Below are positions 1 through 64,000 of a stretch of 64,000 bases of DNA, piece by piece (positions within the stretch are counted from its first letter, which is position 1; each line of letters starts with the position of its first letter). Position numbers and translations under genes: made by a program. Source of the DNA: Macrostomum hystrix (taxonomy: Eukaryota; Animalia; Platyhelminthes); the NCBI GenBank assembly GCA_950097015.1, contig CATNEN010000031.1, positions 496,001 to 560,000 on the forward strand, given 5' to 3'. A model generated the notes under the pieces. That model made no database searches. It was not told where the DNA came from and worked only from the letters and a program-made list of their open reading frames with translations.

Positions 1-1089
1 GTCATACAATTGTTTCTCTACTAAGTAAATTACATCGTGTCGTAATAGGACATGTGCGTTTCTTATTGAAAAAGTTCAAAAAAATGTGATAAAATTCTAA
101 AAACAAACAAAAAAAAAAAGTAGAATAGTTATGTACAAAGCTACGGTATGATTTTCCTTAGAAGAGAAATATTTAGCAATTGGTGAAGCAACTCACCAAA
201 GCCGCATCAATAGCGAGGGGCTACCAGGAAGTTGTTTAAAACAAAGGACTATAGTCGATTTATTATATATGGTGTACTCAGTTAAAGAATTCAGGCAGCG
301 CTGACCAGCATTACCACATATCAAAACTTAGGCTTTAAAAGAAGCCTTTGTAGGAGCCGGCCGACTCAACACAGGTAAAGGACCTGTCAAGTGATTTGCA
401 GCATTAAAAGTACACCGGAAAGGGCTTTTTATTGTTATAGCGCGCTTCAATAGGCTCAGTAGGATAGCAGACCTTCTGAGGAGAGTTATACTCTTGGCAC
501 GAGGGACTGAGCGGACACAGAGGGGGGAAGAACTCACTTAGGCTCTGTACACTGCGTCTATCTGACTCAACTCTCCAGCAAACGCGGCAGCCCGCCCATA
601 GCGCTGAAGATCTGCTACACAGCGTGTTAGGGTAAGTATTTGTGCCCCCAACCTAGGTAGCCAGTCCACGAGACAACCTCGAGGCATTTCTGAATAAAGT
701 GAAATGCGTAGCCCAACTAGCCGATAAGGCCGAAAGCGGAAAATTAAAATGCTTAATCATTAAAAGTGCATGAGTATAAAATGCTGCAACCATATTATTT
801 AGCCGAGCGCACACTCACGATAAGCGCGACAAAAATGCACTTATTTATTTGTCTAAGGCAACAAAAATTTTTACATATTGACAGCACCACCTGGCCGGAA
901 ACGTATCCGATACCTCTACCCCATTTCTCATATTTGAATTTCACTTAAAATTTTGTGAGATCCTAGATAGATCAGAGCACACACTGACAGGATACTTTGC
1001 TGAAGTCAAGCTGATTAAATACGCATCACTTACATTCATATCGTTTGCGGCCAACTCCGCAAAGAACCAATAGACTTGAATACCAGCAT

Positions 1090-4000
1090 ATGAATAACGG
1101 AACTCTTGACCAAGACATTCAAACAGGCACTAACAGAACTCCAGAACCCGGAGAACCTGAACAGCAACAACTGCAACAGCAGCCAGGAAACCAGTTAGAG
1201 CACGACGACGACAACCACGAGCATTCATCAGACTCGGACAACGAGGACAACGCAATGGATGATCTCCAGAACCAAGTCCGCGAACTACAGCAACGTCTAG
1301 CCATGGCACACGGCAGGGACCTACCAGCCATTGTCCAAGCTCTCAAGCTATCGGCAGGAGACTACGAAATGGGACAGCCATTTATCAAATGGCTAACCGA
1401 ATTTGAACTGCAGACAGCGACATATGGCCTAACAGATGGAGAAAAATGCCGCCTGCTACCACTCATGCTGCGCCCTAACGCACGTAATCAATACGCGGGA
1501 CTCCCACAAGCCGTCCGAGAAGACTATGGACAGGTACGAACACAACTCCGACAGCTGTATGACACCAGAGCGATAGACCGACCTACGGCGGTACTACAAC
1601 TCTCCATGAGGAAGATGCACCCAGGAGAGGACGTCAACAAGTTTATAGCCGACATCACACAACTGGTTGAGAACTCAGTGTTCCAAGAACCAGCTCCGGA
1701 AGGCGAGAACGACCATGACAGAGGCGCTAGAATCAACCGCAACAAGCGCATCATCCAGGACCACATCATGCTACACGTGCAACAGAATGCCACACCGGCA
1801 TTACGACTATATCTAGCCAGAGGACGTTACCAGACGGTCCCGGAGATGGTGCGTGAGGCGCTTCAATGGCAAGCACTGCGAGAGCTCGAACAGGAGTCCA
1901 ACGACATACACAAGCTGACAGCCATTGTAGCTCAGATGGAGACTACAATCAAGAAAGCGGATCAGCGCAACCAGGACCGAGGCCCACAGCCACAGAAAGA
2001 AGCAAGAACTAAGTACCCAGAAGACAATCCGAGACCGACATGCCAGATCTGTAACAAGATAGGCCACACTGCCAACAGGTGCTATCAAAGGAACATGGAC
2101 ACCGATCACTTCGCAAAGGATTGCAGAGGTCAGCGATACTGCCAGAACTGCGACATGAACAACCATTGGACGTCGGAATGCACCCGATCACGCCGGAGTT
2201 ATCAAGAACGGCGTCAGCAGCAGTGGCGACAGCCAAAGCGGATCGCAGAGGTCACAGCTCAGGACCCCAGTCCGCAGCCAGCCGAATGGGAGAATCAGCC
2301 CAGCCAGGCTGCACACATCTTGGCAGTCAGCACGTCGGAAGCGACAACACTGACAAGGGCGAAAAGCGACGTCATACAGGCAAGGCGACAGAACAGGAAG
2401 ACCAAGACGGCGACAGTGGCCCTAGTTCAAACCGCTCCACAGCTCGAAGGACGAAAGCGAGAGCAGAGGGCTAGACAGACTAGCAATCACGGGAAGGCAC
2501 CGGTAGGACCGACATGCGCACTTCTGCTGAAAATTCTACTTTTCGCATGGCTCTGTACCACGGCGGAAACGATAAACCAAGGACACCAACAATGGGTGGA
2601 CACACCGATGTACTGCCCGGAGCCCACCAGGCCACAGATCTTCAAGCTGCCACCGGATATCGAGTGCAAGATGCCTAGCAGCATACAGCAGCACCGACAG
2701 CCGATCAACCTGACAATCTTCAAACCAAACCAGGTCACTCACCGATCAACACTCAAGATCTGCTATCGAGAAACGTATGTTTTCACCAGTGTGGCACTAA
2801 CAACGATTATAGCCAAAGTGGTAAGACCAAAAATGACTGTTACGGTGCAGAAACATCCGGTCACAGAGGAAGAGTGTGAGTCCTGGAAGGAAGGATACCA
2901 AACCCCAGATGGCACCCTTCAGGAAGACGGGAAAGCTCCGAACAAAGCGGAACGCTTTACTACTCATATCTGGACAGTAGAGGAATTCGAACCAACGGCT
3001 AGCACCCAAACCAGATACACAAAGTCAGCATCCACGCTGATAACGAAAATTCCGTTCTTCGTGGAGAATAAGAAGATGTCATCACTGTACATCCCACTAG
3101 GTCATTGTAATTACACCATTGGAAAATGTCTTCACGAGTCCACTTTAAAGGTCGAGAAGGATGCGCCGTTAGAGAGACAAGTACCCAACAAACTATGGGA
3201 AGCTCTGCGATTCTACGACACGACATTCAAGGTCGCTGGAGAACGCCAGTACAGATATATCTGGACACCCAGCGCTGCAATTGACTGCCCGTACCAGGAA
3301 GACAGGCGTATAGAAGGAACTATCCACACGGGATGGTTCATGGCCAAGGATGCAACCTACGCCTTGACTTTTAAGCACCCGCCACACTCAATGGAACTGA
3401 AATGCGGAGGAACGACAACTAAACTATTCAGGTCAGAACAAGGAAAGCTGGTCAGGCCAGAAGGATCCGAAGCAGAATTCCTATTAATAGTACAAGGCAA
3501 TTTTAACAACTCTAGCACAGCAAAGAGAGAGAAGAGGGACCTAGTATCACAAGAAACTTTAGCAGCGAAATTACAGAGCATTGAACTTACGATGGAAAAT
3601 CGAATTGGTGATCTGACCCGTCATGTGATCCTTCAGCAATGCCGAATCCAACAGAACATTTTCAGATACATCAAGGATTTCATACGAATGCAACCAACAC
3701 TAGCAGTGAGGACACTGTTCAAAGACGAGCATCTCAAGGCCAGAACGATAGCTCAGCACGTCGAAATCTTCAAATGCATCCCAGTGACTGACTTCGAATT
3801 CCATCAACCATACTGGAATCAAAGCCGATGTTTCTCCAAGCCTCCGTTGAAGTACAAAGTAGCGGAGACCAACCGTACAGGATTCTTGAATGTAAGAACT
3901 ATGGAAATTGAGACAGAATACCCCACCTTTCAGGAATGTTCGAATCAAACTGGGTACCTTCTACCCAAAGAGGACAGAGTGTACAAGGCCGACTTAAATT

Positions 4001-5631
4001 TCACCAACTTCGAACCTATACAGATAAGGAAATTGAAGAGCGAAGATTGGGGAATAGAGCCTATGAAATTACCGAAGATCAAACGAATTCTTTTTATACC
4101 AGAAACAGATATCAAAATAGAAGACATCCGAAGCCCGATTACGGTACACGATCTGTACACGCAGATGAGGGACCAGAGAGAATTTCTGAGAACAGTATTC
4201 AAACTACCAAAGCAGAAGAATCCAGAAACGATCGACCTCCCACCATTGGAGGCAAACATAGCTCTTAAAACTTATGACTTCGCATCTTGGACGCCATGGA
4301 TAGGTATAAAACTCAATATTTTCAACATAACAGTTGGATTTGCCGCAATTTGTGTATATGTGTACATCATACTCAAAACTATAATAGTTTGTCACAGGCT
4401 CCTCCGGCAAAAATACGAGCGACCAGGCATCCGAGCAATTCAAAGACGGATAAAGGCAACACAAGAACGACACGAATTGCGGGGACAACCCAGCACAGGC
4501 ACTAGCGACAGACACACGGGCCCGCGGCGCCCAGCACCAACGGCACCGGCTACAAGCGCGGAACAGAGTCAGCCGATGATGCCGTCAGCTCCTCCAGCTT
4601 CATCAATCTACCCGACGATTAGCGCCTGGCCACCGCCGATAGTGGCAGCAATCACGAATAGCCAGAAGTACACGGTGACGCGATTGAAGATCGGCATGCG
4701 AACCTGCAGAGCGCTGATCGACAGTGGAGCAGAGAAATCACTGATAGATGAAGCGACGGCACACCGCTACAGTGACAGCTTCGAAAAGCCGACAACTGAG
4801 CTGCAAGGAGTACACGGAGGAAAGCTCACGCAATCCGGAATGATCACGTTACCAGTCGAAGCAGGAGACACAATCGTCAACGTTAAGTTTCATGTCATTC
4901 CGAATTTGAGTTCGGGGAGATACCATGCACTATTAGGAATTGATTACTTAAGTCAGTTGCAGAAGGGCATGTCTATTAATTACCAACAGCAACAGATACA
5001 GTTGAATGGCAGATCGTATGAAATCATGACAGTAACTGCCCAGGAAGCCACAAATAAGATCAGATTAGTCTCCGTGGTAAACCTGAATCCATGGGAAACA
5101 GCTCAAATCACAGCTAGAACCGACTCAAAGGAGGAACTGCCTGACACTGTACTTTTCGAGCCAGATACGCGTATCATCGAGAAGAAGGTGATAGACAGAA
5201 TGGAGATGCAAGGGATTCTCATGAAAGCACCGACACCGTATATTTCACCAATTCTTCTCGTCAAGAAAAAATCGGAGTCACCGGAGGCTAAACCAGTGTA
5301 TCGCCTGTGTGTGGACTTCAGGGACTTAAACCGATTGTTGATTCCCGAGAGACAGTGCATGCCCAGGATTCAAACCTCAGTCACAATCCGAAAAATCGAT
5401 GATCCAAATCAGGAGTCTTTTCAAGTGCACACGGACAGGCTGAAACCAATGGCCACGCCTACACCACATGTGATGCTTCCTGACCTCAGACCGAGCGACC
5501 CACAGCGACACCAGCGACAGCCCAGACAACGATTCACCAAGGAAGTGAGCGTGCAGGCAGAAGAGCTGGATGCGCAAGCTGACAGCGCTCGGAAGAAGTA
5601 TAACCTGAGGAGCAAAGTGAAACTTCCTTGA
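1090..5631 (+). CDS. Gag-Env-protease-(deleted Pol) polyprotein
   Basis: First ATG at 1090; no stop until 5629-5631. Capsid-like FIKWLTEFELQTATYGLTDGEKCRLL; knuckles CQICNKIGHTANRC and CQNCDMNNHWTSEC; hydrophobic signal CALLLKILLFAWLC (~2515-2556); furin site REKR (3526-3537); gB-like QPTLAVRTLFKDEHLKARTIAQHVEIFKCIPV; TM (~4318-4392); protease LIDSGA (DSG 4720-4728) and ALLGIDYL; RT stub SPILLVKKK...RLCVDFRDLN...MPRI; IN tail VHTDRLKP...YNLRS. Confidence 0.9.
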   Translation: MNNGTLDQDIQTGTNRTPEPGEPEQQQLQQQPGNQLEHDDDNHEHSSDSDNEDNAMDDLQNQVRELQQRLAMAHGRDLPAIVQALKLSAGDYEMGQPFIKWLTEFELQTATYGLTDGEKCRLLPLMLRPNARNQYAGLPQAVREDYGQVRTQLRQLYDTRAIDRPTAVLQLSMRKMHPGEDVNKFIADITQLVENSVFQEPAPEGENDHDRGARINRNKRIIQDHIMLHVQQNATPALRLYLARGRYQTVPEMVREALQWQALRELEQESNDIHKLTAIVAQMETTIKKADQRNQDRGPQPQKEARTKYPEDNPRPTCQICNKIGHTANRCYQRNMDTDHFAKDCRGQRYCQNCDMNNHWTSECTRSRRSYQERRQQQWRQPKRIAEVTAQDPSPQPAEWENQPSQAAHILAVSTSEATTLTRAKSDVIQARRQNRKTKTATVALVQTAPQLEGRKREQRARQTSNHGKAPVGPTCALLLKILLFAWLCTTAETINQGHQQWVDTPMYCPEPTRPQIFKLPPDIECKMPSSIQQHRQPINLTIFKPNQVTHRSTLKICYRETYVFTSVALTTIIAKVVRPKMTVTVQKHPVTEEECESWKEGYQTPDGTLQEDGKAPNKAERFTTHIWTVEEFEPTASTQTRYTKSASTLITKIPFFVENKKMSSLYIPLGHCNYTIGKCLHESTLKVEKDAPLERQVPNKLWEALRFYDTTFKVAGERQYRYIWTPSAAIDCPYQEDRRIEGTIHTGWFMAKDATYALTFKHPPHSMELKCGGTTTKLFRSEQGKLVRPEGSEAEFLLIVQGNFNNSSTAKREKRDLVSQETLAAKLQSIELTMENRIGDLTRHVILQQCRIQQNIFRYIKDFIRMQPTLAVRTLFKDEHLKARTIAQHVEIFKCIPVTDFEFHQPYWNQSRCFSKPPLKYKVAETNRTGFLNVRTMEIETEYPTFQECSNQTGYLLPKEDRVYKADLNFTNFEPIQIRKLKSEDWGIEPMKLPKIKRILFIPETDIKIEDIRSPITVHDLYTQMRDQREFLRTVFKLPKQKNPETIDLPPLEANIALKTYDFASWTPWIGIKLNIFNITVGFAAICVYVYIILKTIIVCHRLLRQKYERPGIRAIQRRIKATQERHELRGQPSTGTSDRHTGPRRPAPTAPATSAEQSQPMMPSAPPASSIYPTISAWPPPIVAAITNSQKYTVTRLKIGMRTCRALIDSGAEKSLIDEATAHRYSDSFEKPTTELQGVHGGKLTQSGMITLPVEAGDTIVNVKFHVIPNLSSGRYHALLGIDYLSQLQKGMSINYQQQQIQLNGRSYEIMTVTAQEATNKIRLVSVVNLNPWETAQITARTDSKEELPDTVLFEPDTRIIEKKVIDRMEMQGILMKAPTPYISPILLVKKKSESPEAKPVYRLCVDFRDLNRLLIPERQCMPRIQTSVTIRKIDDPNQESFQVHTDRLKPMATPTPHVMLPDLRPSDPQRHQRQPRQRFTKEVSVQAEELDAQADSARKKYNLRSKVKLP

Positions 5632-5798
5632 CAATTGATGCCAAGGAAGGGAGAAAGTAGACGGACAATTTTACATTTTTAATTTTCATTATTTTGTTGG
5701 TGTGCACTCTGATTTTTAGAATATAATATTTTACATTACTTATAAGTAGTCACTATTCAACCACTCACAAATATTTAACCCACCCTCTGGATAATCAG

Positions 5799-6563
5799 AT
5801 GTATTCGACGGAGCTAGACACAGTGGATGATTGTACTATCGATGAGCCACTTACGACCTACACATTGGTCAAGCCATTGTTTGCATCGGCAGAACCAAGC
5901 ACGGCAGTCGGGAAGGAGATGAACATTAGGAACAACGCCGCCACTGAACAGCAACGGCGACACCTCCAAACCCAATGGGAGATCAGAAGATCTAGACACA
6001 GTAGATCGCCGTGCCCAACAGTGCTGAGAGAGAGACACAGACGGGAAGAAAAAGACCTATCATTTACGGAGCTGTACGACTTCATGGATAGACAGCCCAT
6101 CCAGAGCAAGCCAAATCGGCACGGTGAGATGAAACTATTTGACATTCACCTGGACATGCTGGATGCGCCACGAATCCCAGCTAACGTAGTAACACATCTG
6201 ACCACAAAGCGCATCCTAGCTGAGGACAATAACCCCATCTGGCTCCTCTCTGACTATAACATTCTACGTAACCGTACAACAATCTTCTTTCACTATGGAG
6301 AACAAGACGCCTTTACTTGCGTCATAATTAAGGCACTCTGCCGTACGCTATCCGTCAACCTGATCCACCCTTGGGGCCCGCAACCTAATGTGATATGTAC
6401 TAAGTTATTTAATTACTTGTCCAATGCGTTGGTTTATCACGGAATTCAAAGTAGTTGCCGCGAAATGAAGATGCTAGTAGTTCGAACGTATTCGCCGGCG
6501 TTGCTACAGTGGCCACAGCTAAAGACGGCACCGGAAGCCTCGCAAGAGCCTACTCGTCAGTAA
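5799..6563 (+). CDS. Retroelement accessory ORF (254 aa), possibly a degenerate integrase-core paralogue
   Basis: Open ORF between the polyprotein and the PPT; ATG directly preceded by CAG after a T-rich tract. Motifs DIHLDMLDAP and AFTCVIIKALCRTLSV...PWGPQPN echo the rve core by eye. Confidence 0.6.
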   Translation: MYSTELDTVDDCTIDEPLTTYTLVKPLFASAEPSTAVGKEMNIRNNAATEQQRRHLQTQWEIRRSRHSRSPCPTVLRERHRREEKDLSFTELYDFMDRQPIQSKPNRHGEMKLFDIHLDMLDAPRIPANVVTHLTTKRILAEDNNPIWLLSDYNILRNRTTIFFHYGEQDAFTCVIIKALCRTLSVNLIHPWGPQPNVICTKLFNYLSNALVYHGIQSSCREMKMLVVRTYSPALLQWPQLKTAPEASQEPTRQ

Positions 6564-7111
6564 GAATTTAGGGACGTGAATGTAAGGGCATAAGGAGACA
6601 CGAGAGCCGAGACACTGACACAATGTTAAGACAGATGGGTCGTCTCGACCGGAAGTCCTATCATTGTGACACTCTCACTCAGGTGCAATCCTGAGGCTAG
6701 AACCAGTTTCACGGAAAGAACTTTGGGAAAGCGCCTCGCTACCTGAAGCATCGGACCAGTGAACTAGGGGAAGCCAGGCCCGTCAATCAAAGTGAATTTA
6801 AGCTTAGAATAATAAAGAAGCACGAAGACAAGCTCTACTCAAATTCCATGATCCAACACTCAGTGTTTTACAATTTTAATGATTCCCTATTAATTAACTT
6901 AACACTAAAACCACGCATACTCACACCATATTATTCACTATTTACAACAATGCTTAAACGAATGAATTATACACTTACCCATTTAGCCTCTTAATCTAAT
7001 ACTTTCAGATTTCAATGTCTTATATGTTCACAGACCTACTAGCAGTAGGCAGATTGGCAATCCGAGGAAGGCAATAGGCTACATCTCCCTTGACCAGTCA
7101 AGGATTTCTTC

Positions 7112-7121
7112 AAAAGGGGGA
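7112..7121 (+). promoter_or_regulatory. Polypurine tract (plus-strand primer)
   Basis: TTCTTC-AAAAGGGGGA immediately before TG; typical gypsy PPT. Confidence 0.8.
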
Positions 7122-7781
7122 TGATATAAGACTTAGAAATCTGAATGGAATTTAAGCGAGCGTTAGTTGGTAACTAAAACTAAAAATAGCAACAGCAGAA
7201 AGTGCGAGCAACCGAAAGGAGAATGATTAGACAAAATCCGCCCCCAGAGATTAACTATTCATTTCAGCGCAGGCCCGGTTCGGCATGACAGCAGCTGTGC
7301 CGACGTGGAGCTGGCTGAGACCGGATCCGCAGAGGCGCTGACGTGGAGCTGCCGGAGACCGGAACGCAGCTGTGCTGACGTGGAGCTCCCGGAATCAACC
7401 CGGCCTACCCCGACCTGCAGCTGCCTGCATCGACCCAGCCCAGTCTGAAATTGGAGCCGCCCGGACCCGATCGGGAACGAGATCTGGAGGAGGCCGGAAC
7501 CGCACAAGAAGACTGGATCGATGAAGGGAAAGGGGATAATGAACAGTAGGAAAGAGGTCTCAGTAGAATTGGGAACGCATCCTAACTCAACTAAGGTATT
7601 TTCAGGACTTTTCCCCACCTCCCATAGAAAATGGGTTGGCGTGCCTGCTAACCAACTAGTTTAATGACAACAACTGTACTAGACTCGAGGCTGCGACCTC
7701 ACTCACCCCAAATTCTCATGCGTACTGTTGCTATGGTATTTTCTTCCCCTCGGATCGAGGGTTTTAAAGACATTATATATA
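7122..7781 (+). repeat. Long terminal repeat (~650 bp)
   Basis: Bounded by the PPT on the left and a TGG-starting PBS-like site on the right. Starts TGATATAAG and ends near AAAGACA (7772) or ATTATATATA (7781). Contains short internal GCTGACGTGGAGCT repeats. No second copy in the window to confirm the limits. Confidence 0.7.
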
Positions 7782-7782
7782 T

Positions 7783-7797
7783 TGGTGCGGAGCGCGG
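7783..7797 (+). promoter_or_regulatory. Primer-binding-site-like sequence TGGTGCGGAGCGCGG
   Basis: Begins with TGG (complement of tRNA CCA) just after the LTR end. Cognate tRNA not identified. Confidence 0.5.
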
Positions 7798-8049
7798 AAA
7801 AAGATTCGCCGCTCCAGTTAGTTAGAGACTCACTTTGAGCTCCGTTTAGAAAATCATTGTGGTTGCGTTCTTTCTTAAGTAGAATCAGTGATAACGATCT
7901 AGAGATATCACCACTGCCAGCCGGTATACTGAGTATCGATAGTCGTTAGGAGTTATAGCCTTCAAGACTTTTAGACTGCAATAAACCGCTAGACAAAGTA
8001 TAGGAAAACTACGAGTGAAGAAGAAGAGGAACACCAAACTTGAAGCGCT

Positions 8050-10428
8050 ATACGTACCAGCGCGGTGGCATGAAGCCCGGGTCGTCTTCATCCCGAAGCC
8101 CGCCAAAGGCGACTATCGCTCGGTCAAGTCTTATCGCCCGATAAGCTTGACTTCCACCTGCCTCAAGCTCATGGAAAGACTGGTGCTCTGGCGCCTTCTT
8201 ACTGTAGAGCTAGGGCGGGCCCCGCTCTCACCAAACCAGCACGCCTTTCGGGCGGGCCGGTCCACGGAGAGCGCCCTCCACTGCATTGTGGAGACTCTCG
8301 AGAAGGCAGTGCTGGGCAGCGGTTTTGCCCTGGCTGTTTTCCTTGATATTGAGGGGGCCTTCGATAACGTTATTTTCGAAGCCTTTGAGAAGGCCCTGGT
8401 TTCCAGGGCCACTCACCCCCACCTCGTCCGTTGGGTCATGTACATGATCCGGAATCGCCACGTGGTGGCCCACCTCGAAGGCAGGGTGCTCTCGGCACCT
8501 GTCCTAAAAGGAGGGCCCCAAGGTGGCGTCCTCACCCCACTGCTGTGGAATCTCGTCATGGATGAGCTGCTAAAAAGCACTCGGCCTGACCCAGTCCTGA
8601 AGGTGGGATATGCCGACGATGTGACCGCCATCTGCGCGGGCCCCTCGGCGGAAACCACCAGGGACCTCATTCAGGGCTTTATCAACAGGGCGGTGCGCTG
8701 GGCGGACCAATGCGGGCTCCGACTCTCTGAGTCCAAGACCGTTGCGGTTATGTTTACCAGCAGGCTGCGCTGGACCATTGAGCCTCTGACTCTCTATGGC
8801 AAGAATATTGCCATGGAAAAGCAGGTCCGGTGCCTTGGTATCCTGCTAGACCATAGGCTTAACTGGACCCCGCACATTACCACAAAGGCCAAGAGGGCCC
8901 TGGCCATTCTGGCGCAAGTCAGGCGAGCCGTGGGCACCACTTGGGGGCTAACCCCCAAAAACCTTTGGTGGATTTACACGGCGATCATTAGACCGTCAGT
9001 CGCTTACGCTGGCCTCATCTGGGCCAGTGCCATGAGCATCCAGAAAAACCTGGAGGCGCTTTATAGGGTGCAGGGCAGAGCCTGTCGCATGACGCTGGGC
9101 GCCCCACCCTCCACTCCCTTTGAAGGCATGAACGCTTTCCTCAACGCTACACCCATTGACATTTTTGTTAAGGGGGAAGCGGCAAAGTCCACCCGTCGTC
9201 TCCTTGATGCGGGTGTATCCTTCCAGAATTCGCGAGCCTTCTCGAAGCGCTCCCTTCTGCCCCACTCTGACCTCTGCCTGAAAACTCTGGGCGAGTGCGG
9301 AGGGCTCACCATCCTTTCGGACGGGGCCCCGGCCACTTTACTCCGGAGCCACAGGTACAAAGTCAGCATCTTCCCTCGTAATGAGGTAAAGGACTGCTGG
9401 GATGACCCCGCAGTCCACTGTTACACTGACGGCTCCCTGATGAACGGTAAATCGGGATTCGGGGTGTGCGTCGCCTCGGGTGGCGAGGTCCTCTGGACCC
9501 ACTCCCAACACTGTGGCAAGAGCTCAAGCGTTTTCCAAAACGAAATGCTCGCCATCAGCTTCTGTGCGGCTGAGCTGCGCCAGAGGCAGCTGGCTGGTCG
9601 GAGGATCTTTTTTCACTCCGACAGTCAAGCAGCCCTCAAGGCCCTCAGTCGCTGCACCTCTCGCTCCAGAACCACCTTGGACTGCAACACCCAGTTAAAC
9701 GGTTTGGCGCAGTCTAACAAGGTGGAGCTGATGTGGATCCCTGGGCACGCCGGGCTCACAGGGAATGAGATGGCGGACGAGCTTGCAAAGGCTGGAGCAG
9801 CCAGCTCCCTGATGGGCCCGGGCCCGGAATCCCCGATCCCCGCCTCCGTTGTCAACTCCAGCATCAACCACTGGATGGAGACCCAGCACCGGAGGAGGTG
9901 GTCCAGCACCCTGAACTGTCGCCAGTCCAGGGCTGCGGTGCCAACCCCCTCTAGTAACCTGCGTAAGGCCTTACTCAGGCTAAACCGCAGAGACCTGAGA
10001 GCAGTCACCATGGCCCTTTCGGGACATGGCTGCTTCACCAGACACCGCTACCTCCAAGGCCACGTGCCTGAGGAAACGTGTCCTTTCTGCTGCTCCGGCC
10101 GTGAAAACGCCGAGCATTTCATTTGCCACTGCCCGGCCTTCACCCGGGCTAGGCTAAAACACCTCGGGCCGGCACCGACTCTTGCCGAAGCCTGCTCGCC
10201 CGAGAACATCCCTCAGCTCGCCCACTTCCTCCGGGATACCGGCCGAGCTGATTTCTTCCCAGCCTATGGCGAGGAAGATCGCGCGGCGGAACCGACCGAC
10301 GGACCACCCTGAGCGGCACCGCCTCGCTGGAGGCCGTCTGGCTGCCAGGGGTTAGCGATATGGGCGGCAACAGCCGCCTCCTCGCTGCGTCCGTCATGGA
10401 GGCCCCCTGCCGCTAAGTCAAGTAAGTC
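8050..10428 (+). mobile_element. 5'-truncated non-LTR retrotransposon with RT, RNase H and CCHC (LOA/R1/I-group-like)
   Basis: Open frame to 10312: [33 protein letters not shown]; RNase H YTDGS / NEMLAI / SDSQ / WIPGH / NEMADELA; CPFC...EHFICHC. 3' tail TAAGTCAAG x2. No TSD found. Confidence 0.9.
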
Positions 10429-12980
10429 AAGACTCTCTTGCCCCAGAGCATTCAAGACAATGCACCATAATAACATAAAACACTCTTTTTGGACCGCAAT
10501 CTGTCTAACCTGATGCCATCGCCTCCTGACTCTGTTTAGCAGCAGTATGTAGAGAGTTCATTTTATGTCATATTATCGTTAGAGCCCACCATAAAATCGT
10601 TAGAGCCCATTGACAGGAAGTCAGTCAGGATAACTCGTAAATTCATTAATCTTCGTACTAACTTTTAGATTTGAAAGGCTTTAGCTTTGATTTCTACGAT
10701 GCAATGATTACCCAGTATCGATGCTGATATCTCTTAATTATTAGTAGCTTGCTAAACTAATTATGAAAATAAAAAGCTGACTTAACTCACATGCTAAAAC
10801 AGATCCCCTTATGGGAGTTCGATCACAAGGAATCTTTAGCAAATCAGCATAAGCAGCAATTTAAGCAGGAACGGTCTTTATACGAGCTCGTACGCTCGTA
10901 TTTTTACAGCGTCACATTCGCATGGAAAGCATGCGGACTAGGTCCGCCGCGGTACCACGCGTTTAAGCATCGCTAAAATAGAATATTTCCAAATCTACAA
11001 TTACTTTTCATGTGAAAGGAGCACCTGGTTAGTTTAAACTCAAACTGGAGCCAGAGTGTTCGGTGAAACGCTCAAGAAAATCCAAAGAGCATTTAAATGA
11101 TTCACGCAGGGTTTTATGGGGCTTCGCATTTGAATTCGGAGTAAGCCATTGCTTTGGTGCTAAAGGTCAAGGTTGCTACCATAACGGTCACGGCATCACC
11201 CCATTCCGTGGCTTAACAGATTCTTCGGCTAAGAGTGCCGCACTCAGTTTTCTGCGCCCATGCACGCAATCTCATGCACAGACAGCTGAATTGGTTGCTA
11301 CGTAATAGTTTTACGACTAGAACTTTAGGATGTTTCTGAGAAATTCCATTACAATAGAGAATAAAATTTTTTACATATTCCTTTTCAGATGAAACTCACC
11401 GTGTTTAATGAACTAGCAAATTCCCTTCTTGTTATTTAAAGTATGCAGTTTTTGTGCCTTTTCACTGTTATATCCTTGGTCTTCAGCTGGATGACAAAAA
11501 ATCAAATCCTCGTAGTTTTTTCAATGCTTTATAAGCAATTTTAGCGGCCAACCCTGCTCAGACCACCCCAGTCAAAAAGTCACTGGAGTGAGCACACAGT
11601 ATTGTAGCTAGACAGGTATTGCAAGCTGAAGATCTAGACTATTTGCACAAACAGCATTGCATGTAAGTCATAAAATACTGCACAGCCAGAAAGCCATTAA
11701 TGCTCGTAGCTACAGTACATTTAAGCACGTTATCGCTTCGCCACTCCCTAAGCCCCCGGCGCGCATAATTCGCAAATGCCCAAGAAAATGACTCACTATA
11801 TTATATATATTGCTTTTTGAATGCACATTGGACTTCAATTAAAAATACCGAACTTTGGTAATTAAATCAAATACAGCTGCTTGAGAAACCTAGTCGGCCG
11901 CTGCTTCATACTGTGGGTTAATAGGGTTCGGGTTCGGGTTCGCATTAATGCCCAAAAGTACTCGAGTTGCAGAACACTTTTTAAGCCGCACTAAAATATG
12001 AACGAGCAGTAATATGTCGCACTGTAGACTACTCGCACGGCGATTGCCATAGCATTCAAGAACAACAACGAGGGACCTAAATTTTAGAAAGTTGTGCTGG
12101 TCATTTTCAAAAGGCTAAAATGTACAGCACAGTTGAATCAAGATATTTTTTGTTAAATTCTGATTTTAAAATGCTTTATTTTAAAGAATGTTTCAATATG
12201 TTTCAGTTAGAGATAAAATTACTTCAACGAGATCGGAGAAAGCTATGCATATTGAATATATAAGTGTACATGCATAACAACGTTTTTAAACAATATGTGT
12301 GACCTGACCTAGGCACAAAAATTTTCGTTTTATCAAATTTCAGCGCAATCAAGTAAAACTATAAGAAGTAGAAGGACGTTGCACTCGAGATCTGTGGGAA
12401 AATCTTTTAAGTAAGGTCAGTTAAATTAGCTTAAATGCATTCAAATAAAATTTTCTCACATCGCAATTTGCATTTGTACGAATTTAACTATACTTCTAGC
12501 GGTAATATCGAGCGGTATGAACAGTTCGTTTGTGCTCATTTCATTCATTCATTCACTTATAACAAGTGAATTGAAAGTTCCCGTTATTATGAACGGGAAC
12601 TTTATATATCATAAATATATATATTTATATTTCATAAATCGTAAAACTCGCCGGATTCAATACAACAAAAAAACAATTAAGTTAAGCGATAAGCAAAATG
12701 TGACAATTGTTAGGCAAAAAACGCCGTAACACTAGATGGGAAAAAATTCAAAAGTATTTTCAAATACTTTTATGAGCTAAAGTTTAGCGTCCCTAATTTT
12801 CTTGGTTTATGTTTTACTTACTTTTTATTTAATAAAACTAAAATCGGCATGAAGACCTCCGACTTTATTCAGTTTTTTATCCAGCTGCGTAGCATATTAT
12901 ATGTGACGCATCTAGATCCCTGAACACGAATAGGTGAACACATGTTAGTTACAAATTTAGTTTTAATCTAACAAACTAAG

Positions 12981-15590
12981 ATGATACACATATTTAGCCA
13001 GCCAGAGATACGGAAGTATAAAGCGTCTGTTACTAGCAAAGCCTTTCTGTTCTACTGCATTTGCTTATTGACAGCTTTTGCAGCGCCTCTTTTTATTGCC
13101 TACAAAACGCATGGCAAGTATTTCTAAGCTTAAGTAAAGTATTGGAGATTGTTATCAACAAATTAGGCGTTGCATTAAAAAAACGAAACCCTTGCAAGAA
13201 TAATTAAATAAGCTATGGTCGATACATATTTTTTATTACTATGAATCTTTACTACATCAATCAATTAGAAAATGTAAATAAGGCAGATTTTTCTTACTTT
13301 TTCATTTTTTTCTAAATAATTTAAGAAAGAAGACAAAGTTCGTGAATGAACTTATTACAGCGCACTAAAAATCACTGAGAACTAATAAATTTAGTGTGGA
13401 TGTTATAATAATTTATAAAATTGTTATTACTAAGAAGCTATTTAAAGGCTATATAAAAATCTAAATCAGAATATCATGTTTTTGTAGGACTTTGGATCCT
13501 GGAATCAACATTCAGAGAGCAGCCTTCTGTTTATTATAAATACCAGGCTATCCTTCTACTACAGACGAATGTCCGCCAAGTCCTCTGGTCGACTTTTCCT
13601 AATATAAATTCTCTGCCGCACGAAAACTTTCTATTTCCGGTAGTTAAAGTAAGGGAAGTTGACAGCAACATGGACGGAAAAAGTGACTGGCTGGAGCTGA
13701 CAATGCAAGTTTCGCTTTCGGACACTGAGCATGTTCATTCTACCATGCTATTACTCGTTTTCGACTATTGGTTGGTGGTGAGTTTGCTTTCGTACTGCGC
13801 TGTATTTTGATTCCATTGGATTCTAATGTACTTGATTTTCTTATATAGCCTCCCTAGCTTGTTTAGCCAGTACTTACTGTGTAGGGACTATTTTAACCGA
13901 AAATTTTCTGAATGTCTGTCTGAAAGTTAATAATTTCGTATTTTCTCAAGCTCGGTAAAGTTTCATGGACATAAAAATGACCCTCTATCCATCGGCAGAC
14001 TTATTCAGCCTTTGTCATGGAGGGTTTGGCTGTAATTTCGCACGCGTCTAGTCTGCAAGGATCTGTTTTGCATGCAAGTGGAGATCTGAACTTTAAACAG
14101 ACGCAGCCACTAGAATACAAGGGCACGGACACTAGTTACACCGTAAGTTTCGGCGCTTAGTTGACTAAGGAAGAGTGACTGCAAACATTTGTTTTAGAAA
14201 AACCTAAATAATGCCCTCTTAGGCGCCTATCATTGACTCGTTGAGCTGGCAGCAATCGGAGCGGAATGTGGCGAAAATTTTGTCTGACTACCGTCGAAGA
14301 AACGGTGAGAGCGCTAACTGACAATCCTTAGCTTATAGTGCGAATTCAAATTTTAGAGCGCAATATACAGCTTTTTAACTCATGTCAAGACTTGCACTTA
14401 AACTTTGATTCAAATACTTATACTACGTTTATGCTCTTACAGGAGCTACGAGTAGTTCTGAAGTTTTCAACCCAGTTAAAGGAAAGTTGCTATTTAAGGA
14501 GTTTAGGAGCTCTCGTTAACGCAATCAAGACTAGCCTATGCGTTGGCAACATTCTATACCTTACTGGCTAAAGAAAGAATCCAAAAGACCACAGCTGGCT
14601 GAATTGACTGGGGAAATATGAGACACCGCAATGAGGAGACAGGGGAGAGATAAGAGACGCGATCAGGGATAGAGATTACGGCAGAGATAAGATACAGAGG
14701 AAACGAGATATGGGAGAGATAAGATACAGGAGAGATGAGACACGTGATAGATGATACATACGTTAAAGAGTATAGATACGGCAGCGATGACATACGAGAT
14801 GAAATTCGGAAGAGATCATACGCGGAAGAGATCATACGCGGAAGAGATCATACGCGGAAGAGATAATACACGGGAGAGATGCGACACGGGAGAGATGAGA
14901 TTCGGGAGAGATCATACACGGGAGAGATGAGATTCGGGAGTGATGCGACCCGGAAGAGATGCGACCCGGAGATGAGATACGTGAGAGATAGACACGGGAG
15001 AGATGAGAGACGGGAGGGATGAGGCATTAGAGAGATGAGAAAATGGAGAGTTGAGACAGTGGCAATAGACACGACACGAGACAGAGTTGAGAACGGGTGT
15101 AGGGTAGGTGTTAGAAGGAGCCAGGGAGGGCGAGTGCCCGGAGGTTGCCGCTGGCCACTGGACTTAGCCTCATACGATGCTAAAGATCTAAGCAGTAGTT
15201 TATTTTGCTAAATTTAGCACAAAGATACAAGTAAAACTAATTGTGCGTACGCGAAGTCTGCAGTATGGGTCCTCTTGTAAACACATTCTTCCAATGCAAC
15301 CATAATCAACTTCAGTGAGCACAGAATTTGAGAACGCTCTGTACTTGTGGGAGCACGGTAGGCCAGCCGGCCAGCCCTTCCGAATCAACGCGACTATCTG
15401 GTACACAACTCCAGTGGTGGCCTACAGGCCAGGCTTCTGGTTCGCTCTGAAGTGGGCCTGGGTTCAATACGTAGCCATCATGCTGGCTGTCTATTTTGCG
15501 ATGGACAAAGTGAAGCAGTTCGTGCTTGACAACCGAATTGTTTCGTGTTTCGTTCAGCAACCTATTTTGGACTGCCGACTGCGCTCATGA
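12981..15590 (+). CDS. TMEM231: Transmembrane protein 231 (ciliary transition zone), 5 exons, ~307 aa
   Basis: Exons 12981-13113, 13488-13777, 13999-14142, 14223-14304, 15316-15590; phases consistent (924 nt). Motifs IFSQP..RKYKASVTSKA, WSTFP, DSNMDGKSD, YRPGFW..LKWAWVQY. Intron 1 is GC-AG. Confidence 0.9.
14620..15085. repeat. Purine-rich low-complexity repeat in TMEM231 intron 4
   Basis: Iterated GAGAT / ACGGGAGAGAT / CATACGCGGAAGAGAT units. Confidence 0.85.
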
Positions 15591-16362
15591 AGCATGTGTG
15601 AATCTGAAGCTGAATCTGAACTCAATCTGAATCCTGCAAATTTACACAGCAATCACTACTTTTACATTTGTAACCCTTTATATTACTAACATTTATTTAA
15701 TTCCATAATTCTAAAGCACGAGCACGATGCTATCACTTCTTCACTTTAGTCCAGGTTGTGCAGCACACTGTTCTCTATCAGTTTTTTTGTTAAACTGGCC
15801 TTATTTTTTCTATCACTTTTACAACTGAATAGTGCAATACTGAACTGCTGATTCCTTTTATTCTGATTGATTCAGTCAAGTTCTCCTTCAATGCCTCTAT
15901 GTCTATGACAAAAGACTTTTATATTTTTGCACGAATGTTACTATGATATTAAAATGCCGTAAGCCTTTTCTACGACTCGTAGATCTATTCTGAGATCTGA
16001 GATCTTGATCTGAGATCTTTTCTATTCATACTCGTAGATCTCATCGTTGCATCTATGAATAAAGTGTATTTTAAGCTCGCCAGTCGAGTCAACTTAATTT
16101 CAACCTAGAAACTATCGTTCGGACTGCAGCGACACCAGGATGCAAAAATATTGAAGCATCTTTGAAATGCAAGCAACAATGCGATAATTGAATGCGGCTG
16201 CAGGTGCTGAAATACATGGATAATGATAGCGCACATGCTGAATTTACAGAGAATCGAAAAAAGAGTTTTTGAAGGCTTAAAACCTTATAACTATAATCGC
16301 ATATGGTTCGTATGAATAACTTGCATAGTTGACGGTATTAATGTATTCTGCTAACACTGGCC

Positions 16363-16572
16363 TTACTCACACCCGTGGCAGTTGGAAGTGCAGTAAAGCT
16401 TGCAGGCGCAGGAGCATTTCCCGCTGCAGCAATCCTGATCGAAGACGCACAGTTCGCCAGTTTTGTAGCATGTTTTGTTTCTGACTGGCACATTCGAGCA
16501 GGCCAACACAGTAGAGTCATTTATAATGAGGAATGCGCAGCAGATACCCACAATCGTGCGTATTCGTAACAT
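16363..16572 (-). CDS. Small secreted cysteine-rich (knottin/ICK-like) peptide
   Basis: ATG at 16572; signal-like MLRIRTIVGICCAFLIINDSTVLA; then CYKTGELCVFDQDCCSGKCSCACKLYCTSNCHG with C-x6-C-x5-CC-x3-C spacing. A possible GTGAGT donor lies near the end. Confidence 0.6.
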   Translation of the reverse strand: MLRIRTIVGICCAFLIINDSTVLACSNVPVRNKTCYKTGELCVFDQDCCSGKCSCACKLYCTSNCHGCE

Positions 16573-17199
16573 GTCGATCAAATGCCTTCTGGTTCGTAAT
16601 GCAGAATAAACAATGAATCAGTAATGAATGGCCATACGTGTGTTCGAATACATTTGCAACGAGGGTGCGTACGTAAGCTGCCCTCATGCATTGGTGCACA
16701 TAGAAATTTCTATGGCCCAAACAGTTTTAGGAATAAGGCTTTTGTGGAAGTATTAAATTTCTTCATGACTTATAAATATGTCACGATCGAGATGGAATCG
16801 GCGCCACCTCCGCTGAGATTCGCGAGAGCACCGAACGCGAGAGCATGCAGGCCATGCAAAAATGGTATTGCCAAGCTTGATTTGATAGACTAGAGGAAGT
16901 GGGCACAGGATCCAGAACAATACGGGGGTAAATTTTTTACCACCTCCCTGAAACAAAACCTGGTTTTCTGGGGATGCAGGCGGACAGCGTCTCAATGTCC
17001 AACGGGCGGAAGTCCGGAGAAAAAGGACACCAGTCACTGAAATTTACATTTGGCCATGGATTAAGTCAGCCAAGATAACTATATTCTATATTAAGATAAA
17101 TTTTATTTAGGAAATATGCTCGTACGCTCGTATCAATCATTCTTGTACCAATAACCGAGTCACTTAAATTTAAATTTGGCCATGGATTAAGTCATCAAG

Positions 17200-19345
17200 C
17201 ACGCCATCACGCTTGGTGGCGTGAAAATTGGTCGCCCGCCTCCGGCCTTTAGCGCAGGCCAGGTGCCAACGGTGTCGCCATTGTCTGATTGAGCGGCATC
17301 TAAGATGGCGACCCACAGGGGATGGCGGAGTCAGCAGGGCTCGGAACGACGACGGCAGCGCTTTAATTCCTGGCGCAAAGAGCTCCGCAACAACCCGCCA
17401 GGACTCGCGGCCTGCCCAGCCGGAGCTGAACGACAGCTGCACGCAATGCGAGTGCTAGTGAAACAGACAAGGAGATAAGTCGACTACCATCACTACCGGC
17501 CCAAATTCGGCTTGCCACCTTCAATGCCCGCACCCTCAGTCATCCTTGGAGGCTGCAGGAGCTGACACGGTTGGAAGCTGACCTGGGCATCGCTATTCTG
17601 GCGGTGCAAGAGCATCGCAAAAGCAATGACGAAAGTGCGGAACTGGGCCTCAGGACGCCCCAGCCACGCCTCCGTGCGTCGGGGGTGTTAGCTTCCTGCT
17701 CAGCTCGCCCGCCACATGCAAAGCCTTGCTGGACATCAGGTTCCCCTCTGAGCGCCTTGGTCAAGCGGCTTTTGCTCGAAGGACAGGCGCCTGCATGTTG
17801 TCTGCGTATATGCCCCGACAACCCCTGCACCAGCAAGAATCCTGCCGAGACCGATACCCTCTACGACACCCTGGGTCACTGGATCAAATTCCATCCCGCG
17901 ATCTCGTTTTTGTCGTCGGTGATTTCAATGCGCCTCTAAAGAATTTCTGTGGCGCTCCGAACGCCAATTCTGCCTACCTGTCCAGCTTCACCCAGGCCGG
18001 AGAACTAATTGCCGTTACCGCACTATGAGGCAGCGTCCCGACTTTTTTTGGCCCTAACGGGCGGATCATGCGGCTGGACTGGGTCTTCTGCCCCTTAGCT
18101 TTCCGGTCTAGTGTGCGCAAAGTGACCAACGTTCGCCCTATTCGTGGGAAGTCTGACCAGGGTCTGGTGGCCTGTGACATCAACCAACGCTGGCCAAAGC
18201 TGAAGCCTTCCCCGCCTCAACCGCTCTGGGCTGAGCTGAACAATCCGGAGACTCGGGTGGCCTTCCTGGCCAGACTCTGCGCTGTGACTCCGGCTTTGGA
18301 CTAGTCTGCTGACTCGTTCACCAGTGCTGTTGAAACCGCAGCGGACCAGGATTTTTCTCGAAGAGGCAGTGGGCGAAATCGAACTAGCGATCGCCGACGA
18401 CTGCCGCCACACCGCTGCTTGGGGGCCATCAACCAGCAGACGGGTAGGAAGCCCAGGCCCAACGCAGTTCTCGGCGGGACTCTATTCAGTACCGCAAAGC
18501 CCAGTAGGTTTCTCACTTCAGCGACGTGCTCAACGCTCCTGCTCCTGCCGCTCCACTCTTACCGATTCCTGTTTTCGCCGCTGCTGACTCCTTCAACACT
18601 GGCCCTATTTCTTCCGAAGAAGTTGGCCGGGCCCTAAAGACAATGCGCGCTGATGCCGCCTCTGGGGTCGATTCTATTCCCCCCAGAGACTTAAAGCTGC
18701 CCGAGTTAACGTCTCGAGTTATCCTGCAGTCACCTGCCTGTTGAACAGATAGTCGTTTTGGAGGCGACAAGCGACCTGGCAGCTTGCGCTCCACCAGTAT
18801 GTCGAACCTCCAAAATTGTTTCGATCCCAAAGAAGGGGACCTCCACCAGCCTAGACAACCAGGGTAGCAGCGCGCTGAAGTGCACCACGACGAAGCTGCT
18901 CAATGCAGTTCTCCGCAACCGCCTCCTGCCCGGGGACTCAACCCGATGCTGTTGAGTCTCCAGAGCGGCTTCCGACCGGGCAGGTCCACCACAGAGCAGG
19001 TTGCAACCATCCGTTCCGTCATCGAAGCCTGCAAGACCCGCCTTCGCGCCGTGATAGCTGCGGTGATAGACCTGTACAGCGATTCCAGAGCGTTCGTCCA
19101 GACGAGCGATGGCCCGACCGAGGAGTTCAGCACAACCTGGCGTAGTGGATGGCGATATGCTGGCTCCCCTACTCTTCATCATGGTCGTCCATTATGTGCA
19201 TAGGCTAACTGTGACGCTGACTGACTGTTTTATGGCTGACTTGCAGGTGCTCGATCTCAGCACCAGGCCAAAGCTGCCTGCCCCCGTCTGTTTCGCGAGC
19301 GCGTGTGAGCAAGAGTTCATTACCTCCTGCGTGTCTCTATCTAAT
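17200..19345 (+). mobile_element. Decayed, internally deleted APE-type LINE (RTE-like)
   Basis: Frameshifted endonuclease motifs LATFNARTL, LAVQEHR, VVGDFNA, LDWVFC; RT motifs QSGFRPGRSTTEQV and GDMLAPLLF; no YADD seen. Confidence 0.8.
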
Positions 19346-20311
19346 CACTGAGTAGGGCCTATAGTGTGTCGACAAGAAAGTGTAAAAGTTTAACATATCT
19401 TAAATATGCAACCTGTTGGATTTAAGCTTATAAGTTCATAAGACCCTTACAAGCTTATAATAATACTGTTTATAGGGTTATGAGCCTATAGAAAAATCGT
19501 ATTCGATAATTCGAGTAAGTGAAAACCAAAATGATCGTCGTATTTTGAAGTCGCGACAATTTCATGGAAACATAGAAACTTGTGAACAATAAGTTATTAT
19601 AGTTGACAAATATTATATTTCATTTCATATATGCTTGTATGATACAGATATACAAGGTAACAAGGACCTAAAATCTTTATGTCAAACCAGCCAATTCTTC
19701 GTAAACGTGATGAATAATACAATCGCAGGCTTCTTATCGCAAGATAGAGAGTTTTTCTCTAAAAAAAGTTGAAGTATACTGTATAGGCCTAGTTAACAAA
19801 ATATTTTTATGGAATTTACTGTCGTGGTGACTAGCCAGTCCTATCTATTATTTTTTCATTCTAAAAAGTCAAATCCTATATGTAAATATCTATATATAAA
19901 CTGTAAACAACTAGCCTTTTCCTTGTTAGTTTTTATTTGTAAGATTGTTTACAAGCCCTATTTTATCTGTAAGCCCTAATTTTGAAGGACCTCTAAAATA
20001 AAATAATTTTAATTTTGCCCTAATTAAATATTAAAGTAGGCCAAGCTAAAACTTCATAAAATTAAAATTTTGCATAAGTAAATAATCTAAATGGCTTTTA
20101 TGCTTTCATTAAGCCTAAGTGTTAGGTATATTCTTATTCAAATGACCTAATGTACCAAGGTCCTAACAAATTGAGTTTGTAACAATTGAGTTAACTAGTT
20201 TGGTTTTTTGTGTTAGGCTCTTTGTTAACAAACATTAATGAATAGGCCTAGGCCCTAGCTATCCTTCAGTTTCATTCATGAACTAGGCCTATATAATAAT
20301 TTTAATAAAGC

Positions 20312-20497
20312 CTAAAAACATGAGAAATGGAATATTAAGCCTGAAAATGTCCATTTTGACAATGCTAAAGTGGCTGGGCAGTGGTGACACCAGCACTTGT
20401 TTGACAGCAGCTGGTAATTTGCTAGCCAGCTGCTGGCTGCCAGTTGTGTCATGTCTATAGTCAATACTGCCATGTCACAGATCTTCATGAATGGCAT
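20312..20497 (-). mobile_element. Possible Merlin/IS1595-like transposase N-terminal remnant
   Basis: SSWLANYQLLSNKCWCHHCPATLALSK resembles the WL...LL....C..C...L zinc ribbon; no DDE part found. Confidence 0.3.
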
Positions 20498-21518
20498 ATT
20501 GCTGAGTTCTATTGTTGGCCCAACCTAAGCAGTGGAATGATTATTATGGCAGCAGCTAGGTGACCCACCATGCTGAAAAGGGTTAAAAAGAATATAGCTA
20601 ATTAATCTGAAGGATAGCCATCTGAATAAATATAGGCCTATCATTTTACAATCTTATTTTATAGAACTTTATTTCATGTTACACATAAAAGAACATACAT
20701 GCGCAACCTCCCAAATCTTAGCCGGCCGTGTGACTCAGTTTTTGCTCTATTTACGACTTAGTTTGCTCTCATTTGCTCTCTTTTTCTCTCCCCTTTTTCC
20801 TTTTCTTCATGCCTTCCTTTTTTGTCCCTTGGTCCCCCCTTTGATTTTTTTGTGCTTGGTTGATTGGTTTTTGCAACTTACCTTGCTTGGCACTCGTTTC
20901 ACCTGGCCGGTTCGGCCAGTTCGGCCGGGTCGGCTGGGTGTTGCACATGTATGTAAAAGAGTGATGACATTTAATATATATAGCTATTTGCTATATGGCT
21001 ATGACCATTGCCCAAATGTCTACCTTATCCTAAACATTAATATCTATGACATAGTAGGCTTAATTTTATGGATCTACATAAAACATTTAAACACAGATCA
21101 AGTTAGGCTCAAGTTTAGCAAAATTTTCCTCAAGTCTCCCTCACAAACTAATGTCCCTGGGCTGAAATCAGCAAGAGTTTTCAGCTCTTGCAAGCTTACA
21201 GCAAGAGCACATTAATTTGTTGTGCAGCTCAGTAAAGAACCTTCTTGTGCAACTTAAATGCCGTTGAAGGTCAACCCTTAGGCACAGTAAGAGGTAAAAT
21301 TGCATGACAATGAAAAAATAAACACAGATGCACACATGCCTTTAGAAGCACCATATAATTTTTATCTTATTTTATTAAAACAATATGAAAACTTTTTTGT
21401 AAGAACCTAAAAAACGATTGTCAATGTTCTACACCAATCAGCACACTGTGTGCTTATTGCGGAAATACTTGACCCTTGCAACTGGTACACGCCATTCCAC
21501 AGTGAGCTGTTAAGTGGC

Positions 21519-24500
21519 ATGGAAACTGCTGCCGCTAACTCTCCTGGCGGTCGTTTGATGCCGCCTCCCCGGAATCGCATGATTGCTACATCTTCAACAG
21601 CCACTTCCGCCTTAACATCTGCAGTATCTGCATCAGCCGTCGGTGAGGCTGGAGGCGATGAGGACAGCGGTTCAGCTTGCACCTGTGGCAGTGAAAGGTA
21701 GCTAATTAGATGGCTTTGTGCAACTGCTCATTGTGATAAGGTAGCTTTGTACAACATGCTGAATGTCACGCAGTAGCTTTGTGCAACCTGCTGAATGTCA
21801 TGCAGTAGCTTTGTACAACCTGCTCAATGTCACGGAGTAGGCTTGTGCAACCTGCTGAATGTCATGGAGTACTGATTAGGCTTGTGCAGCCTGCTGAATA
21901 TCATGGAGTACTGATTAGGCTTGCGCAGCCTGCTGAATATCATGGAGTACTGATTAGGCTTGTGCAGCCTGCTGAATATCATGGAGTACTGATTAGGCTT
22001 GTGCAACCTGCTGAATGTCTCGGAGTAGGTTTGTGCAACATGCTGAATGTCACAGAGTAGGCTTGTGCAACCTGCTGAATGTCACGGAGTAGGTTTGTGC
22101 AACCTGCTGAATTTCACGGAGTAGGTTTGTGCAGCTTGCTGAATATCACATTGAAATCATGCTCCTCAGGCAGCAGCAGCCGTCCAAGAAGCAATGCTGC
22201 TGCCGAGCCAACCGGGCTCAGAAAATTCTTGAAGCCGGTTACCATCAGGCTCTGCTTGGCTGCGATCAGGAGCCGCCGCACAATTGGCAGGCAACTAAGG
22301 CCACAGTTAAGGAGCGCGTCGCTTATCTGTTCAACACGCAGTACATGTCGGATGTTACTTTCCTAGTTGGCCAGGCGCCAAATGAGAAGACAGTGCCTGC
22401 ACACAGATTTGTTCTGGCTATTAGCAGCGCCGTGTTTGACGCCCTGCTTAATGGACCACTGGCCGATACTAGCGGGGACACAATACGGCTGCCGGATGTG
22501 GATCCGACTGCATTCCTGGCCTTGATGCGCTTTATCTATTCCGATCAGGTTTGTAGGCTTAGCGCCAGCTCAGATGCTGTTTCTAGCCTTGAGATTCTCA
22601 TACTCGATTACCTCTCTCCCAGATCCCCTGTCACTCTCCCAGATCCCTGCCTCTCTCCCAGATCCCCTGTCACTCTCCCAGATCCCTGCCTCTCTCCCAG
22701 ATCCCCTGTCACTCTCCCAGATCCCTGCCTCTCTCCCAGATCCCCCGTCACTCTCCAAGATCCCCTGCCACTCTCTCCCAGATCCCCTGCCACTCTCTCA
22801 GATACCCTGTCGCTCTCCAAGATCCCCTGCCACTCTCTCCCAGATCCCCTGCTACTCTCCCAGATCCCCTGCCACTCTCCCAGATCCCCTGCCTCTCCCC
22901 CAGATCCCTGCCTCTCCCCCAGATCCCTGCCTCTCTCCCAGATCCCCTGTCACTCTCCAAGATCCCCTGCCACTCTCTCTCAGATCCCCTGCCACTCTCT
23001 CTCAGATCCCCTGCCACTCTCCCAGATCCCCTGTCACTCTCCAAGATCCCTTGCCACTCTCCCAGATCTCCAAGCAGGAACACTGCCACTCTCTCAGGAA
23101 AGTTGCAGTACAGAACTGTGTCATCCCGCAGGTGTGCATCGACCCTGACTCGGTGATGGCCACCCTGTACGCAGCTAAGAAGTACGCGGTGCCTGCACTT
23201 GAGCGCGAATGCGTGGAGTACCTGAAGCGGAATCTGTCTGTTGAAAATGCATTCCTTCTGTTGGGCCAGGCGCGCATGTTTGATGAGCCCCAGCTGGCCA
23301 GCCTCTGTCTGGAGCTCATCGATCGCAACACAGCTGAGGCTGTTCAGTCGGACACATTCGCTGATGTCGACTTGGACACGCTCTGCTGCGTATTGGAGCG
23401 AGATGGCCTGGCCATCAAGGAGTGTGACCTTTTCAGGGCTGCCAGGTGAGGTATCTAGTTATTTCAGTTCTCTAACGTGTGTACAGTTTCGAGGTCACAT
23501 TAACTTGAGTCGCAGCTGCGGAGATTAGAACAAGTTAAGCCCTTGAAGGCTGCGCTTAGAGTACAGTAAGAATGTCGACTGCATGACGATGAAAAAGTGT
23601 GCGTATGTTGCAAAATATTAGAGAAATGGACAGAATTACCTCCTCGAAGGCTGCGGGTCGACTGTCACCGAAATGCTGCGTCAGTGCCCTTGAAATACTG
23701 TAACTGTTCTAGCTAATAGTAAATGCAGTCAGTTGTTTTTAGTGAGTAAGAGTTTTTCACAATTTGTAAGTGAGTTATTAGTGAGCCAGATAACGGACCC
23801 AGAGCAGTGAGCAGAATCGGTCCATTCTGCCAGTTGATTTTAACGCCCAGTTTGAACACGCCATTCCAATCACCAGGCGCTGGGCTGAGAGTCGCCTCAC
23901 AAAGGCGGGCCTGCCCTGCTCCCCGGACAGCCTCCGCCGGGAGCTGGGCCGCGCTCTCGGCCTAATCCGGTTCCCACTGATGACGCCGGAGGAATTCGCT
24001 CACTGTGTAGTACAGAGTAGAATACTGCTCGACCAGGAGGCCGTCAGTGTGTTTATGTACTTTTACACAAATCCCAAGCCGTGCACCGGCTTCAACGATC
24101 AGCCCAGATTCTCCTACGCTGGCAAGGAGCACGTGATCAGCCGGTTCTGCGCCGTGGAGCAACGCTGGGGCTACTCTGGCACAAGCGATCGGGTCAGATT
24201 CAGCGTGAACCGGCGCATCCTAGTAGTCGGCTTCGGCCTCTACGGATCCATTCACGGCCCGGCTGATTATTCAGTCAAGGTAATTTAATTTCATTGAAAG
24301 ATTGCAAAGAAAAGAGATTGCAATGCAATAAGTAGAGAGGAACAGCTAGCACTAGCAATAATTACCCCTTTGAGGACTGCTAATTATCCCTTAGAAAAAC
24401 TCTATTTTAATTATTCCTACACATTTTACTCACATTTTATCAATCCCTCAATTCAAGCGTGTTCATTTTGGATTCCCATTAGTTTATATGTGACCGTTTG

Positions 24501-25761
24501 GAGTAACCCGTTTTACTCCCTTTTATCCCATAATGTCAAAGAAGACACTGACCCATCATTTTGCGACAGTCGACCAACAGCCAGTGAGAATGCAATTTTG
24601 CATCGTGCAGACCCATGAGTACACACAGAGACACGATGCAGGCACATAATCACACAGGCGTGCATGTGTACTTATGCCCTGACTTTTTCATCGTCAGACA
24701 GTTGTATGCTTCTCTCTGCGGCTGCGCCCCAAGTTAATTTAGCCGTGAATTCGAGCTCAGTGGCTTTTGTGCGAGAATTGGAAAAGTTACTTCTCCGCTA
24801 CTACGAAAGTCCCTAATATTCTCCCCTTGACATCCACTTAGTCTGTGTCGCGACTTTCAGGCCTCTCGTTCCTCTGCACTCTTGTCTGTTTACCTTCGAT
24901 TCTTCCCAGTCTGTTCTCACCTCGCTCTAATTCTGTCTAGTTCTCTACCTCTGACCTTGATCTCTTTCCGCCGCTTTCTGATTGGTCCGCCTCTCACCCT
25001 CTTGCCTTTAGCTCTTACCCCTGTCGAACCCAGTCTTGTTATCGTCCGCCAACCCCTCTCCACTCAGTTCAAGTTACAAGAATAAATTGACTGTCAAGGG
25101 CACAGGGCCCTCTCACTGCACTTAAAGTAATATATTCGCTCAATCGTTTAGGCTGCCTGCAGGCCAGCATTAAAATGCTCCAACATTACTCGTAGTATAT
25201 TTTAGTTTAAATAGTCTATATTTTCTCAACAGTCTGAATACTATCTCCTCGATGTATCTTTACTTAAATTTATTTTTATCTCTTCTATCTCTTGTTATTC
25301 TCCCAGTTCTAGTGGATTCTGCTTGGAATTTTAGTCCCCTTTTAGTTTTTAAGCTGCCCACTTATTACCCTTAGCATGTATTTTTATCAATTTAATAGGC
25401 TTCGTTCTAATGCCACTGTGCTACTCTATCACAAACTGTAAACCAGGTGGAGATCATACACACCGACAGCGGTCGACTCCTCGGATCAAACGACACCGCC
25501 TTCCAGTGCGACGGCTCCAATAGTACATTTCGCGTCTGCTTCAAAGAGCCCGTGGAAGTGCTGGAGAATGTCAATTACATGGCCAGCGCCACGCTCAAGG
25601 GCCCGGATAGTTACTATGGCACCAAGGGGGCGCGCAAGATCACGCACGATTCGCCCAGCCATGGCAAGGTCACATTTCAGTTCTGCTATGCCGCCGGCAA
25701 CAATAATGGCACCTCCGTGGAGGATGGACAGATTCCTGAGATTATTTTCTGCTTGCAGTGA
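21519..25761 (+). CDS. BTBD2: BTB-BACK-PHR protein, BTBD1/BTBD2-like
   Basis: Exons 21519-21697, 22170-22548, 23132-23445, 23877-24279, 25447-25761. [20 protein letters not shown]...[52 protein letters not shown]1 versus BTBD2 not resolvable; exon 1 is less certain. Confidence 0.88.
21735..22150. repeat. Intronic minisatellite, 32/39-bp units
   Basis: GCTTGTGCAACCTGCTGAATGTCA(C/T)GGAGTA(CTGATTA)G tandem. Confidence 0.9.
22612..23075. repeat. Intronic minisatellite, 19-20-bp subunits
   Basis: CTCTCCCAGATCCC(C)TG tandem in BTBD intron 2. Confidence 0.9.
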
Positions 25762-25818
25762 TCGCTTATTTCATTATTTTGCCTACTTTGCGTCTGTTCT
25801 TGGATGATTAGCAACCAA

Positions 25819-25966
25819 GGGGGTTGTAGCCTAGTGTTTAGAGCGTCGGACTCACATCTTGAAGGTTCGGGTTCGATTCCCGACTCCACTGGAACAATTT
25901 GTGTCCTTTAGCAACTCACTTTACTCTGCATTGGTTCAGTTATCCCAGCTGTTAAATGGGTACCAG

Positions 25967-26007
<41 letters not shown>
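25819..26007 (+). mobile_element. tRNA-derived SINE (short copy) with (TTA)n tail
   Basis: A-box-like TAGCCTAGTG, B-box GGTTCGATTCC, core CCCAGCTGTTAAATGGGTACC; related copy at 29.0-29.3 kb. Confidence 0.8.
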
Positions 26008-26009
<2 letters not shown>

Positions 26010-26911
26010 AGTAATTCGCCACCAGGATTACTGAGAATAGCATTGATTATAGATTTTTTGCAGATTCCAGCTAGCCATGAAGAGTTAGCAATTTAGTTTA
26101 TTTGCTTTTACTTTAAGTTTTCATAGTTATCATAAAATTGGTCAGTTAAACAATCAGTCAGTCAGATTATTAGTGAATTTAATGTTTTGATTTTGTCTCT
26201 TAATATTTTATGTCGATTACCGTTTAATAATACTTTTAGTTGTGTGTTGATGTTGTCGTTAAGCTTTGCCAGTCTTTGCAAGTGGATCACTACCATTTGT
26301 TTTATAAACTAGTAGCTGTTTACAATGTGAGCTCTTTCTCATGCATTGTACAGAATTTGCAAGTGTTTACCTCAGCTTTGTGTAAAAATGTCTGTGCTCC
26401 TAAAGAACATTTAAACCCATTGTTCGGATAGCAAATTAGAATTATTAGGCTAATGACCAGTGCTTTCTGTTCTACATTCGCTCTCTCTCTCTGTTTATTG
26501 ACTTTGAGTAATTCAGTCTATGAAAATGCATTGGTTTATCAAGTATATGATTTTCCTGTTGTTTGTCTGCTGGTTGTCGTTCCTTTCGCTGTATCTACGA
26601 TCTGAAACACTACTAGAGAGAGATTAGTTAGTACGTATACAGAATTTACATTGCACTACTATATAAGCTTATTTATGAGATTGTTTGATTTCGTACCCAG
26701 ATATTAAAATGATTTTGCAGATCGCTTAAGGTAGTTTTACCAGTGAATCTCTGTTTTCATTATGCTTGAATTTTATTGCCTAAAATTGAAACATGAATCT
26801 TGGCAAGTGAAGCAAGTCATGCATTCTACCTGATTAAATGCTCTCGTGTCTCGGCTACCTTATTTGTCCATATTCTCTAACGTAAGGATAAGCAGTAGGC
26901 TTAGGTAGTAA

Positions 26912-28385
26912 ATTAGGTAGTAGGCTGGCTAGCTATTGAGCTGTCAGTTAGGTAGTAGACTGGCTAGCTATTGAGCTGTCAGTTAGGTAGTAGGCTGGCT
27001 AGCTATTGAGCTGTCAGTTAGGTAGTAGGCTGGCTAGCTATTGAGCTGTCAGTTAGGTAGTAGGCTGGCTAGCTATTGAGCTGTCAGTTAGGTAGTAGAC
27101 TGGCTAGCTATTGAGCTGTCAAATAGGTAGTAGGCTGGCTAGCTATTGAGCTGTCAAATAGGTAGTAGGCTGGCTAGCTATTGAGCTGTCAGTTAGGTAG
27201 TAGGCTGGCTAGCTATTGAGCTGTCAGTTAGGTAGTAGGCTGGCTAGCTATTGAGCTGTCAGTTAGGTAGTAGGCTGGCTAGCTATTGAGCTGTCAATTA
27301 GGTAGTAGGCTGGCTAGCTATTGAGCTGTCAATTAGGTAGTAGGCTGGCTAGCTATTGAGCTGTCAATTAGGTAGTAGGCTGGCTAGCTATTGAGCTGTC
27401 AAATAGGTAGTAGACTGGCTAGCTATTGAGCTGTCAATTAGATAGTAGGCTGGCTAGCTATTGAGCTGTCAAATAGGTAGTAGACTGGCTAGCTATTGAG
27501 CTGTCAATTAGGTAGTAGGCTGGCTAGCTATTGAGCTGTCAAATAGGTAGTAGGCTGGCTAGCTATTGAGCTGTCAGTTAGGTAGTAGACTGGCTAGCTA
27601 TTGAGCTGTCAAATAGGTAGTAGGCTGGCTAGCTATTGAGCTGTCAAATAGGTAGTAGGCTGGCTAGCTATTGAGCTGTCAAATAGGTAGTAGGCTGGCT
27701 AGCTATTGAGCTGTCAGTTAGGTAGTAGGCTGGCTAGCTATTGAGCTGTCAGTTAGGTAGTAGGCTGGCTAGCTATTGAGCTGTCAGTTAGGTAGTAGGC
27801 TGGCTAGCTATTGAGCTGTCAATTAGGTAGTAGGCTGGCTAGCTATTGAGCTGTCAATTAGGTAGTAGGCTGGCTAGCTATTGAGCTGTCAATTAGGTAG
27901 TAGGCTGGCTAGCTATTGAGCTGTCAAATAGGTAGTAGACTGGCTAGCTATTGAGCTGTCAATTAGATAGTAGGCTGGCTAGCTATTGAGCTGTCAAATA
28001 GGTAGTAGACTGGCTAGCTATTGAGCTGTCAATTAGGTAGTAGGCTGGCTAGCTATTGAGCTGTCAAATAGGTAGTAGGCTGGCTAGCTATTGAGCTGTC
28101 AGTTAGGTAGTAGGCTGGCTAGCTATTGAGCTGTCAGTTAGGTAGTAGGCTGGCTAGCTATTGAGCTGTCAATTAGGTAGTAGGCTGGCTAGCTATTGAG
28201 CTGTCAATTAGGTAGTAGGCTGGCTAGCTATTGAGCTGTCAGTTAGGTAGTAGGCTGGCTAGCTATTGAGCTGTCAGTTAGGTAGTAGGCTGGCTAGCTA
28301 TTGAGCTGTCAATTAGGTAGTAGGCTGGCTAGCTATTGAGCTGTCAATTAGGTAGTAGGCTGGCTAGCTATTGAGCTGTCAGTTA
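26912..28385. repeat. 35-bp tandem array (~42 units) with higher-order structure
   Basis: TTAGGTAGTAGGCTGGCTAGCTATTGAGCTGTCAG; period 35 from positions 26941/26976. Confidence 0.95.
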
Positions 28386-28525
28386 GTCGTCTAAATAAAT
28401 GATCGCGTGATGATTTAATGTTTGAAATTTAAGTTTTTTAATGCAGGATTGTGTGGACTTTTGGGCAGTCTAACGGATTCGCTCCTTATGCTGTTTTCTC
28501 TAGGGCAGGCCTTACTGCGTCGCGC

Positions 28526-31500
28526 ATGGAAATCCGAATTTTCGGCGCCTTTGCCGGTCGCAGCAAGGACGGTAGCTTGGCACTAGCCGTGGCGCCAGCC
28601 TCCAGCCTCAGCCAGCTGCTCGCACAGCTCTCATCGGCCGCTGGCATGCCACTTAGCGACTATTTCAGGTGACTCTTGTTTACCATTGTCAACTTCTATG
28701 ATTTGAATATTTGAAGGTGAAGTCTTATTCTTTTACAGGTGCGTGGATGAGGACGGCGACCTGGTGACAGTCCACGACGACAACGATCTTCAGCAGCTGA
28801 TCGAGTACAACAAGGTGGTTATGTTTAACTGCAGCCAGCAGGGCCAGTCTGCCATGCTGCAGCAGCAGTCGGCGGGACATGTGCCTCGTCCGCCTCAGCT
28901 GCCGGCCCCTTGGATTTCAGGACCGCCGTCGGCCTCCTTGTCTCCGCTGACGCCGCCGCTGTCTACGCAGCAGTCCCTGTCTCCGCTGCCGGTGAGGCTA
29001 CCTGGCTTTCACTGTTTATTGCCTAATAATTGATAATAAAAATAATTATGCCTGCCCCGATTGGGCCAGATATGCAGCCGACAGCACAGCCGCAACTATT
29101 GCGCGGAGCATCTGAAGGCTGCATACGGCTGTACGCAGGGGCCATAGACTGGAGGTACGCCACACCCACCCTCAATCACCCCAGCTAATGCTGGTACCCA
29201 TTTAACAGCTGTGTGAACTGAAGCAATGCAGAGTAAAGTGTCTTGCTAAAGAACACACATTGTTCCACTGGAGTCGGGAATCGAACCACCGACCTTCAAG
29301 ACGTGAGTCCGACACTAAGCTACAACCCCCGGATCCCTGTAGATACAATAGAACAGTGATCTAGAATACTCAGCACTCAATTCGGCATACATGGAGTCGG
29401 GAATCGAACCAACGACCTTCAAGACGTGAGTCTGGCGCTCTAGTCACTAAGCTACAACCCCGTGTCCTTGTAGATATAATAGAACAGTGTTCTAGAATAC
29501 TCAGCATTCTATTCAGCTTACATGTACTTTGATTCCCCCCCGCGGCGCAGCCAACCGCTGGCTCCACCGCAGCCGCATCCGGTGCCCCGGTTATTGGCAA
29601 CTCTGGCCAGCTGTCGCAGGAGCAGTTCGCCTACGGTCAGGTGATTGGCCGCGGACAGTTCGGCATTGTCTACAGGGCTGTGCACAGAGCCACCGGTACG
29701 CCCTTGGCCATTAAGTGTATCAATCCTGAGATGGACGAAGCTGTCCAGTCCAAGATTCTCAGCGAGCTGGAGATCCTGGCCAAATGCTCCTCGCCTTACA
29801 TCATTAGCTACCTTGGCGCGTTCTTTGTTGAGAATTCGATTCACGTGTGCACAGACTGGATGGACGGCGGCTCCTTAGACAAGTACGGCCGGCTGCCCGA
29901 GCAGATTCTCGGTTAGTTTAACCAGCTCTCTGACCAATGCTGAGCCATGGGGCTCTGAATCTAGATCAAACTGGATAGACAACCTCCCGCCAAACCCCCA
30001 TTTTCCGGACCATTGTAGACTGACAGGCTGTCCCGAAAATACACAGGGCAAATAGAAAATTCTTATGCACATCTTGAAGAAAAACACTGATAGCTTCCGT
30101 ATCGTGCAATATATTTCAGAATGTTAGTTTTATTAGATAATTGAATAAATTCTCTTGAAGCTGAGTCAAGTTTTAGTTTTAGTCTAAAGTTTTGGCTTGT
30201 AAGCTGTTCTTAACAGTAGACTACCAAGAGGGGAGAATTCCCCCCCCCACCCTGACAATTTTTGTGCTGCACCCGAACGGAACGGAAGCACATGAAACTC
30301 AAGAACGCGGGCCAACTTTTTTGCGCATCTTCTGAAACAAGAATCAAGTCGCTAGCTCTTTAGACCGTCGAGATATTCAATGTTTCTGGCCGAGGGCAGA
30401 TTTTTCCCATAAGCGAAATAAGTGTATTTCATACACTCCTATAAAAATTAGCACTGCGCCTCAGTACGGCCTGCCAGGCCTTCAAAACTTATCAGCATGT
30501 CACCCGAATGTGCCTGCATTATCTCCTACTTCCGTGGTCACCTACCTTTATCCAGACGGACTGCTGGACCTTCAAGGGCTACAATGGAAGTAGGCCACTA
30601 TGGACACCCTGACGTGAATTTCTCCAATTTCACAGATCAAACCTAAATATTAGGCGCAGTTCAACCATCGTCTAGTCTGTCAGCCAATCAGTCACTGTCA
30701 GTTAGGTATCAGGTACACAATCAAGAAAAAAATGGCGGCAAAATGGCTTCGTAGTCCAACTGTTCAAATAAATTTTAGAAATGAAAAAGTTGCCATTTAG
30801 CGATGCAGATCTTTAGAAATTTGTGAAGCAGAAAGGTTTTTTATTAATCACCAGATTTTAGTGCGATGTAGCTTGAATGGTAGAAAACATCAATACCTAT
30901 GGAATGAATTACTGAACTTTAAGGAAGGGAAAAATGAGAAAAATGTCTGCATTATAACTTTTCGAGTACATGTCTGGAAGATGCACACAAGCTCAGCTAA
31001 ATGTAGATGATTTATTCAGCTTTCTAATGAAACTAAAGTTTTGAAAATATGCTGCACTTTAAGGAAGTTATCTGCGTTTTTCTCCAAGTAGTGTGCATCA
31101 GGATTTTCTATATGCTTAGTGTATTTTCGGGACAGGCAGTCAGCACCCACACTGGTCTGGAAAATGTGGCTTTGGCGTGGAGTTGTCTCCCCAGTTTCTA
31201 GAGCTTTTCATGAGTCTATCAGTGTGTGGGATAGTGTTAGCGATGTAAATTTGATTGCCAGAGAATGATTTGAGCAGCTGCAAGTTCAAATCGAATCTAA
31301 TAATGATGCGATTGATTAGTCTCTATCATGTCTCTCTCCTACATCAATCTCATATTTTCCCTCAAATCAGGCTTCGTCTGTCGGTGCGTAGTTGACGGCC
31401 TGCGTTACCTGTGGATGAAAGGTGTCATGCACCGCGATGTCAAGACGGCCAACATTCTTGTAAACTCAGCCGGCGAAGTGAAGCTATGCGACTTTGGCCT

Positions 31501-32664
31501 TGCCATCCAGTTGCAGAGCTCTATCGCCCTGTCTTACTGCGGCACCAGCGCCTACATGTCGCCTGAGCGCATTATGGGCAAAGAGTACAGAGTGCACTCG
31601 GATGTGTGGAGCCTGGGTGTCACTCTGTTCGAGCTGGCCACTGGCTCCCTGCCCTTCCCTATTGGACAGGGCTTGTCTGGGCCCGTGCTCATTCTGCAGG
31701 CCGTTGTTGGCGGCCCCGCACCGCGCCTACCAGCTGGGGAGTTCTCTTGTGACCTCATCGACTTTGTGGACGCTTGGTGAGTTCAGCTCCAAACTCATCA
31801 TCAGCTTCAGCTAGTGGTTCCTTCCCCGCCCTGAGGTTGAGCTGCCAGTTTCTTCCCCGCCCTGAGGTTGAGCTGCCAGTTTCTTCCCCGCCCCGAGGAT
31901 GAGCTGCTAGTTTCTTCCCCGCCGTGAGGTTGAGCTGCCAGTTTCTTCCCCGCCCTGAGGTTGAGCTGCCAGTTTCTCCCCCGCCCTGAGGATGAGCTGC
32001 CAGCTTCTTCCCCGCCCTGAGGTTGAGCTGCTAGTTTCTTCCCCGCCCTGAGGTTGAGCTGCCAGTTTCTTCCCCGCCCTGAGGATGAGCTGCCAGTTTC
32101 TTCCCCGCCCTGAGGTTGAGCTGCCAGTTTCTTCCCCGCCCTGAGGTTGAGCTGCCAGTTTCTTCCCCGCCCTGAGGTTGAGCTGCCAGTTTCTTCCCCG
32201 CCCCGAGGATGAGCTGCCAGTTTCTTCCCCGCCCTGAGGTTGAGCTGCCAGCTTCTTCCCCGCCCCGAGGATGAGCTGCCAGTTTCTTCCCCGCCCTGAG
32301 GTTGAGCTGCCAGCTTCTTCCCCGCCCTGAGGTTGAGCTGCCAGTTTCTTCCCCGCCCTGAGGTTGAGCTGCCAGTTTCTTCCCCGCCCCGATGTTGAGC
32401 TGCCAGTTTCTTCTCCGCCCCGAGGATGAGCTGTAATCAGGTATGATTTTTGATACATTATTCAGGTATGATGATGCAATTAATACAATATTCCTATGCC
32501 ATCTCCGCCCTGACAGCCTTCAGAAAGAGCCAGAGCGTCGGCCGAGCCCTGCCTCCATTGTTAGCCTGAGGTTCTACAGCCTGTACACTAGCGATGGGCG
32601 AGACCGTCTGTCCCGCTGGCTGCGCTCCAAGCTGGCCGACATGTTGCGCGCTGCCGCCTCCTGA
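28526..32664 (+). CDS. MAP2K5: Dual-specificity MAP kinase kinase 5 (PB1 + kinase)
   Basis: Exons 28526-28668, 28739-28991, 29551-29911, 31371-31776, 32517-32664. PB1 VDEDGDLVTV; GRGQFG, ILSELEIL, FFVEN, MDGGSLD, HRDVK, DFG, SIALS activation loop, SPERI. Confidence 0.9.
29022..29330 (-). mobile_element. tRNA-derived SINE, longer copy, plus a duplicated head fragment at ~29390-29460
   Basis: Reverse complement of the 25819 SINE head and core with an extra 3' body and an ATT-rich tail. Confidence 0.8.
29965..31200. mobile_element. Putative non-autonomous DNA element with ~160-bp imperfect terminal inverted repeats (MAP2K5 intron 3)
   Basis: 29965-30125 matches the reverse complement of ~31035-31200 (e.g. 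CTGTCCCGAAAATACAC vs GTGTATTTTCGGGACAG). Confidence 0.65.
30205..30595. mobile_element. Dispersed MITE-like repeat, copy 1
   Basis: Inverted homology to ~39085-39470, including the identical 30-mer GTCGCTAGCTCTTTAGACCGTCGAGATATT. Confidence 0.75.
31818..32432. repeat. Intronic 31-bp minisatellite
   Basis: TTCTTCCCCGCCCTGAGGTTGAGCTGCCAGT tandem in MAP2K5 intron 4. Confidence 0.95.
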
Positions 32665-33269
32665 ATAATCTGACGCCTGAATAATTCTCAGCGGTGGTAG
32701 AATGCTACAGCAGTTCGTGAATCGATTCCGGCTTGTTGTAGACATTTTTGGAGCAGGCCAAAATTTTATTGAACTCAAATGACAATATCAGATAGTCTAT
32801 TTGGATTCTGTTGCCTATTAATGAACTGCTCAATTGTGAAACAATTCAAATTTCCAAAGTTAATATGGTGTGCTAATTCACTTTACATGTGAGTACACCA
32901 TCTGCAATGTTTGGCTCTACTGTGATTATGCCCATGGTGATTGTAAATTGAAAATCTAGACGCTTAGCGCTCGTATATACAACTTCTTGTATGTGAATTT
33001 CTGTATTCTGTCGTCTCCCTTCGACTAAAAGTAAGTAACCCTGCTGCTTTTATAATGCATCTTGTTTTTTCAACGGACTTGTTTTATCCACTGCGCTTCA
33101 TTCCAGTTTTTAGTATTGACTTTCTCATATTTTTTGTGTTCTTTTTTTCCTTTGTTACTCTGATGCTGTACGCGCATCGGTTTGTAATAATTCTTGCATT
33201 ATGAAACATTTCGGGCTTGTTAAACTTTTTTCTTTATCGTGTTTAACGAAAGTTTCATTTCAGTGTCAG

Positions 33270-33735
33270 CCAGAACTCCCCTAATCCTTTGGTCACAGCC
33301 AGGACCCTCCTCCGATCCTTCAGTCACAGCCAGGACCCTCCTCCGATCCTTCAGTCACAGCCAGGACCCTTCTTCGATCCTTCAGTCACAGCCAGGACCC
33401 TCCTCTGATCCTTCAGTCACAGCCAGGACCCTCCTCCGATCCTTCAGTCACAGCCAGGACCCTCCTCCGATCCTTCAGTCACAGCCAGGACCCTCCTCCG
33501 ATCCTTCAGTCACAGCCGGGACCCTCCTCCGATCCTTCAGTCACAGCCAGGACCCTCCTCCGATCCTTCAGTCACAGCCAGGACCCTCCTCCGATCCTTC
33601 AGTCACAGCCAGGACCCTCCTCCGATCCTTCAGTCACAGCCGGGACCCTCCTCCGATCCTTCAGTCACAGCCAGGACCCTCCTCCGATCCTTCAGTCACA
33701 GCCAGGACCCTCCTCCGATCCCTACGTCACAGCCA
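33270..33735. repeat. Intergenic 31-bp minisatellite
   Basis: CAGCCAGGACCCTCCTCCGATCCTTCAGTCA tandem. Confidence 0.95.
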
Positions 33736-34560
33736 GGCCCCATTGGATAAAACTAAAATATTCAAGTGAAAATGAATTCATATTGAATTATATGTTTGTT
33801 TGTCTTAGCTAAATATATTTATATGTATTTGCCAGATTTTTTTGTGTTGATTTAGGGAATGATTATTGCCTTTTTTCTTCAGTACATTCCTTTAATATTC
33901 AGTAAATTGTTTTTTCTTAGCATTTGTATTTTAAGTATATTGTATACTCCATAACATGTATTTCTTAACCTAAGGCTGTGTTTTTTGTACATTCGATTAC
34001 TGATTCCTTACCCCTTATTGTTTCGTAAAAGTTTCGTACCCCTAATGATCTATTAGTTTAATTTCTTGATTAGATGTGCGATATGTTACTTTAAGTTAAT
34101 AGATATGCATGCATTCAAGTTTTTCTGGTACTGCACTTGGCTTTTTTAACAATTTACAATGCTACCAGTATACTGGGGTACATTCCTCAATTTAGTTACC
34201 TTTTTGTAATTAGTCATGTTTTTTTTCCGATTTTTGTTAAGATAAGTTACAACTACAATACTGCGCTAAATGGCCCCTTACTTAGAAACCTGAGATTGAG
34301 CATTACTGTTTGCGGGAGGGGCGTTTCACCCACAAGTTTTACATTCCCCAACCAATAGGTTTCATTGTTTACATGCGTCTTCACGGCCGCCTATATTTCT
34401 ATTGTTATTGGAGGAGAAAACTGTTGATAAAGATAAGAAATAAATCAGTGGATTAGATTTAAGTAAGTTGGATGACGAGGCGTATATCTGAGATATCCTA
34501 TCTCAATGCCTTGTCAATGCTATAAATAGATAATGTTTCTTATGCTATCCGTTTCCGCAG

Positions 34561-36414
34561 CTCAAACCGGGGCGAATTCCGGCCAACCCCGCCGACGCTT
34601 GGTTTGGCGGCGCCGAACGGGGCAGCGCGACGAATGCTGCCCCCAATCAGCCTCATTGGACGGTGGAGGACGAAGGCAAATCGAGCGAGCCAATGGACGC
34701 CTGCACCGCGGCCAGCCTGGGCGACGCCGCCTACCTTGAGCAGGCTGTGGCCGACGGCCGGCTACCGAGAGACGCGCTGGACAAGGCGAATGCCAGCGGC
34801 TGGACGCCTTTAATGTACGCAGCCTATTTGGGCCACGAAAGCCTGGTGAGTCGATGGCGCTCCCGCTGTATTCAAATTTCTTGTCTAAGGCTTCTTATAT
34901 TCTCTTATATTCCTTATCGTATTGTATACATTGCCCAAGGTCAAGCTGCTGCTTGAAAAGTACGGCGCCTCAGTTAGCGCCACAGCCGACAAGCGACGCC
35001 GCACTGCCCTGATGCTGGCCTGCAGCTGCGGGCACCGCGCATCCGCCATAGCTTTGGCTAACGCATCATACTCCACGACTGGCGGCTCCGAGCTGCCCGA
35101 CCCGGTCGACTTGGACGGCCGCAATGCCGCTATGCACTGCGTCTTGTACGGCCAGCGTGACTGTCTGGAAGATCTCCTACTGCGCTGGCAGCGACTGCGC
35201 TCCATCTGCGGCCTGGAGCACCTGCGCCAAGCTATGCTGGGCGGTCACACAGCCACTGCGGAGCTGCTGCTGGACCGTCTCTATGGAGCCCGCGTGCCAG
35301 CCGACCTTGTCAGGCCCAATAGCGAACGAGGCCACGAGCGGCTGGTTGGCACCGACTCCAAGCGGAAGGCGCCGGCTCTGCTGCCAGCCGCGCCGCCAGC
35401 TAGCGTTGAGGCAGTGTTTGCTGAGCTCCAGCTAGCTAAGTATGCTCACCTGTTTGATGGAATGCCAATGCACGACTTTCTTCGGCTCACGGAAGATCAG
35501 GTAGGCTGCCAGTGTTGCGGCTTTCTGCTTTGTTTGTTAAAGTGTCGTGACACCCTTGTGACATAGTAACACTAAGTCATTTGAAAAATGCAGATCCCAT
35601 CCCATTTTCGTAATCTTATTGTACAAGCTTATCCTATTTGCGGGATATTTATGTACCTTCACATTTATATACAAGTGAACATAGATCTCTATTAAATTAT
35701 AGTTTAAAGGTGTGAATTAACTAAGGCTTAACTAGTTAGAAACTTAACTACTATGAAGGTTATTGGCAGAGAACTCTAACGCTCTGCCTCTCGTACCAAG
35801 GTCCCTGAGCTCGATTCCGCGGCGAGGCCACATTCATTTGGGGCGCAGCTGCGGAGAGAGGGCTTGGGGGGCTTGTCGTGCAATTTACGCCCACGAGGGC
35901 CAACCTCCAAGGCACAGTAAAAGTGTACACTGCCTGACAATACGAAAGTCAGGGCAGATGTACTGACTTCTCGCTGGCTGCAGGTCTAGTGTCACTAAAT
36001 GATGTCCCAACAGCAATTAACATTATTATTATTATTAAACTATTGACGGGGTATTTATTTACTTTGCTGAATATCCATTAACAGGTGATAGCAAGAGGCC
36101 TAACCATAATTGGACCGAAGCGCAAACTGGTGAGCTACCTGACACAGCTGAGATCAAATCAGGCGACGCAGCCACCGCCGCAGCCGCAGCTTCCGTCAGC
36201 GGACACCGCAGACAGTATCAGGCAGGCGAAAGCCAGCGCCCAGCTCCTGCAGGAGATTATCGAAGATCTGACAGCCGAGCTAGGCAAGTGTGCTCAGCCG
36301 GCTAAGGTTGAGATTTGGCTTCACAAGCTGGGAGTCACGACCAACCAGCTGCGGGCTCACTTGGACCGGGCCACCGCCTCTGGCAACTGTGGGGATAAGC
36401 ATCTGTCTAAGTAG
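34561..36414 (+). CDS. ANKS3: Ankyrin repeat and SAM domain protein 3 (compact, ~390 aa)
   Basis: Exons 34561-34845, 34940-35500, 36085-36414. MDACTAASLG, GWTPLMYAAYLGH, TALMLACSCGH, SAM LAKYAHLF...FLRLTEDQ|VIARGLTIIGPKRKL. Start uncertain: acceptor at 34560, first ATG at 34693. Confidence 0.82.
35762..36035 (+). mobile_element. Second SINE-like family in ANKS3 intron 2
   Basis: tRNA-like head (GAGCTCGATTCC B-box-like) and (TTA)n tail. Confidence 0.55.
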
Positions 36415-36854
36415 AATCACTTATTTCTAATGAAATTTCGCCTTGTTCAAGTTTCATAGTAATCGTTGAATTAGTTGTATTGTTGTTTCATTTTTTACAA
36501 AACTTTGTTGCGTCTAGTGTCTTTTTTGCTGCATGCCAACAGTTTTTAGTTTCTCACTATCTCTTCAGCATTTCTTATTCGTTTGCACTTCCTATGAATT
36601 ATGGCGTTTATTTGACTAAGGCGCCAAGGAAAAATATTTGAAAGTAGCCTTTTACTAACGAGAAATTTAGCTTTTTTACTTTTTATACCGAACTATTATG
36701 CGCTTTACCTAGCTATATCTAGCACATCACTTCTTATTACTGCCCCAGATCACATTACCGATTAAATGTTGGACAGAACTTAAAGTGGACTGCATGGGGT
36801 TAGCAGCTCGTATAAGGATAATATAGTAGTATATTATCAGATCCACTGCATAGG

Positions 36855-37320
36855 ACCATGACGAACTCGATAAGGATGATTACAACAACCTCGATAGGAT
36901 AAGGATGATCACGATGACCTCGATGGGATAAGGATGATTATGATTATCTCGATGGGATAAGGATAATAATGATGACCTCGATGGGATAAGGATGATAATG
37001 ATGACCACGATGGGATAAGGATAATCGCGATACCTCAATGGGATAAGGATGATCACGAGACCTCGATGGGATAAGGATGATCACGATACCTCGATGGAAT
37101 AAGGATGATTATGATGACCTCGATGGGATAAGGATGATCATGATGACCTCGATGGGATAATGATGATCACGATACCTCGATGGGATAAGGATGATCATGA
37201 TGACCTCGATGGGATAAGGATGATCATGATGACCTCGATGGGATAAGAATGGTCACAATGACGACGATAGGATAAGGACGGTCTGGATGAGATCACGATG
37301 ACATAGATAGGATAAGGACT
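36855..37320. repeat. Intergenic 28/29-bp minisatellite
   Basis: GATGACCTCGATGGGATAAGGATGATCAT tandem. Confidence 0.9.
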
Positions 37321-37845
37321 TTTTAAAAATGAATTCTATTGGATTGGGACCCTCAAATGTAACAATTGTGACCCAGCAACATTTGCACACTGTCTTTCAT
37401 ATCTAGCTAACAAAGGCCGCTCTAAGCGGTTAGCTGTAAAAGCTATCGCTGATTTATATCATATTGCATATATAATCTGCAGTATATGCAAATATTGCTT
37501 TGAGAATTATTTCTGTTAGCGAGGTGCCAGTATTTATTTTCGTGATTCGAATTAAAAAACGACGAATTTGGTGAGCCGGCCACACAAGCTGGGTCCAGCT
37601 GCTGTTATTGTCTTATCGATTGGGTTTTGCTAAATTTTCTTTCCGTCTTTCTTTTATTAAGTCACTGCTAAGGGCAAGATAGATTGTAGAACAAGGGTTC
37701 GTGAGTGCATGAGCTTTGTTAGGAAAGTTTTTCTTGTTCATTCTAACACGTGATGAGGAGAAATAAAGGCCCACCACTAAGCAATTGAAGTATAATAGAT
37801 TTGCTGTATATATATCATATTTACGGCTTACTGTTCCGTTTCCAG

Positions 37846-38670
37846 GCTACTGACGGCAGTAGTAGGCATAGTTTGCGCGAGCCTGCCCGGCTGGTGAACC
37901 TGCAGGCGGCGGTTCGGGGCTGTCTGTTTCGTCGTCGACTCACCGAGATCAACCGGCGCTATCTTGAGCTCGCTGCCGAGACCGACGGCGACACCAGCGG
38001 AAGCGCCGCTACCGCCTTTGCTGCCGCCGGTTGCCGTCACTGGACGTCGCAGTGGCAACTTCGGGAAAGAGTTGAAGCGGAAGCCAAAATGCAAGCTGAA
38101 GCGGAAGCCAAACTGCAGTCTGAAGCGGAAGCCAAACTGCAATCTGAAGCGGAAGTCAAACTGCAAGCTGAAGCGGAAGTCAAACTGCAAGCTGAAGCGG
38201 AAGCCAAACTTCAAGCTGAAGCGGAAGCCAAACTGCAAGCTGAAGCGGAAGCCAAACTGCAAGCTGAAGCGGAAGCCAAACTGCAGTCTGAAGCGGAAGC
38301 CAAACTTCAAGCTGAAGCGGAAGCCAAACTGCAAGCTGAAGCGGAAGCCAAACTGCAAGCTGAAGCGGAAGCCAAACTGCAAGCTGAAGCGGAAGCCAAA
38401 ATGCAGGCTGAAGCGGAAGCAAAAGTGTCGAGCATTTTGGACGCCGCTACCCAATGTGATTTAAACGCCGAAGACAAGGACACCAGCGGTCAAAATGGTG
38501 GCGCCGAAACAGACGACGCTGATGACAGCATCGGGTGCCTTGACGAGTCATCGCTGGCCTGTTTGCGTGAGCAGCTGCACTGGGAGCTGGTGTGGCTGGA
38601 CCAAGCCATCACCAGTAGGCGTCATTTTCTGCGCTTCCGTCGTCTGGCCGTGCAGTCCAGTCAGCAGTAG
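37846..38670 (+). CDS. IQCC: IQ domain-containing protein C-like with an internal 8-aa repeat
   Basis: N-terminal LQAAVRGCLFRR...Y...ETDGD and C-terminal LREQLHWELVWLDQAITSRRHFL match the two conserved IQCC blocks. Acceptor TTTCCAG at 37845; no genomic ATG upstream of the IQ motif. Confidence 0.75.
   Translation, partial: ATDGSSRHSLREPARLVNLQAAVRGCLFRRRLTEINRRYLELAAETDGDTSGSAATAFAAAGCRHWTSQWQLRERVEAEAKMQAEAEAKLQSEAEAKLQSEAEVKLQAEAEVKLQAEAEAKLQAEAEAKLQAEAEAKLQAEAEAKLQSEAEAKLQAEAEAKLQAEAEAKLQAEAEAKLQAEAEAKMQAEAEAKVSSILDAATQCDLNAEDKDTSGQNGGAETDDADDSIGCLDESSLACLREQLHWELVWLDQAITSRRHFLRFRRLAVQSSQQ
38074..38424 (+). repeat. Coding 24-bp tandem repeat, (EAEAKLQA) x14 plus a partial unit
   Basis: GAAGCGGAAGCCAAACTGCAAGCT units in frame inside the IQCC exon. 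Confidence 0.85.
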
Positions 38671-38964
38671 GCCATGACACATGCGCGGTTGAAGCTGGAT
38701 TTTGGTCGCCTGCAGTGTTACAAGGCTGTGATGTGTTCATATCTCTCTATTCAAACAGAAAATGAAGGCACTTTGTGATACCGTTTTTCTGTGTACAGTT
38801 AGCCTTTATTGGTGCTTTGTTAAAAGTTGTAGCTTTAATAGCTTGTAATAAATTCAACATTTTAGCACTAATTTTCTTTTTATCTTATGCCAATGGCTGA
38901 CTTTCACTTTCTTCCCATCTAAACAATCAATGGCTATAGATCAAGATAAAATCCTAGCTTAACA

Positions 38965-39470
38965 TTAGGACTACCAAGCCATTTTGTCGCCCATTTTTAT
39001 ACCAAGGGGTGCGGGAATTTCCCCCCCCCCTGAAAATTTTCTTGGCAGCGCCCGAATACTAACAGCGTTGGGTGTTGTTAGTTTCCACCTGTTGTAGCCC
39101 TTGAAGGTCCAGCAGTCCGTCTGGATAAAGTTATGTGACCGGAGATGATGCAGGCACATTTGGGTGACATGCTGATAAATTTTGAAGGTCTGGCACTGTG
39201 GCGCATTGCTAACTCATGTATAGGGCTGTATGATATATTATGGGAATGGGAATGGTTTATGGGAAAAATCTGACCTTCGGCCAGAAACATAGAATATCTC
39301 GACGGTCTAAAGAGCTAGCGACATGATTCTTGTTTCAGAAGATGCGCAACAAAAGTTGGCCCGTGTTCTTGAGTTTCGTGTGCTTGGGTTGCTACTTTCG
39401 GTGCAACCTGACAAAGAGTTGTCAGGGGGATTTCCCTCCCCCTTTGTTAGTTCTACTGTTAAGAATATCT
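38965..39470. mobile_element. MITE-like repeat, copy 2, with imperfect inverted ends
   Basis: Shares ~390 bp (inverted) with 30205-30595; ends CTACCAAG..GGGAATTTCCCC and GGGGGATTTCCCTCCCC..TTAG. Confidence 0.7.
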
Positions 39471-39593
39471 TAATACTCATCGATTATTTTATTGAACTGT
39501 GTGGGCAGAAGAGGCTAAATTCTTTAGCTAGATCTGCTTGTAAAAGACAGGAGAAACCCGATGTTGCCATTGCAGCTTCGAGGCTAAAGTACA

Positions 39594-40854
39594 ATGCCCT
39601 TGGACCGCTACCGCAACGCTGCTCTAGTCGACGGTGTCGATGTTCGCACCTTGCCACCTGTTGACGACACCGTCGCTGAGGTCTGGCGCGGGCCATTGTC
39701 CTCGTGTCTGGAGTCGCCTCCAAAGATGTGGGCTTTTCGTGGCTTGGTCTACGATGCAGCCGGCTCGGCCTACTTAGAGTCTGGCGAGACTAAAGTGCAG
39801 TGCTCCGTGCACGGACCAATGGAGCCGAAACGGTCTGTCCTGACAGACGCGGGTGCTGAGCAGTCTCGAGCCCAGCTGCAGGTGTACTACAAACTGGCTC
39901 CATTCGCTTCTAGGAGGGCCGGCCGAATTTCCTACCAACCAGATGACGCAGATAGGCGAATCGCCGTTTTCCTACAGGTGAGATCGATAAGAGACAGGTT
40001 CTTACGTACTTACTACTGTGGGGGGCGCCGCATATAGGCCGCGAGGCCTAACGCAACCCCAGGATAAGAGACAGGGAATGAGAGAGCCTACAGAAGGCAG
40101 AATGATAAAAAGCAGCCCACTGAAGGTAGAGGGATGAACAGCAGCCCACTATAGGTAGAGTGATGAACAGCAGCCCACTGAAGGTAGAGTGATGAACAGC
40201 AGCCCACTGAATGTAGAATGATGAATAGCAGCCCACTGAAGGTAGAATGATGAACAGCAGCCCACTATAGGTAGAGTGATGAACAGCAGCCCACTGAAGG
40301 TAGAATGATGAACAGCAGCCCACTGAAGGTATAATAAGGAACAGCAGCCCACGACAGACATCATTTGATCAAAATCACTTTACATGTGTTACGCTGCCCA
40401 GGAGACACTGACGTGCTGCCTTCGACTCGACCGTTTGCCGAAGTCGCGTATTGAAGTGCACTGCTTGGTGCTTGAGGACGCCGGCCATTGCCTAGCAACT
40501 ACTGTCGCTTGCGCCTGTTTAGCCCTTGTCGACGCCGGCCTAGAAATGTACGATCTGGTGGCCGCAGGCACCGTCTGTCGGCCTGTGGGTGCCGCAGACT
40601 GGCAGCAGCCAGAGCTGGTGGACGATAGTGTTGAAGTCAGCTTTGTGACGGTGGCCTACATGCGCAACCTGCGCCAGGTGGCCGGCCTGCTCATTGACGC
40701 CGCCGAGCCGCTTCAGCCCAGTGAGGCGGAAACTGCCTGCCGAATGTGCGTTGAGCCCTGCAAATTAGCGCTGGATTTCCTGCGGCGTCACCTACTGGAT
40801 GGGCTGCGGCCGGCATCGGCTGACGCGGATGGTGACGAGATAATGGAGCAGTGA
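39594..40854 (+). CDS. EXOSC6: Exosome complex component MTR3 (RNase PH fold)
   Basis: Exons 39594-39977, 40402-40854. MPLDRYR start, GSAYLESGETKVQCSVHGP, LPKSRIEVHCLVLEDAG...LVDAGLEMYDLV. Confidence 0.85.
40095..40350. repeat. Intronic 29-bp minisatellite
   Basis: ATGAACAGCAGCCCACTGAAGGTAGAATG tandem. Confidence 0.9.
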
Positions 40855-41317
40855 TGGGCATTGCTGCTCTGCGTGCTCATTTTGGCCCGTTTGCATTTGA
40901 TCCACGTTTAGATGAAACGCCGTGTCATATACTTGTAGTTTGGCTTTGCTTGGTTATCTGCAAATAAATGCTTAGTCGTACGTCGTTTCCCAGGTCGTAT
41001 TGTTATCATTACCTTCAATAAGTTTCACTTCTGCTCTTGGGTTTCGCAGCTGCATTCAATTGATGTTTGCTTGATGGGCATAAATTTTACATATTATTAA
41101 AATCAATGAAGGCATTTCTAATTGGCCCACATTATATTTTTCCGCTTTTTTATTTGAAATTAGTAATTTCGATAACTTTTATTGATTCATCCATATATTT
41201 CATATAGCTAAGTCTTACCAAAGAATTCAAGAAAACCTTTTCGAAAAAGCCTAGATAAAATAATGAGCGGAAATTCTTCATTACCGCCTTCCAGCAACCT
41301 TATAGCGAACATTGCGC

Positions 41318-44300
41318 ATGTCAGTAGCTCCACAGCAACAGCAGCAGGATGAGGAGCAGCTGCACGATGTTCTGCCAGGCAGTCGCAACTCCGGCCAATC
41401 TGGAGGCCTGGTGATTCGCAACGGATCTGCCGGCGGCACCCGCCCGTTGGCTAACAGCGAAGCCTCTGGCGCAGGCGGCGGCATCCAATTCAGGAAGCCG
41501 GAGCGGCCGTCTCTGCTCGGCCTGGACAAGCTGGCTGCTAAGAAGCGCGAAGAAGCTGCCACGGCTGCGCCCGCCGGGCTGACTGTAAAAAAATACCGCG
41601 AATTGCGACCTGAAACGCCCGCTTCACAGCGCTCGGACGCCTTCAGCCATCCGCGCCCGGAGCTCAAAGCGCCGCGTCGACGTGAGCGAGGCATCGTCGC
41701 CGCCAGCTCTTCCTCCGGCGGCGGCGGCGGCGACGGAAGCCGGTCTGATCGCAAGCGACGCTACGATGAATGGGAGCGCGACACTTCTGCCCGTCGTGAC
41801 GCGGACGACGATTATTATCGAACGCCGAAGCATTTGAGCGCCAACGAGGCGACACCGTCGCGCGACAATTGGGAGATTGAAAGCCGAGCCGGTGGCGACA
41901 GCGGCAGCAGAGGCAGCGGTGGCTTCGAGTACACGCCGATGCCGACGCCCAGCTATAGGCGCGATCAGCGCAGTCGGGATCAAAGGCGCGACACTGACAA
42001 GAGCGAGCTGCGAAGACGCGGTGACGATCAGCAGCGGCTTCAGGATGACGAAGACTGGGAGCGAGAACAGAAGCGGCTGGATCGGTGCGTTAGGCATTGA
42101 CAACAGATTAAAAGTTTTTTATTGTTGCTCATTGTTTATTCTTATTCTGGGAACTATGGGCGACTAATTTACAAACAGTGAATTTAAGCAAAAAATTGCT
42201 TACAATCGCACGCCCGCAGACAGTGGTACCAAATGGACGAAGGCTTCGACGACGAGAACAATCCCTTCCCGGATGTGTCGCAGGAGTACGTGGAGAAGCG
42301 CGAGCGTGAGCTGCGCAAGCAGCAGCAGCAGCTGCGAAAGGGCCGGTCTGCCGCTGCTCAGCAGACCCAGAAGGACAACATGGCGTGGGAGGAGAATCGC
42401 ATGCTGCGCTCTGGCGTGGTGCAGAAAACCCAGCTGGATGATGATCTTGTGCGTTAAAATTGAGAACTGAATTTAGGTTTTATTAAAATAATATTTAGGT
42501 TTTAAGTATTAGTTTTATGCTATCTTCAAATAGCAAGCATAAATATGCTATTTAGGATATGCTGTCCCTTATTCTATCTTCAGGAGCTGCTGTCCCTTAT
42601 TCTATCTTCAGGAGCTGCTGTCCCTTATTCTATCTTCAGGAGCTGCTGTCCCTTATTCTATCTTCAGGAGCTGCTGTCCCTTATTCTATCTTCAGGAGCT
42701 GCTGTCCCTTATTCTATCTTCAGGAGCTACTGTCCCTTATTCTATCTTCAGGAGCTGCTGTCCCTTATTCTATCTTCAGGAGCTGCTGTCCCTTATTCTA
42801 TCTTCAGGAGCTGCTGTCCCTTATTCTATCTTCAGGAGCTGCTGTCCCTTATTCTATCTTCAGGAGCTACTGTCCCTTATTCTATCTTCAGGAGCTACTG
42901 TCCCTTATTCTATCTTCAGGAGCTGCTGTCCTTTTTCTCATTTCTCATTTCGAGAATTTCTCATTCTCGCACTGCTTCAAATTGTACTCAGGACGACGAA
43001 ATCGGAGCTCGAGTCCACCTGCTTGTGCGCAACATTGTGCCGCCCTTTCTGGATGGCCGCATTGTGTTCACTAGACAGCCGGAGCCAGTGGTGCCAGTGC
43101 GCGATGCCACTAGCGACATGGCCATGGTGTGCAAGAACGGCTCGGCGTTGGTGCGTGCCTGGCGCGAGCAGCGCGAACGGCGTCGCGCACAGAAGAAGGA
43201 ATGGCAGGTGGCCGGCACACGCATCGGTGACATCATGGGCGTCAAACGGCCGGAAGAGGCCGAGCGCGAGGATGAGCGCGGACTTGGCGGCGACGTCGGC
43301 GACGGCCGGTCAAGTCACACCTTTCGCGACAAAATGATGAATGACGGTGACTCGGCTTCGAAAACGCCAGAGGCTGCCAGAGCGGCCTTTGCCAAGCTGC
43401 AGCGTCAGCGAAAGTGCCTGCCTGTGTTTGCAGTGAGGCACAATCTTCTAAGAATTATCAGAGATCATCCCATTGTTGTAAGTGTGTGCTTTTGACAATG
43501 GGTCGTGTTGTCCTGTACTTTTAATCTAAATGTTTGGTCTCACATGACGCATCTTTAAGCTTAATAATAGCATGTGCGTCTCCTCACTGTACACTGTACA
43601 TGTTGAGTCCATCTGTGTATCTTAAAAAAACATTATTGAGTTAAGCAGTTTACTTTTTAGTAAAAAAAACTGATCAAATTATTCTTATATTCAACTCGTC
43701 AGGTAATTGTGGGCGAGACAGGCTGCGGCAAGACCACCCAGCTGACGCAATACCTGCACGAGGAGGGCTACACCAAGTTCGGGATGATCGGCTGCACGCA
43801 GCCACGCCGAGTAGCAGCCATGAGCGTAGCCAAGCGCGTCTCAGAGGAGTTCGGTACGGAGCTAGGCCAAAAGGTTGGCTATTCGATTCGGTTCGAGGAC
43901 TGCACCAGTCCGGACACGCTCATCAAGTACATGACCGACGGTATTCTGCTGCGCGAGTCTCTGCGCGAGCCCGACCTGGACCACTACTCCTGTCTCATAC
44001 TGGACGAGGCCCACGAGCGCTCCCTCAGCACGGATGTACTTTTGGGCCTTCTGCGCGAGATTGTACGCCGGCGCAACGATCTGCGCCTCATTGTGACCAG
44101 CGCCACAATGGACGCCGGGAAATTCTCTGCCTTCTTTGGCGACGTGCCGGTGTTCGAAATTCCTGGCCGAACCTACCCGGTCGATGTGCTGTTCTCCAAG
44201 ACTCCGGTCGAAGACTATGTGGATGCCGCAGTGAAGCAGGTCGTTCAGGTCAGGAACTTTTGGAACTGATTGCCCATTACCGTAGTTAAGCTATTACAAC

Positions 44301-47300
44301 AACTCAGTAGTAGCAGCCCTTTGATGTTCATGGGGTGTGTTCAGTATATCTGTGGCAGTCCTTTGATGTTGATGGCATGTGTTCAGTATATCTGTGGCAG
44401 TCCTTTGATGTTCATGGCATGTGTTCAGTATATCTGTGGCAGTCCTTTGATGTTGATGGCATGTGTTCAGTATATCTGTGGCAGTCCTTTGATGTTCATG
44501 GCGTGTGTTCAGTATATCTGTGGCAGTCCTTTGATGTTGATGGCATGTGTTCAGTATATCTGTGGCAGTCCTTTGATGTTCATGGCGTGTGTTCAGTATA
44601 TCTGTGGCAGTCCTTTGATGTTGATGGCATGTGTTCAGTATATCTGTGGCAGTCCTTTGATGTTCATGGCGTGTGTTCAGTATATCTGTGGCAGTCCTTT
44701 GATGTTGATGGCATGTGTTCAGTATATCTGTGGCAGTCCTTTGATGTTGATGGCATGTGTTCAGTATATCTGTGGCAGTCCTTTGATGTTGATGGCATGT
44801 GTTCAGTATATCTGTGGCAGTCCTTTGATGTTCATGGCATGTGTTCAGTATATCTGTGGCAGTCCTTTGATGTTGATGGCATGTGTTCAGTATATCTGTG
44901 GCAGTCCTTTGATGTTCATGGCATGTGTTCAGTATATCTGTGGCAGTCCTTTGATGTTGATGGCGTGTGTTCAGTATATCTGTGGCAGTCCTTTGATGTT
45001 CATGGCATGTGTTCAGTATATCTGTGGCAGTCCTTTGATGTTCATGGCATGTGTTCAGTATATCTGTGGCAGTCCTTTGATGTTCATGGCGTGTGTTCAG
45101 TATATCTGTGGCAGTCCTTTGATGTTCATGGCATGTGTTCAGTATATCTGTGGCAGTCCTTTGATGTTCATGGCATGTGTTCAGTATATCTGTGGCAGTC
45201 CTTTGATTTTCATGGCGTGTGTTCAGTATATCTGTGGCTGGCAGTCCTTTGATGTTCATGGCATGTGTTCAGTATATCTGTGGCTGGCAGTCCTTTGATG
45301 TTCATGGCATGTGTTCAGTATATCTGTGGCTGGCAGTCCTTTGATGTTCATGGCGTGTGTTCAGTATATCTGTGGCAGTCCTTTGATGTTCATGGCGTGT
45401 GTTCAGTATATTTGTGGCAGTCCTTTGATGTTCATGGCGTGTGTTCAGTATATCTGTGGCAGTCCTTTGATGTTCATGGCGTGTGTTCAGTATATTTGTG
45501 GCTGGCAGTCCTTTGATGTTCATGGCGTTATTTAGTATAGCAGCGGCAGTCCTTTGATGCTGCGCCGGTGTGGTTAAGTGTTGCAGTGACAGCCCTTTAA
45601 TGCTCTGGGTTTGGTTAGTGTAGCAGCGGCAGTCTTTTGATGTTCTGATGTCTCTGAATCTGAGTTTCGGAAGTGGCAACCCAGGGAATTTTTTTTCTTT
45701 AATGTATATTTTGCCTCTGATATCAGATCTAGAGGCAGCAGCCTTGAAAGTTTGATTGAAGGCATCCTTCATCTAGGACGATCTCGCAAGTCTGCGAAAT
45801 TCTTAGCGATTCCGATTGACACACATTCAGGTGCACGTTGGCTGCGCTCCTGGCGATATCCTGGTGTTCATGCCCGGCCAGGAGGACATCGAAGTCACCT
45901 GCGAGAAGATCAAAGAGCGCCTGGACGATCTAGACTCTGCGCCAGAGCTCACGGTGCTGCCCATATATTCGCAGCTGCCGACGGATTTGCAGGCCAAGAT
46001 CTTCCAGAAGGCGCCTGAAGGTGTTCGCAAATGCGTGGTCGCAACGAACATTGCTGAGACTTCGCTAACAGTTGACGGGATCTGTTACGTCATTGATCCC
46101 GGCTATTGCAAGCTGAAGGTGTTCAATCCTAAGATTGGCATGGACGCGTTGCAGGTGCGAATCTTTGATGTCGGAAAGTTTTACGGGCTAGGATTGGGTT
46201 GGATTAGATCAGTTGGGTTAGGGCGTCTTGTATTGGGTTGTGATTGGGTTGCGTGGGGTCTGTTTGGGCTGGGTTGGGTTGGTTTTGCTTGCTTTGTGCA
46301 TTGAGTTTGGTTTGGTTGGGTTTGGATGTGTTAGGTTTGGTCGGGTTGTGTTGTGATGGGTCGGGTTGTGTAGGGTTGGGTTGGGTCGCGATGTGATGGG
46401 TCAGGATGGGTTGGTTCGAGTTGCGATGGTTCGGGATGGTTTGGTTCGAGTTGTGATAGGTCGGGTTGTTTTAGGTGTGGTCGGGCCGGGAGGGGGCAGG
46501 TCGGGTCGGGTTTTGATGGCTAGGTTTTAATGGGTCAGGATGGGTTGGTTCGGGTTGTGATTGGTCAGGATGGGTTGGTTCGAGTTGTGATTGGTCGGGT
46601 TGTTTTGGATTGGGTCGGAAGGGGCAGGTCGAGTCGGGTTGTGATGGCTCGGGTTGGGTTGGTCGGGTTTTATTTGGTTAGTTCAGCATTCAACACATAG
46701 TAGTAGCTATAAAAAGCCCAAAGCTCACACGCAGCCACTAACTGAAACTGCCGCCAGGTGTTCCCAGTGAGCCAGGCCAATGCCAAACAGCGCAGCGGCC
46801 GCGCTGGCCGCACCCAGAGCGGGCAGTGCTACCGGCTCTACACTATGCGCCAGTTCAACGAAGAGATGCTCATCGCCAGCGTGCCGGAGATCCAGCGAAC
46901 CAACCTGGCCAATGTTGTGCTCCTGCTAAAATCGCTGGGCGTTCAGGACCTCATGACATTCGGCTTCATGGACCCGCCACCTCAGGACAACATACTGCAG
47001 TCGATGTACCAGCTGTGGCTGCTTGGAGCGCTGGACAACACGGGCAGTCTCACTCGGCTGGGCCGGCAGATGGTGGAGTTTCCACTGGACCCTGCTCTGT
47101 CTAAGATGCTCATCACCAGTACTGAGATGGGTTGCAGCGAGGAGATCCTTACCGTAGTCAGCATGCTCAGCGTGCCATCAGTGTTCTACCGGCCCAAGGG
47201 CCGAGAGGAGGACTCGGACGCGCAGAGAGAGAAATTTCAGGTAAATTTGGAAGCTCTGGTACCTGCAACCTGGGTTCTCCAGGATGGGGAAGGTGATGGC

Positions 47301-48483
47301 AGGTAGAGCAGAGCATGAGGAATGTGATGGCAGGTAGAGCAGAGCATGAGGAAGGTGATGGTAGGTAGAGCAGAGCATGAGGAAGGTGATGGCAGGTAGA
47401 GCAGAGCATGAGGAAGGTGATGGTAGGTAGAGCAGAGCATGAGAAAGGTGATGGCAGGTAGAGCAGAGCATGAGGAAGGCGATTGCAGGTAGAGCAGAGC
47501 ATGAGGAAGGTGATGGCAGGTAGAGCAGCACATGGGGATGGTGATGGCAGGTAGAGCAGCGCATGGGGAAGGTGATGGCAGGTAGAGCAGCGCATGGGGA
47601 AGGTGATGGCAGGTAGAGCAGAGCATGAGGAAGGTGATGGCAGGTAGAGCAGCGCATGGGGAAGGTGATGGCAGGTAGGGCAGCGCATGGGGAAGGTGAT
47701 GGCAGATCACCTGCCATGAGGCAAGGATTATGCAATGATATCAAAGAGTAGGCCTCTCCAGCCATCCAGTCATGATAAGTCGGTACACCATTCCAGGTGC
47801 CAGAGTCAGACCACATGACACTACTCAATGTGTACAACCTGTGGCGTCGCGCTGGCTACTCCAAGACGTGGTGCACCGACCATTTCATTCACGCCAAATC
47901 AATGGTAAAAGCGCGCGAAGTTCGCCAACAGCTCAAAGAGATTCTGGACCAGCAGAAGATGCCACTGACCTCCTGCCGCGGCGACTGGGACCCGGCAAGG
48001 AAGTGCGTCTGCTCGGCCTTCTTTCACCAGGCCTGCCGCATCAAGGGCCTTGGCCAATACGTTAACCTACGAACCGGCATGCCGTGCCACCTGCACCCTA
48101 CTGCCGCCCTGTACTCCATGGGCGTCACTCCTGACTATGTGGTGTATCACGAGCTTATCATGACTAGCAAGGAGTTCATGCAGTGCGTCACTGCAGTTGA
48201 GGCTGAGTGGCTGGCTGAGATGGGCCCCATGTTCTACTCGCTGAAGGACCAAACCAAGTCGAGAGCGGAGCGCCGACGCGAGGAGGTCCAGGAGCTGGGC
48301 CGGATGGAGCGCGAAATGCAGGAAGCCGAGGCGGCCATGCGGCAGCGAGCGGAGGACGCGGCTGACGCTGAAGCCGCTGTGTTCGCCTCCGCCAGGCAGC
48401 GCATCGCCACGCCGGGCCTGTTCGATGGCGAGAGCGGTGGCCAGTCCGAGCGGCGGAGACGGCCGCACACTTTTGACTTTTGA
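41318..48483 (+). CDS. DHX38: Pre-mRNA splicing DEAH-box helicase PRP16
   Basis: Exons 41318-42084, 42220-42448, 42992-43477, 43703-44248, 45831-46154, 46758-47240, 47797-48483. [73 protein letters not shown]. Confidence 0.95.
42557..42928. repeat. Intronic 28-bp minisatellite
   Basis: GCTGCTGTCCCTTATTCTATCTTCAGGA tandem in DHX38 intron 2. Confidence 0.95.
44310..45530. repeat. Intronic 42-bp minisatellite
   Basis: GCAGTCCTTTGATGTT(C/G)ATGGC(A/G)TGTGTTCAGTATATCTGTG tandem in DHX38 intron 4. Confidence 0.95.
46180..46680. repeat. G/T-rich degenerate pentamer repeat
   Basis: GGGTC/GGGTT/GGTTG iterations in DHX38 intron 5. Confidence 0.85.
47285..47705. repeat. Intronic 31-bp minisatellite
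   Basis: GATGGCAGGTAGAGCAGAGCATGAGGAAGGT tandem in DHX38 intron 6. Confidence 0.95.
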
Positions 48484-48769
48484 TGCTCTGCGCTTTGTAT
48501 AGCTACCGTTTAAATTGATCAGCGTCTATGGTAAAACAAATAAAGTTACTCCCGATATCCGCCGCTTCACAGTGGCTCAGCTACCATTTATTCTAAGCTG
48601 CGGACAATATGCATTTTAGCCTACGAAAGTTAAGCAATTGTCAAATCGACTCGAAATTTCGACCTTGTTCTGTTTTTTTTTAATTTCTTTAAAATGTTAA
48701 AAAGAGATCCATGCTGCAAGACTCGACCACAGGCTACGGGCAAGTCCAGTGTCAGCTATTTCTAATAGC

Positions 48770-49680
48770 AATCCTTGTTCTATATCTTGCTGCAATCCTT
48801 GCTCCAGCTCCTGCTGCAATCCTTGCTCTATCTCTAGCTGCAATCCTTGCTCTATCTCTTGCTGCAATCCTTGCTCCAGCTCTTGCTGCAATCCTTGCTC
48901 CAGCTCCTGCTGCAATCCTTGCTCTATCTCTTGCTGCAATCCTTGCTCTATCTCTAGCTGCAATCCTTGCTCCAGCTCTTGCTGCAATCCTTGCTCCAGC
49001 TCCTGCTGCAATCCTTGCTCTATCTCTTGCTGCAATCCTTGCTCTATCTCTAGCTGCAATCCTTGCTCCAGCTCTTGCTGCAATCCTTGCTCCAGCTCTT
49101 GCTGCAATCCTTGCTCCAGCTCTTGCTGCAATCCTTGCTCTATCTCTAGCTTCAATCCTTGCTCCAGCTCTTGCTGCAATCCTTGCTCCAGCTCTTGCTG
49201 CAATCCTTGCTCCAGCTCTTGCTGCAATCCTTGCTCTATCTCTAGCTTCAATCCTTGCTCCAGCTCTTGCTGCAATCCTTGCTCCAGCTCTTTCTGCAAT
49301 CCTTGCTCCAGCTCTTGCTGCAATCCTTGCTCCAGCTCTTGCTGCAATCCTTGCTCCAGCTCTTGCTGCAATCCTTGCTCCAGCTCTTGCTGCAATCCTT
49401 GCTCTATCTCTAGCTTCAATCCTTGCTCCAGCTCTTGCTGCAATCCTTGCTCCAGCTCTTGCTGCAATCCTTGCTCCAGCTCTTGCTGCAATCCTTGCTC
49501 CAGCTCTTGCTGCAATCCTTGCTCCAGCTCTTGCTGCAATCCTTGCTCTATCTCTAGCTGCAATCCTTGCTCCAGCTCTTGCTGCAATCCTTGCTCTATC
49601 TCTAGCTTCAATCCTTGCTCCAGCTCTTGCTGCAATCCTTGCTCCAGCTCTTTCTGCAATCCTATCTCCTGCTGCAATCC
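48770..49680. repeat. Intergenic 24-bp minisatellite
   Basis: GCTGCAATCCTTGCTCCAGCTCTT tandem with a CTATCTCTA variant. Confidence 0.95.
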
Positions 49681-50351
49681 TTACAGCTATACGAGCTTTA
49701 CATTCGTATAATAATGAATGTGGTAGTTAGTGAATTTGGTAAAGAGTATTACTGTTAAACCAGCGCTGTCAATAAGTGCGTCATAAAATCCTTGCCTTTT
49801 CTGTGCATTTTGCACTTACTTTGCTAGTGCTAGCCATAGTATTATTAACGAGCGTATACGGTATTTCAAACTAAAAATAAAGTGAATGATAGAGATTTTT
49901 CTATCTCTATAAATTATATGGGGTGAGGGCAGGTGCTTGACAGCTCAACTTACTGACAAAATTAAATGCTTTGCATTTGCCTTTGACGCGGCAAACTAGC
50001 TCTTGGCTTAGCAGAAGACAATAGCGCTTAGAAGAAACTATTGCCAGGCGTTGATGAGGGGTCAGGCGTGTACAGCTCCAGCTCTCAATGCGGCTGGGTG
50101 AGCTGTACACTGCTCTCTCTCTAGCTTATTTGTATTAATCTCTCTCAGCGCTTTTCTGCCTTGCTTTGGACGAAGTTTATGGCTGGCCTCAATTGGACGC
50201 TGCGAGAGTCACATCAGTTCGCTGCCAACCCCTTGCTGCACTGGAGACAATAGAAAGAAAAAAGAATGAAAGCATAAGAAGCAGCTGAAACCAGCAGATT
50301 ACTTAGCCCAAAACTCTTGTGTCCCCCATTGCCCTTTGGCTGCCCACTGTC

Positions 50352-52616
50352 ATGCACTTTCAAGCTGGAAAATTGGGGCACTTGCTGCTGCTGCTGCTGC
50401 TTGGAGCCACCGTTAACTCCGCCTCGGCCAGCGGGCCCAGGCAGACCATCTATGACGATTTGCTGAGGCACCTGTTTGCTAATGACAGCCTGCCATACAA
50501 GCCCAGCGCAATGCCCATCTGCGAGCCAGGGGGCCGGCTGCATGTGAGCCAGGACATGCTACTGCTGCAGCTGTTCGATCTTGACGAGCCCACCCAGATG
50601 CTGACGGTAGATGTCTGGGTGGAGTCAATCTGGAAGGACTGCCGCCTCGGCTGGGACCCGAAGAAATTCGGCGGCATCGACAATTTCGCCATCAAAGCCT
50701 CAGAGATCTGGTTCCCTGACTTGCTGTTCTACGAGTCGCTGCACGGCAACTTCGAGGAGGGCATGTTCATCTACGGCGAGGCCACGGCCAGGGTGTTCAG
50801 CGACGGCTCAGTGCAGCTAGGCACGCAGGCTGTGTTCAAGGTCAGGTTCTGTAGTGGAATTACGTGAAATTAACGTGTACACATTCAAGGATCACAAGCA
50901 GTTGGCTACTTTAGTAGTCCATGTTCACATTCTGCAGCGTTATGTATATGCTTTATGCCTCAGTGCTCGCGCTCATGCCTGACTCTGAATCCGTGCTGCA
51001 GGTCTTCTGCCGCGTCGACATCTCCAGCTTCCCCTACGACAGCCAGCGGTGCAACATCACCTTCAGCTCCTGGACGAAAGATTCCTCCACCTTCCTGCTG
51101 ACCAAGAAGCCGTCGGACTCCTCGTCCGATGACCATGCCTTCCAGAGCGCCAGCAACGGCGAGTGGCAGGTCGAGGGCTTCCCCTCCTTCAACCGGGTCT
51201 CCAGTCGGCGCGTCGGTGTTGACGAAGCTGACGGTCGGGCGCGCGACTACACCGAGGTTGTGTTCCAGCTACGGCTGAAGCGCAAAAACCTGTTCTATCA
51301 GGCCTACATGCTGTTCCCCTGCATCCTGCTCACCTGGCTCACCCTGTTTGTCTTCCTACTGCCGGCTGAGTCTGGCGAGAAGATGGGCTACGTGACCACC
51401 ATCCTGCTGTCTCTGTTTGTGTTTCTGCTCCTGGTGGCCGACAATATTCCCCGCTCCGGCGACTCCGTGCCTCTGGTTGGCGTGTACTTCTGCCTGGCTA
51501 TCGCCCTCGTCAGTCTAGCCAATGTCAAGGCTGTGATCAGCTACAATGTCTCGCTGAAGGGCTCTGACTTTTGCATGCCGAAGGGGCTGAAGTGGCTGCT
51601 GTCGCGCAGTCGCTACGTCGGACTTCGCCAGAGCCCCAGGTGGGAGATTCGAATTCGCGTTGCTCAGCTAGCCGTTTCTTTACCAAAGAGCACGCTATTT
51701 CTCCCTGGGAAAAGACCCCGGGGCTATTATAAATACCCACTGCCTACTTCACGATAGCTCCCAAACCGAATGGTCCATTTTCGTGAAAGTCCGCCATATG
51801 GATCAAAATTTTCCGCCCTTCACGATAAACTACTTTCAAATCTGTCCAAGTCAGCATCATCGATATATTCAGCGATTGCCCTGTATAAACCACCAGACAC
51901 TCTGACGAGAATCGTTGAATATCTCGACGATGCCAATGTTTTTTTATTCTGGAAGTTGTTTAATCGGATAGAGCGGGGAAATTGTAGCCCGTGTTCCGGA
52001 TTTTCATGGCGATTGGTTGAATATTTAAGAAGATACAAAAAAGTTGTGCATTTGAAATATCCCGCTGTCTTAATACTGTCAATACTTGTAGCTTCGTAAC
52101 CTCCTGCTTATCCAAGCTGTCTGGAGTCGCTGTCTCTTACAGCTGGGTTATAACACTGCTAAGAGGGGTGTCTTAGCCTAGTGGTCAGAGTTCTGGACTC
52201 CCAAATTAGAGGTGTGGAGTTCGAATCAAGGAAAGCATCTGGTCCAAATGGGTTAGGCTTCATTCTATCAGAATATTCTGTCTAGTCAGCTGCTTGCGGA
52301 CTGTCAGTATTCCAGTCTATGCAGTTACAGTCTATGTCATTCTCACCTTGTTCTCAACAATGTCAGGACATCTGAAGAGTCGCCACCGTTGGATGAGGAC
52401 GGTGACAGCCAGCAGCCGGGGGCGGCATCAGTGTCCGCGAGGCGCAGACAGGAGGACGAGGGCACGAACAGCAGGCACAGCAGAACTGACGCGAATCAGT
52501 GGCGATTCCTCGGCATCATGCTGGACCGCATCTTCTTCATTGTCTACTTCTTCGCCAACCTGGCTGTCACCGTCTGGATCCTGAGCTGCGGCGAGCGAGA
52601 CATGGTCGGACGCTGA
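50352..52616 (+). CDS. Cys-loop ligand-gated ion channel, non-alpha nicotinic receptor-like subunit
   Basis: Exons 50352-50840, 51002-51639, 52367-52616. Signal peptide, IYDDLL, WKDCRLGWDP, IWFPDLLFY, Cys-loop CRVDISSFPYDSQRC, GEKMGY before M2, M4 LDRIFFIVY; no vicinal CC in loop C. Confidence 0.9.
52165..52230 (+). mobile_element. SINE head fragment
   Basis: TTAGCCTAGTGGTCAGAG...GAGTTCGAATC, related to the 25819 head. Confidence 0.45.
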
Positions 52617-53289
52617 GGAGTTAGTCTTAAAAAAAATTGAAGTCTACTCATTGCTTCCTCACATAGCCACTGGCTTCTGTAAAATGCTAGCCTCTTCACA
52701 TAGCTCTATGGACGAATACATTCTGCCACTTTTAAAAAGCTTTAAAAAACTATTGTCGATTTTCACAAATCAAATCGTACAAATGACCAACACTCATTTA
52801 AACAAAAGGTTAGCTTTTCGGCTCGAGTTTTCATAGATAAAACTTCCGAGCCTCGTAAAACTAACGCAGCAGAAAGTTTTGCTGTGTAAATTTCCTCCGC
52901 CTTGTTTCACTGTGTATTAGCCATCGAAATAAAGCAAGCTAGGGACATTAGAAAAATAAGGCGCGCTCTGCCTACCTGCGCAAATAATGATAGAGTAAAC
53001 ACAAAAGTGCTCTAGCGATCAAAAGATTCTAAGATATCGACCGCTGTTTGACGGGCAAAATTTTATTTGCAATTCTTTAAATTAGAAATGAGTGCGTTGT
53101 CTATAAGCAGAACAAGAACATCTAGGTGGGCACATCTAGGTTGGTAAATTAGCTCCATAAGACTCCATGCAAACAGGAGTCAGCATGAGATTGTCAGCAT
53201 GAGGCAGGTGATCCAGCAATATTTCATTCAGGTGTGTCTCAGTGCATTGAAACTCATAGCGCGCTGCTGCGAAAATAGAAGTTGGCAAA

Positions 53290-56200
53290 TCAGAAGGTAC
53301 GAGTTGCCGTAGTTACCGCTATCATCTGCTCAGCTCGCCTGGTCATTCGCAACCACTGCTGGGCTGTCATCGACTGTCTCTCACGCTCTAGCCGCTGCTG
53401 CTGCTGCTGCTGCTCCAGCTGTTGTTGCTGCTGTTGCGTCATGGGCGTGCCGCCATTGGCCATGCGCTGGTAGAGCAGCCACTCAGCAATGGTTCTGGAC
53501 CAAAAGATCGTTGCGAACAAGTTCAGTTAACTTAATTGACTGTCCCTTGGCTCTCTTACTAACAAATTCTCTTTCAAATTCCTTTTCCCCTAATTATTAT
53601 AGATTTTCAGTGGTCCTTAGTCCAATCCCAGATTCCTCAGTGGGCCTCAGTCCCCCCCAGATTCCTCAGTGGGCCTCAGTCCCCTCCAGATTCCTCAGTG
53701 GGCCTCAGTCCCCTCCAGAGTCTTCAGTAGGGCCTCAGTCCCCCCCAGATTCCTCAGTGGGCCTCAGTCCCCTCCAGATTCCTCAGTGGGCCTCAGTCCC
53801 CTCCAGAGTCTTCAGTAGGGCCTCAGTCCCCTCCAGATTCCTCAGTGGGCCTCAGTCCCCTGCAGATTCATCAGTGGGCCTCAGTCCCCTCCAGATTCCT
53901 CAGCGGGCCTCAGTCCACTCCAGATTCCTCAGTAGGCCTCAGTCCACTCCAGATTCCTCAGTGGGCCTTAGTCCCCTCCAGATTCCTCAGTAAGCCTCAG
54001 TCCCCTTCCAGATTATTCAGTGGACCCTTATATATTTTAAATTTCTTCGGCAGTCTGCAATGTCCAGAAAAAATATTTTACTGCGGAACTCACTTATCAG
54101 GCTTGGCCAGCTGAGAGCGCGTGTGTCTCTCATCCGCACCGTCCAGCAGTAGCTGTTCACCGTCACCGGCAAGCAGACGCAGCCGACGAAGCCGAAGCAC
54201 CTCCGGCGGCGGTGGTGGCTCCGGTCGCAGCCGCTGCTGGCCGCTCCTCGGCTGCTCGCACCACCAACGATGCCTGGCAGCTTCCGCGTCTGCCTCCGCG
54301 TGCCTCAACTCGGCCGCCTCCCGTCGCTCTTGCCGTCGGAGCCGAGCCTCGATAACTGCCGCCGTGTGCAGGGCACCCCGACCGCTGGGGCTGGCAGCTG
54401 CAGTGGCCGCCGCGATGGCAGCGGCTTCGCTTCGCCGTAGACAGGGGTCACGCAGCAGGCCGTCCGCTTCCAATTCGGCCCTACGGCGGCGGATCTCCGT
54501 CAAGCGGGCTGCCTCCATCGCCCGCCGGTAAGCCTCAACGCGGGGCGTTTCCGCGTCCGCATCAGCCGCGTGGGCTTTGAATGTTGCCCGATGTGGCTGA
54601 CGCTTCGCTCGCTTACTCAGCTGCCGCCCAGAAGGTTGCGACGGCGGCGGAGGAACCGGAGACCCGAACCGATCTTCATCCTCCTCAAATAAGTCGTATT
54701 GGAACAGCCCACTGCGATTTGTGCCCTCTGTACGCTTTGTCGCCGACTCCTGCTCGTCTGCTGCCTCTTCAAGCTTTTCGGCCGGTGGAGAATTTTCTTT
54801 TGCCACTTCAGCCGCTTGAGTCTTAATAAAATGGCGATGAGTATTGTGAATTGTTAATTGCAGTTAACAGTTAATTTAAGCAATGAAGCTTGTAGTCCGC
54901 ACGCAAAAAGCTCTTACTGGTTCAGCTCTGATATTCGGTGCGGGCTGATGCTGCTGCTGCTCTTGCTTCTGCTCAACCACAGCCTCAGCCAGGGCCGCTG
55001 CCGCAGCTAGTTCCTCGAGCTCCAGGGCACAGTAGAGCTCCCGCGGAATCCAAGCCGCTCTACCGGGCTCAAGACGCCTGACGCCGCCAGCGGCGACCAT
55101 TGCCACCGTCACCTGCCCGACACCGTCTCTGCCAGCAGTACGTAGGACCCTGGCAGGTCGGTAGACGCCTGAACAGTCGGCTGTATCAGCGGCAGGCGCC
55201 AGCACAAAGTCACCCGGCTCCACGGGTCGTCGTAAAGCGTCGTCCAGGCTTACAAGGTCGGCCAGCCGGGTCTCCTGGCGCTCAGACTCGGATGAGTCAG
55301 ATGATGAGGCTGAAAACTCCACCAGCAGGACTCGCGGTGAGACCTGCATTGATGATAGATATTTTCTACACTACAGCAATGTTTGAGACCATATGATGGC
55401 TTTTGGCTTCAGAAGCCAAGAACCATTTTCGCTGGACAAGACGCAAGCCCACAAACGTTTGGTACCAAAATAGATAGTGCTTGCGTTTGCGTCGCAATAT
55501 TCTACAGAGAGGTGCCATCTAAGGTGTAATACGAGTATTCAAGGGATGATAAATACAACTGTAGCATTGTATAGATATAAAATCTTCCGCAATAAACTAC
55601 ACAAGGCAAAGAAGAAGTATAAATTAAGAACATTAATATGAATAACAAATAACTAACTTCACCTCTGACACAACTCGACCATAGTAAAACGCTCTGCCAG
55701 CATTGAATCGACGGGCCAGAACACTCCGGCCGATCAGGGTAGCTTCTAAAGCCGATGCTGCGGCTGTCGGCGTTGTCTTTGCCGATGAAGGCCGGAGAAC
55801 CAGCGCTCGCGACGAAGAAACAAGCTGCGCACCAATTGGCGCCTCAAGGTTTCGCAGCCGGCCACAAGAGTCACGGCCAAGACGCGCGCTTGGTCTATCC
55901 GCCGTCAGCAGTCGCGTCACCGAATGAACTCCAGCTTCGTTGTCGAGTTGGACAGTGGCGACCGAGCCGCCGGTGCCCGCCGCAAGATCACAGAGCCGGT
56001 CCAGGCCTTCCGGCGTTGGCAAACATGCGGCGCAGTGAATTGGCCTCAGCTTTCGATTGCCAAGGCGTCGTCGTAGTTCGCTTGGCAGGTCTCCACTGCT
56101 GCCACCGGTTGCCGCTGCCACCGTCTCACCTGTTGTGACCACGTGGACTGCCTGGCAGGCCGGGTCGGACATGGCCGCGGTTAGGGCGTCCAGCAGGCTG

Positions 56201-56559
56201 GGGCAGCCGTGTCGACGGTCATCTGGCTTCAGGTCCCGAATCCACTGGGCGGCCACGGTGGCGGTCCTGGGCGTGGCCAGGACCATGCGATCCGACCACT
56301 GCACGAGCTCGCGGCCGCCAAAGTGCAGCAGGTTGAAGCTGGTGTCAGCGTCACCTCGATAGGCAAGGCGGAGCAGTGCTTCTATGAGGTCTGCCTTAGC
56401 CGCTGGTAGGGCCGATGCAGCGGATATCGACACCTCGAGGACGAAGATCACACGACGATCGGCGACGTCGCCGAACATTGTAAGCCGACTGGCACGGCTG
56501 GCGCGAAGCACTTGCGGTGGAGGCTGCGGCCCCACTTCTGTTGTCTCTTCCACATTCAT
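53290..56559 (-). CDS. vWA domain + DUF4537-like protein (VWA3B/C11orf16-related), ~751 aa
   Basis: Exons 56559-55663, 55343-54918, 54821-54094, 53494-53290 (2256 nt, phases consistent). vWA-like RRVIFVLEVS...SFNLLHFG...AAQWIRDL; DUF4537-like GRSVLARR...FYYGRV and PGDFVLAP...YRPARV. Confidence 0.7.
53610..54020. repeat. Intronic 29-bp minisatellite
   Basis: GGGCCTCAGTCCCCTCCAGATTCCTCAGT tandem. Confidence 0.95.
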
Positions 56560-58213
56560 CTGTGCTGAGTATGAAAAGAAAAAGATATTTATCGAAACAT
56601 GCATAAACTGGATGAGAGCCCATTCAGAGAATATACACTAGTTTATTCATCAGCAACTTCAACATGCCAGCCATTAGATATTGTGTCTTTTTGTATAGTA
56701 CTTTTATGTAGCTATCTTCATACGATGTGACCTCAATTGTAAATAAAATCTCAATGCAGCAGTCATTTTCAAAATTGAGAAAATTTTATGCTCAAGAATA
56801 TGACTTCTTATGACATCTAGCTATAATTAAGTATTTCCAAGCATGCATTTCAGTCATTAAATTTAATGTCCAATACATTGAAGATATATATGACTGAAAA
56901 TAAAAACAATTAAGTGTTTTGTTTTCGCAACGTATCTGTTTAACGTAAAGCTTGTTCATTTGACTTGAAGCAAACTTATAATTATTATAATCGAATTTTA
57001 CTTATAAGTATATATAATATGTAATGTAATGCATAGCTAATTGTTGAGTATCGGAATACTCATGTCAAAGCAGATTGTCTTACATTGACAATGACACATT
57101 CAACCACATTTAAAATAAAGCATCAAAAAGGTGATTGATGATGTTTCCTTCCCTTTCGATCGCTTAGTTGATAGATGGATGTCGTTTGCTAAAGATATGT
57201 TATTTATAAGGTTTGAAAGCAGTTAATTCCCTCAACCTGTCCCTGCTATACACTTGTGGTTGCGTTAAAATAAACATGTCAAATAATATAATAATATTAA
57301 TCTGTCATTTTTATGGGGATGCAAGCGCTCAATACTTTTCTGACGTTCACTCCTTTGGCACTCAGATTTCATCACTTCTTTGCGCAGCCGCATCAATTAC
57401 CTATGCGATAATGGTTTGGATTAAAATGTTTTAAAATGTAATCTCTATACACAACGAAAAGCAACAGCATGTCGAAGAAGTTAGTAGCCTTGAATAACAA
57501 TTTTCATTACACAGTAAAACAGGTAAAGAAAGCGAAATGGTCCTATACACTTTAAATATAGGGGACAGTAACCAATGTATATAGCTTTTGTTTAAATTTT
57601 ACAGTGTTTTAAGTTCGTTACGTGGGTATGTACATGTCACGTGTTTGAAAATGCATATACATATACCCATTCGGGAACGCATGAGTTATGAATGCGGAAT
57701 ATGTTTGACAATTTCAATTTCAGCTCGAAGTAGCATTTTGGAACATTTTATCTACCGGATTTGTTCGTTCGATCGAAATATAGTAAACTGAGTTTTCCAC
57801 CTTATTTATTGTTCTTTTTAGCCATGTGATATGAGTAGGAAGCAAATCGCGTTCTAGAGTTTTCCTTCATAAAGTTACACTGCGCATTTTATTTTGATTT
57901 CAGACATTCAAAACTGTAATTTAAAGTCCTTTAAAACCGGTTACTTCAAATAGCAGCGCTTCTTGCCTTAGCCGACATTCGGGCTGTGACAAATTTAGAT
58001 TCCTAAAATCAATCTCTCATATGCAGTCGTAGCATTCTATGGTAGATATCATGAAAGCTAACTTCACTCATGTTAGTAACCGAATTTTGGCAATGTATAG
58101 TTATACAGATAGTATTAGTCCACAAGGAGCACACTAGTTACAAAAGGTCATCGGATTTAAACCATCTAATGCCTTTTGTGGCGTCATTAGCCACGTGAGT
58201 TCCTCATGTATAG

Positions 58214-61200
58214 ATGGGAATCTTGAGCACAATTCGTGGTAAACTGCGAGGTGGCAAACGGCCAAACTCCAGACGCTTAAAAGACAGCTCTCTAAGCCAC
58301 TTTTGCGGACTTCGAACTTCGCTCAACTCGACCGAAAACACATCCAGTCCAAGGAAGAATATCGAAATGACACAAAACTCGTCCATCAGCAGCGGCGGCG
58401 ATTGTGCAGCTATCGTAGTCGCTGGAGAGACTAGAAACACGGAAGCAACCACAAGCAATAATTCAACTGTCACTAGAGCTGTGGCCTTGACAATTTCGGG
58501 GGAGGATGCGGACGCACAAGGCCGCAAGCACACGCGGCGCTGCTTTGAGGCTATCTATTATATGCTGTTCAGTCGCTGCTCAGCCGATTGCTTTCTGCGG
58601 CAGGCTGTGACTGGCGCGCTTATTGACCTGCTGCTGTTGAGTCAGAAGATCTTAGAGCCTAACGCGACCAAGTTGGGGTGTTCAAGTGTAGTAGACTTGT
58701 TTGCTGTGGAAGCCTGCGGTTTGTCTTTCGGAGCGGTGAGGCAAAATGTTTTTATGTCAAATCTTGCTTAACAAATCTTAGGCGCATCTAATTTGGCATG
58801 ATTCCGTGAAAAAATAGCACTATGCCGGCGACACCGTAGAATTGCTTCATTGTCTGAAATGAAAGTATCATGGCTTTCTCCTAGTACTTTTGATATACTT
58901 TACCTCACTTTCTTAAAACAGGCGGAGACTAAAACCTCTCTATCAGAGTCGGATTTGACAATCTACAGTGGATTAATTAATACCAGTGAAAATTTCTGCA
59001 GCAACGTGAACAACGTCAACATCAACAAAACACCAAAGGAACTGATTTCAGCAACAGCTACGACGTCAAATCTTGCTGCCACCACAACAGCCAAGGACTT
59101 AGATCGAGGCCTGGTCGGAAGAAGGGCTACGTTAGAATCGAGCCCAGACCAACTCGAATCTGACAGAAGTCGCATACTTCGAAACCAGATCGTCCACCGC
59201 GGTAGTCGCTTGCAGCCTAGAGTTCGAGCGATTCAGTCGGGGACAACACGGACCGTTATAAGAACTGCGACAGCGACAGCGACTACAACAGCTTCGTCAT
59301 CTTCAATCGCATCGGAAACCACTTCGGCCTCAGGGTTTAAGTCGCGCTCATCATCCTCTGCGCGAAGCAGTTGTGGTTCATTCTGCACACATTTCAGTCG
59401 GAAGAGCTGCTCCACCGAGCAAAAAAGCCAGTCGAACCGTCGACGGGATGGTTTGCTAAGAGACGTCGGTGAAGAAAAAGCTGCATCGGATTCTGAAAAT
59501 CGTCGACGTCAACGCGAGAAAAAGTCGCGACAGTCATTGAATCAGAGGCAACTTCAGGAGCGACAGAAGGAGAGACACAGAAAGACGAGCCGCGAGTCAC
59601 CGTTGTCGGTTGACTCTGACTTAAGTTACGGAACTTTGGACGAAGAAGCTGAAAGTACTAAAAACAATTTCGACAGAGATCAGATAGCGAAGCATGGTAG
59701 TCATGGACGACGTAAGTCCTTGGTGCCCCGAGACTCAAGCGTTGAACATCGGCGAGATTCTCATCGCGACTTGCGCCCTGATGCTGTTCGCAAGCCTCGG
59801 CGTCGTCGGCAGAATTCCCAGGATGATGACTGGTCAGAAACTGGAAGCCAGCTCCGCCATGAGACCGAAGCAAAGCGTTTGCAAATCTTCAAGAATATGC
59901 GACAGCCACCCGATCAGTACCAGTACCAAAGTCAGTCCCAAACGGATACTATGTCACAACAGCAAGGAGTTCCGCTGCCAAGAGCTTGGCGTGCATTTTC
60001 TGATAGCAACTCAAATGAAGTAACGGAAGAGGAGTGCCACCTGTGCGAGCTGGTTGACATGCGAGGTGCAGCTTGGCGCTTGAGCAGTGCTACAGTCATT
60101 GATCCGCATAAAACTAGCAGCTTCCAGCGCATCCTATCGCCTAGAAAGCAACGGCGCCGTCGGCATTGTCGGCAGCGCTCACGTGAGAACCCAGAGCAGC
60201 AAGTGGTTGAGCAGCCACCGATGCACATTCCGATTCAGCCCACTGCGCCGCGATGCTGTCGCGTTATCGACATCAAGATAGACCGCTATCGCAAGAAGGA
60301 CGCTTGTCCATGCTGTAGTAAAGCTGACCCATGTTACAAGTCAGATCCATGTAGCCAGTGCAGTTGCCAGGCGCCTCGACCTCCGGCTGAACAGTTAGTA
60401 TCCAAGGCCCATTGTATCGGAGGCGGTGAAGTACGAGGTACCGGAATCTGCGGAGTAGCAGCAACTTTAGAATTCGACTGCTGCAGTTGCTGCTGCGTTA
60501 GCGGCGGTGGTGGCGACGCCAGCAGTTCGTCTTTTTCTACTCGCCAGAGTCGGGACAGTCGGCGCCGCAGCCGAAATCGCAGTCGCAGCAGTCGACAGCG
60601 GCATCGGAATGACAGCTCAACGGCCTGGCGGCGTAGAGGTTTACATTTTGCGCTTATTTTTATCGAGAAAGTCGCTACGAGCGAGCGAACTCGTATAATA
60701 TCATGGAAGAACTCTTTGAATTCGCACATGTGTAGCCATCACTAATTAAAAATACCATTTTAGATGGCCAGAGCCACTCCACCTGTGATTCAAGGCACAT
60801 AGTCTCTAAGCGTGGGTCTAAAAGCGTGTCCCGAAGCTTCAGTAAAAAAAGATGCCGTCACGACTCCTCGCAACGCTGCTGCTGCTGCTGCTGCAGACGC
60901 TGTTTGGAGAACGCTGATGCCGACTGCCAGCTCTCCGGGTGGAAATCAGCTGATGGGGGTCGCAGCATTCGCGGAAAACGCGGTGACGGTGGCGCAGCCT
61001 CTCGTAGCAGCATGGAGGATGAAACGACGCCACAGTCAAAAGCATCTGTTTCGCAAACAGCTTGTCCACAATCACTGGTTTCTCAGACGGCGAATCAGCA
61101 GTCTATGGGTTCGCCATGTCTCGGACCACCAATTTATGGCCCCGAAACAATTTCTCAACGAAGTATTGGTCCACAAAGTTTTAGTCCGCAATCTCTTGAT

Positions 61201-63514
61201 CAGCAGTTGATGAGCTCTGAAGCCCAGGCGATACCGCCATTGAAGCCAAAGCAAACTGAACAGCCGGCATCCTACCGGTAAGTTATGATGATGTTGGGTT
61301 GCACTCGGGTCTCGGAATCAATATGGACAAATTCGCCTCATATTAATTTCGCCGCATTTTTAGATTTAATCATTTTCTACTGATTCCCATAATATTTTTG
61401 TTATATGTATCCTTCTTAAAGCGATAAGTGCTTTTATTTTACTTTTGTAAGGTATCTAGCGTAACCATAAATCTGTCTGCAGCGCGGCGAAGTTAGATTA
61501 CAGAGCACAGAAGCTTAATTAAGTAACAGTCTCACAGGCGTATCATGCCCTCACACAGGCAATGTCGAGCCTCTGTATGCTATCAGTCTCAGCTAGCAGA
61601 AGAGACTCAGGAGTTCCACACCCGGGATCAGAGCCAGACAGCTGCAAACGTCGCTTCGTTTACTAGGACCAGCAGCTGTAGGGAGCTATGCTGGCCCAAC
61701 CAGGTGTCGATAGGGTGTGCAGTATCCCGAACTGCAGAGACCAACTGCGGCGGACCTCCCGCGAACTCGGCGTCAGAGGCATCCCTGGCACCAAAATCTG
61801 AACATTTTATAGCCGGCGTGTCCGATCCGGATCGACCAACGGTGGTAAGCCAGCCCGACGACCCCGCACTAATTGGCTACGCGCAAAAAAACTCGGCGCC
61901 ATCACAGCGTGTGGCCGAGCAGAAGTGTGGGCCGCTGATGTGGCAGCGGGCGGATCCAATGAGAGACGACATGACACTTCGGAGCCAGCGCGCCTTGAAT
62001 CCCTGCGGTGAGCCAGAAAGCTAAAGATCCAGGTCCAGTTCAGATGCAGGTCCTTCAGTAGACTGTCACACCTTCTCATGGCTCTTGATTAGACTGCCAC
62101 TTTCTCATGTTTCTTGGGGTTGACTGCCAATCTCTAATGGTCCTTGAGTTGACTGCCAATCTCTAATGGTCCTTGAGTTGACTGCCAATCTCTAATGGCC
62201 CTTGAGTTGACTGCCAATTTCTAATGGCTCGTGAGTTGACTGCCAATCTCTAATGGCCATTGAGTTGACTGCCAATCTCTAATGGCCCTTGAGTTGACTG
62301 CCAATTTCTAATGGCTCTTGAGTTGACTGCCAATTTCTAATGGCCCTTGAGTTGACTGCCAATCTCTAATGGCCCTTGAGTTGACTGCCAATCTCTAATG
62401 GCCCTTGAGTTGACTGCCAATTTCTAATGGCCCTTGAGTTGACTGCCAATCTCTAATGGTCCTCGAGTTGACTACCAATCTCTAATGGCCCTTGAGTTGA
62501 CTGCCAATTTCTAATGGTTCTTGAGTTGACTTCCAATCTCTAATGGTCCTTGAGTTGACTGTCAATCTCTAATGGTCTTTGAGTTGACTGCCGATTTCTA
62601 ATGGTCCTTGAGTTGATTGCATTTTCTCATGGTCCTTCAGTAGACAGCTTTTTTCTCATTGTCCTTCTATAGACTACCACTCTCTCATGGTTCTTGAGTA
62701 GACTACCGCTCTCTCATGGTTCTTGAGTAGACTACCACTCTCTCATGGTTCTTGAGTAGACTACCACTCTCTCATGGTTCTTGAGTAGACTACCACTCTC
62801 TCATGGTTCTTGAGTAGACTACCACTCTCTCATGGTTCTTGAGTAGACTACCACTCTCTCATGGTTCTTGAGTAGACTACCGCTCTCTCATGGTTCTTGA
62901 GTAGACTACCACTCTCTCATGGTTCTTGAGTAGACTACCACTCTCTCATGGTTCTTGAGTAGACTACCACTCTCTCATGGTTCTTGAGTAGACTACCACT
63001 CTCTCATGGTTCTTGAGTAGACTACCACTCTCTCATGGTTCTTGAGTAGACTACCACTCTCTCATGGTTCTTGAGTAGACTACCACTCTCTCATGGTTCT
63101 TGAGTAGACTACCGCTCTCTCATGGTTCTTTAAAATACTTACGAAGGCCGATCAAATTTTCCTATTCGCACAGCTGTGCCGCCTAGCACAGTGATGCTAG
63201 ATGAGGCTGAGTTCCTCCAACCCGCTAGTCCATCCGTAGCGCGCACCGGTGAGCACAGCCCACTGACTGATGAGTCTAGCTGCTCGGCGATCTCCCTGCC
63301 ACTCTGCCAGCACCATCGTGGCCGCCTTACCGACTGCTCAGCAGAGTTTGAGTGTCCAGTGTGCCGCTCTCTAGCATTATTCGAACAGCTCATCCGCTGC
63401 GAACTGCAGCTGCTTGAGACTGAACAGACGGGCGACTGCAGTATCGGCAATTTCGAGCACTGTCTTCGACTTACCCGATGCCTGATAAGGTACACATGCG
63501 CGCGGGATCAATGA
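58214..63514 (+). CDS. Large uncharacterised Ser/Arg-rich, Cys-cluster protein (~1190 aa)
   Basis: Five long ORFs join with consistent GT-AG phases: 58214-58735, 58922-60638, 60764-61277, 61538-62007, 63174-63514 (3564 nt). No family recognised; the 3' end may splice further. Confidence 0.65.
62090..63130. repeat. Two adjacent related 29-bp intronic arrays
   Basis: GAGTTGACTGCCAATCTCTAATGGCCCTT (~62090-62640) then GAGTAGACTACCACTCTCTCATGGTTCTT (~62680-63130). Confidence 0.95.
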
Positions 63515-64000
63515 GCAAGCTGCATTAGTGGAAACCTTCTAATGCATATCGATCCTGATCTGCCTGTGCTGAACTGCCTGTAATGCTGTCGGCCTACCAC
63601 TGCGGTGAGCCATCCCCGTAAGCTGTGAGCTCTATCCACTTTCATGGTTGCCACAGTGCATCGGATCTGATAAATAGTTTTTCCTGCTTTCGCTTTAGAA
63701 AATATGCGTGGGGTCTCTGGCCTCATTTAGGTTTGAGAAACTGTCGGCACCAGCCGTGACTTTGTCCATCTTCATGCGCAGCCATTGACATCATTTCGTA
63801 AAATTTATTTCCGCCCCGTTTTCTACCTCTCCGCTCGCTTGAGGCTCGACAGTTGCTCCCACCTCTACTGCTTTATTTTCGCTACATTGCCTCCTGAATA
63901 TAATTTTTTGTGTAGATTTCCGCATCTTACAGGGAAATTCTACTTATGTTTTATTCGTACTCCGAAGCTGACACAATATCCATTGATTCCATTTTGTATT

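Follow-up and report, generated by a model that had tools for sequence, protein, structure and literature searches.

A single stop-free frame occupies positions 1045-5631 on the forward strand of the window (the whole 64,000-nt stretch of Macrostomum hystrix DNA analysed here); it is 1528 codons long, with its first ATG at 1090. Along it lie, in order, Gag, a signal or anchor segment, an ectodomain, a transmembrane segment, a retropepsin, and a remnant of pol (Table 1). At the base composition of the region, 1528 consecutive codons would lack a stop with a probability of about 10^-31.6, and none of 200 shuffles gave a stop-free run longer than 195 codons; the frame is therefore not due to chance. 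The other two forward frames contained 88 and 53 stops. The middle part of the frame encodes nine N-glycosylation sequons, as compared to three in Gag and one after the transmembrane segment, and 16 cysteines, 12 of which fall between the two hydrophobic segments. When the sequence was re-read, the frame, knuckles, internal signal segment, REKR, QQCRIQQ stretch, transmembrane segment, and DSG were all found where a preliminary description of the locus had placed them. Satellites and a LINE fragment surround the element. The nearest named relatives of the neighbouring LINE were M. lignano proteins (57-73% identity), and an exon of an animal Cys-loop channel is also present in the window, both in keeping with an animal host that is most likely a macrostomid flatworm.

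Table 1. Features of the gag-env-pro element and its possible 3' part, in window coordinates.
Feature	Position	Strand	Basis or remark
Whole gag-env-pro-(pol remnant) ORF	1090..5631	+	Open from 1045; collinear with the 2852-aa P0001
Gag	1090..2484	+	Acidic N-terminus, capsid-like helical core, two CCHC knuckles
Gag helical capsid-like core	about 1264-1990	+	
Two CX2CX4HX4C zinc knuckles	2041-2082 and 2140-2181	+	Direct reading
Internal hydrophobic segment (signal or signal-anchor), start of envelope part	2497..2574	+	Kyte-Doolittle maximum 1.83
Class III (gB-like) fusion glycoprotein ectodomain	2575..4311	+	Pfam, Foldseek, family profile
REKR, furin-type site	3526-3537	+	Sole RxKR of the middle part
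QQCRIQQ...EIFKCIPV stretch	3634-3786	+	Quoted in the preliminary description
Envelope transmembrane anchor	4312..4404	+	Kyte-Doolittle maximum 2.34; helix in model
Linker, basic then Pro/Ala/Ser-rich, running into protease	4405..4674	+	Sequence; aligns with matching P0001 linker
Retropepsin (aspartic protease, family A2)	4675..4965	+	DSG at 4720-4728
Broken pol: start of reverse transcriptase (RT) and short tail	4966..5631	+	Without RT core, RNase H, integrase
Possible 3' untranslated part of element	5632..7900	+	Uncertain; A-rich strand bias continues
254-aa ORF within possible 3' part	5799-6563	+	No family match

The Gag part matched Pfam zf-CCHC weakly (E 0.006). It shared 24% identity with the gag region of P0001, a relative from M. 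lignano (E 2e-22 by BLASTP, 1e-20 by tblastn), and aligned with the Ty3_capsid/Retrotrans_gag region of a second relative, P0043. When its AlphaFold2 (AF2) model (pLDDT 79.8) was compared with the PDB, the best 50 matches were retroviral, Arc, PEG10, or PNMA capsids, with weak E values (at least 0.036).

The envelope part begins with a hydrophobic segment that has no in-frame ATG directly upstream, forms a helix in the AF2 model, and has a counterpart in most relatives. An ectodomain of about 580 aa, rich in cysteines and sequons, separates it from the transmembrane anchor, which is conserved in relatives; most of these also have a spacing of about 530-580 aa between the hydrophobic segments, with an RxKR inside that interval and the protease about 100-150 aa past the second segment. 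REKR sits in a low-confidence loop of the model, immediately N-terminal of a 46-residue central helix (3553-3690). The linker after the anchor would serve the envelope protein as its cytoplasmic tail.

Four comparisons agreed with the earlier proposal that this envelope is of the gB or chuvirus type. Pfam PF24664 matched it at 34.9 bits (cut-off 27), and a profile built from 40 family members found the gB proteins of VZV and EBV among PDB sequences (E 8.4e-15 to 2e-13). The structural comparison with viral fusogens that had been proposed returned gB: all of the top 50 Foldseek matches in the PDB (50/50) to the AlphaFold model were herpesvirus gB, aligned over about 630-750 columns at probability 1.00, with a best E of 2.7e-21. 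The model (pLDDT 77.8, pTM 0.48) is that of a monomer and the orientation of domains differs between the pre- and post-fusion states; TM-scores to solved gB were low (0.22-0.32). Against the viral models of BFVD (E to 5.9e-28), the leading matches were the G proteins of the nyamivirus Nyavirus midwayense, of Beihai rhabdo-like virus 3, and of Socyvirus heteroderae, together with chu-like G, gB, and entomopoxvirus proteins. By sequence profiles and predicted structure, the middle domain is a class III (gB / Monjiviricetes-G type) envelope protein whose kin are herpesvirus gB and the G of nyami-, chu-, and rhabdo-like viruses. Relative to gB and the G of Nyamiviridae, Chuviridae, and rhabdo-like viruses (PF24664, PF00606), the fold matches across the whole ectodomain at an identity of 9-16%; gB likewise has a long central helix right after a furin-type loop and a C-terminal transmembrane segment. 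Those glycoproteins are encoded by a separate viral gene, whereas the window Env lies inside the frame of a retroelement polyprotein.

Downstream, the retropepsin matched Pfam RVP (33.1 bits, cut-off 20.7) and gag-asp_proteas (30.5 bits, cut-off 28.2). The start of RT that follows was 35-42% identical to P0001, P0037, and P0043, and its best match among PDB sequences was the Ty3 Gag-Pol polyprotein (E 5.8e-4). Compared with P0001, pol lacks about 0.75 k internal residues, lost in frame through at least one large deletion; the remnant contains no stops and no frameshifts. With five full-length relatives as queries, tblastn revealed no further pol-like stretch in the whole window, and a search of the window for an LTR, primer-binding site, or target-site duplication of this copy found none; the window may cut off the 5' part of the element. 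AT skew stays positive until about 7.5 kb, and the possible 3' part had no Pfam match and did not resemble the 3' region of the P0001 locus (L001). The copy has lost its RT core, RNase H, and integrase; it cannot reverse transcribe or integrate on its own, and its products would be at most Gag, Env, and protease.

That a 4.5-kb stop-free frame persists despite this loss, with the part downstream still in frame and the knuckles, both hydrophobic segments, RxKR, and DSG all intact, could mean that a pol-less gag-env-protease frame is maintained on purpose. The copy would then be either a co-opted host gene, providing capsid and fusogen for cell-to-cell transfer or antiviral interference, or one of a family of deletion derivatives that spreads with the enzymes of full-length relatives. 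Taken together, we regard these two forms as improbable: a recent deletion in a young copy predicts an intact frame equally well, the prior of an in-frame deletion is one in three, no second copy or ortholog was found in the protein collections searched, and satellites with a LINE fragment are not gene-like surroundings. The locus very probably holds a defective, pol-deleted endogenous retrovirus-like Ty3/gypsy ('errantivirus-like') copy of the published GAG-ENV-POL type.

The order of parts in this copy is shared by its relatives. Searches with the env piece gave 68 representative matches. In 15 of the 68 (P0001, 4, 9, 22, 23, 30, 31, 34, 36, 37, 42, 43, 46, 62, 64), env lies upstream of protease or RT in one protein; four further representatives carry gag plus env, and env follows integrase in none. 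Relatives with the gag-env-protease order came from a flatworm, nematodes, and metagenomes, the named hosts being Globodera rostochiensis, Meloidogyne enterolobii, and M. incognita. Their pol comprises RVT_1, RT_RNaseH, Integrase_H2C2, and rve, in the order protease-RT-RNase H-integrase. No relative more than 36% identical to the window element was found in the protein collections searched. P0001 is an unbroken 8559-nt ORF on M. lignano contig NIVC01000270.1. Direct repeats of 575 nt (99.3% identical overall) bracket this ORF, and a TGG... primer-binding-like site lies downstream of the left repeat; P0043 is an unbroken 8226-nt ORF on a metagenome contig. P0001 is collinear with the window ORF over gag, env, transmembrane segment, linker, protease, and the start of RT, and shares its two-span topology and an RxKR before the central helix. 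Identity is 24-31% over gag, env, and protease and 40% over the short RT start; P0001 differs in an extra stretch of about 215 aa within env, a complete RT-RNase H-integrase, and its 575-nt LTRs. Full-length relatives with this same order, which the preliminary description had proposed to look for, exist, and the order is a trait of the lineage, as opposed to a single rearranged copy or an assembly chimera.

Because most of pol is gone, the window copy can be called gypsy-type by proxy only, from some 60-75 RT residues and from relatives that are 24-31% identical. Might it belong to BEL/Pao instead, like the mosquito elements that carry chuvirus G? Ascaris Tas, too, is said to have been described by Malik and colleagues in 2000 as a BEL/Pao element with such a glycoprotein. 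BEL/Pao elements are reported to be the best-known carriers of chuvirus- and gB-type glycoproteins (PMC7642597). We give this placement very little credence, as the protease matches RVP and gag-asp_proteas but not the Pao peptidase family, the pol of relatives has RT_RNaseH, Integrase_H2C2, and rve, the nearest solved structure to the RT remnant is that of Ty3, and the published GAG-ENV-POL elements sit in Ty3/gypsy (PMC13524379). Least credible of all is an accidental shared frame, from insertion of a nyami- or chu-like glycoprotein into an ordinary gypsy element or from an assembly chimera: glycoproteins of Jingchuvirales are common endogenous viral elements in invertebrates, often beside retrotransposons (PMC7642597 and PMC10084718), but this candidate is refuted by the relatives with the same one-frame gag-env-protease order (at least 15 clusters 50% identical or less, including unbroken ORFs checked on DNA). 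Collinearity with P0001 through both junctions and 1528 open codons (chance about 1e-32) also speak against it.

The suggestion that a gag-env-pro-pol order had gone undescribed did not hold, as it is already published (PMC13524379; Sacco et al. 2022). Elements of Nematoda, Bryozoa, and Platyhelminthes have only gB-type ENV, arranged GAG-ENV-POL, and are placed within Ty3/gypsy (Chary & Hayashi, eLife 2026, PMC13524379; preprint 2023; it cites Sacco et al. 2022 on nematodes). The 'ancient errantiviruses' of Platyhelminthes and Bryozoa in that study share the envelope type and order of the window copy and, like it, have an ectodomain between a signal peptide and a transmembrane segment or between two transmembrane segments; the probable flatworm host agrees as well. 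In the study, gag, env, and pol appear as ORFs, and the terms polyprotein, single ORF, and fused are nowhere used; the window copy, not being intact, would fail its criteria. Nematode endogenous retroviruses are likewise reported to carry a captured class III glycoprotein of RNA-virus type between the gag and pol of a metavirus (Ty3/gypsy) backbone (Sacco, Lau, Godinez-Vidal & Kaloshian 2022, J Gen Virol 103:001739). The Globodera and Meloidogyne relatives found here have exactly this env-before-pol layout, but belong to another host phylum, and are only about 24-25% identical in env; the window copy, for its part, has lost most of pol. Drosophila errantiviruses (gypsy, ZAM, Idefix) and mosquito elements with chuvirus G, the latter BEL/Pao (PMC7642597), are also LTR retroelements with an acquired viral fusogen; unlike the window copy, they carry env 3' of pol as a separate ORF on a spliced RNA, and the Drosophila env is F-type (class I) whereas the window Env is class III. 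Our verdict is that the window element is a divergent, defective member of the already described GAG-ENV-POL type.

The open frame suggests that capsid, fusogen, and enzymes are made as one polyprotein, as had been proposed; a spliced mRNA isolating env, or an mRNA skipping env, could serve instead. In intact family members, genomic RNA would be translated into one polyprotein whose Gag remains cytosolic. The internal hydrophobic segment would lead the chain into the ER membrane, and the ectodomain would be lumenal, glycosylated, disulfide-bonded, and cleaved at RxKR by a furin-type protease. Separation of the parts would fall to signal peptidase and to the protease that the element itself encodes; such cleavages, like any present-day activity, are conjectural. 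The second span would bring the polyprotein back to the cytosol, and protease and RT-RNase H-integrase would reside there; with two spans, Gag and Pol would thus lie on the same, cytosolic side.

The feature in the window is real. A single stop-free frame encodes gag, env and protease/pol, in that order and on the same strand, as was evident both from direct reading and from Pfam (see table). Given the base composition of the region, the probability of meeting no stop over 1528 codons was about 10^-31.6; in 200 shuffles no open run exceeded 195 codons, and the remaining two forward frames contained 88 and 53 stops across the same stretch. The zinc knuckles, hydrophobic segments, REKR site, gB-core-like stretch and DSG triplet were all found where the preliminary description had placed them. 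A putative env ectodomain is bracketed by the two hydrophobic segments, with 12 cysteines between them, and N-glycosylation sequons were concentrated in this middle part (9, compared with 3 in Gag and 1 after the transmembrane segment).

Positions of the open frame, its landmarks and neighboring features, in window coordinates
Feature	Position	Strand	Remark
Stop-free single frame	1045-5631	+	1528 codons; first ATG at 1090
CX2CX4HX4C knuckles (two)	2041-2082, 2140-2181	+	motif reading
Env part compared with Pfam	2485-4440		
First hydrophobic segment	2497-2574	+	candidate signal or transmembrane segment
REKR	3526-3537	+	sole RxKR within the middle part
gB-core-like pattern	3634-3786	+	quoted in the preliminary description
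Second hydrophobic segment	4312-4404	+	transmembrane segment; stronger than the first
Protease DSG	4720-4728	+	
Possible 3' part of element	5632-7900		
254-aa ORF	5799-6563	+	right after the large ORF
765-aa ORF	8015-10312	+	RVT_1, RNase H, weak zf-RVT
Minisatellite arrays (kb)	21.6-23.1, 26.8-28.5, 31.7-33.8, 38.0-38.5, 40.0-40.4, 42.5-43.0, 44.2-45.6, 47.2-47.8, 48.6-49.7, 53.6-54.0, 62.0-63.2		
Inverted-repeat pair 1	25870-25971 / 29186-29287		102 nt, 91%; encloses a 35-nt minisatellite array
Inverted-repeat pair 2	30317-30396 / 39274-39353		80 nt, 95%
Ankyrin-repeat ORF	34922-35563	+	
Cys-loop channel ORF	50921-51754	+	ligand-binding and transmembrane domains of a neurotransmitter-gated ion channel
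631-aa ORF	58850-60745	+	no Pfam match

The env part matched the Pfam family of Monjiviricetes fusion glycoproteins (PF24664) with 34.9 bits against a curated cut-off of 27, and the same family was matched by 19 of 40 aligned relatives. Similarity to herpesvirus gB emerged solely from the family profile and from fold comparison: a plain sequence search of the PDB with the env piece returned no meaningful match, whereas a profile of 40 family members retrieved gB of VZV and EBV (E 8e-15 to 2e-13). An AlphaFold model of env, built as a monomer with the family alignment (pLDDT 77.8, pTM 0.48), was compared with the PDB using Foldseek; the best 50 matches were all herpesvirus gB (probability 1.00, E down to 2.7e-21), spanning about 630-750 aligned columns. 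TM-scores to solved gB were low (0.22-0.32, highest for prefusion gB), which is not surprising when a protein that changes conformation is modeled as a monomer. In a comparison with predicted viral structures, the leading hits were glycoproteins from Nyavirus midwayense, Beihai rhabdo-like virus 3, the soybean-cyst-nematode nyamivirus and chu-like viruses, together with entomopoxvirus proteins and gB. The RxKR motif falls within a low-confidence loop of the model, immediately N-terminal to a 46-residue helix, which is the same place that the furin loop occupies before the central helix of herpesvirus gB. The model of the middle part thus predicts a multi-domain class III fold, central helix included, of the gB / Monjiviricetes G type. 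The preliminary description had proposed a gB- or chuvirus G-like envelope protein here; Pfam PF24664, the family profile and Foldseek all agree, and the structural comparison of the env translation that it had put forward as a check matched gB as well as nyami-, rhabdo-like and chu-like glycoproteins.

Pfam matches to the zinc knuckles of Gag were weak and below cut-off (E 0.006); the corresponding Cys and His columns show little or no variation from one relative to another. BLASTP aligned Gag with the corresponding part of P0001, a relative described below, at 24% identity (E 2e-22), and Gag also aligned with the stretch of another relative, P0043, that matches Ty3_capsid and Retrotrans_gag. 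The best 50 PDB matches of the Gag AlphaFold model (pLDDT 79.8) were all retroviral, Arc, PEG10 or PNMA capsids, at weak E values (at least 0.036), with TMt reaching 0.78 in the C-terminal lobe.

Relatives were sought by searching the env piece against 1.8 billion representative proteins, which yielded 68 matches, the long ones of which were scanned with Pfam. In 15 clusters (P0001, P0004, P0009, P0022, P0023, P0030, P0031, P0034, P0036, P0037, P0042, P0043, P0046, P0062 and P0064) env lies upstream of protease or reverse transcriptase in the same protein, and several of these carry the full series of gag, env, protease, reverse transcriptase, RNase H and integrase. Four further clusters carry gag and env, and no cluster among the scanned long matches places env after integrase. 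The gag-env-pro-pol order that had been read from this one copy therefore recurs, full-length relatives (P0001, P0036, P0037, P0043 and P0064) included. In most relatives the hydrophobic segments are separated by about 530-580 residues, with an RxKR in the intervening stretch and the protease located some 100-150 residues past the second. Named hosts of relatives other than P0001 were Globodera rostochiensis, Meloidogyne enterolobii and M. incognita. Proteins more than 36% identical were absent from the collections searched; the whole ORF gave no match in a word-index protein search, and an exact look-up of the ORF returned no contig. In two relatives from metagenome contigs, P0043 (an uninterrupted ORF of 8226 nt) and P0030, an aspartic protease was matched twice downstream of env, at about residues 1186-1294 and again at 1482-1582, a pattern suggestive of protease duplication.

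Inspection of relatives at the DNA level covered one locus, L001, which encodes P0001 in one uninterrupted gag-env-pro-pol ORF of 8559 nt on contig NIVC01000270.1 of Macrostomum lignano (assembly GCA_002269645.1, Mlig_3_7). The element (684-14049) sits within a 15-nt minisatellite and is bounded by direct repeats (LTRs) of 575 nt that begin with TG and are 99.3% identical overall, with small indels or mismatches as the only differences. A TGG... primer-binding-like site directly follows the left repeat, and the leader is 2 kb long. This element is apparently complete and very young. Compared with the window copy, it carries about 215 additional residues in one stretch within env.

The window copy is in a different state. 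Its gag, env and protease contain no stops and no frameshifts; a retropepsin follows the second membrane span (RVP, 33.1 bits against a cut-off of 20.7), with Pfam matches in the protease limited to RVP and gag-asp_proteas. Next comes the beginning of a reverse transcriptase, which matches that of relatives, whose pol is complete and gypsy-type, and for which the best solved relative is Ty3 Gag-Pol. Beyond that point pol is interrupted: in comparison with P0001, at least one large internal deletion has removed about 0.75 k residues without shifting the frame, and with them the reverse transcriptase core, RNase H and integrase; other pol-like sequence was found nowhere in the window. This copy could supply at most Gag, Env and protease. 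Neither a repeat finder nor self-BLAST detected a pair of direct repeats in the window; no target-site duplication for this copy and no tRNA genes in the window were found, and a search of the window for the primer-binding-like site of L001 gave matches only at chance level. Given the lack of an LTR pair and primer-binding site, the element here is either incomplete or extends past the window. As the leader of L001 measures 2 kb, the 5' end of this copy may fall outside the window on its left side. An A-rich strand bias persists to about 7.5 kb, so the sequence up to 7900 may be the 3' part of the element; the window flanks (1-1100 and 5600-8050) showed no similarity to L001 by tblastx or blastn. 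On the same A-rich strand lies the 254-aa ORF, which matches no Pfam family and resembles nothing in the 3' region of L001; it may be an accessory ORF or merely a piece of the 3' region of the element.

Other features of the window were also recorded. The 765-aa ORF, with a GC content of about 0.59 compared with about 0.45 around it, represents a 5'-truncated non-LTR (LINE) element, since its relatives are about 1200 aa long with an N-terminal endonuclease; the nearest named ones are M. lignano proteins (57-73% identity). Minisatellite arrays are unusually dense, with periods from 19/20 to 42 nt (mostly 24-42 nt), and many yield long spurious ORFs on both strands. L001 has similar arrays with units of 15 and 24 nt, a style in common with the window (15-42 nt across both loci). 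The first inverted-repeat pair may represent the termini of a DNA transposon or foldback element. The Cys-loop channel ORF is probably a host exon, and identifies the sequence as that of an animal genome; taken with the M. lignano affinities of the LINE and of the minisatellites, this makes a macrostomid flatworm the likely host.

How an element of this kind might express its envelope can be considered from the anatomy of the intact members. Gag, env, protease and pol would be translated as one polyprotein, of which Gag would stay in the cytosol. The first hydrophobic segment would act as an internal signal or anchor, leaving the ectodomain lumenal, where it would be glycosylated and cut at the RxKR; the second span would return the chain to the cytosol for protease and pol. 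With an even number of spans, Gag and Pol would end up on one side of the membrane. There is no in-frame ATG just ahead of the signal segment, and a stand-alone Env would therefore have to be freed by proteolysis or be translated from a message spliced to a start codon farther upstream. The fused polyprotein is not discussed in the eLife text on errantivirus-like elements (Chary & Hayashi, PMC13524379), and in the literature consulted on reverse-transcribing elements we found no description of capsid, fusogen and enzymes being made from a single membrane-threaded polyprotein with no subgenomic env message.

A continuous gag-env-pro-pol ORF, with likeness to Nyamiviridae and Chuviridae, was reportedly described by Sacco et al. 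in 2022. That picture agrees with the nematode-hosted relatives and the nyamivirus and chu-like structure matches obtained here. In the errantivirus-like Ty3/gypsy elements of Nematoda, Bryozoa and Platyhelminthes, only gB-type ENV occurs and the order is GAG-ENV-POL (Chary & Hayashi, eLife 2026, PMC13524379; preprint 2023). These elements are not monophyletic, and their ENV ectodomain is flanked by a signal peptide and a transmembrane segment or by two transmembrane segments (PMC13524379). Its authors attribute the earliest nematode cases to Sacco et al. 2022 (PMC13524379). The gene order itself is thus already known, and the suggestion in the preliminary description that it was undescribed does not stand; its biology was otherwise judged right. 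The window copy shares the order, the gB-type ENV and the flanked ectodomain with the published elements. An LTR pair with a tRNA primer-binding site, which would be expected of such an element and which L001 has, was not found for the window copy. In all likelihood, it is a divergent, defective copy of a GAG-ENV-POL Ty3/gypsy errantivirus-like element.

A quite different reading would take the pol-less gag-env-protease frame as maintained, either as a host-co-opted capsid-plus-fusogen gene or as a non-autonomous lineage that borrows reverse transcriptase and integrase from full-length relatives, in a family using a single two-span, flavivirus-like membrane-threaded polyprotein and no subgenomic env message; we consider this improbable. 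Membership in BEL/Pao, in which mosquito elements and Tas carry chuvirus- or gB-type env, was rejected: those elements combine a protease and pol of the Pao type with an env located 3' of pol, whereas the window env is 5' of a protease matching RVP and gag-asp_proteas only, and the pol of its relatives is gypsy-type. An assembly chimera or chance nested insertion (EVE) is ruled out, because the window ORF is collinear with P0001 through gag, both env halves, the transmembrane segment, linker, protease and reverse transcriptase start, and most relatives share the layout.

As a defective GAG-ENV-POL copy, the window element adds a divergent, probably flatworm, member to the recently described retroelements with a gB-like fusogen between gag and pol. 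The analysis also confirms, independently and by computational means, that a continuous frame with this order is found repeatedly in flatworm genomes and in those of plant-parasitic nematodes. The conserved layout, with its predicted topology of cytosolic Gag, span, lumenal fusogen, span and cytosolic protease-pol, poses the question of how a retroelement might produce its envelope protein with no distinct env transcript, a matter of some interest for understanding how retrovirus-like envelopes arose.
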